This document shows positions 1 to 44,077 of a stretch of DNA of 44,077 nt, one piece after another. The stretch comes from a virus. The translations under genes and the position numbers were made by a program. The stretch lies in the UHGV virus genome UHGV-1969024. The stretch is one strand, 5' to 3'. The number at the start of each line of letters is the position of its first letter. Within the stretch, counting starts at the first letter, position 1. Below the pieces are notes generated by a model, which had not been told where the DNA came from, ran no database searches, and saw nothing but the letters and a program-made list of their open reading frames with translations.

Positions 1-1797
1 ATCGCCATTTTTAATGCCCTGAAACATCACGGTGCCGCAATCACCGTTCACATAGATGGCCTGGCTGCCTCCATGGCTTCTGTCATCGCAATGGTGGGTA
101 ATCCGGTCATCATGCCGGAAAACACCATGATGATGATCCATAAGCCATGGGGCTTTGCCGGCGGCGATGCCAACGACATGCGCGACTACGCTGATTTGCT
201 GGATAAAGTTGAATCGGTCTTAATCCCCGCCTATGCAGCAAAAACCGGAAAAACCTCTGATGAGATTGCCGCAATGCTGGAAGACGAAACCTGGCTGGAT
301 GGCGCTGAATGCCTTGCCATGGGTTTTGCTGACCAGGTGATCCCATCCCTTCAGGCAATGGCCTGTATTCATTCAAAACGTATTGAGGAATTTGAAAAAA
401 TGCCAAACAGCATTCGTAATATGGTCACCCCGCCGCGTAATTCCACCCAGCGCGAACCGCAGCAGCCTGTACCACAACCTCAGGCACACCAACCTACCGC
501 CCCTCAGCCTGCCGCTGTGGATGAGAATGCTATCCGGGCGCAGGTTTATGCCGAACAGCGTAACCGTGTGAACGGGATTAATGATCTGTTTGCTATGTTC
601 GGCGGTAAGCACCAGGAGCTGCAAAACCAGTGTATTGCGGACCCCGATTGCACTGTGGAGCAGGCGAAAGATGTTCTGCTGGCTGCTCTGGGCAAGGCTG
701 CTACTCCATCGAACAAAAGCGAACAGCCGCACATTTATGCCGGGAACGGGAATTTTGTTGGCGATGGCATCCGCCAGGCGCTGATGGCCCGTGCAGGGTA
801 TGAAAATCAGGAGCGCGATAACGTGTACAACGGGATGACGCTACGTGAGTATGCGCGTATGGCACTGACGGAACGCGGTATCGGGGTCGCCAGTTACAAT
901 CCGATGCAGATGGTTGGCCTGGCATTGACTCACAGTACCTCTGATTTTGGCAATATTCTGCTCGACGTGGCGAATAAGGCGCTTCTGCAGGGGTGGGATG
1001 AGGCAGCAGAGACCTTTGATCTGTGGACGAAGAAAGGTCAGTTGTCTGATTTTAAAACTGCTCACCGCGTGGGAATGGGCGGTTTTAACTCCCTCCGCAA
1101 GGTTCGCGAAGGGGCTGAATATAAATATGTGACCACGGGCGATAAAGGCGAAACGATCGCACTGGCTACCTATGGGGAAATTTTCTCAATTACCCGCCAG
1201 GCGATTATCAACGATGATCTGAACGCATTGACTGACGTCCCGGCGAAAATGGGACGTGCTGCGAAAGCTACCATTGGTGATTTGGTATATGCGATTCTGC
1301 TGGATAACCCGAAACTGTCCGACGGCAAACCGCTGTTCCATGCCGATCACAAAAACCTCTCCTCTGGCGCCATTTCTGTTTCGAGCATTGATGATGCCCG
1401 CAAACTGATGCGCCTGCAGAAAGAAGGGGAACGATCGCTGAATATTCGTCCGGCTTACATGCTGGTGCCGGTAGGGCTCGAAACGATTGCCAGTCAGACC
1501 ATTAAATCGGCAAGCGTTAAGGGCGCAGATATTAACGCCGGGATCATTAACCCTATCCAGAACTTTGCCGAAGTGATTGCTGAAGCACGGCTGGATGACA
1601 AGGATCCGAACGCCTGGTACCTGGCCGCTGCGAAAGGCACCGATACCATCGAAGTAGCTTATCTGAATGGTGTTGACACGCCTTACATTGACCAGCAGGA
1701 AGGTTTCAATACCGACGGGATCGCCACGAAGGTGCGTATCGATGCGGGTGTTGCGCCGTTAGACTTCCGCGGCCTGGCGAAATCAACTGGCAAGTAA
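1..1797 (+). CDS. Continuation: protease-scaffold-major capsid fusion precursor (Gifsy-2-like head protein)
   Basis: Frame 1 is open from base 1 (IAIFNALKHHGAAITVHIDGLAASMAS...). GLAASMAS holds the catalytic Ser and MIHKPWG the catalytic His of a ClpP-like protease. A PQ-rich linker follows (PQQPVPQPQAHQPTAPQP). The C-terminal ~350 aa are capsid-like. No separate D/E-type capsid genes are present. Confidence 0.85.
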   Translation: MAIFNALKHHGAAITVHIDGLAASMASVIAMVGNPVIMPENTMMMIHKPWGFAGGDANDMRDYADLLDKVESVLIPAYAAKTGKTSDEIAAMLEDETWLDGAECLAMGFADQVIPSLQAMACIHSKRIEEFEKMPNSIRNMVTPPRNSTQREPQQPVPQPQAHQPTAPQPAAVDENAIRAQVYAEQRNRVNGINDLFAMFGGKHQELQNQCIADPDCTVEQAKDVLLAALGKAATPSNKSEQPHIYAGNGNFVGDGIRQALMARAGYENQERDNVYNGMTLREYARMALTERGIGVASYNPMQMVGLALTHSTSDFGNILLDVANKALLQGWDEAAETFDLWTKKGQLSDFKTAHRVGMGGFNSLRKVREGAEYKYVTTGDKGETIALATYGEIFSITRQAIINDDLNALTDVPAKMGRAAKATIGDLVYAILLDNPKLSDGKPLFHADHKNLSSGAISVSSIDDARKLMRLQKEGERSLNIRPAYMLVPVGLETIASQTIKSASVKGADINAGIINPIQNFAEVIAEARLDDKDPNAWYLAAAKGTDTIEVAYLNGVDTPYIDQQEGFNTDGIATKVRIDAGVAPLDFRGLAKSTGK

Positions 1798-1821
1798 TTC
1801 TCTGCCAACTCATATCTCATT

Positions 1822-1842
1822 AGCCCATCAGGGCTTTTTTTA
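1822..1842 (+). terminator. Rho-independent terminator/attenuator after the capsid gene
   Basis: agcccatcagggct hairpin followed by a T7 run. Confidence 0.5.
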
Positions 1843-1880
1843 TACCTGAAATCAGCCCTGCGGGGCTGCCAGGAGATGTT

Positions 1881-2207
1881 ATGGCTAAAAACTTTGTGCA
1901 GGAAGGAAAGACGATTCATCTGGTTAATGCCGGACAGGAACCGATTCTGAGTGGGGCAGCTGTTGTTGTCGGTGAGCTGATTGCTATCGCGATCACTGAT
2001 ATTCCCGGCGGCGATACTGGCGATGGTCTTACTGAAGGGGTATTCCAGCTGCCGAAGCTGCCCGCTGATGAAATTAAAGCGGGAAAGAAGGTGTATTTCA
2101 AGGCGGGCAAGGTACAGCTGGAAGCAACAGGCGCAGTTTTTGCTGGGGTTGCCTGGGAAGATGCGGGCGCAAACAGTACCGTCATTGACGTCAAGATCAA
2201 TGCCTAA
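1881..2207 (+). CDS. Small head protein, decoration-like (DUF2190-like)
   Basis: 108 aa starting MAKNFVQEGKTIHL. RBS aggaga upstream. Sits right after the capsid precursor, as in Gifsy-type heads. Confidence 0.5.
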   Translation: MAKNFVQEGKTIHLVNAGQEPILSGAAVVVGELIAIAITDIPGGDTGDGLTEGVFQLPKLPADEIKAGKKVYFKAGKVQLEATGAVFAGVAWEDAGANSTVIDVKINA

Positions 2208-2475
2208 CCCTTTCGACAAGATGGCGGCCCGGATGGATGCCGCCACCCTCAAAAAAATGGGCAAGGAAGCGGTCATTAACGGCATAAGCGTTGACGTCGT
2301 GCCTGCTGAGTTGCTGGAGGAGATGGGCGCACTTTCCGGAGCCGCCACGGTGCTGGTCGTGTTTGCTGCTGGTTATCGGCCCGCCAGAAACGATGCCGTG
2401 GAATATGACGGTAAAGACTGGATCGTTACCCGCTATCAGTTTTTTAACGGGAAGCCTCAAATCTGGCTGGAGTGA
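2200..2475 (+). CDS. Head-tail attachment protein (FII-like) candidate
   Basis: 92 aa from ATG at 2200, overlapping the previous stop by 8 nt. The ORF-track N-terminal extension (from 1981) overlaps the upstream gene and is rejected. Assigned by position between head and tail genes. Confidence 0.45.
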   Translation: MPNPFDKMAARMDAATLKKMGKEAVINGISVDVVPAELLEEMGALSGAATVLVVFAAGYRPARNDAVEYDGKDWIVTRYQFFNGKPQIWLE

Positions 2476-2478
2476 ATC

Positions 2479-3057
2479 ATGTCTCTGAAAGGTCTTGAGC
2501 GTGCTATCCAGAATCTGAACAGTCTGAGCCGACTGATGGTACCGACGGCTACCGCGCAGGCGCTTAACCGGGTTGCCGGGCGAACAATTACGCAAGGTAG
2601 CCGCAAGGTGGCGAAAGAGGCAACGGTTGGTGATAACCGCAAAAAAGGGTTGCCGGTGAGGCTGGTCCGGCAGCGGTCGCGTCTTAAGCGCGCGAAACCT
2701 GATCGTCTGGTGGCGGCCATTCGTATTAACAGAGGGAACCTGCCTGCAATCAAACTGGGTGCTGCACGGGTGCAGCTTTCGAGGCGAAAAGGCGAAAAAC
2801 GCGGGCGCGGGAGTGTGCTTCGTATTGGACCGTACATTTTCAAAAATGCATTTATCCAGCAGCTTGCGAACGGGCGGTGGCAGGTGATGCACCGTCTGGG
2901 TAAATCCCGCTACCCGATTGATGTTGTGAAAGTTCCTCTCGAAACCCCGTTAACCCAAAACTTCACCGCTATATCAAAGCAGCTTATCGACAGTGACATG
3001 CCGAAGGAGCTGTCGTCCGCGCTGAAAAATCAACTGAGGATCCACCTGAAGCGATGA
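2479..3057 (+). CDS. Z: Minor tail protein Z-like
   Basis: 192 aa, the same length as lambda gpZ, and basic. GGAG RBS. Lies in a translationally coupled string with U and V. Confidence 0.6.
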   Translation: MSLKGLERAIQNLNSLSRLMVPTATAQALNRVAGRTITQGSRKVAKEATVGDNRKKGLPVRLVRQRSRLKRAKPDRLVAAIRINRGNLPAIKLGAARVQLSRRKGEKRGRGSVLRIGPYIFKNAFIQQLANGRWQVMHRLGKSRYPIDVVKVPLETPLTQNFTAISKQLIDSDMPKELSSALKNQLRIHLKR

Positions 3058-3455
3058 GCAAACACACCGCTATTCGTCTTGCTGTTCTGGACCAGTTAAA
3101 GACGTCCATTCCGGACCGTGTGACATGGTTTGACGGACGCCCTGTCTTTCTGGAAGAGCAGGATCTACCGGCGCTCGCAGTCTATCTGACGGATGCCGAA
3201 TACACGGGAGAAAGCCTGGATGAGGATAGCTGGCAAGCAGTCCTTCATATCGAGGTATTTCTGAAATCCACCACGCCGGATAGCGCGCTGGATGCGTGGA
3301 TGGAAGAGAAGGTGTATCCGGCTCTTGAAACTATCCCGGCGCTATTTCCCTTAATCGAAACGATGATCCCCATGGGCTACGACTACCAGCGTGATGACGA
3401 AATGGCCACCTGGGGATCGGTCGATCTGACCTATACCCTCACTTATTTTAGATAA
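3054..3455 (+). CDS. U: Tail terminator protein U-like
   Basis: 133 aa (lambda U is 131 aa). ATGA start/stop overlap with Z. Confidence 0.6.
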
Positions 3456-3463
3456 GGAATTTT

Positions 3464-4207
3464 ATGGCAACTCCTAATCCAATGGCCCCGGTAAAAGGGG
3501 CTGGTACCACGCTCTGGCTGTATACCGGAACGGGGAACCCCTACGCTAACCCGCTTTCCGATGCTGACTGGCAGCGCCTGGCGAAAATTAAGGAACTGAC
3601 GCCGGGCGAAATGACGGCGGAGTCCTACGATGACACCTACCTTGACGATGAAAACGCAGACTGGACTGCGACAGCGCAGGGGGCAAAATCGGCAGGTGAT
3701 ACGTCTTTAACCCTGGCCTGGAAGCCAGGGGAAGAGGGGCAAAAGTCGCTGGTGGCCTGGTTTGTCGATGGCGATGTGCGGGCCTACAAAATTAAATACC
3801 CGAATGGCACCGTGGATGTGTTCAAAGGGTGGTGCAGTAGCCTGGGTAAAGCCATTCCCGCGAAGGAAGTGATCACCCGTACAGCCAAAATCACCAATAC
3901 CGGGAAACCTGAACTGGCGGAAGAAAGCGGTAATCCGCCGATCGCGGTGACCGGGATCAAACTCGATAAGGCAACGGCCAGCGTGGCAGTCGGCACCACC
4001 ACAACGCTAAATGTTACTTTCCTGCCTGCCAGCGCGTCGATGCAGTCGTTCCGCGCAGCGACCTCGGATAGCTCGAAAGCGAAGGTGGTCGTGAGTGGCA
4101 AATCTCTGATCGTCACCGGCGTGGCACCTGGTGCTGCCGACATTATTGTCATGAGTAATGACGGTAATTTTGTGGCGACCTGCAAAACCACCGTGACGGC
4201 TTCCTGA
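3464..4207 (+). CDS. V: Major tail protein V-like with C-terminal Ig-like (Big_2) domain
   Basis: 247 aa (lambda V is 246 aa). C-terminal [33 protein letters not shown]...[22 protein letters not shown] is a Big_2-type fold, as in gpV. Confidence 0.8.
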
Positions 4208-4217
4208 TAACAGAGGA

Positions 4218-4646
4218 ATGAGCATGTTTCTGAAAAAAGACGAATTTACCCATAACGGCGCTACGGTGCCGATCACCGAATTGTCGGCATTGCAGCGCAT
4301 TACTTATCTCGAATATCTGGCCGCAGAAGAAAAAGCCTTATCCGCCATTTCTGATGACGTGGATGACCAGAAAATGTCCGCCGGGCTGATCAGTATGAGT
4401 ATCCGCGCAGGCGCGCGCCTGATTGCGCTCTCGCTCTGGCATAACGATCCTAAAGGGCCCTCTGAAGAGGAGCTCCACCAGCAGGTGATGAGTACCTGGC
4501 CGCCGGAAGCGATTGGCAAAGCGGAAATGCAGATCAAGCTGCTCTCCGGCATGCTGGCGCCGGTTGCCGAAGAAGAGCAATCTACGGATGAAGATATTGA
4601 TACCACCGTGCTGGGTGATGAACCTGTTACAGCGGAAAAGCCCTAG
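4218..4646 (+). CDS. G: Tail assembly chaperone G
   Basis: 142 aa, acidic C terminus, immediately before the tape measure. A -1 frame ORF overlaps its 3-prime end. Confidence 0.75.
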   Translation: MSMFLKKDEFTHNGATVPITELSALQRITYLEYLAAEEKALSAISDDVDDQKMSAGLISMSIRAGARLIALSLWHNDPKGPSEEELHQQVMSTWPPEAIGKAEMQIKLLSGMLAPVAEEEQSTDEDIDTTVLGDEPVTAEKP

Positions 4647-4981
4647 CCAGCGAGCTTGATTTTGTCCTGAAGCTGGCGCGCGAGTTCGGGCGACCTGACT
4701 GGCGCGCCATGCTTGCTGGCATGACGTCCTCCGAGCTGGGCGACTGGCATCACTTTTACCGGGAGCGTTTTTTTCAGGACGCGCAGCTCGATGCCCACTT
4801 CTCCGGGCTGCTTTACACCATTTCAACCTTCTTATACCGGGATCCGGACATCACCCCTGCACACTTCAGCCTGCTGTCTCCCTCCGCTGAGGCTGCAGCG
4901 GATAATATACAGGACGATGAAGCCATGATGCTGGCCGCGGAGGGAATTACAGGAGGCACCAGATATGGCCCAGCAGATTAG
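4218..4981 (+). CDS. GT: Tail assembly chaperone GT fusion made by -1 programmed ribosomal frameshift
   Basis: Frame 2 is open from 4622 to 4981 and overlaps the G C terminus. The conserved G/GT arrangement of long-tailed phages. T ORF ends 17 nt into the tape-measure gene. Confidence 0.6.
4634..4640 (+). promoter_or_regulatory. Putative -1 frameshift slippery heptamer GGAAAAG
   Basis: Zero-frame codons GAA AAG become GGA AAA in the -1 frame. It lies inside the 22-nt overlap window (4622..4643), 4 nt before the G stop. Lambda uses GGGAAAG. Confidence 0.45.
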
Positions 4982-7900
4982 CGACCTTGTCATTAACCTG
5001 GATGTCGACAGCGCCACATTCACCGAACAGATTGCCAGGATTAAGGGGCAACTGTCCGGTGTGGCGAATGAGTCGGAAAAAGTGCAGACGCGCATGCGCA
5101 GTGCGGCAGAGGCGCAAATCACCGCGCTTAAAACGACCTGCGATGCCGGTGCCGGCGCCGTGTCCGATATGCAGAGGCGGCAGGCGGATGCCGCCGCCGG
5201 GCTTCAGAACGAATTGCAGCGGGTCTCCAAATCGGTCGATGAGACTTACCAGCGCGTCACCGGGTTAAACCAGCGTTATCGGGAGAACGACGCTCAGGCA
5301 GAGGCGCTGGCGCGGCGGCAGGATGCGCTGGCGGAATCGTTCTTTCGGCAGATAGATGGCGTTCGATCCCTCAGTGGTGAAACACGGTCGCTGGCCAGTG
5401 TACAGGAACAATTCCGCAAGGCCCGCGCGCAGGGGAACATCACTCAGGGTGATTATCTCTCCCTGATTTCCCGCACTACGGCACGGCAGAAAGAACTCCA
5501 GCAGGTTGAGGAAAAAGCGAACCAGGCGCGCGAAAAATTTCTTCGCCAGCTTAAGGCCCAGGTGGTCGAACAAAAACTATCTGGTACTGAGCTGTTGAGA
5601 ATGAAAGCCGCGCAGGTAGGCGCCAGCGATGCTGCTGAAGTTTATATCCGCAAACTGGAAGCGGCAAAGGTCGCAACGCACAGCCTTGGTTTCGAGAGCG
5701 CCGGTGCACGTCGGGAGCTTGGTGTTCTGGCTGGAGAGTTATTGCGGGGCAACTTCGGCGCTCTGCGTGGCTCCGGGATAACCCTGGCGAATCAGGCCGG
5801 GTGGCTCGAAAAAATGATGACGCTACGCGGACTGGGGATCGCTGGCGTGGTCGGTGGCATAGCAGCATCCGTCGTTCTGCTGGGAAAGGCGTGGTACGAG
5901 GGCGGGAAGGAAGCCGAGGAGTTTAACAAACAGCTCATTCTCACCGGGAACTATGCCGGTAAAACCTCGGGACAACTGCAGGCGCTGGCACGGAACATCT
6001 CAGGAAATGGAGTCACTCAGCACGCCGCGGCAGCCGTATTAGCGCAGGTTGTGGGAAGCGGGGTATTCGGCGGCGCCGACGTCGAACGGATTGCCAATGT
6101 GGCTGCGAGGCTTCAACAGGCTACCGGCCAGGCTGTGGATGAAACCATTAACCAGTTTAAGCGGCTAAAAGAAGATCCGGTTAATGCGGTCGCAACGCTG
6201 AATGAATCTCTGCATTTTCTGACCGCAAGTCAGTTTGAGCAGATTTCAGCTGCTCAGGCGATGGGCGATTCTCAACGCGCTGCCGAGCTCGCGATGCGCG
6301 CATATTCAGATGCTGTTATCCAGCGCGCAAATGCAGTAAAGGACAACCTGGGAACGCTGGAAACGGCGTGGAACTGGGTTAAAAATGCCGCCAGCGGCGC
6401 CTGGGATGCCATGATGGGCATTGGTCGTAATCCTGATGCGGCCATGAAGCGGCAGGGGGCTTTTGCAGAATGGCAGGCCGCGGAAAAAGAACGCCGTCAA
6501 CTGGCCGCCAATCTAAACGTCGATCCCAACTATTCCGGTAATAACCCCCTCATTAAGGCTGATGCAGAACGTTTGCGTATTGCCACTCAACGTGCTGAGT
6601 TGCTGAAACAAACTTATGATGAGGCCGATAAAGCATACGCTAAGGAAGGTTTAGCCGCGGCACGCGAGAAGCTGCGTAACGAACAACAACAGCAAGCCAT
6701 CAGGAACCAGCAGCAGTTTAATCAACTTCTGGAAGCAGGCCTCAAGCCAGCAGAAAGACGGGCTCGCGCCCAGGCCGAATTTAATAAGCTCGTTGAGAAA
6801 AACAAGCAAGATGCGATCGATGGGATTGCCACCCGCTGGACAGCCAGCGATATAGAAAAAATCCGCGCAAGTATTGATGCCAGGTACAAAGACCCTAAAA
6901 CCCCGAAAGGGAGGCAGTACACAACACCCGCCGGGAGTAAAGCAGAGGAAGGGGCCCAGGCCGAATTACTGACCCTGCAGGCTCAGTTGAAAACCCTCCA
7001 GCAGCATACAGACGTCAACGACGTGATCAGTAAGCAACGTCGGGATCTCTGGCAGGCAGAAAATCAGTATGCTGTTTTGCAGGAAGCGGCCGGCCGCCGC
7101 CAGCTCTCCGCCCAGGAAAAATCACTGCTGGCCCACAAAAACGAAACCCTGGAATACAAACGTCAGCTGGCAGATCTCGGTGATAAGGTCGCCCGGCAGC
7201 AGAAGCTGAATAATCTGGCAGATCAGGCCAATAAATTCGCTCAGCAGCAGAGTTCGATCCGGGCGGGGATCAAGGCTCAGGCCGACGGACTTTCCGGTAG
7301 GGAAGCGAACAGAAGAAGCACGCTTGAAAAGCTGAGTGAAACGTACGCCTTCAATCCTGGTGCGCAGCGCAAGGTGCTGGAGGAACAGCAAGCCACCTAT
7401 GAAGCCGAGGACGCATTGCGCGGTAACTGGCTGGCCGGCGCCAAACAGGGCTGGGCAGAGTATCAGGATTCCGCCACTAATGTATTTTCCTCTGTTCAAC
7501 AAATATCCCAGGCTACCTTCGGGGGGCTGGCAAATCAGCTGACATTGCTGAATACCACCGGCAAAGCGAGTTTTAAGGAATTCACCACATCCATTCTGAA
7601 GATGATCGCTCAGGTCATCGATCAGCTTATTGTGGCCTATACCTTTCAGGCTGCAATGGGGTGGATCAGCGGCGGGAGCAATTCTTCAAATTCTGGTCAG
7701 TCTTTTGCCGTTCCTTCCTATCGTCCCTCTGGCTTTGATGGTGGTGGTTATACCGGGCATGGTGGTAAGTACGAGCCCGCGGGGGTTGTCCACCGCGGCG
7801 AATTCGTTTTCACCAAAGAGGCAACCAGCCGCATCGGCGTGAGCAACCTGTACCGGATGATGCGTGGTTATGCTTCAGGCGGGTATGTTGGTGCTGGTGG

Positions 7901-8108
7901 TGCGCCTGCAGGTGTATTCGCAGGCGGCGTGAATGTCTATGCGCCTGTCAGCGTGACAACACAGCAGACTGGAAACAATCTGCAGCAGGGTAATTCTGAT
8001 TCTGTCGGAAAAGCTTATCAGCAGGTTGTAAATCGATCCGTGCAGGATGGGATAGCCAAAGCGCTGCGTCCGGGTGGACTTATCTGGAATGCAACTAACC
8101 GGAGGTAA
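4965..8108 (+). CDS. H: Tail tape measure protein (H-like)
   Basis: 1047 aa, Ala/Gln-rich and helical, with a GG-rich C terminus. Position is after GT. Confidence 0.9.
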
Positions 8109-8112
8109 TATT

Positions 8113-8460
8113 ATGGCAATTGAAACATTCGCCTGGCGTATTCAGGCAGCCAGTCAACCTACGTTAAAAAGCAAAGATAATATCCGGAGGGTTCAATTTG
8201 GTGATGGCTATGCACAGGTATCCGGGAACGGCATAAATAATGAAACACTGAGTTATGAGTTCTCTTTTTCTGGCGACCCGGATACTGCTCTGGAAATTTA
8301 TAAATTTTTGCGTCGTCACAAAACCAAGGCGTTTTCTTTTAAACCGCCAGGTGGTGAATTAGCGTTGTGGCGGGTTCAGGCCGACAGCCTGCAAAAAGTT
8401 ATTCAGGGAAAGAAAGTCATCACCATTACTGCAACGTTTGAACAGGCATTCGTACCATGA
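8113..8460 (+). CDS. M: Minor tail protein M
   Basis: 115 aa from the ATG after RBS ggaggtaatatt. The earlier ORF-track start overlaps H. Confidence 0.8.
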   Translation: MAIETFAWRIQAASQPTLKSKDNIRRVQFGDGYAQVSGNGINNETLSYEFSFSGDPDTALEIYKFLRRHKTKAFSFKPPGGELALWRVQADSLQKVIQGKKVITITATFEQAFVP

Positions 8461-9212
8461 GTCTTCACGCTGATTATCAGAAACTGGAGCCGGGAGATGA
8501 AATCCGGCTATTCGAAATTGACGGAAGTGCTTTTAATATGGGTGATATTTTATATTTTCACGGATATAACATACCCCATACCGAAGCGGAAATTGTGGCT
8601 GCTGGTGGCGATGAATCGAAGCTACCGGCCAAAAGCATCTGGTGGCAGGGCATCGAATATAAAGCATGGCCTTGTGAATTAGAGGGGATCGAATCCTCGA
8701 CTTCAGGAAGCGACGCGCAGCCGACACTGAGGGTAGGCAACATTGATGGTTCGATTTCCGCGCTCTGTCTTCATTACGACGATCTGGCTCTGGCGCGGGT
8801 TGTCATCCACGATACGCAAAAACAGTATCTCGATGCGAAGAACTTTCCGGACGGGAATGCTTCAGCTGATCCGACACAGGAGAAACGGCGCCTTTTCTTC
8901 ATCGACGTAAAGCATTATGAAGACGATGAGAAGGTGGAATTTACTCTCTCCAGCCCGTTTGCCCTGCAGGGGATGATGATCCCCACTCGCCAGCTGCATG
9001 CGATTTGCAGCTGGTGTATTCGCAATCAGTACCGCAGTGGTAACGGGTGCGATTATGCCGGCACCCGGTATTTTGACAGGAACAATCAGCCAGTTGATGA
9101 CCCGTCGCAGGATGTCTGCCCCGGCACGCTCACGGCCTGCAAATTACGTCATGGTGAGAATAGTGAACTGCCGTTTGGCGGGTTCCCTGGCACCTCATTA
9201 ATCAGGAGCTGA
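8457..9212 (+). CDS. L: Minor tail protein L (Fe-S cluster cysteines)
   Basis: 251 aa. C-terminal Cys cluster CSWC...C...C...C, as in gpL. Confidence 0.85.
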   Translation: MSLHADYQKLEPGDEIRLFEIDGSAFNMGDILYFHGYNIPHTEAEIVAAGGDESKLPAKSIWWQGIEYKAWPCELEGIESSTSGSDAQPTLRVGNIDGSISALCLHYDDLALARVVIHDTQKQYLDAKNFPDGNASADPTQEKRRLFFIDVKHYEDDEKVEFTLSSPFALQGMMIPTRQLHAICSWCIRNQYRSGNGCDYAGTRYFDRNNQPVDDPSQDVCPGTLTACKLRHGENSELPFGGFPGTSLIRS

Positions 9213-9213
9213 T

Positions 9214-9924
9214 ATGCGTCAGAAAACGATTAAGGCCATCCAGGAACATGCCGCCGCAGAATATCCGCGCGAGGCCTGCGGCCTTGTCGCCCAGAGGGGC
9301 CGGGCGGAGCGTTATTTCCCCTGCCGGAACCTGGCCACAGAGTCGAAAGATAATTTTGTGCTGGCGCCGGAGGATTATGCGGAGGTTGAGGAATGGGGAG
9401 CGATCACCGGTATTGTTCACAGCCATCCTGATGCCACCACCCAGCCGAGCGAACTGGATAAAGCACAATGCGACACGACCCTTCTCCCCTGGCATATTAT
9501 CAGCTGGCCAGAAGGCGATCTCCGTACCATTCACCCGCGTGGTGAGTTGCCGCTCCTCGAGCGACCATTCGTGCTGGGCCACTACGATTGCTGGGGCCTG
9601 GTGATGAGCTATTTTCGGCAAACCCACGGCATCGAGCTGCACGATTACCGCGTCGACTATCCGTGGTGGGAAAAGGAGTATCCCGATAATTTTTATCAGG
9701 ACTGCTGGTATGAATGCGGGTTCCGTGAGTTTGATGGTCCACCGCAACCGGGTGATATGGTTATCATGCAGGTGCAGGCGGATAAGTGGAACCACGCCGG
9801 GATTTTGCTGGAAGGGAACATGCTACTTCACCATTTGTATGGTCACCTGAGTCAGCGCGTGCCCTATGGCGGGTACTGGCAGGAAAGAACAATGAAAATC
9901 GTCAGGTATTTTTCACTATGTTAA
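9214..9924 (+). CDS. K: Tail tip assembly protein K (MPN/JAB + NlpC/P60 domains)
   Basis: N-terminal EYPREACGLV...HSHPD JAB motif. C-terminal Cys/His NlpC/P60-like region. Confidence 0.85.
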   Translation: MRQKTIKAIQEHAAAEYPREACGLVAQRGRAERYFPCRNLATESKDNFVLAPEDYAEVEEWGAITGIVHSHPDATTQPSELDKAQCDTTLLPWHIISWPEGDLRTIHPRGELPLLERPFVLGHYDCWGLVMSYFRQTHGIELHDYRVDYPWWEKEYPDNFYQDCWYECGFREFDGPPQPGDMVIMQVQADKWNHAGILLEGNMLLHHLYGHLSQRVPYGGYWQERTMKIVRYFSLC

Positions 9925-9955
9925 TGAACCTCACGGTAAGTTTGGGAGCGGGATA

Positions 9956-10546
9956 ATGCATGAAGTTATGATGCGAATTGAACTGAACGGGCCGTTGGGG
10001 AAACGGTTTGGGAAAATTCATCACCGACTTATTTCCACCACTAAAGAGGCGGTGGTGGCGCTGGCAAAAACAATTCCTGGATTTGAAAAGTTCATGATCA
10101 CCAGCGAAGACCGTGGATTAACCTATGCGATATTTCAGGATGAAAAAAATATAGGGCTGGATGATCTTGGTTTTCCTGTGAAGGGTGACGTGATACGGAT
10201 AACGCCGGTTGTTATCGGGAGTAAAAAGGCGGGGCTTTTACAAACTATTCTCGGTGCAGTCCTTGTTGTTGTGGGGGTCATTTCCACATTCACTCCGGCT
10301 AATGCGGCCGCACCATATCTTTATAGTACAGGAGCATCAATGATGCTCGGCGGCGTCGTTCAGATGCTTTCCCCACAGCCAGCAGGCCTGGCACGAAAAG
10401 AATCCGCTGACAATAAAGCGTCCTACGCCTTTGGGGGCGTGACGAATACTGCCTCTCAGGGATATCCGGTCCCTTTGCTTTATGGCAAACGCCGAATTGG
10501 CGGCGCCATTATATCAGCCGGTATTTACACAGAAGATCAGCAATAA
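9956..10546 (+). CDS. I: Tail assembly protein I
   Basis: 196 aa. Gly/Ala-rich hydrophobic C-terminal half (ILGAVLVVVGVISTF...GASMMLGGVVQML...LLYGKRRIGG) matches the lambda gpI pattern. Confidence 0.8.
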   Translation: MHEVMMRIELNGPLGKRFGKIHHRLISTTKEAVVALAKTIPGFEKFMITSEDRGLTYAIFQDEKNIGLDDLGFPVKGDVIRITPVVIGSKKAGLLQTILGAVLVVVGVISTFTPANAAAPYLYSTGASMMLGGVVQMLSPQPAGLARKESADNKASYAFGGVTNTASQGYPVPLLYGKRRIGGAIISAGIYTEDQQ

Positions 10547-10574
10547 GTTTTATTCAGTAAACCATCCAGTTCAG

Positions 10575-10597
10575 GCCACCTTGCGGTGGCTTTTTTT
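10575..10597 (+). terminator. Rho-independent terminator/attenuator upstream of J
   Basis: gccaccttgcggtggc hairpin followed by T7. Confidence 0.5.
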
Positions 10598-10608
10598 ATG
10601 GGCGTAAT

Positions 10609-13600
10609 ATGGCAAATAACATCATTAAAGGGCGCAAGGGTGGCGGCTCAAAGCAGCGTACACCGACGGAACAGCCGGATGATTTACAGTCCGTTGCGAA
10701 AGCCAAAATTCTGCTCGCATTAGGTGAGGGTGAATTTGCAGGTGGTTTAACCGGTAAAGATATTTATCTTGATGGCACCCCGCTTGAAAATGCTGATGGT
10801 TCGCAAAACTTCAGTGGCGTGTCCTGGGAATTTCGCCCCGGCACGCAGGCTCAGACTTATATTCAGGGTATTCCCGGTACTGAAAATGAAATCAGTGTGG
10901 GATTGGAAGTTTCCAGCAAGACAGCCTGGACCCATACCTTTACTAATACCCAGCTTTCTGCCGTTCGTTTTCGTCTGAAATGGCCGTCCCTGATGAAACA
11001 GGAAGATGACGGCGACGTGGTGGGCAATACCGTCAGGTATGCGATTGACCTGCAGACCGACGGCGGCGCCTGGCAGACGGTGCTGGAAACCGCTGTCTCG
11101 GGTAAAACCACCACCGGTTATGAGCGGAGCCATCGTATTGATCTGCCCCAGGCCTGCAGTACTTGGACGCTACGTCTGCGTAAAATCTCTCCGGATGCAA
11201 ACAGTGTCAAAACTGGCGACGTGATGACGCTGCAGAGCTATACCGAAGTGATTGACGCGAAGCTGCGTTATCCCAACACCGCACTGCTTTATATCGAGTT
11301 CGACTCCAGCCAGTTTAATGGCTCCATTCCGCAAATTTCCTGTGAGCCGCGTGGGCGCGTAATCCGGGTGCCGGATAACTACAATCCGGAAACCCGCGAA
11401 TATACCGGCGTCTGGACCGGCGGGTTTAAATGGGCCTGGACGGATAACCCGGCCTGGATCTATTACGACATTGTTATCGCTGACCGTTTTGGTCTCGGTA
11501 ATCGTCTGAGCAGCGCCAATATTTCGAAATGGACGTTGTACCAGATTGCACAGTACTGCGATCAGCTGGTTCCTGACGGGCGCGGTGGTGACGGCATGGA
11601 GCCGCGCTATACCTGTAACGTCTATGTCCAGGAACGCAACGATGCTTACACCGTGCTGCGAGATTTTGCCGCCATCTTCCGGGGCATGACCTGCTGGAAC
11701 GGTGAGCAGATTGTTGTGCTGGCTGATATGCCGCGTGATGTCGATTTTACTTATACGCGCGCCAATATTGTCGGCAAACCCCGTTATTCGAGCAGCAGCA
11801 GCCAGGTTCGGTACACCAACGCCCTGGTTTCCTGGTCTGATCCGGATAATGCTTATGCTGATGCGATGGAGCCTGCGTTTATCCCTGAACTGGTTTCCCG
11901 CTACAGTTTTAACCAGCTCGAAATGACCGCGATTGGCTGTACGCGCCAGAGCGAAGCCCACCGTAAGGGACTGTGGGGCATACTGACCAACAATAAGGAC
12001 CGCATGGTCGAAATTGATGTGGGGCTGGACGGTCGCATTCCTCAACCCGGTTATATCATTGCCCTGGCGGATGAGTTGCTGGCCGGACGGGTCAACGGCG
12101 GGCGAATCAGCGCGGTGAATGGCCGGGTGATTACGCTGGATCGTGATGTGGATGCCAAACCTGGCGACCGCCTCCAGCTAAACCTGCCATCAGGGATCTC
12201 ACAGAGCCGGACCATTCAGGCTGTTAATGGACGCCGACAGATTACGGTCACAACGGCGTACAGTGAGACGCCGGAACGGGAATGCGTCTGGGCCATTGAA
12301 TCCGATGACCTCTTCCTGCAGCAGTACCGGGTTACAGGGGTAAAAGAGAACAACGATGCCACCCTCACGATCACCGGCGTGGCACATGACCCGGATAAAT
12401 TCGCCCGCATCGATACCGGCGCTATTATCGACCAACGCCCGGTTAGCGTATTGCCGGCGGGCAACCAGTCACCTCCTGACGATATTGTCATCACATCCCG
12501 CTCGGTCGTGAATCAGGGGATCAGCGTCGAAACGATGCAGGTTAACTGGTCAGCGGTCAGCGGTGCTATTGCCTACGAGGCGCAGTGGCGCCGTAACGAC
12601 GGGAACTGGATTAATGTGCCGCGCAGCTCGACCACCTCGTTTGAGGTCAGCGGCATCTATGCCGGTCGTTACCTGGTTCGCGTCCGCGCGATCAATGCGG
12701 CGGAGATTTCGAGCGGGTGGGCGTATTCCGAAGAGAAAACCCTGACCGGCAAGGTCGGCGAGCCGCTGGCACCGCTGGCGCTGGCAACCCGTTCGCTGGT
12801 TCATGGGGTCCAGGTTAGCTGGGAGTTCCCGACCGGCTCCGGGGATACGCTGCGCACGGAACTGCAGTACAGCAAAAATCAGGACGGCAGTGCGCCGATG
12901 CCGTTATCAGACGTGGCCTATCCGGGGAAAAGCTATCAGCAGATGGGCCTCAGTATGGGCGCAGAATTCTGGTATCGGGCGCGCCTTGTTGATCGTCTGG
13001 GCAATGAAAGCCCGTGGACCGGCTGGGTCCAGGGGATGGCCAGCGATAACTTTGATGACTACTACGAAAACCTGACTGACGCGATCAAGGATACGGCTGC
13101 CTGGGAGGAAACGCAGCGTACCATTAGCGAAACGCAGGAAGGTATCCGCAATACGCAGCAGGAACTGGAGCAGACCGCTGAAGAGCTGCGTCAGGAAGCC
13201 GCAGATCAGGCGAAGCAGGTCAGCCAGAATATTGATGCATCGGCGAAAAGCATCACTGCTGATGTGAATCAGCAGATAGCAGTTTTGAGCAAGTCGCTTG
13301 CCGACGGCGATGCCGCATTGAATGCGCAGATTAAAACTGCCGAGAATGGCCTGAAGCAGTCGTTGTCTCAGGTCAACACCACGTTAACCAATGCGGTTAA
13401 GCAGGAAACTGCGGATCGTATCGCAGATATTAACGCGAAGGCGGCACAGGCTGCTGATGAACTGCTGGCGGCAACGCAGGGGATTGAGGCGAGTATCGAG
13501 AGCCTGACTCAGGTAATGAAGAGTGCCGATGAAAATCTGGCGCGGGAAATGTCCAGCCTCGCTGCCGGCGCCAATATCCAGTTCGATTCGCAGGTTATCT

Positions 13601-16600
13601 GGCATTTCAACAGTCAGACGACCGAGGGCTGGACCGGCAGCGCCGGCGTACCGGGTGTGTCCCGGGATGGCTGGTTACGCCCTGCGGACAGCGCCACCGA
13701 TCCGTACATTACCTCTCCCGGCGGTCTGGCTGTCGATGGTGCAGCGTACCGCTTCATCATGCTGCGCTTTCGTAAAACCGGCAAACCAGTCTGGGCGGGT
13801 GAGATCCGTTGGGTGTCTGCCGGCGAAAACTTTAATAACACGAAGCGATACATTGTTGCTGAGCCGGAATATGCCGATGGGGTGGCAACCCTGACGGTGC
13901 GTGATATTCCGTGGACAGGGAACATTGATCGTATTCGCCTGGACCTGACGAACCAGCAGGATGCCAGCAACTTTATCGAATTCGACTGGATCGCCGTTGG
14001 CCGGCCAGCACCCGGCGCCAGTACGGCGGCTCTGCAGGATGTGCGCAGTACGCTGAGTAACGCGCTGACCTCCGAAGCACAGGCACGCAGCACGCTGGCG
14101 GCGCAGATGCGTGGCTCCTATGATGGCAGCGATCTGGAGAAAGTCACCTCCGGGCTGCTATACCAGGAAAAAACGGCGCGCGTTACCGCCATCCAGGCGG
14201 AAGTTAAGGCCAGAGAGTCCCTTCAGACGCAGTTTAACGACAACAAAGCTGCTGTTTCTGGTGAACTGAGTTCTCTGACGACAGAGCAGCGCGCGCAGGC
14301 GAGCCGTATCGGTGGTCTGGAAACCAGCCTCGGGAAAAAAGCCGATGCGACCGCGCTGACGTCCCTGACGCAGAAAGTTGAGCAACAGGGCGCCACGCTG
14401 ACATCGCAGGGCGCCGCGTTAACATCACTCACTAACCGGGTGGGCCAGACGGAAACGGGCCTGGCTGGTACGAATGAGGCGCTGAGCGGGCTGCAGTCTG
14501 TTGTTACCCGTCAGGGCGACAGGATAACCAGCCAGGGTCAGTCCATCACAAAACTGACGAGCGATTTGGGCACGACAAATTCCGCGCTGGTGAAGAAAGC
14601 CGAAGCGGCTGCGGTCACTGCCTTAACGCAGCAGGTGGAGCAAAACGGGCGGGATATTCGCAGCAATACTGACAGTATCACCCGCCTGTCGAATCAGCTG
14701 GTCAATGGCCAGCCGAATAGCTGGTCCCGTCGGATCTATCCTGTGCAGCTGGCTAACGCCGTGACAGTCCCGTCATTCAGCGATATTCGCGCCGTGGCGC
14801 CAGTGGTCGTGGATGAGGTGGCCGACGCGACCAGACTGGACTTTACGTCCGCCGGGAGCTATTTGATCGCGCTGTATTCCTGCCAGGTGAAAGTGGCGGC
14901 CGATACCACCATCACAATGACGCCCGGTAACAGGGTTTTTGATGATACCGGTGCTGTATTTGTAAATGGCGTTCAGGTTGCCTGGGGAAACGCCAGCTGG
15001 ACTACCGTCAGTTTTGATCTGAAAGCCGGCTGGAACACAGTTGAGTTTCTGGTGAATCAGTGGGCTGGCCAGGCGTATATCAACCTGGGACTGAAGCTGT
15101 CAGACAAGGTTGCTGAGATGTACTCCGGTCTCGGTGTTTCCGCGCTGGCAAACGCAGCCGGCGTACTCAGCTCGAATGTCAGCCAGATTGGCAACGATGT
15201 GGTCAGCAATTCGCAGAGCATCACCCAGCTCCGGAATGCGCTGACGCAGACAGACGCGAATGTGGCCAGCAAAGCGGATCAGACGGCGATGAACTCCCTA
15301 ACCGGACGAGTGGAGAAGACGGAGTCCGGTCTGACGGCGGCGAACAGCAACATTACGTCGCTCAGCAGCTCTCTGAGCCAGCAATCCAAACGCGGCGCTA
15401 ATCTGCTTCCTGATGGCACTTTTGAAAGTTACGCGGTTGGTCACAATCTGGCGAATAACCGTGCCATCGTGACCACTGACGACTCGCATGGCGGCAATAA
15501 ATGCATTCGTGTGACGCGTCCGAATGACTACAATGCCAATGCAACTGACAACACTGACACCCACATTTTCAGCGGATTCCAGGTTCGCGATAACGCAGTC
15601 TTCTATATGGAATGCTGGGTTAAGCTGGATTCCAGGAGTACCGCTATGGCCGGGAACGTGCAGATTTCCGTCGGCTTATCGCTCCAGTATCAGGACAACT
15701 CCTGGCAGTGGCCGGCAGTTACCAAAGCGGCAAAGGATCTCTCTTCAACTCAATGGACGAAGGTTTCTGGTTACCTGAAATCAACGAAGAGCGGTATTAA
15801 GCAGGCAATGGTCAGGATTTCTATTCCTAACGTTAGCAGCGTTAAGGCGGGTAACTCATTCCTCATTGATGACCTGGTCATTACCGAAGTGACTGATGCC
15901 TACAATGCGCAAAGTACAGCAGATGCTAACGCTAATGCGATTTCGACACTGAACTCGACCGTATCCCAACAGGGCGGCCAGATCACCAGTCAGGGTAACA
16001 GCATCACTAAACTGATAAATGACCTGGCGAAGACTAATAATAACGTCAGCAATAAAGCAGACGCTAATGCTCTGACGGCACTGACCAACCGTGTTACCCA
16101 GACCGAAAAAGACATTAACTCAACGAGTTCTTCTGTCACGAATCTGAACAACAAGGTTGATGCAATTTCTGTCGGCGGTACAAACCTGATCAAGAACTCC
16201 GGCGATATGACCGGCTGGTCGAACGTTGTCAGCGATACGTATCGTGGTAACGCGGTAATTAGCACAACTGTAAAAGCCGGCTCCGGTTACAGGGATTTGC
16301 GGGAAATCACGCTTGAGTCGCCGCTCGATGCAGGGGAGTACGTTTACAGCTTCTATGCGAAAGGCGGCGTTGCTGGCCAGACGATGACGGCGTTCTTCTA
16401 CAATCCGAACACCACAACGTCTATCGAGACCAGCCAGGGTGCGAAAGGTAACAACACTGATGGTCGTGCGCAGTTCACGCTGACCACTTCATGGGCCCGC
16501 TATTGGGTTAAGTGGAAACAGACACCTACCACGGGCACCAAGCGCCTGATTCTGTGCCGTATCGAGAGCAATACCTCCAAAGACCAGACGGTGTACATCA

Positions 16601-19545
16601 ACAGTCCGAAGTTTGAGGTAGGTAACGTTGTTTCCGACTGGAACGAGTCTCCGTCTGATAGCGCCAGTGCGTCGGCTGTGGATTCGCTGACAACGAAAGT
16701 GAATCAGCAAGGCACTTCCATTAGCTCTATCGGAAATCGCACCACATCGTTGGAAAACAGGTTATCGACAGCTCAGAACAACATTGCCAGGAAGGCTGAT
16801 GCTTCTGCATTGCAGGATCTCCGGAACACGGTGACATCTCAGGGGGGCGATTTAACCGCGGCGAACAGTAGCATTACCAGCCTGCAGGCCTCGATGAACC
16901 GTCGCACTGTGTTTACTGTCACTGCACGGGGGAATGGCAACAGCGTAACTCCTGGGGTTTTTGATGAAAGCGGCAAAAACCTGTTTACCCCTGGTCGCAG
17001 CTGGGCACTGGTCACTTTTGCAAAACACAGCAACGGATCAACGGTGATTGCGACATCCAAAACATACGATGTCTTTGGCAGCGCGAATAATGGTGCCACG
17101 ATGTCGGCTGATATCGAGGCGTTGGCCAGTGGCACTTACGTTTGCGTCCTGACATTCGATGAGCCATCTGGCAACCGAGGTAAGATATTGTCTGCTCTGG
17201 AATCTCTTGGTGGTACATCCGAAGTCGTCAACTCCCTGCCGTATCGTGGTGCCTATATTCTCCTTGGCCGCAAAGGCATGAGGCCGGGCGATGGTCTGGA
17301 ACTGCGTGCGCCAACCGGTGGTGACGCCACTGCCCACATTTCGACCTCAGTCGAGTTTGTGAACGGGGTAATGATGGGACTGGGCGCCGCCGGCGGTGTG
17401 ATGATGAAGGCTGATGCGAACGCGTCGGCAATTACCACGCTCCAGAACACAGTGAAGGCCCAGGGGGGTAATATTGACTCCCTGAGTTCCTCGGTAACGG
17501 CGCTGGAGAACAGCCTCAGGTCGACAAACGATACGGTGAGTAAAAAGGCCGACACGTCCGCGGTGAGTTCACTGACCGGTCGCGTAAGCCAGGTGGAAAA
17601 CACCATCACCAGCCAGTCGCAGAGCATCACGTCGCTGACCAGCACCATCAATACCATCCGCACTCAGGGAGCTAATCCGTGGGTTGACGGTACGTTCGAA
17701 AGCTACGGAGATGGTCATGTGCTGGGCGGGGGCGGCACCGCCGTTGTGGTGGAGTCGCAGAAATTCACCGGCAATAAGAGCCTGCAGGTGAGCCGGGGAG
17801 CGAACAATAACGGCAACAGCGATAAACAGCTTGGGAGCTGGCAGTCAGTCCGTGAGGATGCGAAGTTCCGGTTTGAGTTCTGGGCCATGATGCCGGCGGA
17901 TCAGAAACCCTCCTCCGGGTGGACAACGCTGGTCGGTATCAACTCACTGAATGCTGCCGGTCAAAACTCCTGGCAGTCGGCGGTCACTGTCAGCGAAGCC
18001 GCTCTTGGTGCGCGTGATAAGTGGGTGAAATTTACGGGTATTGCCAGTAACAACGGGGGTGGTAGAACACGCGCGGTGGTCTGGATCTCCACCCGTGGCG
18101 CCTCCGGCAGCGGCACCCCCGGTTATTCGCTGTATATCGACGATCTGGTTATCACGGATGTTACCGATGCGAAAGCGGCACAGGATGCCTCTGACGTGAC
18201 GGCGAGTGCCGTAAGCGGTCTGACGGCTCGCGTAACGGATGCCGAAGGGAAAATCACCGCCCAGGCGCAGCAGCAGGCGGCACTGGCCACGAAAGTGGAT
18301 AATGCCAACTCCCGCGTCGATAACATGGCGAAGACGCTGAGCGACAGCCAGAACACACAGGCCAGTCTGAATACCTCGCTTCAGTCGCAGATTGACGCGC
18401 AGGCGGCCGCCAACATCAAAAACCAGACGACGCTGGACAACACGATTAAATCGGTGGCCAGTATCACCAGTACCCAGCAGACGCATGCAACGGCACTGGA
18501 GGCCCTGGCAACGCAGCAGACGACCCTGACATCCAGTGTCGGGGATCTCAGTGCTTCCGTTCAGAATACCGCCAAAACCGTGGCGGCTGTGAATGGTACG
18601 GTGAGTTCTCTGTGGTCGATGAAGGTTGAGACGGTTAACGGGAAGAAGGTTGGCGCGGGGATTACGCTGGGCAGCAATGGTGAAACGAGCGACATTATCC
18701 TTTATGCCGACCGCTTCTCGCTGTTTAACCGTAATAATGCGACGGCTGTTCCGGTGATGGTTGCCGAAGGCAATGAACTGTATATCGATACGGCACGTAT
18801 CAAAAACAGTTCCCTGACCTCAACCAAAATCGCGGACGGTTCCATCACGAACGCGAAGATCGGCAACGAGATCCGCTCGAATGACTTTGTTGACGGGTCA
18901 CGCGGCTGGCGTATCGCTAAGGATGGCTCTTCGCAGTTCAACAACGTGATCGTTCGCGGTGCGGTTTATGCGACTGACGGCTGGTTCCAGGGTACGGTAT
19001 ATGCGAACCACATCGAGGGCGACATCGGGTCATTTGCGATCAACATCGCTCAGCACCGCACGCGCAAGGTGCCGAAGGCTACATGGCAGTGGTTTGAGCT
19101 GGCCCGGTTCCGGCGGCAGAATTTCGACCAGGTGATCAATATTCGCGGTGGACTCCTCCAGACGGATAGCATCACTATCTACGGCGGCGCGAAACTCAGA
19201 GCGGGGATGTCCTACGCGCCAGGGGCTGACGGCGGACTGAATCCTGGCTATCTGTCGTATGCAATGCTTCTTCGTGGCACAGGCGCTACGTCTGGTGGCG
19301 GCAGTATGGAGCTAGGCATTGAGCTTATGTATGAAACAGGTGGAGCAACACGCCTGTTAACGGCGCAAGAGTCAATGAACGTAGACAACATGTCATTTGT
19401 CGTCCCTGCCGGTACTGGCGACGCTGTTCTGCGATATGGCTGTTACCTGGACCGTAACGGACAGATGGTATTAACCATCCTCTCAAGATTCGACGCCTTC
19501 GCCGCGCGCAATAACAACGTAATTAGAGCTGCATCATCTGCTTAA
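10609..19545 (+). CDS. J: Host specificity / central tail fibre protein J, giant (2978 aa), with a large internal modular insertion
   Basis: The N-terminal ~1000 aa are J-like. The C-terminal ~340 aa resemble the lambda J receptor-binding end (SLWSMKVETVNGKKVGAGITLGS...VMVAEGNELYIDTARI...). The middle ~1650 aa hold repeated coiled-coil-like units (...SQGNSITKL...KADANALTALTNRVTQTE...) interleaved with beta-sandwich modules, three of them CBM-like paralogues. Confidence 0.9.
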   Translation: MANNIIKGRKGGGSKQRTPTEQPDDLQSVAKAKILLALGEGEFAGGLTGKDIYLDGTPLENADGSQNFSGVSWEFRPGTQAQTYIQGIPGTENEISVGLEVSSKTAWTHTFTNTQLSAVRFRLKWPSLMKQEDDGDVVGNTVRYAIDLQTDGGAWQTVLETAVSGKTTTGYERSHRIDLPQACSTWTLRLRKISPDANSVKTGDVMTLQSYTEVIDAKLRYPNTALLYIEFDSSQFNGSIPQISCEPRGRVIRVPDNYNPETREYTGVWTGGFKWAWTDNPAWIYYDIVIADRFGLGNRLSSANISKWTLYQIAQYCDQLVPDGRGGDGMEPRYTCNVYVQERNDAYTVLRDFAAIFRGMTCWNGEQIVVLADMPRDVDFTYTRANIVGKPRYSSSSSQVRYTNALVSWSDPDNAYADAMEPAFIPELVSRYSFNQLEMTAIGCTRQSEAHRKGLWGILTNNKDRMVEIDVGLDGRIPQPGYIIALADELLAGRVNGGRISAVNGRVITLDRDVDAKPGDRLQLNLPSGISQSRTIQAVNGRRQITVTTAYSETPERECVWAIESDDLFLQQYRVTGVKENNDATLTITGVAHDPDKFARIDTGAIIDQRPVSVLPAGNQSPPDDIVITSRSVVNQGISVETMQVNWSAVSGAIAYEAQWRRNDGNWINVPRSSTTSFEVSGIYAGRYLVRVRAINAAEISSGWAYSEEKTLTGKVGEPLAPLALATRSLVHGVQVSWEFPTGSGDTLRTELQYSKNQDGSAPMPLSDVAYPGKSYQQMGLSMGAEFWYRARLVDRLGNESPWTGWVQGMASDNFDDYYENLTDAIKDTAAWEETQRTISETQEGIRNTQQELEQTAEELRQEAADQAKQVSQNIDASAKSITADVNQQIAVLSKSLADGDAALNAQIKTAENGLKQSLSQVNTTLTNAVKQETADRIADINAKAAQAADELLAATQGIEASIESLTQVMKSADENLAREMSSLAAGANIQFDSQVIWHFNSQTTEGWTGSAGVPGVSRDGWLRPADSATDPYITSPGGLAVDGAAYRFIMLRFRKTGKPVWAGEIRWVSAGENFNNTKRYIVAEPEYADGVATLTVRDIPWTGNIDRIRLDLTNQQDASNFIEFDWIAVGRPAPGASTAALQDVRSTLSNALTSEAQARSTLAAQMRGSYDGSDLEKVTSGLLYQEKTARVTAIQAEVKARESLQTQFNDNKAAVSGELSSLTTEQRAQASRIGGLETSLGKKADATALTSLTQKVEQQGATLTSQGAALTSLTNRVGQTETGLAGTNEALSGLQSVVTRQGDRITSQGQSITKLTSDLGTTNSALVKKAEAAAVTALTQQVEQNGRDIRSNTDSITRLSNQLVNGQPNSWSRRIYPVQLANAVTVPSFSDIRAVAPVVVDEVADATRLDFTSAGSYLIALYSCQVKVAADTTITMTPGNRVFDDTGAVFVNGVQVAWGNASWTTVSFDLKAGWNTVEFLVNQWAGQAYINLGLKLSDKVAEMYSGLGVSALANAAGVLSSNVSQIGNDVVSNSQSITQLRNALTQTDANVASKADQTAMNSLTGRVEKTESGLTAANSNITSLSSSLSQQSKRGANLLPDGTFESYAVGHNLANNRAIVTTDDSHGGNKCIRVTRPNDYNANATDNTDTHIFSGFQVRDNAVFYMECWVKLDSRSTAMAGNVQISVGLSLQYQDNSWQWPAVTKAAKDLSSTQWTKVSGYLKSTKSGIKQAMVRISIPNVSSVKAGNSFLIDDLVITEVTDAYNAQSTADANANAISTLNSTVSQQGGQITSQGNSITKLINDLAKTNNNVSNKADANALTALTNRVTQTEKDINSTSSSVTNLNNKVDAISVGGTNLIKNSGDMTGWSNVVSDTYRGNAVISTTVKAGSGYRDLREITLESPLDAGEYVYSFYAKGGVAGQTMTAFFYNPNTTTSIETSQGAKGNNTDGRAQFTLTTSWARYWVKWKQTPTTGTKRLILCRIESNTSKDQTVYINSPKFEVGNVVSDWNESPSDSASASAVDSLTTKVNQQGTSISSIGNRTTSLENRLSTAQNNIARKADASALQDLRNTVTSQGGDLTAANSSITSLQASMNRRTVFTVTARGNGNSVTPGVFDESGKNLFTPGRSWALVTFAKHSNGSTVIATSKTYDVFGSANNGATMSADIEALASGTYVCVLTFDEPSGNRGKILSALESLGGTSEVVNSLPYRGAYILLGRKGMRPGDGLELRAPTGGDATAHISTSVEFVNGVMMGLGAAGGVMMKADANASAITTLQNTVKAQGGNIDSLSSSVTALENSLRSTNDTVSKKADTSAVSSLTGRVSQVENTITSQSQSITSLTSTINTIRTQGANPWVDGTFESYGDGHVLGGGGTAVVVESQKFTGNKSLQVSRGANNNGNSDKQLGSWQSVREDAKFRFEFWAMMPADQKPSSGWTTLVGINSLNAAGQNSWQSAVTVSEAALGARDKWVKFTGIASNNGGGRTRAVVWISTRGASGSGTPGYSLYIDDLVITDVTDAKAAQDASDVTASAVSGLTARVTDAEGKITAQAQQQAALATKVDNANSRVDNMAKTLSDSQNTQASLNTSLQSQIDAQAAANIKNQTTLDNTIKSVASITSTQQTHATALEALATQQTTLTSSVGDLSASVQNTAKTVAAVNGTVSSLWSMKVETVNGKKVGAGITLGSNGETSDIILYADRFSLFNRNNATAVPVMVAEGNELYIDTARIKNSSLTSTKIADGSITNAKIGNEIRSNDFVDGSRGWRIAKDGSSQFNNVIVRGAVYATDGWFQGTVYANHIEGDIGSFAINIAQHRTRKVPKATWQWFELARFRRQNFDQVINIRGGLLQTDSITIYGGAKLRAGMSYAPGADGGLNPGYLSYAMLLRGTGATSGGGSMELGIELMYETGGATRLLTAQESMNVDNMSFVVPAGTGDAVLRYGCYLDRNGQMVLTILSRFDAFAARNNNVIRAASSA

Positions 19546-19550
19546 ATCAT

Positions 19551-19577
19551 GGCCCCGCAAGGGGCCTTTTCTTTTTC
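19551..19577 (+). terminator. Rho-independent terminator after J
   Basis: ggccccgcaaggggcc hairpin plus a T-rich run. Confidence 0.55.
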
Positions 19578-19607
19578 CAGGGAAGAGCATCCAGGAGGAA
19601 CTTTATT

Positions 19608-21128
19608 ATGGCGATGTATGAAGTCGGCACCGTCACGGGTGCAGCGTCGCAAGCACGGGTGACAGGTGCGACAACAAAATGGTCACAGGTGGCGCTGGGG
19701 ATACTGCCCGGGTCGATTCTGGTGGTCTACCGCAGCGGTAGTGCTGACCTGTATGCGATCAAATCTGTGGACAGCGACACGCAACTGACGCTGACCCGGA
19801 ATATCACCACCGCATTTTCCGGTGCCTCTTACGGCATTATTACAGCTGAAACCGCCAGCACCTCGTCGTTTGCTAACCAGCTGGCCAGCGCGTTTGCATT
19901 CTGGCGTAGTGTAGTGGAGGGCTGGTCGATGGCCCTGACCGGCAGCGGCAATATTACCCTGACTGACCCGATCACAGGAAAGCAGGTGACCGTGCCGGCG
20001 ATAGCCGGGATGGCGAAAGCATCGGATCTTAACGCGCTGGCAAAACTCACCGGAGGAAACAACCTCGCCGGCTCGCAAATTATAACTAGCGATAATTCCG
20101 GTTTTATTTTGGGCAGGAACTCAGATCTGGCTCTGCTTAAAAAACAAGGGCAAGGCGGGACAATTGCCGTCGGCTCGGGAACACCGTTCAGGGTTCAGCG
20201 TTCAAGAGCGACCACTGTATCACCGTCAGAAACCTATGATGACATCCTCGTTATTGGCACCAATAACCAGACGACGTTGCCCGGAGATTTGGTTGTCGGT
20301 GGTGGTTTCGATAATACGGCAAAGGGCAAGCTGTATTCCCAGGCGTTAGAGCTGTCGATGGGCACTCCGTACATCGATTTTCACCATAACAAAAGTGCTA
20401 ACGACTACACCGCACGCCTCATCACCACCTCTGCAGACCAGCTGAGTGTGCAGGGAAGCCATCTACGGGTAGACAGAGACCTGCGGGTGGGGCAAGCGGC
20501 CGACATCGGCAGCTGGATACAGTGTCGCTATGACTGTGTGTCGCAGCGGAGCGACTTCGGTTCCCCTGCCATTGGCTCGTTAGTTTCCGGGGGCAGAGTT
20601 CGGTCCCGCATATCAGGGCGCGGAGGAAACGGGGACACATCAGGAGCGTGGGGGGGATTCTACCTTGAGGAGTACGTAGGCACTGAGCACCGGATCGTTC
20701 TGTACATGGATGGGTTCGGCAGGACGGACGCGTGGACCTTCCGCTCTGGCGGTGCCGTCTCCACCCCGAAGGGGGATGTCATGACCACTGGATCAGACGT
20801 GCGGCTGAAAGAGGGTTTTACGGAAGCTCCTCAAAATGCGCTGCAGCGCGTTGGAAGGTTAGGGGTGTGCGAGTATCAGATGAAAGGAGAAAACCGGCGA
20901 CGCAGGGGATTTATCGCGCAGCAGGCTGACACCGTGGACACAACTTACACCTTCATGGGATGTGAACAGGAGATCGATGGGGAAAAGTTTCAGGTAATGA
21001 ACGTGGACTATGTAGCCATCATTGCTGATCTTGTTTCGTCAGTGCAGGAGCTTAGAAAGCAGCTTTCTGATTTAATGGAAATGAATAAACAAATTAATTG
21101 TCACAGTACCGGTGCGCTTAATCAATAG
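19608..21128 (+). CDS. Side tail fibre protein with C-terminal intramolecular chaperone (peptidase S74-type) domain
   Basis: 506 aa. Strong RBS caggagga. C-terminal GSDVRLKEGF...GFIAQQ...VNVDYVAIIADL matches the S-D-x-R-x-K autoproteolytic chaperone motif of endosialidase and T5 pb1-type fibres. Confidence 0.8.
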   Translation: MAMYEVGTVTGAASQARVTGATTKWSQVALGILPGSILVVYRSGSADLYAIKSVDSDTQLTLTRNITTAFSGASYGIITAETASTSSFANQLASAFAFWRSVVEGWSMALTGSGNITLTDPITGKQVTVPAIAGMAKASDLNALAKLTGGNNLAGSQIITSDNSGFILGRNSDLALLKKQGQGGTIAVGSGTPFRVQRSRATTVSPSETYDDILVIGTNNQTTLPGDLVVGGGFDNTAKGKLYSQALELSMGTPYIDFHHNKSANDYTARLITTSADQLSVQGSHLRVDRDLRVGQAADIGSWIQCRYDCVSQRSDFGSPAIGSLVSGGRVRSRISGRGGNGDTSGAWGGFYLEEYVGTEHRIVLYMDGFGRTDAWTFRSGGAVSTPKGDVMTTGSDVRLKEGFTEAPQNALQRVGRLGVCEYQMKGENRRRRGFIAQQADTVDTTYTFMGCEQEIDGEKFQVMNVDYVAIIADLVSSVQELRKQLSDLMEMNKQINCHSTGALNQ

Positions 21129-21200
21129 CTATAAAAAGCATTGATCAAATTTCTGAAAAATAATACTGTGCATAAATATAGTTATTATGAGAGTGAAATT

Positions 21201-21431
21201 ATGCCGCGGAACTCAGATTTCGAAAAGGCCTGGCGTCACGCAATAGTTATTGAGCCAAATGGTCGCCGTGCAGTGACAACCTCCGGGTTTATTCGTGAAT
21301 TCGCAAAAGTTAACTGGATATGGTCACCTCGCCAAGCTAACGAGTGGATAGAGCATTATGTGACGGCCTTCCGTGATGTCTCAACGCAGGAAGGCGATGA
21401 GCGAACGTTCCAGCTATACAACCCGGACTGA
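21201..21431 (+). CDS. Hypothetical protein (76 aa)
   Basis: ORF from the ATG after RBS gagagtgaaatt. The upstream part of the track ORF is AT-rich and promoter-like. No recognised motif. Confidence 0.4.
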   Translation: MPRNSDFEKAWRHAIVIEPNGRRAVTTSGFIREFAKVNWIWSPRQANEWIEHYVTAFRDVSTQEGDERTFQLYNPD

Positions 21432-21766
21432 GGGGTGTAACCGCGTTTGTTCCGTGTTCAGCATCATTCTATGTAGAGGGGGCCTAACTTTCGATAAACT
21501 CTTTTACTCCGGTCTTATCACACGGATTGTTCAACAGATAGAAAATGGATATTTTATCGTGGAATTCTCAGTAAACAAAGAAAGCATGTACCGCACTAAT
21601 TTAACAGGGCAGCAGAAATGAATTTGTAAAAATTACGGAGAAAGTGCTTGTGCCAAGATATGGTAAGGTGTTGGACGATGTGGCAGTTGCAAATATTTTT
21701 CAATAATAGGTTTAAATTCTCCCATGATTCATGTATGGTACAAAAAAATATTGATGAGAAAAAAAC

Positions 21767-23638
21767 ATGGACCCATTACTTAATCAAATAGTTATTAGTG
21801 GTACAGGCGAAGCGGTAAAAGTCATGACCGAGAAACTCCTCTCTTCTAGATGGCTTAAAGGGACAGAGGAGGCCATTGGGATAATTGAACAATTAGACCA
21901 ACCTGAAATAAGGTCTAAATATATAGAGAAACATGTGTCTAATGCGCTACGCATGAGAACGCTCCACCAACGAGAACATGATATCTTGCTTGATGATATC
22001 TACTTCCCGTTAACAATTGTAAACGTATCAAATAAAGATGAATTCATAGTTGACAATGAGTGCATCATAACACACTCACGGATTTTAAATATTATTGGTA
22101 TCGCAGGCCAAGGTAAAAGCACCATACTAAGAAAGTTATTTCAAAATGAAATTAGATTAAATAACAGAATCCCTTTTTTTATAGAGTTAAGAAGAATTGA
22201 AAAAGGGACATTGATAGAATATTTTAAATCAACACTTGAGTCACTCGGTGTTGATATAAATCGTACCAACAATCATGTTGAATTGCTTCTACAATCCGGA
22301 AAGATTGTTTTAATGCTTGATGGGTTCGATGAAGTAAAAGCTAACTCAAGGTACGAAATGCTTTCTCAGATAACAGAGTTGAATATACGATATAATTGCC
22401 CCGTTATAGTTACAAGCCGTCCAGAAACTGAAGTGTGCAGAGAGACATCCATTAGTAACCTATTAGTTAAAGAGTTGGACGAGGAAAGTCAACTAGGAAT
22501 ATTAAAAGTATTATCAAATCAATCTGAATTTGTTGAATTATCAAGTGTAATTAGAGACAACCCACAACTCAAAGAAACTCTCAAAACACCCATCTTGATA
22601 AACCTTTTATATGTATGCTATCCATATTGGGATGAGTTACCCAGTAACGTTGTTGAGTTTTATAACAAGCTTTACATTACACTTTATCTTAAACATGATA
22701 GGATGAAATCTTGGGCTCGTGAACGTAAATCAACGCTTAACACAGATGATTCGCTATGGTGTTTTTCTGCCTTGTGCTATTTTTCGATGAGAGATGAAGT
22801 TTTTGAATTTGACACATTATCACTTACCAAATATGCGAAAAAATCCTTAAGCGCTGCTAGTTTCGATGTAAAACAATACGAAGCGTTTGTAGATGATATC
22901 ATTAATATTACTTGTTTAATTCAGCAGGATGGTTTAGACCGGTATGTATTTCTCCATAAGTCAGTACAGGAATATCATGCCGCTTATACAATAAGCAACC
23001 TTCCCAAAGAAATAAAAAAACAATTTTACGATTCGATTACAGAAAACTTATTGTCTAATGATAAATTCGATAATGTTTTGACTTTTTTACATTACATAGA
23101 TAAAGATGCCTTCCAGAAATATATATCCATCGAATATTTCGAAAGGTTAGGCCTGGCGGCTATTGCAGAAGCTGAACTGAATAAAGTGTGCGATTTTATT
23201 ATTAGTAAAATAAAAAAAATGTGCCTATATGCTGAGAAAACAGAAAACGAGAAAGTTACATGGCAATTGGTTGCGTTAATCTCTTCAGAGATTGGAGTTG
23301 ACCTCTTGCCACTGATGAGAGGAGGGCAGCGCCTACATGATGAATTTTTAGATGAATCGATACTCGAAGCCGCGGCTGGAAGTTTTCATATTTCTGAACT
23401 CGAAAAGTATGAATATTCCTATGTTGTTAATCCGATAACCAAAAAAAATTCTATAACTAAGTTTAGAGTAAATCTTGCCAGTTTCATGATAGCAAATAAT
23501 TTACTTTTAGATGTCGCTGAAAGATTAAAGAAAGTTACATCTGAATACTATCATTGTGTTTACGCCCCATTAATTGAAGAGAGGAAAAAGAAGGCTCATG
23601 CATTATATAAAGAATTTGAAATAAAGCGCGAGCCCTGA
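21767..23638 (+). CDS. NACHT-domain STAND NTPase (bacterial NLR-like); candidate anti-phage defence protein
   Basis: Walker A GIAGQGKST (aa 111-119). Walker B IVLMLDGFDE (aa 180-189), the hhhhDGFDE NACHT signature. TSR motif at aa 216-218. C-terminal ~400 aa are helical. Gene is very AT-rich compared with the phage backbone. Confidence 0.75.
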   Translation: MDPLLNQIVISGTGEAVKVMTEKLLSSRWLKGTEEAIGIIEQLDQPEIRSKYIEKHVSNALRMRTLHQREHDILLDDIYFPLTIVNVSNKDEFIVDNECIITHSRILNIIGIAGQGKSTILRKLFQNEIRLNNRIPFFIELRRIEKGTLIEYFKSTLESLGVDINRTNNHVELLLQSGKIVLMLDGFDEVKANSRYEMLSQITELNIRYNCPVIVTSRPETEVCRETSISNLLVKELDEESQLGILKVLSNQSEFVELSSVIRDNPQLKETLKTPILINLLYVCYPYWDELPSNVVEFYNKLYITLYLKHDRMKSWARERKSTLNTDDSLWCFSALCYFSMRDEVFEFDTLSLTKYAKKSLSAASFDVKQYEAFVDDIINITCLIQQDGLDRYVFLHKSVQEYHAAYTISNLPKEIKKQFYDSITENLLSNDKFDNVLTFLHYIDKDAFQKYISIEYFERLGLAAIAEAELNKVCDFIISKIKKMCLYAEKTENEKVTWQLVALISSEIGVDLLPLMRGGQRLHDEFLDESILEAAAGSFHISELEKYEYSYVVNPITKKNSITKFRVNLASFMIANNLLLDVAERLKKVTSEYYHCVYAPLIEERKKKAHALYKEFEIKREP

Positions 23639-23851
23639 ATAAAAGCTACTCTCAAAGGATTTTAGGCAGGATAAATTGGCGCAGCTCATTATTCTGCCTT
23701 TTGATTATATGTATTAATTGCTAATTTATTATCCTGTGATTAATGTTATAACCTTGCATTCATATTTATTGCGTCTAGATCCATTGGTAAGTACAACTTG
23801 GGTTTTTGTTATGTTCGCTATTGCCACTTTGCGGACAGCTTACTGATTGAA

Positions 23852-23872
23852 ATGTCCGCATGGAGCGGACAT
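23852..23872. terminator. Hairpin between convergent genes (possible bidirectional terminator)
   Basis: atgtccgc-atgga-gcggacat, an 8-bp stem in AT-rich flanks. Confidence 0.4.
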
Positions 23873-23952
23873 TGATATTATTAGAACTTGGATTATCTAC
23901 AAATTAGACTTATAGGTATTTCTGATATCCCTCTATCTATACTTTGTGAATA

Positions 23953-25413
23953 TTAATCTATGCTATCAAGAAGGTCAAAAATATTGTCTGGCTGCAATGC
24001 CCATCTGTACGCAGGGTGTACCTCCCAATCATAGCCGAAATCAGCAAACTTGCTGGAAAGATATCTATTTTGCTCGAAGTATTTTCTGTCTATTGTTCCG
24101 TCTGGCAGAACTTTTCTTGCTGTAATAAAACCTATTTTATATAAGAATGCTGCTAATTCTTTTGTTGATAGAGTTTTATTGTTTCTTCCTTTGAATATGC
24201 CTTGTTGTTCTATTGATTTTATTTTTTCCAGCAAGGAGTTCGTAGAGTAGTTATAATTCTCTGATGCTTTAAGTTGTCGTTTTGAGGGTTTCATTCCCAG
24301 TATTAAGCGTTCGACATCTGGTAATTCAGATACAAATTCATTAATTGTATCTTGTAATCTGCCTTGAGAATATTCATCTAGTATTGCCTGCAAATGTTTC
24401 GTCTTAATTATTGGGGATTCATCATCCTGAGCCTGCCTAGCTGCGAGGGTTAAAAGCTTTACTAGGTCTCGAGGTCTTTTTCTAATCAATGACATTAAAA
24501 TTTTATGCATGGGTGCATTAGACCACTTACCTCTTCCTGTAAATCTATCTTCAATTATATCTGTTAAGTAATTCATCAAGTCTGATTGTTTTTTTTGTAG
24601 AAGTTCTTTATCACTTACACCATAATGTCCATTATATGTTGCAACCCTTTTTATCAGAAGTGCAAATATTTCATGGTTTGACCAGTCGAACCAAATAACA
24701 GAGCCTTCAGTTTTATCGGTAGACTCATCCGATGTTCTTGAAAGGAAATAAACATCTGATCTCAAGTTTACCCTGAAATACACACCACGATTTTCACTGG
24801 AAATATCTCTCACAGCATTAAGTAGTGCGGAGATTCTCTGTATGTCTTCTAATCTTCCTTGCCATCCTCGGTCAAGATCATCTATATAAATTGAAACTTT
24901 GTTTGTGTCTAAAAAATTACGTATTGCCTTGGCTTTTATTTCGGAGTTTATCCTGGATAAATCAACTTTATCTTTGATATTGATTGTTTCACTCAAAACA
25001 TCTAATAGAGTTACACCCGCCCCCAATGCTTTATGTATTATGCTTTTGTCCTCGTCGAATAAACCGAAGTAGGTCATAATCTTATTAGTTATGATTTCGT
25101 TTATTCCTAATTTCCAACGAGTAATGAGGGATAAAAAATCCTCATCTTTACCGCCAATACCTGCTATATCATCTGGTTTTATAATGAAAGTTAACCGCCC
25201 ATTATTTCTTTCATCATCCATGCCAATTTGAAATAAAGCCGACTTACCGATTCCCTTATGCCCAACCAATATTCTTAAAGGAATGTCAACAATGACTTTT
25301 GAATAAATTTTTCCTTTAAAATAGTATTCTTTTAGTCGATCTATTTCTTCACTTTCAGCCGCCTCTTGACCAAAAAGGCGTTGTATGTTTAGTTCTGAAA
25401 AATCCATCTCCAA
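23953..25413 (-). CDS. P-loop NTPase, KAP-family-like (Walker B DDLDR); candidate defence/exclusion protein
   Basis: 486 aa. Walker A GHKGIGKS (aa 51-58). Walker B SIYIDDLDRGW (aa 174-184). AT-rich. Convergent with the NACHT gene. Confidence 0.5.
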   Translation of the reverse strand: MEMDFSELNIQRLFGQEAAESEEIDRLKEYYFKGKIYSKVIVDIPLRILVGHKGIGKSALFQIGMDDERNNGRLTFIIKPDDIAGIGGKDEDFLSLITRWKLGINEIITNKIMTYFGLFDEDKSIIHKALGAGVTLLDVLSETINIKDKVDLSRINSEIKAKAIRNFLDTNKVSIYIDDLDRGWQGRLEDIQRISALLNAVRDISSENRGVYFRVNLRSDVYFLSRTSDESTDKTEGSVIWFDWSNHEIFALLIKRVATYNGHYGVSDKELLQKKQSDLMNYLTDIIEDRFTGRGKWSNAPMHKILMSLIRKRPRDLVKLLTLAARQAQDDESPIIKTKHLQAILDEYSQGRLQDTINEFVSELPDVERLILGMKPSKRQLKASENYNYSTNSLLEKIKSIEQQGIFKGRNNKTLSTKELAAFLYKIGFITARKVLPDGTIDRKYFEQNRYLSSKFADFGYDWEVHPAYRWALQPDNIFDLLDSID

Positions 25414-26160
25414 CCCTCTTCAATAAGTAACTGTTAGTACATTACATAAAATATCAAATACATTACAACATAAATATACTATAACACTAGAATTTTCATA
25501 GGCGAAGTATGAAGCCTAAATGTCAGTTGCGATCTTTCTCACAAAAGCTACACCCGTTACGTAACTAATGGCACTTGCCCTGCTGTCTGTATAGAAGGAA
25601 CCGTCACCACCATAGTCTGTATCATTGAGGAAGGAATTAAGGTGCGAATAAATTTTCCTTATGGAACTCAAGTGTCTAGTCTTAATCTGACTTCGTAGGT
25701 GACGAGATACGTTCAGTTTTATCAGAAACTGACACAAAAAAATGAGCGGGTAGTTTTTATTATCTAGCGCTAAAAAATATAATTAACTTTCAGAGATATA
25801 ATTACCTTAAAAGACTCTACAGCTGGTACAAGCCATTTAACCTCCTTTATAACATAATCCAGTCCAGCAGATTCAGAAAAACGATCATTGTTGTATAAGA
25901 TGAAGTATTCAATAACAACGGTTTACGCTGTTTGCGCAGGACTTCTACATAATCCAAAGCGAACGTTAGAGGTGAGGTTGTTGCGGAAATTGAGACCTAC
26001 TATAAAAAACTGCTATGACGAGTTTCCAACAAATTTATGGACAATTCCTTCATAATTAAACTGTTTAATAACCTATAACCATTTGATAACTATAGCTAAG
26101 CTAAAAAAGTTTGTTATGAAATTCGATCATAAGCCTTTGATTATGACATTAAAAGCGCAC

Positions 26161-26217
26161 GATTTAAAATCCCTCGGCGTTCGCGCTGTGTGGGTTCAAG
26201 TCCCACTCCGGGTACCA
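26161..26217 (+). other. attP core: 3-prime half of a tRNA-Leu (UAA-type, class II) gene from anticodon loop to CCA
   Basis: gatttaaaatccctcggcgttcgcgctgtgtgggttcaagtcccactccgggtacca. Long variable arm and GGTTCAAGTCC T-arm ending ACCA. No 5-prime half upstream. Integrase gene is adjacent. Confidence 0.65.
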
Positions 26218-26256
26218 TTGGGAAATATAGAATAATCAAAGCAATAAGCAGTGTCG

Positions 26257-26283
26257 TGAAACCACCTACGGGTGGTTTTTTTG
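26257..26283 (+). terminator. Rho-independent terminator after the tRNA fragment (reconstitutes the tRNA gene 3-prime end on integration)
   Basis: aaaccacctacgggtggttt hairpin plus a T run. Confidence 0.6.
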
Positions 26284-26308
26284 TTCCAAAACCACCCATT
26301 TCATAATA

Positions 26309-27343
26309 TCACTTCATAATATTTTTCCTTTCCACCTGTCCATCTACAACCGGAACTACCGCAATTTTTCTGTCATACCGGGCAGTTTGCTCAACGTTCT
26401 TATGCCCTGATATTGCCTGTTTCTCGTACAGATTACCCTGGAGGTCAGATATCCCTTTTGCTTTGAGATCGTGGAACGTGAAGTCAAAGGAAAGGTGAGG
26501 GTACTGTTCCTGCGCCTCAATTTTTGCTTTTCTCCAGCGGCTGTTAAAGCCGTCTCGTGTGTATTTTCCGCCTGCTGGCTGGTGGATGACATACAGACTG
26601 CTCATGCCAGCGTTAAGAGGTAAATTTTTTGCCAACTCAAGTGCAGCGTTCAAGCGCGGGCTCCATGCTTTTATCTGAGCAACAGACGTTTTACTTTGCT
26701 TTATCAGGATACCTTCTTCCATAAATTGGCTTTTTTTCATCTCCAGTACATCGTTTTGTCTGGCACAGCAGAGGTAAGCGAGTTCCATTGCGACTTTCAC
26801 AATGTCTGGCGCTACAGAGTACAGCGCCTGGTATTCCTCATTGGTTATGTAGCGATCTCGGCTAACTTCTTTATACTGGCGGACACCCTTTGTGGGGTTC
26901 CCTTTAACGAACCCGCGTTCATAAGCCCAGCGATACACGCGAGACATGAAAGCTTTTTCTCTGTTAGCTTGTGTCCTGCTTTTTATTCCCCGCTTGTCCA
27001 TGTAACGCCGGACATGTTCAGGTTTGATAGCGTCCGGCGGCATTTTCCCAAATACATCAATAATTTTTTTTGAGTACTTTCTATAGTCCTTTTGGGTTTC
27101 CAGAGCCAGCTCGAAAAATTCACCAGATTTAAAGAAGCGTTCGATAAGTCCTTCCATCATGGAGTCGTCCGGGCGATCGTTCATTAGCGCTTCCCATGCA
27201 CTCCATACCTGAGCTTGTGTACTGGTTTTGTCGCAGAGGCGAATGTTGCCGCCTCCTTTAGGATGATATTCATATGCTGATCTCCCGAGGTAAACCCTCG
27301 GTGGCATCCAGGCATCGTCTTTATTTTTTCTTGGGCGTGGCAT
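26309..27343 (-). CDS. int: Tyrosine integrase (phage integrase family)
   Basis: 344 aa. C-terminal HDLKAKGISD...GHKNVEQTARYDRK carries the catalytic His and Tyr. Adjacent to the tRNA-derived att core. Confidence 0.9.
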   Translation of the reverse strand: MPRPRKNKDDAWMPPRVYLGRSAYEYHPKGGGNIRLCDKTSTQAQVWSAWEALMNDRPDDSMMEGLIERFFKSGEFFELALETQKDYRKYSKKIIDVFGKMPPDAIKPEHVRRYMDKRGIKSRTQANREKAFMSRVYRWAYERGFVKGNPTKGVRQYKEVSRDRYITNEEYQALYSVAPDIVKVAMELAYLCCARQNDVLEMKKSQFMEEGILIKQSKTSVAQIKAWSPRLNAALELAKNLPLNAGMSSLYVIHQPAGGKYTRDGFNSRWRKAKIEAQEQYPHLSFDFTFHDLKAKGISDLQGNLYEKQAISGHKNVEQTARYDRKIAVVPVVDGQVERKNIMK

Positions 27344-27600
27344 TAATCAAGTGCTCCAAAGTTGGGCTGCAGCGAATTATCGACGTTGTTCTGTCGTAAT
27401 CTCTGAGCTAAAGGATTATTGAAATGCGCCCAGGTAGTGCGTGGTCTTCCGTCTCGCCCTTCAACAAAGAAAATCCCGGCATCACGTAAACACTGTGATT
27501 GCTTTGAGGGGATCTTGTATCCAGTAATTCGTTCGAGGTCTGTGTTTGAAATGATCTCGTTATCAAGATTCATAGTGTATCTCCACAAGTCCGGCTGCAA
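27343..27600 (-). CDS. xis: Excisionase / recombination directionality factor candidate (DUF4224-like)
   Basis: TGYKIPSKQSQCLRDAGIFFVEGRDGRP motif. Stop overlaps the int start. An alternative start at MNLDNE is possible. Confidence 0.55.
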   Translation of the reverse strand: MQPDLWRYTMNLDNEIISNTDLERITGYKIPSKQSQCLRDAGIFFVEGRDGRPRTTWAHFNNPLAQRLRQNNVDNSLQPNFGALD

Positions 27601-27639
27601 CCGGCTTAACTTCTACAATTCTTTTCTCCGGGCCAGTCG

Positions 27640-27831
27640 TCACTCGATAGGCTTGATGGTGTCGAGCAGCAGCCGGCGGCGCGTATTTTCTGCAAAATGA
27701 CGGCATCCGGTCGCTTTGTGGTAAAACTCGTTTTTGCCAACGACCCACATCCGCTCTGTCTGATGCAGTTTTTTAACCTTCGGACCGTCTTTGGTGATCA
27801 CGGTACCGGTATGGGTTTTTATGATTGTCAT
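27640..27831 (-). CDS. Hypothetical small protein (63 aa from MTIIKTHTG)
   Basis: ORF in the int-xis operon. No motif recognised. Confidence 0.35.
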   Translation of the reverse strand: MTIIKTHTGTVITKDGPKVKKLHQTERMWVVGKNEFYHKATGCRHFAENTRRRLLLDTIKPIE

Positions 27832-28613
27832 ACGGACTCCCCAAGTACCCAACGGAGTGCGCTTGCATACTCACCTTCGGCAGATTCCAGGGCTTTAGTA
27901 ATTTCTTTGCGGGTTTTCAGACGCGGCTTTTGCTCGCCGAGAATCTTACGCTGACGCCGGGCTTTTTCATGGCCGGTTGTGCCAGCTGTCGCCAGCTCGA
28001 TTGCTGACACTTTTGCACGCTGTTCTTCAGGTGGGAGCGCACCAAGCTGACGCGCCTGGGTAACGGTGACCGTTCCGGACTCCACTGCATCGCGAACAGC
28101 CTGGGTGGCATCCAGCAGTGACAGCGTTGCGCGTACGGTCTGAACGCTGCAGCCAAACAACACCGCAATGTCGTCCTCATCGAGCCCGCGGTCGAGCGCG
28201 TCTGACATTTTTTTAGCCCGGCCCAGCGGCGTATCGGGTCGGCGAATTTCGTTTTCGCTGACCATGTATTTAGCCATCTGATTTGCCGAACCACGCTTAA
28301 CGACTCCGGGAACAAGCAGTGGGTCTTTGCCCTCTTTCAAAAGAAGCTTATTTGCCTCCAGCGTATGTTTAACGCGCTGACGGCCTGCAACTACGCAGGT
28401 GAGTCCAATTTCAGGGTCTTTCCAGACAATAATCGGCTCCAGTACACCCAGCTCCTTGATGTTCAGTACCATCCCTTCGTCGATCGGCAGGTTGATACGT
28501 TCATCGTAGAGAAGATGGGTTTTGTCGGTAACAAGATGCAGCTTTTCCGGTTCGAACATCAGAACGTTGGTTTTGCCGTTGGCGCCGTATACAAGCTTTG
28601 AGTCTTTAGCCAT
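27828..28613 (-). CDS. ParB/sulfiredoxin-like nuclease-domain protein
   Basis: VVAGRQRVKHTLEA matches the ParB GxxRxxA box. C-terminal HTH-like region. ATGA overlap with both flanking genes. Confidence 0.6.
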   Translation of the reverse strand: MAKDSKLVYGANGKTNVLMFEPEKLHLVTDKTHLLYDERINLPIDEGMVLNIKELGVLEPIIVWKDPEIGLTCVVAGRQRVKHTLEANKLLLKEGKDPLLVPGVVKRGSANQMAKYMVSENEIRRPDTPLGRAKKMSDALDRGLDEDDIAVLFGCSVQTVRATLSLLDATQAVRDAVESGTVTVTQARQLGALPPEEQRAKVSAIELATAGTTGHEKARRQRKILGEQKPRLKTRKEITKALESAEGEYASALRWVLGESV

Positions 28614-28912
28614 CAGAGAGCCTCCACGTTACGGAAGCTGGTGGGGCAAATTGCTTTCAAATCGCGCATTGCTTCGAGGACATGCAGATTTGTGCGTTTC
28701 TTGGTATGTCGCTCAGTAATACGATCACACTCCTTCGCCCATGATTTGACTTCGATGAGAAGAGCGTCTCGTTCGATACGAACCTGGCGAAGAGCTACGT
28801 TCGAAACATCGAGGATAGCCGCCAGTTCTTTGACGATCGTTCCCTGAGCTGGTGGCATATCTCTGGCAATTTCGTATGCCTCTTTAATTAGTTGATTTGC
28901 TGTCTTAGCCAT
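28613..28912 (-). CDS. Hypothetical protein (99 aa), first gene of the leftward early operon
   Basis: ORF with RBS gagaatg. Not arginine-rich, so not N-like. Confidence 0.45.
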   Translation of the reverse strand: MAKTANQLIKEAYEIARDMPPAQGTIVKELAAILDVSNVALRQVRIERDALLIEVKSWAKECDRITERHTKKRTNLHVLEAMRDLKAICPTSFRNVEAL

Positions 28913-29048
28913 CTCTTATTCTCCATCTGACGCGCTGCAACGCGTGAATTTAGGGTGCAGCAACCCAACCCATGAAAGTGGGTGAATAGCTGGTTAGAAT
29001 TTCTTGCTGATGGGTTAGCCGCCACTGCAATGGCGGCACGTTAGTTCT

Positions 29049-29128
29049 CCACACAACTGGAAGCGCACTCCTTCAGTTACAAACCGATCCCCACCGGAAG
29101 AAGAGGAATGCGCTTCCGTGTTGTGTGC
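29049..29128. repeat. Long imperfect inverted repeat (about 23-bp arms, 34-nt spacer) in the leftward early leader
   Basis: ccacacaactggaagcgcactcc ... ggaatgcgcttccgtgttgtgtg. A second hairpin gccgccactgcaatggcggc lies at 29019..29038. Confidence 0.6.
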
Positions 29129-29212
29129 TATTCACCTATTCCTTACGACATTAATGTAGGATAACTTACCTTTTGGTGTCAATGCCGTTTGTAGGAAAAC
29201 TTACATTCAGGT

Positions 29213-29240
29213 GTAAAAAAAACCGGCTTTGATGCCGGTT
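29213..29240 (-). terminator. Rho-independent terminator downstream of cI (minus strand)
   Basis: On the minus strand: aaccggcatcaaagccggtt followed by T8. Confidence 0.65.
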
Positions 29241-29257
29241 TCATTGTTCTTCAAAAA

Positions 29258-29914
29258 TCAGAGGTCCGTGACAACCTGCCTGACAACACCAACGATCTTA
29301 CAGTTGCCATTTACTTCCATCACACGATAGTTCGGATTAAGAGGAACCAAATATTTTATAGGTCCATCAATTACAAATTTTTTCAGCGTTGCCTCTGCTG
29401 AGCCCATCACTTGGGCAACGACAATCTTACCGTTTACTTCGTAAATACTGCCGTAGTCTGGGTCAACAACAACGATTGAGCCCTCAGGTATGCTTGGGGC
29501 ACCGTTAGGGTTAGTCATTGAATCACCACGTACTTTCAGAGCGAATCCTTCATCACAAAGATTTGCGGTTGTGTAAATCCATTCTGAAACATCATTTTCG
29601 GTAACTGGCGCGCCGCTTTCGGTCCATTCACCAGCCTGAACCCAAGATAAGACTGGAATCCTTTTCACGCCAAAACGTTCGGTAGGCTTATAGGTTGGTG
29701 CCTCCGATACAGGATCTCCAATACCATGAATTATCCATTGAGGATTCGTTTTTAACGCAGCAGCAAGCGCCTGAAGGTTAGAACCCCCTGGCTCATAATC
29801 TCCTGACTCCCACCCAGTAACAGTCACACGGTTAACGCCCACTAATTTGGCTAAGACCGCTTGGGTTAGTTTCAGCTCTTTACGTCTTGCACGGATGCGT
29901 TCATTCATTTTCAT
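29258..29914 (-). CDS. cI: CI-type repressor (HTH_XRE + S24 LexA-like peptidase)
   Basis: Start taken as MKMNERIRARRKELKLTQAVLAKLVGVNRVTVTGWE (HTH). C-terminal GDSM Ser and LKKF Lys dyad. The ORF-track N-terminal extension runs through the operator region and is rejected. Confidence 0.85.
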   Translation of the reverse strand: MKMNERIRARRKELKLTQAVLAKLVGVNRVTVTGWESGDYEPGGSNLQALAAALKTNPQWIIHGIGDPVSEAPTYKPTERFGVKRIPVLSWVQAGEWTESGAPVTENDVSEWIYTTANLCDEGFALKVRGDSMTNPNGAPSIPEGSIVVVDPDYGSIYEVNGKIVVAQVMGSAEATLKKFVIDGPIKYLVPLNPNYRVMEVNGNCKIVGVVRQVVTDL

Positions 29915-29976
29915 GTAGGCAATCCTACCATTTTGTAATGTAGGAATCCTTGACCTTTGAGTGTAAGATATCCTAC
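29915..29976. promoter_or_regulatory. Divergent cI-cro operator/promoter region with three related 14-bp sites
   Basis: GTAGGCAATCCTAC (29915..29928), GTAGGAATCCT (29940..29950) and GTAAGATATCCTAC (29963..29976). A repeated TCCTACCATTTG lies beside sites 1 and 3. Confidence 0.5.
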
Positions 29977-30013
29977 CATTTGTTTGTCTGCTTCCCTTAC
30001 ATATGAGGAAAAA

Positions 30014-30211
30014 ATGAAAAAAGTTGACGTGATTACTTACTTTGGCTCCGTCGGTAATGTGGCAAAAGCGCTGGGTATATCTCATGCCTCTGTATCCGGT
30101 TGGGGGGAGGTCATTCCAAAAGGGCGAGCATTTGAAATCCAAGCTCTAACAGAAATGAAGCTGAAAGTTAACCCGGAGTTGTATTTAAAGGCTAATCAAA
30201 CAGCAGCTTAA
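30014..30211 (+). CDS. cro: Cro-like HTH regulator
   Basis: 65 aa from MKKVDV after RBS gaggaaaaa. HTH VAKALGISHASVSGW. Divergent from cI. Confidence 0.7.
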   Translation: MKKVDVITYFGSVGNVAKALGISHASVSGWGEVIPKGRAFEIQALTEMKLKVNPELYLKANQTAA

Positions 30212-30245
30212 CCGTTACTACTAATTGTAAGCAAAAAGGGTAGGT

Positions 30246-30698
30246 ATGAACTTGAAAGAAGTCGTGAAAGGTATGTGCAAATCATATCCGGGTGGCCGCG
30301 AAGCAATGGCTGGCGCCTTGGGTATGACCGTGACGCAGTTCAACAACAACCTCTACGAGAAAAACGGCTGTCGATTTTTTGAAGTATCGGAGCTGGAAGC
30401 GATGGAAGACATTTCCAACACGTCGCTGCTGGCAGACTACTTCGCCCGCCGTCGTGGCGCCCTGCTGGTGGATGTGCCGCACCTGGAAGAACTCGATCGC
30501 GTGGACCTGTTTAGTCGTGCAATGCGTACCTCTGCTGCCAGGGGACAGGTTGATCAGATTATCGAACAGGCGCTTGAAGATGGCGTTATTGAAAGGCATG
30601 AGGCCGAAGAAATCATGGTGCATCACCGCCGCCATCTGGCAGCTCGGGAAGAAGAGATTGCCGCAATTATCACGTTATTTTCACGCAAAAAGAAGTGA
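30246..30698 (+). CDS. CII-like regulatory protein (CP76-type) candidate
   Basis: 150 aa, in the cII position after cro. Assignment rests on position and remembered family resemblance. Confidence 0.4.
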   Translation: MNLKEVVKGMCKSYPGGREAMAGALGMTVTQFNNNLYEKNGCRFFEVSELEAMEDISNTSLLADYFARRRGALLVDVPHLEELDRVDLFSRAMRTSAARGQVDQIIEQALEDGVIERHEAEEIMVHHRRHLAAREEEIAAIITLFSRKKK

Positions 30699-30759
30699 CG
30701 CCAGCGAGTTGCAGCTCCTGGCGTCGTGGCGTGTCGTTATCAGTGGAGATTACTAACGC

Positions 30760-31095
30760 ATGAACAGTCTACCAACACAGTACCGCAGGTCGCAACTTGT
30801 GGCGCGGCCGGTCCCTGGAGGAGAGGGGCCGGTGCAGTTCGTGTATGGGGTAAGAGTACCCGGTGGGATAGAACCTGTCTGCTACCAGTTTGCTCAATGG
30901 GCGGTAGATGACTTTAGAAGTCAGGCGGAAAGCGTATGCGAGAACTTAACCGATGGTTCAGAGATCACTACGGCGTCCCGGTCAGGGTCATACGCTGGGA
31001 GCCCCAAACACAGCGCGTTATATACCTGCGCGAAGGGTATCAGCATGAGTGTTTCAGCCCACTTGAACAGTTCAAACGAAAATTCAGGGAAATAG
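30760..31095 (+). CDS. Hypothetical protein; 3-prime part overlaps the next ORF in another frame
   Basis: 111-aa ORF. The first ~75 aa look protein-like. The rest overlaps 30936..31142. Confidence 0.3.
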   Translation: MNSLPTQYRRSQLVARPVPGGEGPVQFVYGVRVPGGIEPVCYQFAQWAVDDFRSQAESVCENLTDGSEITTASRSGSYAGSPKHSALYTCAKGISMSVSAHLNSSNENSGK

Positions 31096-31142
31096 AGGGG
31101 TCTTATGAGCCTGTTAATGCCATCAAGGCCGATAGTCATTAA
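30936..31142 (+). CDS. Hypothetical small protein (68 aa)
   Basis: MRELNRWFRDHYGVPVRVIRWEPQ... Ends 38 nt inside the O-like gene. Confidence 0.35.
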   Translation: MRELNRWFRDHYGVPVRVIRWEPQTQRVIYLREGYQHECFSPLEQFKRKFREIEGSYEPVNAIKADSH

Positions 31143-32019
31143 TCCCGACCTTGCGTACAGCATTGGCCTGAATGAAGCCATTGCGCTGCAGCAGGTTAAC
31201 TACTGGCTGCAGGAAACTAACTCAGGGCTGGAGCGTGACGGCGTACGCTGGATCTACAACACAACAGAGCAATGGCTGGAACAATTCCCGTTCTGGTCTG
31301 AGTCCACTCTGAAGCGCACCTTCACCCGGCTGAAGAGCCTGGGCGTGCTTAAAGTTGAGCAGCTTAACAAGTCTCAGCGTGACATGACGAACTACTACAC
31401 GATCAACTACGAGAGCGAGCTTTTAGATGAGGTCAAAGTGACCAAATCGAAGAAGTCAAAATGCGCCGTTCCATCAGTTCAAAATGACACGATGGAAGAG
31501 GTCAATGTGAAACGCTCCACTAGGTCAAAACGAACCGCTGTCATCAGGTCAAATTGGCACGATGATCTTACAGAGAATACAACAGAGAGTACTACAGAGA
31601 TTACAGGTAAAGACTCTTGTCCGGTTGCGCTGCAACCAGACCAGACCGATCCGGCTGCACTCGTTCTGGATCATTTTAATCGAGTAACTAATTCGACCTA
31701 TGGCAAGGGGGGACGAACCAAAACGACGCTGGGTTATATCCGGGGACGGCTGGCCGAAGATTACAGCCCTGAAGACCTGATGCTGGTGGTTGACTACCTG
31801 AACGAGAAATGGGCTCAGGATCCGAAGATGAGCGACTACCTGCGGCCCAAAACGCTGTTTGCTCCCGAGAACTGCGTCGAGTATTTCGACAAGGCCAAAA
31901 AATGGGAAGCAGCCGGGCGCCCAGCCTGGACTGGCGGAAAGTGGGTTAAACAAGACACGGCGTTCAAGTCCAGTTATTCCGACGTGGATTATTCAGTGCC
32001 AGCGGGGTTCCGTTCATGA
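31105..32019 (+). CDS. O: Replication initiator O-like (replisome organiser N-domain + conserved phage C-terminal domain)
   Basis: N-terminal DLAYSIGLNEAIALQQVNYW...WIYNTTEQWLEQFPFWSESTLKRTF...LGVLK. Iterons lie within the gene. Confidence 0.8.
   Translation: MSLLMPSRPIVINPDLAYSIGLNEAIALQQVNYWLQETNSGLERDGVRWIYNTTEQWLEQFPFWSESTLKRTFTRLKSLGVLKVEQLNKSQRDMTNYYTINYESELLDEVKVTKSKKSKCAVPSVQNDTMEEVNVKRSTRSKRTAVIRSNWHDDLTENTTESTTEITGKDSCPVALQPDQTDPAALVLDHFNRVTNSTYGKGGRTKTTLGYIRGRLAEDYSPEDLMLVVDYLNEKWAQDPKMSDYLRPKTLFAPENCVEYFDKAKKWEAAGRPAWTGGKWVKQDTAFKSSYSDVDYSVPAGFRS
31428..31560 (+). repeat. ori iterons: about 6 direct repeats of an (A/G)GTCAAA-containing ~18-20-bp unit, followed by an AT-rich stretch
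   Basis: gaggtcaaagtgacc / gaagtcaaaatgcgcc / cagttcaaaatgacac / gaggtcaatgtgaaac / taggtcaaaacgaacc / caggtcaaattggcac. Then gatgatcttacagagaatacaacagag. Confidence 0.65.
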
Positions 32020-32825
32020 GCAAGCCATTTCTGAAATGGGCTGGTGGAAAGTATACCCAGCTGGCTGACCTGTTCGTGCATATCCCGGCAGGGAAACGCC
32101 TGATAGAGCCATTCGTTGGTGGTGGGGCGGTATTCCTGAACAGCGATAAGCACGCAGATTACCTGCTGGCGGACGTTAACCCGGACCTGATTAATCTATA
32201 TCAGATGTTAGCGGTGGTGCCGGATGAAGTGGAATTAAAGGCCCGCTGGAAGTTTGAGCACATGCGGTCATCAGATGGCTATGAGCTGATCCGTTCAGAG
32301 TTCAACGCTCAGACGCTGGATGCTACTGAACGCGCAGCTGCATTCCTGTATCTCAACCGGCATTGCTTCAATGGCTTGATGCGCTACAACCAGGCGAATA
32401 AGTTCAATGTGGGCTGGGGAGGCTACAAGGCCCCGTATTACCCGATGGATGAGATGAAAGCCTTCGCGGCTATGGCGCATAACTGCGTCTTCATGACTGC
32501 TGACTATCGCCGAACTATCAGCCTGGCCGGGAAAGGGGATGTGGTTTACTGCGATCCGCCTTACGAACCGATGCCGGGAACAACCGGATTCACCGCCTAC
32601 GCCGCTGGTGGTTTTAGCTGGGAGAACCAGGTGGACCTGGCGAAGCAATGCGTATCTGCCTTTCACCGTGGGGCTCGGGTAGTAATTTCAAATTCATCTG
32701 CACCGAAGGTTCTCGACCTGTACCGGGAGCATGGTTTTTACCTGGAATTCATCAAAGCGCGCCGTTCGATCTCCTGCAAAAGCAGTACGCGGGAAGTCGC
32801 AAAAGATGTCGTGGCTATCCTGTGA
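32016..32825 (+). CDS. dam: DNA adenine methyltransferase (Dam-like, D12 class)
   Basis: N-terminal FLKWAGGKY...EPFVGGGAV. DPPY motif (VVYCDPPYEP). ATGA overlap with O. Confidence 0.9.
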   Translation: MSKPFLKWAGGKYTQLADLFVHIPAGKRLIEPFVGGGAVFLNSDKHADYLLADVNPDLINLYQMLAVVPDEVELKARWKFEHMRSSDGYELIRSEFNAQTLDATERAAAFLYLNRHCFNGLMRYNQANKFNVGWGGYKAPYYPMDEMKAFAAMAHNCVFMTADYRRTISLAGKGDVVYCDPPYEPMPGTTGFTAYAAGGFSWENQVDLAKQCVSAFHRGARVVISNSSAPKVLDLYREHGFYLEFIKARRSISCKSSTREVAKDVVAIL

Positions 32826-32849
32826 GTTACCTGCTGTGGAGAAAATGAC

Positions 32850-33830
32850 ATGAGAGCATTACTGACTCCTGAAATTGCCCCACGCATGGGCATTGTTCTT
32901 CTTCGCCCTGGCACCGAGCTGATGCCGCTGTTCAGGAGGGGGCGGGTTCTGATTGAGCCGGCACCGGAAAAATACAGTGACTATGCAACCGGCGCCATAC
33001 CTCCCGCTACGCAGCCACTGGCAGAAGACCCGCTTTTGAAGCCAGTATTCGAAAACAATGATGTCATTCTGCGCGCGGGTGGTATTAGCTCGCTGGAGGC
33101 CGAGCTGGAGCGTCGGTTTGAATGCCAGTACCCGCACGGTTCGTGGCACAGCGAAAATTTTACATTGTTCCGTCATGAGCCTGGCAGCATCCGGCTTTGC
33201 TGGGCCTGCGATAACCTGGTGCGTGACCAGTACACAGAGACGCTGGCAGGCATTGCGCGTGAGAACCTGGTATCCTGGCTGATAACGGTCATCCGCGCTC
33301 AGCTGGGGTTCAACGAAGACCATCAACTGACGATACCGGAATTGTGCTGGTGGCTGGTGATAAACAATCTGGCGCACGTCATACCTGAAACGCTGGCGAG
33401 GAAAGCTCTACGGTTGCCGGAAATAAAGCATCAACCGGTGATGAAGGAGAGCGATATTGTGCCGGAGCTAGAGGCGAGCGAAGTGGTGCAGAAAAAGATT
33501 CTCGGTCTTCGCGTAGATCCTGAAACGCCGGAATCTTTCATGCTGCGACCAAAGCGCCGCCGCTGGGTTAACGATAGCTGGACTCGCTGGGTTAAGTCCC
33601 AGCAGTGTGTCTGTTGTAACAAACCAGCAGATGATCCCCACCACCTGATAGGCCACGGACAAGGTGGAATGGGAACGAAAGCGCACGACCTGTTTGTGTT
33701 GCCGCTTTGCAGAGCGCATCACGACGAGTTGCACGCTGACACCGTGGCATTTGAGGAGAAGCACGGCTCACAGCTGGAGCTGCTGTTTCGATTTCTGGAT
33801 CGTTCGCTGGCAATTGGCGTAGTAGCATGA
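32850..33830 (+). CDS. DUF968-like protein with C-terminal Cys/His (HNH-like) cluster
   Basis: CVCCNKPADDPHHLIGHGQGG...CRAHHDELH. Sits in the nin-region position before Q. Confidence 0.55.
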   Translation: MRALLTPEIAPRMGIVLLRPGTELMPLFRRGRVLIEPAPEKYSDYATGAIPPATQPLAEDPLLKPVFENNDVILRAGGISSLEAELERRFECQYPHGSWHSENFTLFRHEPGSIRLCWACDNLVRDQYTETLAGIARENLVSWLITVIRAQLGFNEDHQLTIPELCWWLVINNLAHVIPETLARKALRLPEIKHQPVMKESDIVPELEASEVVQKKILGLRVDPETPESFMLRPKRRRWVNDSWTRWVKSQQCVCCNKPADDPHHLIGHGQGGMGTKAHDLFVLPLCRAHHDELHADTVAFEEKHGSQLELLFRFLDRSLAIGVVA

Positions 33831-34207
33831 AAAGTGGAGAAAACATGCGTGATATTCAAATGGTATTAGAGCGTTGGGGGGCTTGGGCCGCGAGCGATAG
33901 TTCAGGCGTGGATTACTCACCAATCGCTGCTGGTTTCAAAGGGCTTCTTCCTCAAACAAGTAAATCGCGCCTTTCATGCACTGACGACGACGCCCTGATT
34001 ATCGAAGGGTGTTTGGCTCGGCTTCAAAAACGAAAACCCTATGAGCATTCACTATTGGTTGCACATTATTTGTATGGCATCTCGAAGCGGAAGATAGCAA
34101 AGGCACGAAAGAAGGATGAAAAACTGATTCGTATAGAGATACAGATGGCAGAGGGGTTTATAGAGGGTTGTCTAGCTATTCTAAATGTTAGTTTAGATAT
34201 GGATTAA
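33827..34207 (+). CDS. Q: Late antiterminator Q (Q82/QuuD type)
   Basis: MRDIQMVLERWGAWAA...IAAGFKGLLP is the Q82-family signature. Starts at 33827 (ATGA overlap) or 33845. Confidence 0.7.
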   Translation: MKSGENMRDIQMVLERWGAWAASDSSGVDYSPIAAGFKGLLPQTSKSRLSCTDDDALIIEGCLARLQKRKPYEHSLLVAHYLYGISKRKIAKARKKDEKLIRIEIQMAEGFIEGCLAILNVSLDMD

Positions 34208-34250
34208 TATCTGGGTTTGGATAAGCAGGTGTGCTTGCACCTGCTTAATA

Positions 34251-34703
34251 TTATATATGGGGCAATATCCAGTTGATTTTTCTCCAAGTACTTGCAAATG
34301 AAACTATAGATACGATTAGAGTCGAGAAACCATATAAGGTAAGGGTGAAATCAAGTCTTACCGAGGTAATGATGATTTTTTCATTTATAAACATTGCGAT
34401 CAACGGGAAAATACATGCTAATATTAAGGTGACGCCCGTAGATAACAGGTTACGAATAATTTTAGGTAAAATTTTATTTTGTTTTAAAGCAAAAATAATT
34501 CCATCAGTGCTTGAACTTGCAGAACTAAAGATGGAAATGGCGGCCAATACAAACCCAAACAAAATGCCTGCCACCGTAGATAATACTCCGGCTGTACTTA
34601 AGATATCAGAGTGAGCCATAGGTGCTAGGTATTTCCCAAGCACCCAAGCTAACAGCCCACTGATAACTATGTTAATTAAAACTTTAATAAGCATAATCAT
34701 CAT
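34251..34703 (-). CDS. Small 4-TM membrane protein (150 aa), second gene of an antisense AT-rich cassette
   Basis: Four hydrophobic helices. AT-rich. Stop is 15 nt after the upstream gene. Confidence 0.6.
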   Translation of the reverse strand: MMIMLIKVLINIVISGLLAWVLGKYLAPMAHSDILSTAGVLSTVAGILFGFVLAAISIFSSASSSTDGIIFALKQNKILPKIIRNLLSTGVTLILACIFPLIAMFINEKIIITSVRLDFTLTLYGFSTLIVSIVSFASTWRKINWILPHI

Positions 34704-34717
34704 CCATAAAAATAAGA

Positions 34718-35650
34718 TCAGATTTCATATTGCCTTAAATACTGACTATGTTCAATTTTAGCACTGATCAAGGCAGTACGCACATCAGTTTCTTTTGCGT
34801 AGCCATCTTTTGTATTAACGTTTTTTTCACTGATCAGAACTTGATCGAGAAGACTCCTTGAGCGAGTATTTTTAGGTTCGGTAACATTAGCTTTACGTAA
34901 TAAATGAGGAACTTTTTCTAGTAATTCCTTTATTCCGCTTTTTACTTCATCGCTGAGATATCCACGGACTAATTTACGTTGCGATGCTCTACCTCTGAGC
35001 GATAGTTTTAAATGTGAACCGCCCATCCCAGCCATCATTTCAATCATACTCTTGGAAAATGAATTCGAAAGGTCATAATCCGTTGCGCTAAAATTACGCG
35101 GAGCGGCGAGTGTAATTTCACAGCTACGTAAAGTGCTTCCTGTTTCAAGTAGTTCTTTTACGCTTTCTTTTTTCCAAATTGCCTCAAACGCTACAGGTTT
35201 GTTTACTTCAGAAAAATTGAATAAAAGAAATGCTAAATCGGAATCTTTAGGCCCTAAATGATTTTGAGATAAAACAAGAATATCTTTCTTATAGTAGTAA
35301 ATAAAATAAGTGCGTTCGACTATATATTTTTTATCATCTAATGGAATATTGTGTTCGTCCCAATTTTCATCACCAATATAAGGTAAGTGGAAACCATCAC
35401 GAGAGCATGATAGATAACCAAAATAGAACTCTGCCTGTGAGTCTTTTTCTAAGAATACAATCTTTAATTTTTTCTTATTGAACTCAGCTGTATAAGAGTT
35501 TTGCGAAGGTGTAACAACGGTTGTATACATTTTGTCAAATGCAAGTTGTGCATTTGATGTAGTTGACTTCGTTCCTGAAGAGCTTTGGAAGAAACCGATA
35601 CGCATCTTTTTTTGTTTGGTTAGTGGCGCGGAGGTGGCTGTAGTAGTCAT
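34718..35650 (-). CDS. Hypothetical protein (310 aa), first gene of the antisense AT-rich cassette
   Basis: Long ORF with an AT-rich, Lys/Asn/Tyr-rich composition. No recognised domain. Confidence 0.55.
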   Translation of the reverse strand: MTTTATSAPLTKQKKMRIGFFQSSSGTKSTTSNAQLAFDKMYTTVVTPSQNSYTAEFNKKKLKIVFLEKDSQAEFYFGYLSCSRDGFHLPYIGDENWDEHNIPLDDKKYIVERTYFIYYYKKDILVLSQNHLGPKDSDLAFLLFNFSEVNKPVAFEAIWKKESVKELLETGSTLRSCEITLAAPRNFSATDYDLSNSFSKSMIEMMAGMGGSHLKLSLRGRASQRKLVRGYLSDEVKSGIKELLEKVPHLLRKANVTEPKNTRSRSLLDQVLISEKNVNTKDGYAKETDVRTALISAKIEHSQYLRQYEI

Positions 35651-36120
35651 TAAAAGTACCCTTTATTATCCTTTTGAATCAATGTGTTGTGATTCATGAA
35701 TGATCCTAGGTTCGTTGCATATGCGTAATCTATCAAAAAAAACTTACGCGGTCCGCATTTTCTCGTTTACTGTGTTAAGAGTGGTCACTTCGACACACAG
35801 CTTAATCATCAGAACCTCGTCAAACTGCGGGACTGTTGCATCTCAGGCCTAGGCTTGAGCCTCCAGAACTCATTTGTCACCTGAGCCTGAGACTTATACT
35901 ATCTCTTTCCAGGAACCCGTTAAGCCGGATGTGGATACATTGAAAGGGTCCAGGTTCCACAATAGCCAGCTTGAGCTATTAGAGTTGCGCGCAAGTAGTT
36001 TGGTGATATGCCGCTAGGTAACCTTGCTGCGTTCTGTGGTTAAGGCTGGGAGGTTTTTTAGCATCGGCAGTTATGTTTCTGACATTGACGCTTCAAATGT
36101 TTGGATCATAAATTATCGAT

Positions 36121-36235
36121 GTGGTGAATCCCCCTATGCGGAGGGGCGGCCAGTCAGTTACAGAAACCTGTAAATGCAGCGCGGGCCATGCCGGCTGGGG
36201 CATGCTCACCGGGAGGCACCCGGCACCACACTGCC
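36121..36235 (+). other. GC-rich structured block (possible ncRNA or Q-utilisation related element)
   Basis: Enclosed by GTGGTG...CACCAC. Internal hairpins ccccctatgcggagggg, atgcc-ggctgg-ggcat and ccggg-aggca-cccgg. GC is far above the flanks. Confidence 0.3.
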
Positions 36236-36391
36236 ACTAAACATATTTAAGATTTATGGCAGGTTTACTTTTGCGGTTGCCCTTCTATGTTTATAGAACG
36301 TAACGGCAAAAGTGAATGCTTCTTGGTAAATCGGTAGCTCGGACTATTAGGAGTGCCTTCGTTTCGTTACTACCTAGAATGCCTACTTTCT

Positions 36392-36416
36392 GCCCGCCTT
36401 CAGGCGGGCTTTTTTA
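36392..36416 (+). terminator. Strong rho-independent terminator (candidate tR-prime of the late operon)
   Basis: gcccgccttcaggcgggc plus T6. About 180 nt upstream of the holin. A weak sigma70-like promoter (TTTACT-16-TATGTT) lies ~100 nt upstream. Confidence 0.6.
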
Positions 36417-36593
36417 CGCCATCAATAGGGCGCTTCAGAAAGAAAAGGTAAACATCATTTGAAGGCTGCGCTTTGCGTGGCCTTTCTTATTTCAGGCTCA
36501 CGGGAATCATCATCGATACGGCTCGTTGTTAAATCAGCCCGATGAGCCTGACCCCTACACGCACAAAGCACCCCGTTAACCCGGAGGTGGAGT

Positions 36594-36809
36594 ATGTATC
36601 GAATGGACAAGCTAACAACAGGTATTGCCTACGGAACGTCCGCAGGTAACGCGGGGTTCTGGATGTTGCAATTGCTCGACAAAGTATCCCCATCTCAGTG
36701 GGCCGCGATCGGTGTTCTGGGAAGTCTGGTATTTGGCTTGCTGACATACCTGACGAATCTGTATTTCAAAATTAAAGAAGACCGGCGAAAAGCTGTGCGA
36801 GGTGAATAA
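36594..36809 (+). CDS. S: Pinholin (S21-like) with dual-start antiholin/holin motif
   Basis: [71 protein letters not shown] is near-identical in pattern to phage 21 S21 (71 aa). MYRM gives Met1/Met4 dual starts. RBS ggaggtgga. Confidence 0.85.
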
Positions 36810-37306
36810 TGTCTCCGACACTACGTAAAAGTGTTCTTGCGGCAGTCGGCGGCGGGGCCCTGGCGATTGCCTCTGCACTCATCACTGGCCCTATGGGTAA
36901 TGATGGGCTTGAGGGAGTGCGATACGACCCTTATCAGGATGTGGTAGGTGTCTGGACGGTTTGTTACGGCCACACAGGTAAAGACATCATGCTCGGCAAA
37001 ACCTATACCGAGGCAGAGTGTCGGGCGCTACTAAATAAAGACCTGAATACCGTCGCCAGGCAGATCAACCCTTACATCAAAAAACCGATCCCAGAAACAA
37101 TGCGTGGGGCTCTGTACTCATTCGCCTATAACGTCGGAGCCGGGAACTTCCAGACCTCTACTCTGCTTCGCAAAATCAACCAGGGTGACCAGAAAGGTGC
37201 GTGTGATCAGCTGCGCCGCTGGACCTATGCCAAAGGTAAGCAGTGGAAAGGACTTATTACCCGGAGGGAAATTGAGCGTGAAGTGTGTTTATGGGAGCAA
37301 AGATGA
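36809..37306 (+). CDS. R: SAR endolysin (T4-lysozyme-like, GH24) R21-type
   Basis: N-terminal SAR domain [18 protein letters not shown]. Catalytic E/D/T ([24 protein letters not shown]). ATGA overlap with the holin. Confidence 0.9.
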
Positions 37307-37653
37307 GTCGCTTAACCGCCGTTATCATCGCAATAGCAATCCTGCTAATGTCCTGTGCCATTTCATGGCGTATGGGATGGAGTTCCCACGCTGATCACAT
37401 CAATGCTCAGGCTGCGAAGAAGAGAGAGAAGGCCGAGAATGCCATTAAGCCTGTAGAGGAAAAGGCCGCTACTGCTAACGAAGCGGGTAAGGTCATCTAC
37501 AAAACAATAACCCGCGACGTGGTGAAATATGTTCAGTCTCCGAATCGTACTGTGTGTAGGTTTGATGATGCTGCTGTGCAGTTGCGTCAGCGCGCCATCG
37601 ATGCTGCCAACTCCATCCCCGGATTTGATGAGTCCGCCGTGCAAAGCAAGTGA
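37303..37653 (+). CDS. Rz: i-spanin Rz
   Basis: [15 protein letters not shown] is an N-terminal TM helix. Coiled-coil body. ATGA overlap with the endolysin. Confidence 0.8.
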
Positions 37654-37771
37654 CGCAGGGAATGACAGCGATGAAGATTTACAGTCTGATGTAGAAACCG
37701 CTCAATGCCTGCGCCAGCTCCGTTTGGATAAGTATCGCTGGCAGGCGTACTATCGGGCGGTGAGTAAGTAA
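37529..37771 (+). CDS. Rz1: o-spanin Rz1 (lipoprotein), embedded in the +1 frame of Rz and extending past it
   Basis: Signal peptide with a lipobox-like LLCSC. Pro-rich mature part [12 protein letters not shown]. Start may be the internal MMLLCSC at about 37565. Confidence 0.7.
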   Translation: MFSLRIVLCVGLMMLLCSCVSAPSMLPTPSPDLMSPPCKASDAGNDSDEDLQSDVETAQCLRQLRLDKYRWQAYYRAVSK

Positions 37772-38407
37772 CAGGCATAGCACATGAAATAAGTGGCCTT
37801 AAGTGAACAAAAAATCTGAAAACAAGACATTCAAGCTTTCAGCATCGAAATGTTTGTATCTAATTCAGGGAGTGTCATGCACTATAGGATCTCAAACCAC
37901 TCTTAACTAAGTAGCCACTCATGACAGTAAACTTACTACCACAACTACCATGCGGTTATCGTTACGGCATTGAGCGCTCGATCCGGCCCCAGACTGGTGC
38001 GGAATTTTTTCCGCCACAAGGGTGTGTTATCAAATCTGTTAACTTTGGGGATGGTGTGGTTATTTGTGTGCCCATCCAATGGTACATTAAACAATTAGAT
38101 TTATGGATCACTGTCTAAGGAACCATCGAATAATATGTTAGTTACCAGCCTCGTTAGGGCGAACTGATAATTGCTCTCAAAAGACCAGCATAGAAGCCTG
38201 TTGCTCTGGTTGAATGTTCCGGCAAGTTGAAAATGATTGGTTCAATGAGCTCTTTCGATATTTAAATGCTATCGATAACTTAAATGAAGCTATCATCACG
38301 TTATCACTGCCAGCCAACACCGAAACGGCAGTGGTCAGTTAAAAAGCAGAAAAGCCTCTCTTGGGTGGCTCCTGAGAGATTTTAGTTTTCTAACTGGTAC
38401 TAACCAA

Positions 38408-38437
38408 AGGTCGCATATCTATGCGGCCTTTTTTTTA
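38408..38437 (+). terminator. Rho-independent terminator
   Basis: aggtcgcatatctatgcggcct followed by T8. Confidence 0.55.
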
Positions 38438-38544
38438 GCCGGTTTCATGGCTTGAGGACATCCTGGACGAGAATATGTGACAAAACCAATCAGGGGAAAC
38501 AGGAATGCCCTGTAAGCGGATTCACGAATCAATGAGAACGTCTA

Positions 38545-38584
38545 TCCCCAGAAAGGGATAAGATGCCATTTATCCCTTTCTGGG
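38545..38584. repeat. Perfect 15-bp-stem hairpin
   Basis: ccccagaaagggata-agatgccatt-tatccctttctgggg. Confidence 0.55.
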
Positions 38585-38598
38585 GGTAAAAACCGTAT

Positions 38599-38623
38599 GG
38601 CCTCGCATCTGCGGGGCTTTTTT
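38599..38623 (+). terminator. Rho-independent terminator
   Basis: gcctcgcatctgcggggc plus T6. Overlaps the first ATG of the track ORF, so the downstream CDS start is moved to 38642. Confidence 0.5.
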
Positions 38624-38641
38624 ATTCGCAAAGGTAAGACG

Positions 38642-38950
38642 ATGAAGAGCCTAAAAATTGAATACGTAGACGGGAAGCTGGTGGCCCTCGAACGGGATGG
38701 TAAATCCTACATGGATTTGCCGGTAAGCGCGGTTCACTTCACACACAGTATGAAAACTAACCCGTATCTCAAGGTAGAGATTGAGGCTGGTGGTGAGCCA
38801 TATGTCCCGGCAGAACCGGTGCAGCCACCAGCGGCCGCCGAAAAAACGGTGACAGTGAAGGAAGGAGAGCTTATGCCTCCTGATGATAGTGCCCCCAGGG
38901 CAGAACGCCGTTCCCGTCATCGCAACCGTAACCGTAACAGGAGCCAGTAA
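38642..38950 (+). CDS. Hypothetical protein with Pro-rich middle and RSRHRNRNRNRS tail
   Basis: Start MKSLKIEYVDG after RBS aaaggtaagacg. ATGTAA-type junction to the next gene. Confidence 0.45.
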   Translation: MKSLKIEYVDGKLVALERDGKSYMDLPVSAVHFTHSMKTNPYLKVEIEAGGEPYVPAEPVQPPAAAEKTVTVKEGELMPPDDSAPRAERRSRHRNRNRNRSQ

Positions 38951-39369
38951 TGTTTAACCGTAATGATCTAACCCTCACACTGTTCTATGCATCCAGCACG
39001 AGTGATGAGGGGAGTAAAGTCGCAATGTTTACTGTGCAGGTAATCAATACAGACATGGTGGCTGTGCAGAGCAATACGCTGCAATGCATTACTGACAAGT
39101 CTGGTAAGAAGGGTTATTCCGTTGGTGAACAAACTATAAGTGATGGCTCAGATCCACTGCTGATTGCCCTCGAAAACTACTGGCGAGTGAATACCGAGGC
39201 CGTCGTTAATGGATTGATGGCAGATGTGAGCGACTTTATCGCGGGTAACGTCAGCCAGTCCTCTACATACCTTGGATTCAGTGGTTTGAAGATCTTCAAC
39301 AATGTGCCGTTGGCGGAGCGTATCCCTGAAAGTGTATTGCAGGCCGACGGTGGCGCATCTGCAGGCTGA
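38950..39369 (+). CDS. Hypothetical protein (139 aa)
   Basis: ORF coupled to the previous gene. No motif recognised. Occupies the pre-cos moron slot. Confidence 0.45.
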   Translation: MFNRNDLTLTLFYASSTSDEGSKVAMFTVQVINTDMVAVQSNTLQCITDKSGKKGYSVGEQTISDGSDPLLIALENYWRVNTEAVVNGLMADVSDFIAGNVSQSSTYLGFSGLKIFNNVPLAERIPESVLQADGGASAG

Positions 39370-39471
39370 GTATTCACAGAGGCTGTTCAATGAGCGGCCT
39401 CGATAATTGCCCAGCAATTACAAACGATAATCATTATCTAATGGGTCCTCCCGGCGGGGTGGCCTTCCACG

Positions 39472-39489
39472 GGGCGGCGCGCTCGCGGG
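39472..39489. other. cos site (cosN-like): GGGCGGCGCGCT followed by CGCGGG
   Basis: Closely resembles the lambda left end GGGCGGCGACCT-CGCGGG. Lies ~100 nt upstream of the Nu1-like gene. Confidence 0.5.
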
Positions 39490-39588
39490 AATCGGCTGGT
39501 TTTCTGGATCCATGGTCATCATCATCATTTGCACAGGTTGTTGATTTTATTGATGCCTGTTTTGCAATGATGTCGAAATGGTTAAAAA

Positions 39589-40089
39589 GTGTTCACCATC
39601 ATGGATCAGGAAATCGCTTCTCTGAAGCTGAATATCAATCAGCTGGCGGGCATAACCAATGTCCACCGTCAGACAGTGGCCGCCAGGCTGAAAAATGTTG
39701 AGCCGGCGCCAGGCAGCAACAGCAAACTAAAACTGTATTTAGTTACCGACGTTCTGGCTGAGTTAATGATCCCCACGGTTTCAACAAATCTTGAGGACAT
39801 GCCGCCGGCTGACAGGCTGGCGCACTGGAAAGCAGAGAACGAGCGGATCAAGTTTGAGCAGGATACGGGGCAACTGATCCCGGCAGATGAAGTTGCCAGG
39901 GAGTTTTCAGTAATGGCAAAAGCTGTAGTGATGGTGCTTGAAACCCTCCCTGATGTACTCGAGCGCGATTGTGCGCTTCCACCTGCAGCGGTTTCCCGTG
40001 TTCAAAGTGTGATTGACGATTTGCGCGACCAGATGGCCCAGAAGGTCATGGAAGCCGAAGCAGAGGAGGATGAGCCAGAGGAGGACTGA
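39589..40089 (+). CDS. Nu1: Terminase small subunit (Nu1-like)
   Basis: N-terminal HTH LNINQLAGITNVHRQTVAARL. TGATG overlap with the large subunit. An alternative start is MDQEIA at 39601. Confidence 0.65.
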   Translation: MFTIMDQEIASLKLNINQLAGITNVHRQTVAARLKNVEPAPGSNSKLKLYLVTDVLAELMIPTVSTNLEDMPPADRLAHWKAENERIKFEQDTGQLIPADEVAREFSVMAKAVVMVLETLPDVLERDCALPPAAVSRVQSVIDDLRDQMAQKVMEAEAEEDEPEED

Positions 40090-42191
40090 TGGCAAAGCGG
40101 GCATCCGCCAGGGGGATCCGTCGGGATGTCTCCGGAATTTTACGCGCGCCACGCCGCATGCTGGTTGCCGACGCGGTGGCCGAGTATATGCGTGTGCCAA
40201 TGGGCGCCGGTAACTCGGTCCCGTGGGATCCTAATCTGGCCCCTTATGTTATCGAGCCAATGAATTGCCTGGCGTCACGCGAGTATGATGCTGTGGTGTT
40301 TGTCGGCCCGGCACGAACGGGTAAGACTATTGGCCTGATTGATGGCTGGATTGTATACAGCATCGTTTGTGACCCGGCTGATATGCTGGTAATCCAGGTC
40401 TCCGAAGAGAAAGCGCGCGAACATTCAAAAAAGCGTCTTGATCGCACATTCCGTTGCAGCCCGCAGGTTAAATCAAGACTGAGCCCTCGCCGTAACGATA
40501 ACAACGTTCACGATCGCACATTCCGTGCAGGTAACTATCTGAAGCTAGGCTGGCCTTCAGTCAATATTATGTCCTCGTCGGACTATAAATTTGTTGCTCT
40601 CACCGACTACGACCGCTTCCCGGAGGACATCGACGGGGAGGGGGACGGATTCTCGCTTGCCTCCAAACGTACCACCACATTTATGTCATCGGGGATGACC
40701 CTGGTCGAAAGCTCACCTGGCCGCGACATTCTCGATACGAAATGGCGGCAGAGTTCACCCCATGAAGCACCGCCCACAACGGGCGTGTTGTCGCTGTATA
40801 ACCGCGGGGACCGCCGGCGGCTTTACTGGCCTTGCCCGCATTGTGGGGAATATTTTCAGCCTGAAGTTGCCAACATGACTGGCTACCGTGACACGACGGA
40901 CCTGGTCACAGCCAGCGAAGCGGCCTATCTGCAATGCCCGGCCTGCAAAGGAAAAGTGCTTCCTGCGATGAAGCGCGAGCTGAACATGAAAAGCGTCTGG
41001 CTACGTGACGGGCAGTCAATTGATCGGGATGGAAACATTACAGGGGAGGGGCGGCGGTCACGCATTGCTTCTTTCTGGATGGAAGGGCCAGCAGCTGCTT
41101 ACCAGACCTGGTCACAGCTAATTTATAAATATCTGGCGGCTGAACAGGAATACGAAAAAACCCATAGCGAAGAAACACTAAAAACGGTCGTTAACACTGA
41201 CTTTGGTCGCCCTTATCTGCCGCGGGCGAGTACCGAACAGCGTAAAAGCGAACTGCTCGAACAGCGGGCCGAGGATGTCCCGAAACGTTGTGTGCCTGAT
41301 GGTGTTTGTTTCCTGGTGGCAACGGTTGACGTTCAGGGGGGACGTAATCGCCGCTTTGTCGTTCAGGTCACTGGCTACGGAAGCATGGGCGAACGGTGGC
41401 TGGTGGACCGTTATAACATCCGCCAGTCACTCCGCTGCGACGCTAACGGCGAAAGCCTGCCCATCGATCCAGCCAGTTATCCGGAGGACTGGGATCTGCT
41501 GCTGACCGATGTCTTTTACAAGACGTGGCGAATGGCATCCGATCCCCGCCGGTGTATGCGCCTGATGGCAATGGCAGTCGATTCCGGCGGTGAGGATGGT
41601 GTCACCGATAATGCCTACCGATTCTGGCGTAAATGCCGTCGGGAGGGAATTGGCCGGAATGTTTACCTGTTTAAAGGTGACGGTCATCGACGCGAAAAGC
41701 TGATCACCCAATCCCTGCCGGATAACACCGGCCGTTCGGCGCGCCGGGCGAAAGCCGCTGGGGATGTCCCGCTATATCTGCTGCAAACCAATGACCTCAA
41801 AGACCGGGTAAACAATGCCTTGTGGCGCGAAACACCGGGGCCGAATTACATCCATTTCCCGAAGTGGCTGGGGAGCTGGTTTTACGACGAACTGACTTAC
41901 GAGGAGCGTGATTCTGATGGCAAATGGAGCAAGCCGGGTCGCGGCGCCAACGAAGCTTTTGACCTGCTGGTTTACGCTGATGCGCTGGTTATCCTTCGCG
42001 GATACGAAAAAATTAAATGGCCTGATGCGCCTGACTGGGCGCGGCGGGAAACGTGGATGGAGAACGTGCCGCCGGAAACTGGCGAAGAAGCACCCCCGGC
42101 GCCAGCGCCGGTCCAGACCAAAAAGCGCAAACGCAAAAAAACCGTAACTGATGATGCTAACCCATGGGCCACCTCAGGAGGCTGGTTATGA
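40089..42191 (+). CDS. A: Terminase large subunit (gpA-like)
   Basis: 700 aa. Walker A-like VVFVGPARTGKT. Position and size as lambda gpA. Confidence 0.9.
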   Translation: MAKRASARGIRRDVSGILRAPRRMLVADAVAEYMRVPMGAGNSVPWDPNLAPYVIEPMNCLASREYDAVVFVGPARTGKTIGLIDGWIVYSIVCDPADMLVIQVSEEKAREHSKKRLDRTFRCSPQVKSRLSPRRNDNNVHDRTFRAGNYLKLGWPSVNIMSSSDYKFVALTDYDRFPEDIDGEGDGFSLASKRTTTFMSSGMTLVESSPGRDILDTKWRQSSPHEAPPTTGVLSLYNRGDRRRLYWPCPHCGEYFQPEVANMTGYRDTTDLVTASEAAYLQCPACKGKVLPAMKRELNMKSVWLRDGQSIDRDGNITGEGRRSRIASFWMEGPAAAYQTWSQLIYKYLAAEQEYEKTHSEETLKTVVNTDFGRPYLPRASTEQRKSELLEQRAEDVPKRCVPDGVCFLVATVDVQGGRNRRFVVQVTGYGSMGERWLVDRYNIRQSLRCDANGESLPIDPASYPEDWDLLLTDVFYKTWRMASDPRRCMRLMAMAVDSGGEDGVTDNAYRFWRKCRREGIGRNVYLFKGDGHRREKLITQSLPDNTGRSARRAKAAGDVPLYLLQTNDLKDRVNNALWRETPGPNYIHFPKWLGSWFYDELTYEERDSDGKWSKPGRGANEAFDLLVYADALVILRGYEKIKWPDAPDWARRETWMENVPPETGEEAPPAPAPVQTKKRKRKKTVTDDANPWATSGGWL

Positions 42192-42400
42192 ATAAAAGTG
42201 ATATTGAGGCCATGATCCAGCGCTATGCCGAAGCGGAGATGGCGGTACTGGATGGCAAATCCATCAAATTTAACGGTCAGGAAATGACCATGGAAAACCT
42301 GTCCGAAATCCGTAAAGGGCGGCAGGAGTGGGAGCGGCGTCTTACTTCCCTGAATAATCAGCGCCGGGGGCGGCCTGGCTACAAACTGGCGAGGTTTTAA
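42188..42400 (+). CDS. W: Head-tail joining protein W
   Basis: 70 aa from MNKSDIEAM. ATGA overlap with terminase and TAATG overlap with portal. Confidence 0.75.
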   Translation: MNKSDIEAMIQRYAEAEMAVLDGKSIKFNGQEMTMENLSEIRKGRQEWERRLTSLNNQRRGRPGYKLARF

Positions 42401-43902
42401 TGTCTTTACTTGATGATGCGATAGGTGTCATTTCTCCCGGCTGGAAGGCTGCGAGGCTAAGATCCCGCGCCATGATACAGGCATATGAAGCCGTTAAGCC
42501 CACCCGCACCCACAAAGCCCGAAGAGAGAATCGTTCCGCTGACCAGCTCAGCAAGATGGGGGCCGTCTCTCTCCGTGAGCAGGCGAGGTGGCTTGATAAT
42601 AACCACGATTTAGTGATTGGCATTTTCGATAAGCTTGAAGAGCGGGTGGTAGGTAAAAGCGGGATTATCGTGGAGCCGCATCCGAAGCTCAAGAATGGCA
42701 AGATCGCTAAAAAGCTGGCGGCGGATATCCGGCAGAAATGGGGGGAATGGTCTATTCGACCGGAAGTGACCCATCAGTTTACCCGCCCCATGCTGGAGCG
42801 CCTGATGTTACGCAGCTGGTTGCGCGACGGGGAGGTTTTTGCACAGATCGTCAGCGGCACAGGCAATGGCCTGACGCCTACCGCCGGGGTGCCGTTCTGG
42901 CTGGAAGCGCTTGAGGCTGATTTTGTTCCCCAGACCAGCAACGAGTCAGACAAGCTAAATCAGGGTGTATATACCGATAACTGGGGCAGGCCAAAGGGCT
43001 ATCTGGTTTATAAAAGCCTGCCGGTCTCTGGCAGGCAACTGGAAACGAAACGGGTTGATGCGGAAAACATGCTCCACCTGAAGTTTGTCCGCCGGCTGCA
43101 TCAGACGCGCGGAACGTCGCTTTTGTCCGGCGTTCTTATGCGACTCAGTGCTCTGAAAGAATACGAAGATGCTGAACTGACTGCAGCACGCATCGCCGCC
43201 GCCCTTGGGATGTATATCAAAAAAGGGGATGGGCAAAGCTGGGATGAAAACGCCGGTAAGGATGACGATCGTGAGCTGAATATTCAGCCCGGCATTATCT
43301 ACGACGACCTGCTGCCCGGCGAGGATATCGGCATGGTCAAATCCGATCGCCCGAATCCCAATCTTGAAACCTTCCGCAACGGCCAGCTGCGAGCTGTGTC
43401 TGCGGGCAGCCGTCTGAGTTTTTCCAGTACCGCCAGAAACTATAACGGCACTTACAGTGCTCAGCGGCAGGAGCTGGTGGAATCGACAGACGGATATCTC
43501 ATTCTCCAGGACTGGTTTATTGGCGCAGTGACACGTCCGATGTATCGCGCCTGGCTGAAGATGGCTGTCGCCAGCGGCCAAATCACGTTACCACGCGGGC
43601 TGGATATTGAGTCCTTATACACCGCTGTGTATTCCGGCCCGGTCATGCCATGGATTGATCCCGTCAAGGAGGCTAATGCCTGGAAGGCTCAAATACGCGG
43701 TGGCGCTGCGACGGAATCAGACTGGGTTCGTGCCAGCGGGCGTCATCCCGATGATGTGAAAGCACGCCGGAAGGCCGAAATCGATGAAAACCGTGAGCAG
43801 GGGCTGATATTTGATACTGATCCTGCCAATGACAGAGGAGGCACCAGTGCCGATGCCAAAGAACTGGACGCTTCAACGTCCGAAAGCAAGCGTAAAAAGT
43901 AA
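42400..43902 (+). CDS. B: Portal protein (lambda gpB family)
   Basis: 500 aa between W and the prohead protease. Confidence 0.9.
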   Translation: MSLLDDAIGVISPGWKAARLRSRAMIQAYEAVKPTRTHKARRENRSADQLSKMGAVSLREQARWLDNNHDLVIGIFDKLEERVVGKSGIIVEPHPKLKNGKIAKKLAADIRQKWGEWSIRPEVTHQFTRPMLERLMLRSWLRDGEVFAQIVSGTGNGLTPTAGVPFWLEALEADFVPQTSNESDKLNQGVYTDNWGRPKGYLVYKSLPVSGRQLETKRVDAENMLHLKFVRRLHQTRGTSLLSGVLMRLSALKEYEDAELTAARIAAALGMYIKKGDGQSWDENAGKDDDRELNIQPGIIYDDLLPGEDIGMVKSDRPNPNLETFRNGQLRAVSAGSRLSFSSTARNYNGTYSAQRQELVESTDGYLILQDWFIGAVTRPMYRAWLKMAVASGQITLPRGLDIESLYTAVYSGPVMPWIDPVKEANAWKAQIRGGAATESDWVRASGRHPDDVKARRKAEIDENREQGLIFDTDPANDRGGTSADAKELDASTSESKRKK

Positions 43903-43915
43903 TACGTGGTTCCGT

Positions 43916-44077
43916 ATGAAGGCGAGCGCCAACAACGAAGCGGATATCTATATCTATGACGAAATTGGTTATTGGGGAGTGACGGCCAAACAGTTTGTTA
44001 ACGACCTTAAAGCGCTGGGTGATGTCAGCCATATTAATCTTCACATTAACTCGCCTGGTGGCGATGTCTTTGATGGC
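43916..44077 (+). CDS. Prohead protease (ClpP/S49 family), N-terminal part; ORF runs off the window end and continues in frame at position 1
   Basis: Translates MKASANNEADIYIYDEIGYWGVTAKQFVNDLKALGDVSHINLHINSPGGDVFDG. INSPGG is the ClpP oxyanion motif. Exactly 54 codons to the last base, with no stop. Confidence 0.85.
   Translation, partial: MKASANNEADIYIYDEIGYWGVTAKQFVNDLKALGDVSHINLHINSPGGDVFDG

What the first reader, a model, noticed from the sequence alone, without database searches (positions are those of the whole stretch)
21767..23638. NACHT-type STAND NTPase with a short N-terminus, in an AT-rich moron island next to attP
GIAGQGKST, hhhhDGFDE and a downstream TSR motif at NACHT spacing mark a bacterial NLR-like NTPase. 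The ~100 N-terminal residues carry no recognisable effector domain, and the ~400-aa helical C-terminus is unassigned. The gene sits in the classic defence hotspot between the tail-fibre genes and att. Effector-less short bacterial NACHT proteins are poorly understood.
Basis: partly seen in the sequence, partly recalled or inferred. Interest (0 to 1): 0.7.

Follow-up and report, generated by a model that had tools for sequence, protein, structure and literature searches.

The report
Prophage-borne bNACHT01/11-type antiphage NLR-like gene
The gene is real and intact, but it belongs to an already described and tested family of bacterial NLR-like antiphage proteins (clade 14, bNACHT01/02/11/12), carried here as cargo of a Klebsiella temperate phage, so it is a new member of a known kind rather than a mystery protein.

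Summary
It passes the Pfam NACHT threshold. It aligns collinearly from residue 1 to 447 with the tested antiphage protein bNACHT11 (40% identity, E 2e-115), and it matches bNACHT02, 12 and 01 too. It starts with MDP, the D2/P3 motif shown to be essential for bNACHT11 killing, so the "effector-less" N-terminus is the known short effector. The "unassigned helical C-terminus" has two parts. Residues about 236-440 are the rest of the NACHT module. Residues 441-623 are a divergent SNaCT sensor domain (hhalign probability 98% to Pfam-SNaCT1-bearing relatives). SNaCT evolves faster than the NACHT part (54% against 82-84% identity among close orthologs). The gene is a single-gene, low-GC cassette. In other genera it sits in P2-like prophage hotspots or alone in the chromosome. 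Here it lies in variable cargo between the tail fibre genes and attP (tRNA-Leu) of a Klebsiella lambdoid phage. The identical protein is already in NCBI for Klebsiella. By homology, the likely mechanism is: SNaCT binds phage proteins, ATP-dependent oligomerisation follows, and clustered N-termini kill the cell (abortive infection). Nothing here was tested experimentally. Interest is modest.

The parts
21767..23638 (+). Complete gene for a 623-aa clade-14 bacterial NACHT protein (bNACHT01/02/11/12 type), stop codon included
   Evidence: ORF. Pfam NACHT 44.7 bits. BLASTP 40% identity over 1-447 to the bNACHT11-like P0226, E 2e-115. Identical to the NCBI Klebsiella protein P0121.
21767..21952 (+). 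N-terminal extension, aa 1-62: MDPLL motif followed by three predicted helices (3-26, 34-43, 46-61). Inferred effector.
   Evidence: D2, P3, G12 and G14 align to the bNACHT11-like protein. Position 2 is D/E in 70 of 77 relatives and position 3 is P in 41 of 77. Helices come from the AF2 model. There is no Pfam hit even at E<=10. The effector role is taken from Robbins et al. and Ibarlosa et al..
21953..23086 (+). NACHT module, aa 63-440: lead-in strands, nucleotide-binding domain, helical domain and winged-helix domain
   Evidence: Pfam NACHT covers aa 107-240. Foldseek aligns 437-532 columns to NLRC4 4kxf, NOD2 and NLRP3. Invariant columns are listed.
22097..22123 (+). Walker A motif GIAGQGKST (aa 111-119; K117 corresponds to bNACHT11 K115)
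   Evidence: G111, A113, G114, Q115, K117, S118 and T119 are invariant in 77 sequences.
22304..22333 (+). Walker B motif IVLMLDGFDE (aa 180-189), containing the NACHT-specific D[GAS]hDE signature DGFDE
   Evidence: D185, G186, D188 and E189 are invariant. The signature definition comes from Kibby et al..
22412..22420 (+). TSR motif (aa 216-218). R218 corresponds to bNACHT11 R214, which contacts ATP.
   Evidence: R218 is invariant. The role of R214 is described.
22949..22972 (+). Winged-helix motif FLHKSVQE (aa 395-402) with the conserved histidine H397
   Evidence: It aligns to NLRC4 FFHKSFQE. H397, S399 and E402 are invariant.
23087..23635 (+). SNaCT-type C-terminal sensor domain, aa 441-623, alpha/beta, fast-evolving
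   Evidence: hhalign probability 98.1, E 9e-14 over 174 columns against relatives with a Pfam SNaCT1 hit. That group matches the bNACHT11 group at probability 94.5. The direct Pfam SNaCT1 hit is only 12 bits. Strands 486-491, 496-501, 539-541, 550-553 and 565-569 are in the model. Identity is 54% against 82-84% for the NACHT part in close orthologs.
21640..26140 (.). Context: AT-rich variable cargo island of the phage (approximate limits), absent from the related Klebsiella phage Kp4882-3
   Evidence: GC profile. BLAST of the window against OK490462.1 ends at 21638.
23851..23873 (+). Context: terminator-like hairpin between the two convergent genes. The count of such sites is not above chance.
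23953..25413 (-). Context, not part of the system: independent neighbouring cassette, an Sll1717-family P-loop ATPase
   Evidence: NCBIfam NF047389, 203 bits. It occurs alone in an E. coli P2-like prophage hotspot. It is absent next to NACHT orthologs in Serratia, Enterobacter and Providencia. Nucleotide homology blocks are separate.
26161..26298 (.). Context: attP region matching the 3' part of tRNA-Leu and its downstream sequence. Identity to the K. pneumoniae chromosome ends at 26285.
   Evidence: ARAGORN finds no complete tRNA.
26309..27343 (-). Context: tyrosine integrase
   Evidence: Pfam Phage_integrase and Phage_int_M.

Best explanation
The gene encodes a single-protein, prophage-carried antiphage sensor of the clade-14 bacterial NACHT family (NACHT plus SNaCT; bNACHT01/02/11/12 type). 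The proposed mechanism is inferred by homology to bNACHT11 and was not tested here. In the lysogen the protein would sit as an ADP/ATP-gated closed monomer. During superinfection, its fast-evolving C-terminal SNaCT domain would bind one or several proteins of the incoming phage. ATP-dependent oligomerisation through the NACHT module (K117, D185/E189, R218) would build a wheel-like complex. The clustered N-terminal MDP-motif helices would then damage the inner membrane or osmotic homeostasis and kill the cell before the phage matures (abortive infection). This would protect the lysogen population and with it the prophage. Shown here: family membership, domain limits, motif conservation, single-gene mobility, and position as variable phage cargo. 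Inferred: defence activity, the triggers, the oligomer, and the mode of killing.
For: NACHT identity: Pfam scores 44.7 bits against a cut-off of 26.7. The DGFDE signature, K117, R218 and the FLHKSVQE histidine motif are invariant in 77 relatives. PDB sequence and fold matches are to NLRC4, NOD2, NLRP3 and NAIP. Clade-14 membership: identity is 41.4% over residues 1-398 to bNACHT11 and bNACHT02, 38% to bNACHT12 and 37% to bNACHT01, all of which defend E. coli against phage. Identity is 40% over 1-447 to the full-length bNACHT11-like P0226. A reverse search with bNACHT11 retrieves the window's subfamily at E about 1e-93 to 1e-97. Effector motif: MDPLL, with D2, P3, G12 and G14 aligned to bNACHT11. 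D2A and P3A abolish bNACHT11 defence and killing. SNaCT: hhalign probability is 98.1 to SNaCT1-bearing relatives. SNaCT identity is 54% against 82-84% for the NACHT part among close orthologs, which matches the diversification described by Kibby et al.. Single-gene cassette: nucleotide homology in Serratia, Enterobacter and Providencia is limited to the ORF plus 20-70 nt. GC is 32-35% inside 37-60% GC flanks, and the neighbours differ each time. Accessory cargo: the island is absent from the related phage Kp4882-3, and there is no close homolog in 50,697 phage records. The model resembles closed NLRC4 4kxf (TMq 0.48-0.53) more than active NLRC4 (0.33-0.34).
Against: There are no experimental data for this protein or for its 57-86% identical subfamily. 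Its SNaCT domain cannot be aligned pairwise to that of bNACHT11. The direct profile comparison is weak (probability 7), so homology is only transitive through the SNaCT1 group. Triggers and binding mode may therefore differ. The Pfam SNaCT1 model itself does not reach significance (12 bits). The N-terminal 45 residues share only 17 identities with bNACHT11. How this region kills is unresolved even for bNACHT11. No promoter signal above chance was found, so expression from the prophage is assumed. No formal phylogeny was built.
Confidence: 0.78

Rival explanations
1. The protein is a clade-14 bNACHT sensor, but its N-terminal three-helix region acts as an adaptor that recruits a separate host- or phage-encoded executioner, or signals in another way, rather than damaging the membrane directly.
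For: The N-terminus is not strongly hydrophobic, and the biophysical mode of action is unresolved for bNACHT11. Only 17 of the first 45 residues are identical to bNACHT11. The AF2 model gives a confident small helical bundle (pLDDT 85-94 for residues 11-60), which could be a protein-binding module.
Against: The gene moves as a single ORF among unrelated contexts and genera. Kibby et al. scored bNACHT01, 02, 11 and 12 as one-gene operons that work in E. coli. The D2/P3 motif is shared with the Bell/HeLo-type membrane-targeting domains discussed.
Confidence: 0.1
2. The NACHT gene and the convergent Sll1717-family ATPase gene form one two-gene defence system.
For: They are adjacent in the same AT-rich island. 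They co-occur in all eight K. pneumoniae loci examined. Both are STAND or Cdc6-like ATPases.
Against: They are convergently transcribed with a 314-bp gap. NACHT orthologs in Serratia, Enterobacter and Providencia lack the ATPase. The ATPase occurs alone in an E. coli P2-like prophage hotspot. The nucleotide homology blocks are separate. The eight Klebsiella loci are one and the same prophage, so their co-occurrence is not independent evidence.
Confidence: 0.04
3. The gene is non-functional or decaying cargo, or it serves a phage-internal role such as lysis timing or lysogeny control rather than defence.
For: Some Klebsiella strains carry split or truncated copies (503 + 123 aa, 195 aa). No promoter signal above chance was found.
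Against: The copy in this window is full length, and all catalytic and motif residues are invariant across 77 relatives. The identical protein is found on 188 contigs. The gene is absent from related phages, so it is not needed for the phage life cycle. It also occurs outside prophages.
Confidence: 0.05

Closest known systems
bNACHT11 (WP_114260439.1, Klebsiella pneumoniae; clade 14, NACHT+SNaCT)
   Same: The two proteins are collinear from Met1 to about residue 447 at 40-41% identity. They share the MDP start with D2, P3, G12 and G14, the Walker A lysine (K115/K117), the ATP-contacting arginine (R214/R218), similar length (639 vs 623 aa), a single-gene organisation, and an NLRC4-like fold as top structural match.
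   Different: The SNaCT domains are not alignable pairwise and are related only through an intermediate profile. The residues that bind activators in bNACHT11 (S518, I549, I553) and the C-terminal docking tail (633-639...KEILGF) therefore cannot be mapped with confidence. The window protein ends ...ALYKEFEIKREP. Triggers are probably different. This copy is carried by a lambdoid Klebsiella phage.
[quoted passage not shown]
   Same: Identity is 37-41% over the first about 400 residues. The architecture is the same, NACHT plus SNaCT, and each is a one-gene operon. A Walker A lysine is needed in bNACHT01.
   Different: bNACHT01 and bNACHT12 start MDI/MDL rather than MDP. Their phage spectra (T4, T5, T6, MS2, T7) were measured in E. 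coli, and no spectrum is known for the window protein.
Mammalian NLRC4, NAIP, NOD2 and NLRP3 (NACHT NLRs)
   Same: These are the best solved-structure matches by sequence (E 2e-5) and by fold (E 2.6e-13, up to 532 aligned columns). The D[GAS]hDE signature and the FxHxSxQE histidine motif are shared.
   Different: Identity is only 13-19%. The window protein has no LRR sensor and no CARD or PYD effector. SNaCT replaces the repeats, and a roughly 60-aa helical extension replaces the death-fold domain.
Bell / Babybell / HeLo-type N-terminal 'MEPIS' motif domains (Bab of E. coli ECOR25, Avast2, fungal HELLP)
   Same: They share an acidic residue followed by proline right after Met1, then a glycine-containing first helix. 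This motif was reported as shared between these domains and bNACHT02, 11 and 23.
   Different: The similarity is confined to about 15 residues. No fold comparison of the N-terminal region alone could be run here, so membership of that superfamily is not established.

Membership tests
NACHT clade of STAND NTPases | Walker A P-loop GxxGxGK[ST] | tested here: met
   GIAGQGKST at aa 111-119, invariant in 77 relatives.
NACHT clade of STAND NTPases | Walker B with the D[GAS]hDE signature that separates NACHT from other STANDs (definition quoted) | tested here: met
   D185-G-F-D-E189. D185, G186, D188 and E189 are invariant.
NACHT clade of STAND NTPases | Profile match above the curated threshold | tested here: met
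   Pfam PF05729 scores 44.7 bits against 26.7. NB-ARC (20.7 against 23.5) and the nSTAND models fall below their cut-offs.
NACHT clade of STAND NTPases | C-terminal helical and winged-helix extension with the conserved histidine motif | tested here: met
   FLHKSVQE at 395-402 aligns to NLRC4 FFHKSFQE. The predicted fold aligns over 437-532 columns to NLRC4, NOD2 and NLRP3. This rests on a predicted structure, not a solved one.
NACHT clade of STAND NTPases | NTP binding or hydrolysis required for function | not testable with these tools
   This needs K117A and R218A mutants and biochemistry.
Clade 14 bNACHT (bNACHT01/02/11/12; NACHT+SNaCT) | Full-length collinear homology to experimentally tested members | tested here: met
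   Identity is 37-41% over residues 1-398, E 2e-89 to 7e-109, and 40% over 1-447 to P0226. The reverse search retrieves the window's subfamily.
Clade 14 bNACHT (bNACHT01/02/11/12; NACHT+SNaCT) | Short N-terminal extension beginning with the MDPIT-type motif (D2, P3) | tested here: met
   MDPLL, with D2, P3, G12 and G14 aligned. Position 2 is D/E in 70 of 77 and position 3 is P in 41 of 77.
Clade 14 bNACHT (bNACHT01/02/11/12; NACHT+SNaCT) | Short C-terminal SNaCT domain without repeat superstructure | tested here: met
   Profile-profile probability is 98.1 (E 9e-14, 174 of 184 columns) to the Pfam-SNaCT1-positive group. There are no repeats in the model. Caveat: the direct Pfam SNaCT1 hit is only 12.3 bits against a cut-off of 27, and the direct comparison to the bNACHT11 SNaCT group is not significant. 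The bNACHT11-like protein itself also lacks a Pfam SNaCT1 hit.
Clade 14 bNACHT (bNACHT01/02/11/12; NACHT+SNaCT) | SNaCT evolves faster than the NACHT module | tested here: met
   In 15 close orthologs, identity is 53.8% for SNaCT against 81.8% for the nucleotide-binding domain (NBD, aa 105-235) and 84.2% for the remaining helical/winged-helix part of the NACHT module (aa 236-440). In the representative search most matches stop near residue 460.
Clade 14 bNACHT (bNACHT01/02/11/12; NACHT+SNaCT) | Placement inside clade 14 in a NACHT phylogeny | not tested
   No tree was built. The accessions of the window's cluster are not in Kibby Table S1, which lists representatives.
Clade 14 bNACHT (bNACHT01/02/11/12; NACHT+SNaCT) | Phage defence, activator-induced heptamerisation, plasmolysis-type death | not testable with these tools
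   These are known only for bNACHT11 and its relatives.
Known defence-system HMM sets (PADLOC-DB 2.0.0; NCBIfam EruA) | Significant match to a curated defence model | tested here: not met
   The window protein only reaches mad8 at E 0.019. The control shows this is uninformative, because the bNACHT11-like P0226 also gets no hit. NCBIfam EruA scores 18.7 bits against a cut-off of 1000, so it is not an EruA.

The most novel reading that the evidence does not exclude
This subfamily's SNaCT domain is so diverged from bNACHT11's that the two cannot be aligned directly, and the gene is carried by a temperate phage. It may therefore recognise a different set of triggers from Klebsiella phages while staying blind to the structural and accessory proteins of its own carrier phage. 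That would make it a natural case of self/non-self tuning in a promiscuous sensor of the beta-augmentation type, and a prophage-encoded determinant of phage-therapy failure in K. pneumoniae.
Probability: 0.3. Interest if true: 0.5.

Novelty: new member of a known kind. Interest (0 to 1): 0.27.

Why it matters
The practical value is in annotation and in Klebsiella phage biology. The exact protein occurs in many K. pneumoniae genomes (188 contigs for the identical sequence) as cargo of a lambdoid prophage. PADLOC-DB 2.0.0 has no model that detects it. It is therefore a likely but uncharted contributor to phage resistance in a priority pathogen. It also shows that clade-14 bNACHT genes travel as single-ORF cassettes between lambdoid and P2-like prophage hotspots and chromosomal sites. 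It does not open a new mechanistic question beyond those already posed for bNACHT11: which triggers this SNaCT variant senses, and how the MDP-motif N-terminus kills.

Tried and rejected
PADLOC-DB scan of the NACHT protein found no meaningful hit. A control with the bNACHT11-like protein also gave no hit, so this result is uninformative rather than negative.

NCBIfam gave only a far sub-threshold EruA match.

I looked for the bNACHT11 cryo-EM entry 9ORF by sequence and by fold. It is in neither PDB copy, so no direct structural superposition of the SNaCT domains was possible.

The direct hhalign of the window-type C-terminus against the bNACHT11-type C-terminus was not significant (probability 7). 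Homology had to be shown through the SNaCT1 group.

A Pfam scan of the isolated N-terminal 105 residues found nothing at E<=10.

The promoter and terminator scan of 21000-26400 gave counts at or below shuffled expectation, so no claim about expression is made.

ARAGORN found no complete tRNA in the window. The att site is a tRNA-Leu fragment, identified by BLAST.

Megablast of the island against E. coli genomes and phage records found no NACHT homolog at the DNA level. tblastn against phages found only distant hits at 25-29% identity.

A full-text search for 'Sll1717' returned no papers.

The two-gene-system idea with the neighbouring ATPase was rejected on context evidence.
Full report
**Observation**

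The window holds an ATG-initiated ORF at 21767..23638 on the + strand, encoding 623 aa.
- GIAGQGKST at aa 111-119.
- IVLMLDGFDE, with LDGFDE at aa 184-189.
- TSRP at aa 216-219.

The surrounding 21-26 kb has GC of 0.34-0.40, against about 0.52 for the rest of the window. Upstream lie a 2978-aa J-like tail tip protein (10609-19545) and a 506-aa fibre with an S74 chaperone domain (19608-21128). Downstream lie a second AT-rich gene on the opposite strand (23953-25413) and a tyrosine integrase (26309-27343, -).

The window is 99.4% identical to a K. pneumoniae chromosome (locus L001) from 19551 to 26285 and then diverges. There the chromosome continues with a DHDPS-family gene, then genes whose Pfam domains (SEC-C, Trp_Tyr_perm, ferritin) suggest yecA, tyrP and ftnA. 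The segment 26161-26298 matches E. coli tRNA-Leu. The window is therefore the circular or excised form of a Klebsiella lambdoid temperate phage, and attP lies just before the integrase gene. Other parts of the window are 90-96% identical to Klebsiella phages.

**What the protein is: the NACHT module**

- Pfam NACHT scores 44.7 bits against a gathering score of 26.7. NB-ARC and the nSTAND models stay below their thresholds.
- The Walker B region carries DGFDE. This is the D[GAS]hDE signature that Kibby et al. give as the mark separating NACHT from other STAND NTPases.
- The nearest solved-structure sequences are NLRC4. That alignment includes the winged-helix motif FLHKSVQE against FFHKSFQE.
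- An AlphaFold2 model built on 77 sequences is confident (pLDDT 87.8, pTM 0.85).
- Its best Foldseek matches in the PDB are NLRC4, NOD2, NLRP3, NLRP9 and NAIP (E down to 2.6e-13, up to 532 aligned columns).
- The fit is better to autoinhibited NLRC4 4kxf (TMq 0.48-0.53) than to activated NLRC4 (0.33-0.34).

**Placement in a known, tested family (clade 14)**

[quoted passage not shown] That name comes from Kibby et al. (bioRxiv 10.1101/2022.07.19.500537). They defined clade 14 as short bacterial NACHT proteins with a fast-diversifying SNaCT domain and no fused classical effector. They also showed that bNACHT01, 02, 11 and 12 protect E. coli from phages as one-gene systems.

I used the first about 400 residues printed in their Table S2. 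The window protein aligns from residue 1:
- 41.4% identity to bNACHT11 (E 7e-109).
- 41.4% to bNACHT02.
- 38% to bNACHT12.
- 37% to bNACHT01.
- Only 25% to bNACHT04, which Kibby's Table S1 also places in clade 14 but lists as NACHT without a SNaCT domain.

A search with the bNACHT11 fragment returned a 639-aa protein that is 99% identical to it (P0226). It also retrieved the window's own subfamily at E about 1e-93 to 1e-97. Full-length BLASTP of the window protein against P0226 gives 40% identity over residues 1-447 (E 2e-115) and nothing beyond that point.

**The N-terminus**

However, the protein begins MDPLL. D2, P3, G12 and G14 align with the same residues of bNACHT11. Among 77 relatives, position 2 is D/E in 70 and position 3 is P in 41.

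Robbins et al. (bioRxiv 10.1101/2024.12.17.629029) reported the following for bNACHT11:
- The roughly 45-residue N-terminal extension has the consensus MDPIT.
- It is required for defence, and D2A and P3A abolish defence.
- Activation leads to plasmolysis-type cell death.

Ibarlosa et al. (bioRxiv 10.1101/2024.11.07.622273) link this motif to the "MEPIS" start of Bell/HeLo-type membrane-targeting domains and of Avast2. In the model, residues 3-61 form three confident helices. The N-terminus is therefore best read as the known short effector of this clade. That role is inferred by homology.

**The C-terminus**

Residues 236-440 belong to the NACHT module, as the helical and winged-helix parts, so they are not unassigned. 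Residues 441-623 are alpha/beta.

- Pfam SNaCT1 does not reach significance on this segment (12.3 bits).
- A profile of the C-termini of the 16 closest sequences matches a profile of the C-termini of 22 SNaCT1-positive relatives over 174 of 184 columns (hhalign probability 98.1, E 9e-14).
- The SNaCT1 group in turn matches the bNACHT11 group (probability 94.5, E 8e-8).
- The direct comparison of the window group to the bNACHT11 group is not significant (probability 7).

The domain is thus a SNaCT-type domain related to that of bNACHT11 only transitively. Among 15 close orthologs, identity to the window protein is 82% in the nucleotide-binding domain, 84% in the helical/winged-helix part and 54% in SNaCT. 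In an exhaustive search of 1.84 billion representatives, 693 clusters match at E<=1e-30. They are mostly 580-650 aa long, and most alignments end near residue 460. This is the diversification pattern described for clade 14.

**Context and mobility**

- The identical protein (P0121) is in NCBI as "NACHT domain-containing protein [Klebsiella]" on 188 contigs.
- In eight K. pneumoniae loci it sits in the same prophage end as in the window.
- The 82%-identical Serratia ortholog is a lone gene between LysR-type and LacI-type regulator genes.
- The 75%-identical Enterobacter ortholog lies at the Ogr/gpD end of a P2-like prophage beside an IS element.
- The 77%-identical Providencia ortholog lies in the gpA-portal hotspot of a P2-like prophage, next to a reverse-transcriptase gene.
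- Nucleotide similarity in these loci is limited to the ORF plus 20-70 nt. The ORF has 32-35% GC inside flanks of 37-60% GC.
- The related phage Kp4882-3 shares the small ORF after the tail fibre but lacks the island.
- None of 50,697 phage records has a close homolog.

The gene is therefore a single-ORF mobile cassette and variable phage cargo.

**The neighbouring gene**

The gene at 23953-25413 (-) belongs to the Sll1717 family of P-loop ATPases (NCBIfam, 203 bits). It is convergent with the NACHT gene. It is absent beside the other NACHT orthologs. In E. coli it occurs alone, at 86% nucleotide identity, in the P2-like hotspot between the tail fibre assembly and sheath genes. The two genes are independent cassettes.

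**Mechanism**

Shown here: membership, domain map, conserved catalytic and motif residues, single-gene mobility, and cargo status.

Inferred from bNACHT11:
1. SNaCT binds one or several proteins of an infecting phage.
2. ATP-bound NACHT modules assemble a ring.
3. Clustered MDP-motif N-termini cause membrane or osmotic collapse and abortive infection.

The SNaCT sequence is very different from that of bNACHT11, so the triggers and perhaps the binding mode are open.

**Rival explanations**

- An adaptor role for the N-terminus: about 0.10.
- A two-gene system with the ATPase: about 0.04.
- Decay or a non-defence role: about 0.05.

**Novelty and verdict**

The protein is a new, untested member, in a distinct subfamily with a divergent sensor domain, of a described and experimentally characterised family. 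Interest is modest at 0.27. The main value is for annotation and for Klebsiella phage resistance.

Noticed in passing
window 23953-25413 (-): This is a 486-aa Sll1717-family P-loop ATPase (NCBIfam NF047389, 203 bits; no Pfam family; phrog_22717, function unknown). It is about 60% identical across distant Proteobacteria such as Nitrosomonas, Neisseria, Pseudomonas and Vibrio. The AF2 model (pLDDT 83.8) resembles Cdc6/Orc1-type AAA+ proteins with a winged helix, and also the defence ATPases BrxC and RdrA. It occurs alone in the E. coli P2-like prophage hotspot between the tail-fibre assembly and sheath genes. No paper mentioning 'Sll1717' was found. It looks like an uncharacterised single-gene defence candidate and may be more novel than the NACHT gene.
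   Followed up: partly
window 34251-35650 (-): A second AT-rich island (GC 0.37-0.39) lies among the genes between the integrase and the lysozyme gene. It holds a 310-aa DUF6731 protein (phrog_7651) and a 150-aa protein (phrog_8552). Both are of unknown function and neither has a PADLOC hit. It may be another moron or defence cassette.
   Followed up: partly
window 21141-21431 (+): A small ORF sits directly after the tail fibre gene (phrog_3893, function unknown). It is conserved at 74-84% nucleotide identity in Klebsiella phages and in E. coli records. Several of those E. coli matches are annotated next to S24-peptidase or DNA polymerase V genes. It marks the left edge of the variable island.
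   Followed up: no
window 10609-19545 (+): The J-like tail tip protein is very long at 2978 aa (Pfam GpJ FNIII, Phage-tail_3, ILEI and Phage_Tail_Tip in the Klebsiella copies). Length variants of 2938, 2978 and 3738 aa occur in otherwise near-identical K. pneumoniae prophages.
   Followed up: no
window 26161-26298, and L001 12519: attP overlaps the 3' part of tRNA-Leu, and no complete tRNA is present in the window. Identity to the K. pneumoniae chromosome ends at 26285. The window is therefore the excised or circular permutation of the prophage, with the terminase and portal genes probably near its right end and tail genes in its first half.
   Followed up: yes
relatives of the window protein (cluster of P0001): Some Klebsiella strains carry split or truncated copies of this NACHT gene (503 + 123 aa, 195 aa, 562 aa), which shows occasional inactivation.
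   Followed up: no
window 29258-30142 (-): The CI-type repressor (HTH_3 plus Peptidase_S24) is 294 aa long. In this ORF call, which starts at TTG, about 80 residues precede the HTH domain, more than I would expect for this type of repressor. The start codon may be mis-called.
   Followed up: no
PADLOC-DB 2.0.0 control: Neither the window protein nor the bNACHT11-like P0226 nor a SNaCT1-bearing Vibrio relative matches any PADLOC 2.0.0 model. This library therefore cannot detect clade-14 bNACHT genes.
   Followed up: yes

Follow-up and report, generated by a model that had tools for sequence, protein, structure and literature searches.

A pair of adjacent minus-strand genes in the virus genome UHGV-1969024, a lambdoid prophage of Klebsiella, very likely represents a remote homolog of the lambda rexAB genes. 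Remote homology of the two encoded proteins to RexA and RexB favors a role in prophage exclusion or abortive infection, which is the most likely reading of this cassette. For the full functional statement, namely, that the cassette is a RexAB remote homolog acting as a prophage-borne Rex-type abortive-infection (exclusion) module, we estimate a probability of about 0.6. The cassette is probably a divergent branch of the known Rex class and not the undescribed kind of system that the first-pass annotation of this DNA had proposed. That annotation had drawn the analogy with RexAB from protein sizes and gene order only; the analogy is now backed by structural and profile homology, more strongly than was argued at the time. 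It had also correctly placed the two genes between the Q antiterminator gene and the lysis cassette, with both open reading frames where they are found here (Table 1). In what follows, “the window” is the whole stretch of DNA that was analyzed (44,077 nucleotides).

Table 1. Features of the rexAB-like cassette and its surroundings, in window coordinates
Feature	Position	Strand	Remarks
RexA-like gene, 310 aa, Pfam DUF6731	34718..35650	-	Proposed sensor; predicted to be cytosolic, with a RexA/RdgC-type fold of two domains
RexB-like gene, 147 aa	34251..34694	-	Four-helix inner-membrane protein, proposed effector; longest ORF extends to 34703 (150 aa)
Q antiterminator gene, convergent neighbor	33827..34207	+	Pfam Phage_antitermQ (PF06530), E 8e-54
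Candidate terminator, hairpin with 11-bp stem	34222..34247	.	Lies where Q and the RexB-like gene converge, between their stop codons; terminator-like site in scan; would separate the two transcription units
Cassette upstream region with ribosome-binding site AAGGG	35651..35734	-	Within the inserted segment; read from the sequence; poorly conserved among variants
Q-linked conserved noncoding block with palindrome GCGGTCCGC	35735..35810	+	Far edge of the ~1.5-kb insertion
P21-type holin	36594-36809		Downstream of the cassette; a lysozyme-sized ORF is also there
cI-like gene	29258-30142		rex genes absent beside it

Both cassette genes are under purifying selection: in comparison with a 95%-identical E. 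coli variant, dN/dS is 0.11 for the 310-aa gene and 0.04 for the membrane-protein gene, values that, together with sequence conservation, exclude spurious open reading frames. The smaller gene more likely starts at codon 4 of the longest open reading frame, as its homologs begin there, and the exact 147-aa sequence is recorded on 460 contigs in a database match. The spacing of the two genes, initially given as 15 nt, is near that value but amounts to 14 nt if the 150-aa reading is used and to 23 nt with the 147-aa reading. The description of the cassette as far more AT-rich than the phage backbone holds, with a GC content of 0.31 to 0.39 versus 0.50 to 0.57 in the flanking regions.

The 310-aa protein, in which the first-pass annotation had recognized no known domain, matches the Pfam family DUF6731 (PF20505) over residues 12 to 269 with an E value of 1e-10 (42.1 bits versus a cut-off of 27), as well as PHROG 7651. 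The DUF6731 model also matches 59 of 60 distant relatives, and the E. coli and Klebsiella copies are labeled “DUF6731 family protein” in RefSeq; DUF6731 is mentioned nowhere in the literature that we searched. When the structural model of the protein was used as a Foldseek query, RexA took the top rank (E 6e-7), and the model displays the fold of RexA (RdgC/CHL4/IML3-like), in which a dimerization domain is inserted into a split globular domain. A profile-profile comparison of 168 DUF6731 sequences with 32 RexA sequences (P 4.2e-6) aligned residues 16 to 307 with RexA residues 1 to 268 and revealed a GP..sDL motif common to both profiles. The reversed template gave a P value of only 0.23, and block shuffles scored 20.8 +/- 4.3 versus the observed 47.0. 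Together, the structure and profile comparisons indicate that the 310-aa protein is a remote homolog of RexA.

The homology signal linking this protein to RexA appears at the profile-profile level only, after both sides have been broadened. The curated RexA model (Pfam PF15969) does not match the 310-aa protein, for which a Pfam scan at E values up to 1 lists DUF6731 alone; the RexA-family HMM built here gives an E value of 0.35, the hhalign comparison of the single sequences of the 310-aa protein and lambda RexA is not significant, and an hmmsearch of PDB sequences with the close-family profile returned nothing relevant. RdgC and the kinetochore proteins CHL4, IML3, and CENP-N, which lack a membrane partner and are not carried by phages, show structural scores far below that of RexA. 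RdgC was accordingly rejected as the closest relative, being a much weaker structural match with no Pfam RdgC match in the cassette protein and no counterpart of the membrane protein.

The second protein was described at the outset as a small protein with four transmembrane segments, and its AF2 model indeed consists of four long helices (residues 2 to 25, 31 to 62, 78 to 105, and 117 to 146; pLDDT 84). It matches PHROG 8552. An hhalign comparison of the 73-sequence profile of this family with 19 RexB homologs yielded a probability of 94.9% (P 4.6e-8, 87 columns) in an alignment that matches TM2, the loop, and TM3 to their counterparts; the P value for the reversed template was 0.085, and none of 150 block shuffles attained the observed score of 50.1 (maximum, 44.7). 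In plain HMMER searches, the RexB-family HMM detected members of the partner family at E values of 1.2e-7, 1.7e-5, and 2e-3. These comparisons of sequence families indicate that the membrane partner is remotely homologous to RexB.

The RexB HMM does not detect the window's own partner protein directly, and the path from this protein to RexB requires profile-profile comparison or intermediate sequences. The Pfam RexB model (PF15968) does not match the partner, hhalign of the membrane protein with a single RexB sequence found nothing, and in a Foldseek search of viral structures with its model, no match reached E 1e-3, and lambda RexB was outside the top 50. The RexB link relies largely on one conserved transmembrane segment, and the evidence for it is weaker than that for the RexA link. 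The Foldseek search did retrieve, as the second-best match and with a probability of 0.99, a 165-aa protein of phage Sbash that is very probably gp31, since it equals this Rex-like effector in length.

The two genes travel together. A partner gene lies immediately downstream of the DUF6731 gene in all 80 viral loci and is adjacent to it in 46 of 49 metagenome loci, which were scanned with a tighter alignment subset; contig ends truncate two of the three exceptions, so that the pairing holds in 46 of the 47 assessable loci. In homologous pairs, the two genes often overlap. A scan of genome contigs yielded three loci only. The DUF6731 profile search produced 234 clusters at 50% identity, with members in tailed prophages, genomic islands, and restriction-modification neighborhoods of Proteobacteria and environmental metagenomes, and both genes have spread widely by horizontal transfer. 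In Pseudomonas phage AUS531phi, the pair comes right after the Cro/CI-family repressor gene, the place that rexAB has in lambda; distant pairs in metagenomes adjoin genes for type I restriction-modification systems, an Eco57I-type methylase, HerA, and integrases; and the pair is also found beside an integrase gene in a non-tailed Vibrio phage element and in a Vibrio chromosomal island.

Among characterized systems, lambda RexA/RexB (PF15969 and PF15968; PDB 8TWQ) has the same gene order and similar protein lengths (279 and 144 aa versus 310 and 147 aa here), is likewise prophage-borne, and includes a four-helix partner in which TM2 is conserved and the central loop is basic; the family profiles of both proteins align with those of their lambda counterparts over corresponding regions. 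However, sequence identity is only ~12 to 13%, and the Pfam Rex models detect neither protein. Their genomic positions also differ: lambda rexAB sits in the immunity region after cI and is transcribed together with this repressor gene, whereas the cassette, as well as most of its relatives in Enterobacterales, is found between Q and the late region in the antisense orientation, which in the window is 4 kb from the cI-like gene and after Q. Even in lambda, it is a matter of debate if Rex truly serves exclusion (PMC11077077).

For a divergent pair of the Rex kind, the most useful functional precedent is RexABpp (PP_5643/PP_5644) of the Pseudomonas putida prophage P1, which, like the cassette, is prophage-borne and contains a four-helix membrane partner, and for which phage defense, DNA binding, and membrane damage dependent on the membrane protein have all been demonstrated (PMC12894663, 2026). 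RexABpp differs from the cassette in having larger proteins (about 37 kDa with the tag and at least 181 aa, respectively) and in being located near a cI-like repressor gene and not near Q. The RexABpp termini, as deduced from the published primers, match none of the proteins compared here, and IMG/VR contained no exact DNA match. The Rex-like systems of actinophages (Sbash gp30/gp31, CarolAnn gp44/gp43, and Butters gp30/gp31) are also expressed from prophages and also combine a soluble protein with a subsequent four-helix protein. Their RexA-like proteins, in contrast, belong to DUF4747 and not to DUF6731, and Pfam finds no DUF4747 match in the cassette proteins. In hhalign comparisons of both family profiles with Sbash gp30 and gp31, the P values were 0.22 and 0.39; profile similarity of Sbash gp30/gp31 to lambda Rex was not detected, either, and gp31 resembles the membrane partner in fold only. 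The Rex class comprises five experimentally described examples (PMC12894663), of which those of lambda, Sbash, CarolAnn, and P. putida serve as mechanistic precedents (PMC6426596, PMC12894663).

Following these precedents, a lysogen would transcribe both genes from a putative promoter of their own, antisense to the late operon, and transcription of the cassette would terminate at the hairpin facing the end of Q. The 310-aa protein, with its RexA/RdgC clamp fold, would reside in the cytosol, where it probably dimerizes and binds DNA nonspecifically. It might detect an incoming phage by way of a phage protein or an intermediate of replication or recombination and then activate the 147-aa membrane protein through the conserved TM2 and the central cytoplasmic loop. 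The membrane protein could then permeabilize or depolarize the inner membrane, leading to a drop in ATP, a stop of growth, and failure of the superinfecting phage. We infer expression in the lysogen, DNA binding, the trigger, activation of the second protein by the first, depolarization, and phage resistance; a convincing promoter that would back expression in the lysogen was not found. The promoter scan yielded sites no more numerous than in shuffled sequence, and the sole sigma-70-like match upstream of the cassette (35693..35665) is too near the start codon to convince.

The roles of the two proteins might also be reversed, with the cytosolic DNA-binding protein serving as the effector that blocks replication or late transcription of the invader and the membrane protein acting as a sensor or a sequestering partner. 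The RexA/RdgC fold is that of a DNA clamp, and lambda RexA mutants separate DNA binding from exclusion (PMC11077077); in Butters, the roles are inverted in this way, the RexA-like gp30 being the effector that is restrained by the membrane protein gp31 (PMC12894663). Kiwa, in which the membrane protein senses infection and the DNA-binding partner inhibits late gene expression, offers another parallel, as KwaA and KwaB (DUF4868) are a small multi-helix membrane protein and a DNA-binding protein of ~300 aa. However, the membrane gene comes first in Kiwa, whereas the soluble gene comes first here, no DUF4868 match is seen in Pfam at E values up to 1, PADLOC provides no match, and the structural matches include no Kiwa chain, so that Kiwa itself was rejected. 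Of the characterized systems, lambda RexA and RexB are the nearest to both cassette proteins, and in lambda, Sbash, CarolAnn, and P. putida, it is the membrane protein that acts as the effector. Conservation in the membrane partner is highest in TM2 and the central loop. In Sbash gp31, the central cytoplasmic loop is essential, and the R70A and D73A substitutions in it abolish defense, which fits a gated effector. We therefore regard the reversed assignment as rather unlikely and retain the assignment of the membrane protein as the proposed effector. The comparison with Kiwa, CBASS, and other defense families that the first-pass annotation had recommended turned up no relative, as PADLOC models match neither protein; NCBIfam models returned noise only, and the family of the pair is covered by no defense model or paper in the literature searched.

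The genomic location of the cassette bears on a second alternative. With the cassette, 1.5 kb has been inserted between Q and the conserved block linked to it: in E. coli MLI104K1, where the cassette is absent, the block directly follows the 3′ end of Q. This block is conserved across loci whose proteins share only 60 to 80% identity and is a candidate late promoter or Q-utilization site. Morons of the stx type are located downstream of the late promoter and are controlled by Q. The earlier comparison of the cassette with such Q-controlled morons captured its proximity to Q but not its antisense orientation or its position upstream of the Q-linked block, and an stx-like Q-controlled moron is excluded by the wrong strand and the wrong side of the block. 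No tRNA genes were found in the 44,077-nt window.

The placement exactly between Q and the Q-linked block, along with the arrangement in 71 of 79 viral loci, where the pair faces a Q gene of the same family tail to tail at a distance of 19 to 143 nt, might suggest that the cassette mainly regulates its own prophage, tuning the lysis-lysogeny decision or damping leaky Q expression by convergent antisense transcription. Such a role would recall the ability of lambda RexA to bias the bistable switch without RexB and the antagonism of RexA by RexB (PMC11077077). Yet the pair also occurs without Q (at the Pseudomonas cI site, in the Vibrio element and island, and next to the restriction-modification genes in metagenomes), and the hairpin between the cassette and Q could block read-through. 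The same Q/late slot also holds other, unrelated antisense cargo, which speaks more for a site that tolerates insertions than for a functional link with Q. Regulation of the prophage's own cycle as the main function is, in our view, quite improbable. An addiction or toxin-antitoxin-like stabilization module, or a selfish passenger without benefit to the host, would agree with AT-rich foreign cargo, with the pairing of a possibly toxic membrane protein with a soluble partner, and with the wide horizontal spread of the genes, but is highly improbable given that the remote homology is specific to Rex, that strong purifying selection acts on both genes across a long divergence, that distant members reside in defense-type neighborhoods, and that toxin-antitoxin families match neither protein.

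No abortive-infection system has been known for longer than Rex, whose mechanism, to our knowledge, is still debated after 70 years. The homology connects RexA and RexB with an entire Pfam family that had no assigned function and with the membrane protein, still without a name, that accompanies it, adding hundreds of diverse sequences whose comparison highlights specific residues, namely, GP..sDL in the soluble protein and, in the membrane protein, G.L.GF..A..S in TM2 and the basic loop that follows it. In the window proteins, the invariant positions are N130, G133, P134, and D138 of the soluble protein and G46, G50, F51, S57, and K74 of the membrane protein. A broader proposal, to be taken as tentative in its combined form, is that DUF6731 and its partner constitute a large unrecognized branch of Rex that in Enterobacterales occupies an antisense slot and is switched off upon induction, conferring self-immunity. 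If so, Rex would be a widespread defense family and not a peculiarity of lambda, the slot in Enterobacterales would be a dedicated antisense cargo site between Q and the target site of Q, and convergent transcription from the early operon upon induction could silence the pair, giving the prophage built-in self-immunity. More generally, the gap between Q and the late promoter of lambdoid prophages is a site that accumulates unrelated antisense cargo. The pair escapes current defense-annotation tools and bears on phage therapy directed at Klebsiella or E. coli: the exact Klebsiella proteins are found on more than 400 contigs, and variants, among them orf54-orf53 of the toxin-converting phage cdtI, are present in E. 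coli.

The soluble 310-amino-acid (aa) protein encoded in the minus-strand cassette, in which the first-pass annotation recognized no known domain, does match Pfam family DUF6731 (E value of 1e-10), as well as PHROG 7651; the small protein encoded 3' of it matches PHROG 8552. Searches of both proteins with PADLOC and NCBIfam returned nothing useful, and a literature search found no mention of DUF6731. Homologs of both proteins are spread over Enterobacterales and Vibrio. When 1.84 billion cluster representatives were searched with a profile, 234 DUF6731-type clusters were recovered, mostly of 280 to 310 aa; 59 of the 60 distant clusters examined match DUF6731. In Escherichia phages vB_EcoS-733R5 and 716R3 (ON470608.1 and ON470622.1), a DUF6731 homolog with 61% identity to the 310-aa protein is labeled “portal (connector) protein,” almost certainly an annotation error.

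By fold and by remote sequence homology, the 310-aa protein is a relative of RexA, as the suggested RexAB-like organization had implied. AlphaFold produced a good model (pLDDT of 83), whose top Foldseek match in the PDB is lambda RexA (8TWQ; E value of 6e-7), followed by RdgC and CENP-N. An hhalign comparison of the close DUF6731 family with the single RexA sequence was not significant; that of 168 DUF6731 sequences with 32 RexA homologs gave a P value of 4.2e-6 and 87% probability over 251 columns, aligning residues 16 to 307 with RexA residues 1 to 268. The reversed RexA template gave a P value of 0.23, and 150 block-shuffled templates scored 20.8 ± 4.3 (maximum, 30.8), versus the observed 47.0.

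The small protein had been described as having four transmembrane (TM) segments, and its model (pLDDT of 84) indeed contains four long helices (residues 2 to 25, 31 to 62, 78 to 105, and 117 to 146); its central loop also forms a short amphipathic helix. Conservation in this partner family is highest in TM2 and the basic central loop. Profile comparison, using 19 distinct RexB homologs, taken from viral contigs in which they are encoded downstream of rexA, and 73 partner sequences from DUF6731 loci both close and distant, supports the proposed tie to RexB: the families align with 94.9% probability (hhalign P value of 4.6e-8), partner residues 22 to 111 corresponding to RexB residues 26 to 113 (TM2, central loop, and TM3). 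Reversed RexB gave a P value of 0.085 and cross-family controls gave 0.68 and 0.75; none of 150 RexB block shuffles reached the observed score of 50.1. Because one of them came near it (44.7), the signal seems to be concentrated largely in the conserved TM2 segment, so that the case for RexB, though good, is not as strong as that for RexA. In plain HMMER searches, the RexB-family HMM detects the partners from Pseudomonas (1.2e-7) and Vibrio (1.7e-5) and orf53 of phage cdtI (2e-3). Foldseek comparison of the membrane-protein model with viral models gave no match at an E value of 1e-3 or better; the second Foldseek match is a 165-aa protein of mycobacteriophage Sbash (probability of 0.99), and gp31, the Rex-like membrane effector of Sbash, has the same length.

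We put at about 0.6 the probability that the cassette is a Rex-type abortive-infection module, by analogy with lambda RexAB, Sbash gp30/gp31, CarolAnn gp44/gp43, and the experimentally validated Pseudomonas putida RexABpp (PMC6426596, PMC12894663). The soluble RexA-like protein would sense infection and then activate the RexB-like membrane protein, which would depolarize or permeabilize the membrane and thereby abort the infection. In Sbash gp31, the central-loop mutations R70A and D73A abolish defense. A division of roles reversed in the manner of Butters or Kiwa appears unlikely; a life-cycle regulator that acts by binding DNA or by antisense transcripts running into Q is less likely still, and least of all would we expect an addiction or purely selfish module.

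Among known systems, the cassette resembles the lambda Rex family in structure and remote sequence but is not recognized by the curated Pfam Rex models and does not occupy the lambda genomic position. The actinophage “Rex-like” systems are less close to lambda RexAB than the cassette is; Sbash gp30 and gp31 show no profile similarity to the lambda Rex and cassette families. Sbash genes 30 and 31 (6934-8509) overlap by 41 nt and are two genes downstream of the lysin A, lysin B, and holin genes; lysis-module proximity and overlap of the two genes recur in the DUF6731 family. Membership in Kiwa was rejected (no DUF4868, no PADLOC match, and opposite gene order), as was membership in RdgC, which is a much weaker structural match than RexA and comes without a membrane partner. 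Given the apparent Rex-family homology, the exclusion system that the first-pass annotation took to be possibly undescribed would not be of a new kind; what stands is that the DUF6731 pair, widespread as it is, is missed by defense-annotation tools. Two families, one from Pfam and of unknown function, the other of unnamed membrane proteins, become assignable to Rex, and a cargo slot in lambdoid prophages is now defined.

The two genes move as a fixed unit. In every one of the 80 IMG/VR loci that encode a DUF6731 relative (down to 45% identity), the partner gene is immediately downstream on the same strand. The same holds for 46 of the 49 metagenome loci whose relatives are very distant; contig ends truncate two of the three exceptions. 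In distant metagenome pairs, the genes often overlap. The pair also occurs independently of Q. In Pseudomonas phage AUS531phi, it comes directly after a Cro/CI-family repressor, the place that rexAB takes in lambda, and in Vibrio it is present in a chromosomal island with a resolvase. In Vibrio phage 10N.286.54.F4_PE001, a 14.6-kb non-tailed (Vinavirales) temperate element, the pair (351 aa and 150 aa; 1389-2896) adjoins the integrase, so the module crosses between unrelated virus realms. Distant pairs adjoin type I restriction-modification genes, an Eco57I-type methylase, HerA, and integrases.

The window represents an entire lambdoid prophage, with integrase, cI-like repressor, cII, Dam-type methylase, DUF968, Q, lysis, terminase, and tail genes. 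Both minus-strand ORFs were recovered where the first-pass annotation had placed them, between Q and the lysis genes (the holin and a lysozyme-sized ORF), and they are AT-rich as claimed, with a GC content of 0.31 to 0.39 versus 0.50 to 0.57 on both sides. Because homologs of the small protein start at its fourth codon and the exact 147-aa sequence is on record on 460 contigs, 147 aa is its likelier length. The exact cassette proteins are annotated in Klebsiella. Comparison with a 95%-identical E. coli variant gave dN/dS values of 0.11 for the soluble and 0.04 for the membrane gene. A promoter scan upstream of the cassette returned no convincing promoter. Elsewhere in the prophage, the tail region has a single 2978-aa ORF (10609-19545, plus strand), an unusual length for a lambdoid prophage tail gene, and a further candidate for cargo is a 486-aa ORF without a Pfam match (23953-25413, minus strand), located about 0.9 kb from the prophage-end integrase gene.

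Coordinates of the cassette and of surrounding features in the window
Feature	Position	Strand	Basis or remark
Soluble-protein gene, 310 aa	34718-35650	-	ORF call
Membrane-protein gene, 150 aa as longest ORF	34251-34703	-	ORF call
Membrane-protein gene, 147-aa reading	34251-34694	-	Starts of homologs and exact database match
Q antiterminator	33827-34207	+	Pfam PF06530, E value of 8e-54; ends 43 nt from 3' end of cassette
Hairpin, 11-bp stem	34222-34247		Between convergent stop codons of Q and small gene
Conserved non-coding block	35735-35810	+	Upstream of cassette; kept where proteins are only 60-80% identical
P21-type holin	36594-36809		Downstream
cI-like repressor	29258-30142		

The same Q family is the next gene, convergent and 19 to 143 nt away, in 71 of 79 viral loci. 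This slot is occupied by the 95%-identical variant in 18 complete E. coli genomes and is also used by a 47%-identical E. coli variant and by phage cdtI (orf54 and orf53). The conserved block, which holds the palindrome GCGGTCCGC with an A-run and a T-run at its sides, followed by GTGTTAAGAGTGGTCACTTCGACACACAGCTTAA, travels with this Q family and is plausibly a late promoter or Q-utilization site. In one E. coli prophage that lacks the cassette, the block is directly 3' of Q; the cassette is therefore an insertion of ~1.5 kb (about 34208-35734) that separates Q from a Q-linked element. Klebsiella phage P7641 has a different antisense pair at the equivalent site just upstream of the block (64-2425, minus strand), consisting of a 383-aa NA37-family protein and a 405-aa protein without a Pfam or PADLOC match, which may be a further cargo system; NA37 is another nucleoid-associated (DNA-binding) family. 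In E. coli MLI104K1, an antisense DUF2441 gene (2814-3344, minus strand) lies downstream of the block, before the holin, and adjoins a truncated Q remnant, a second full Q gene, and two tRNA genes, in what looks like a recombination and cargo hotspot. The 0.9-kb ORF-free stretch from the cassette to the holin, shared with P7641 at 80% identity, contains a match to the Rfam STnc100 small RNA (36090-36292, plus strand; 77.5 bits) and then, just before the holin, two strong terminator-like hairpins (36392-36409 and 36461-36485); together they may represent the late-transcript leader with its Q-sensitive terminator.
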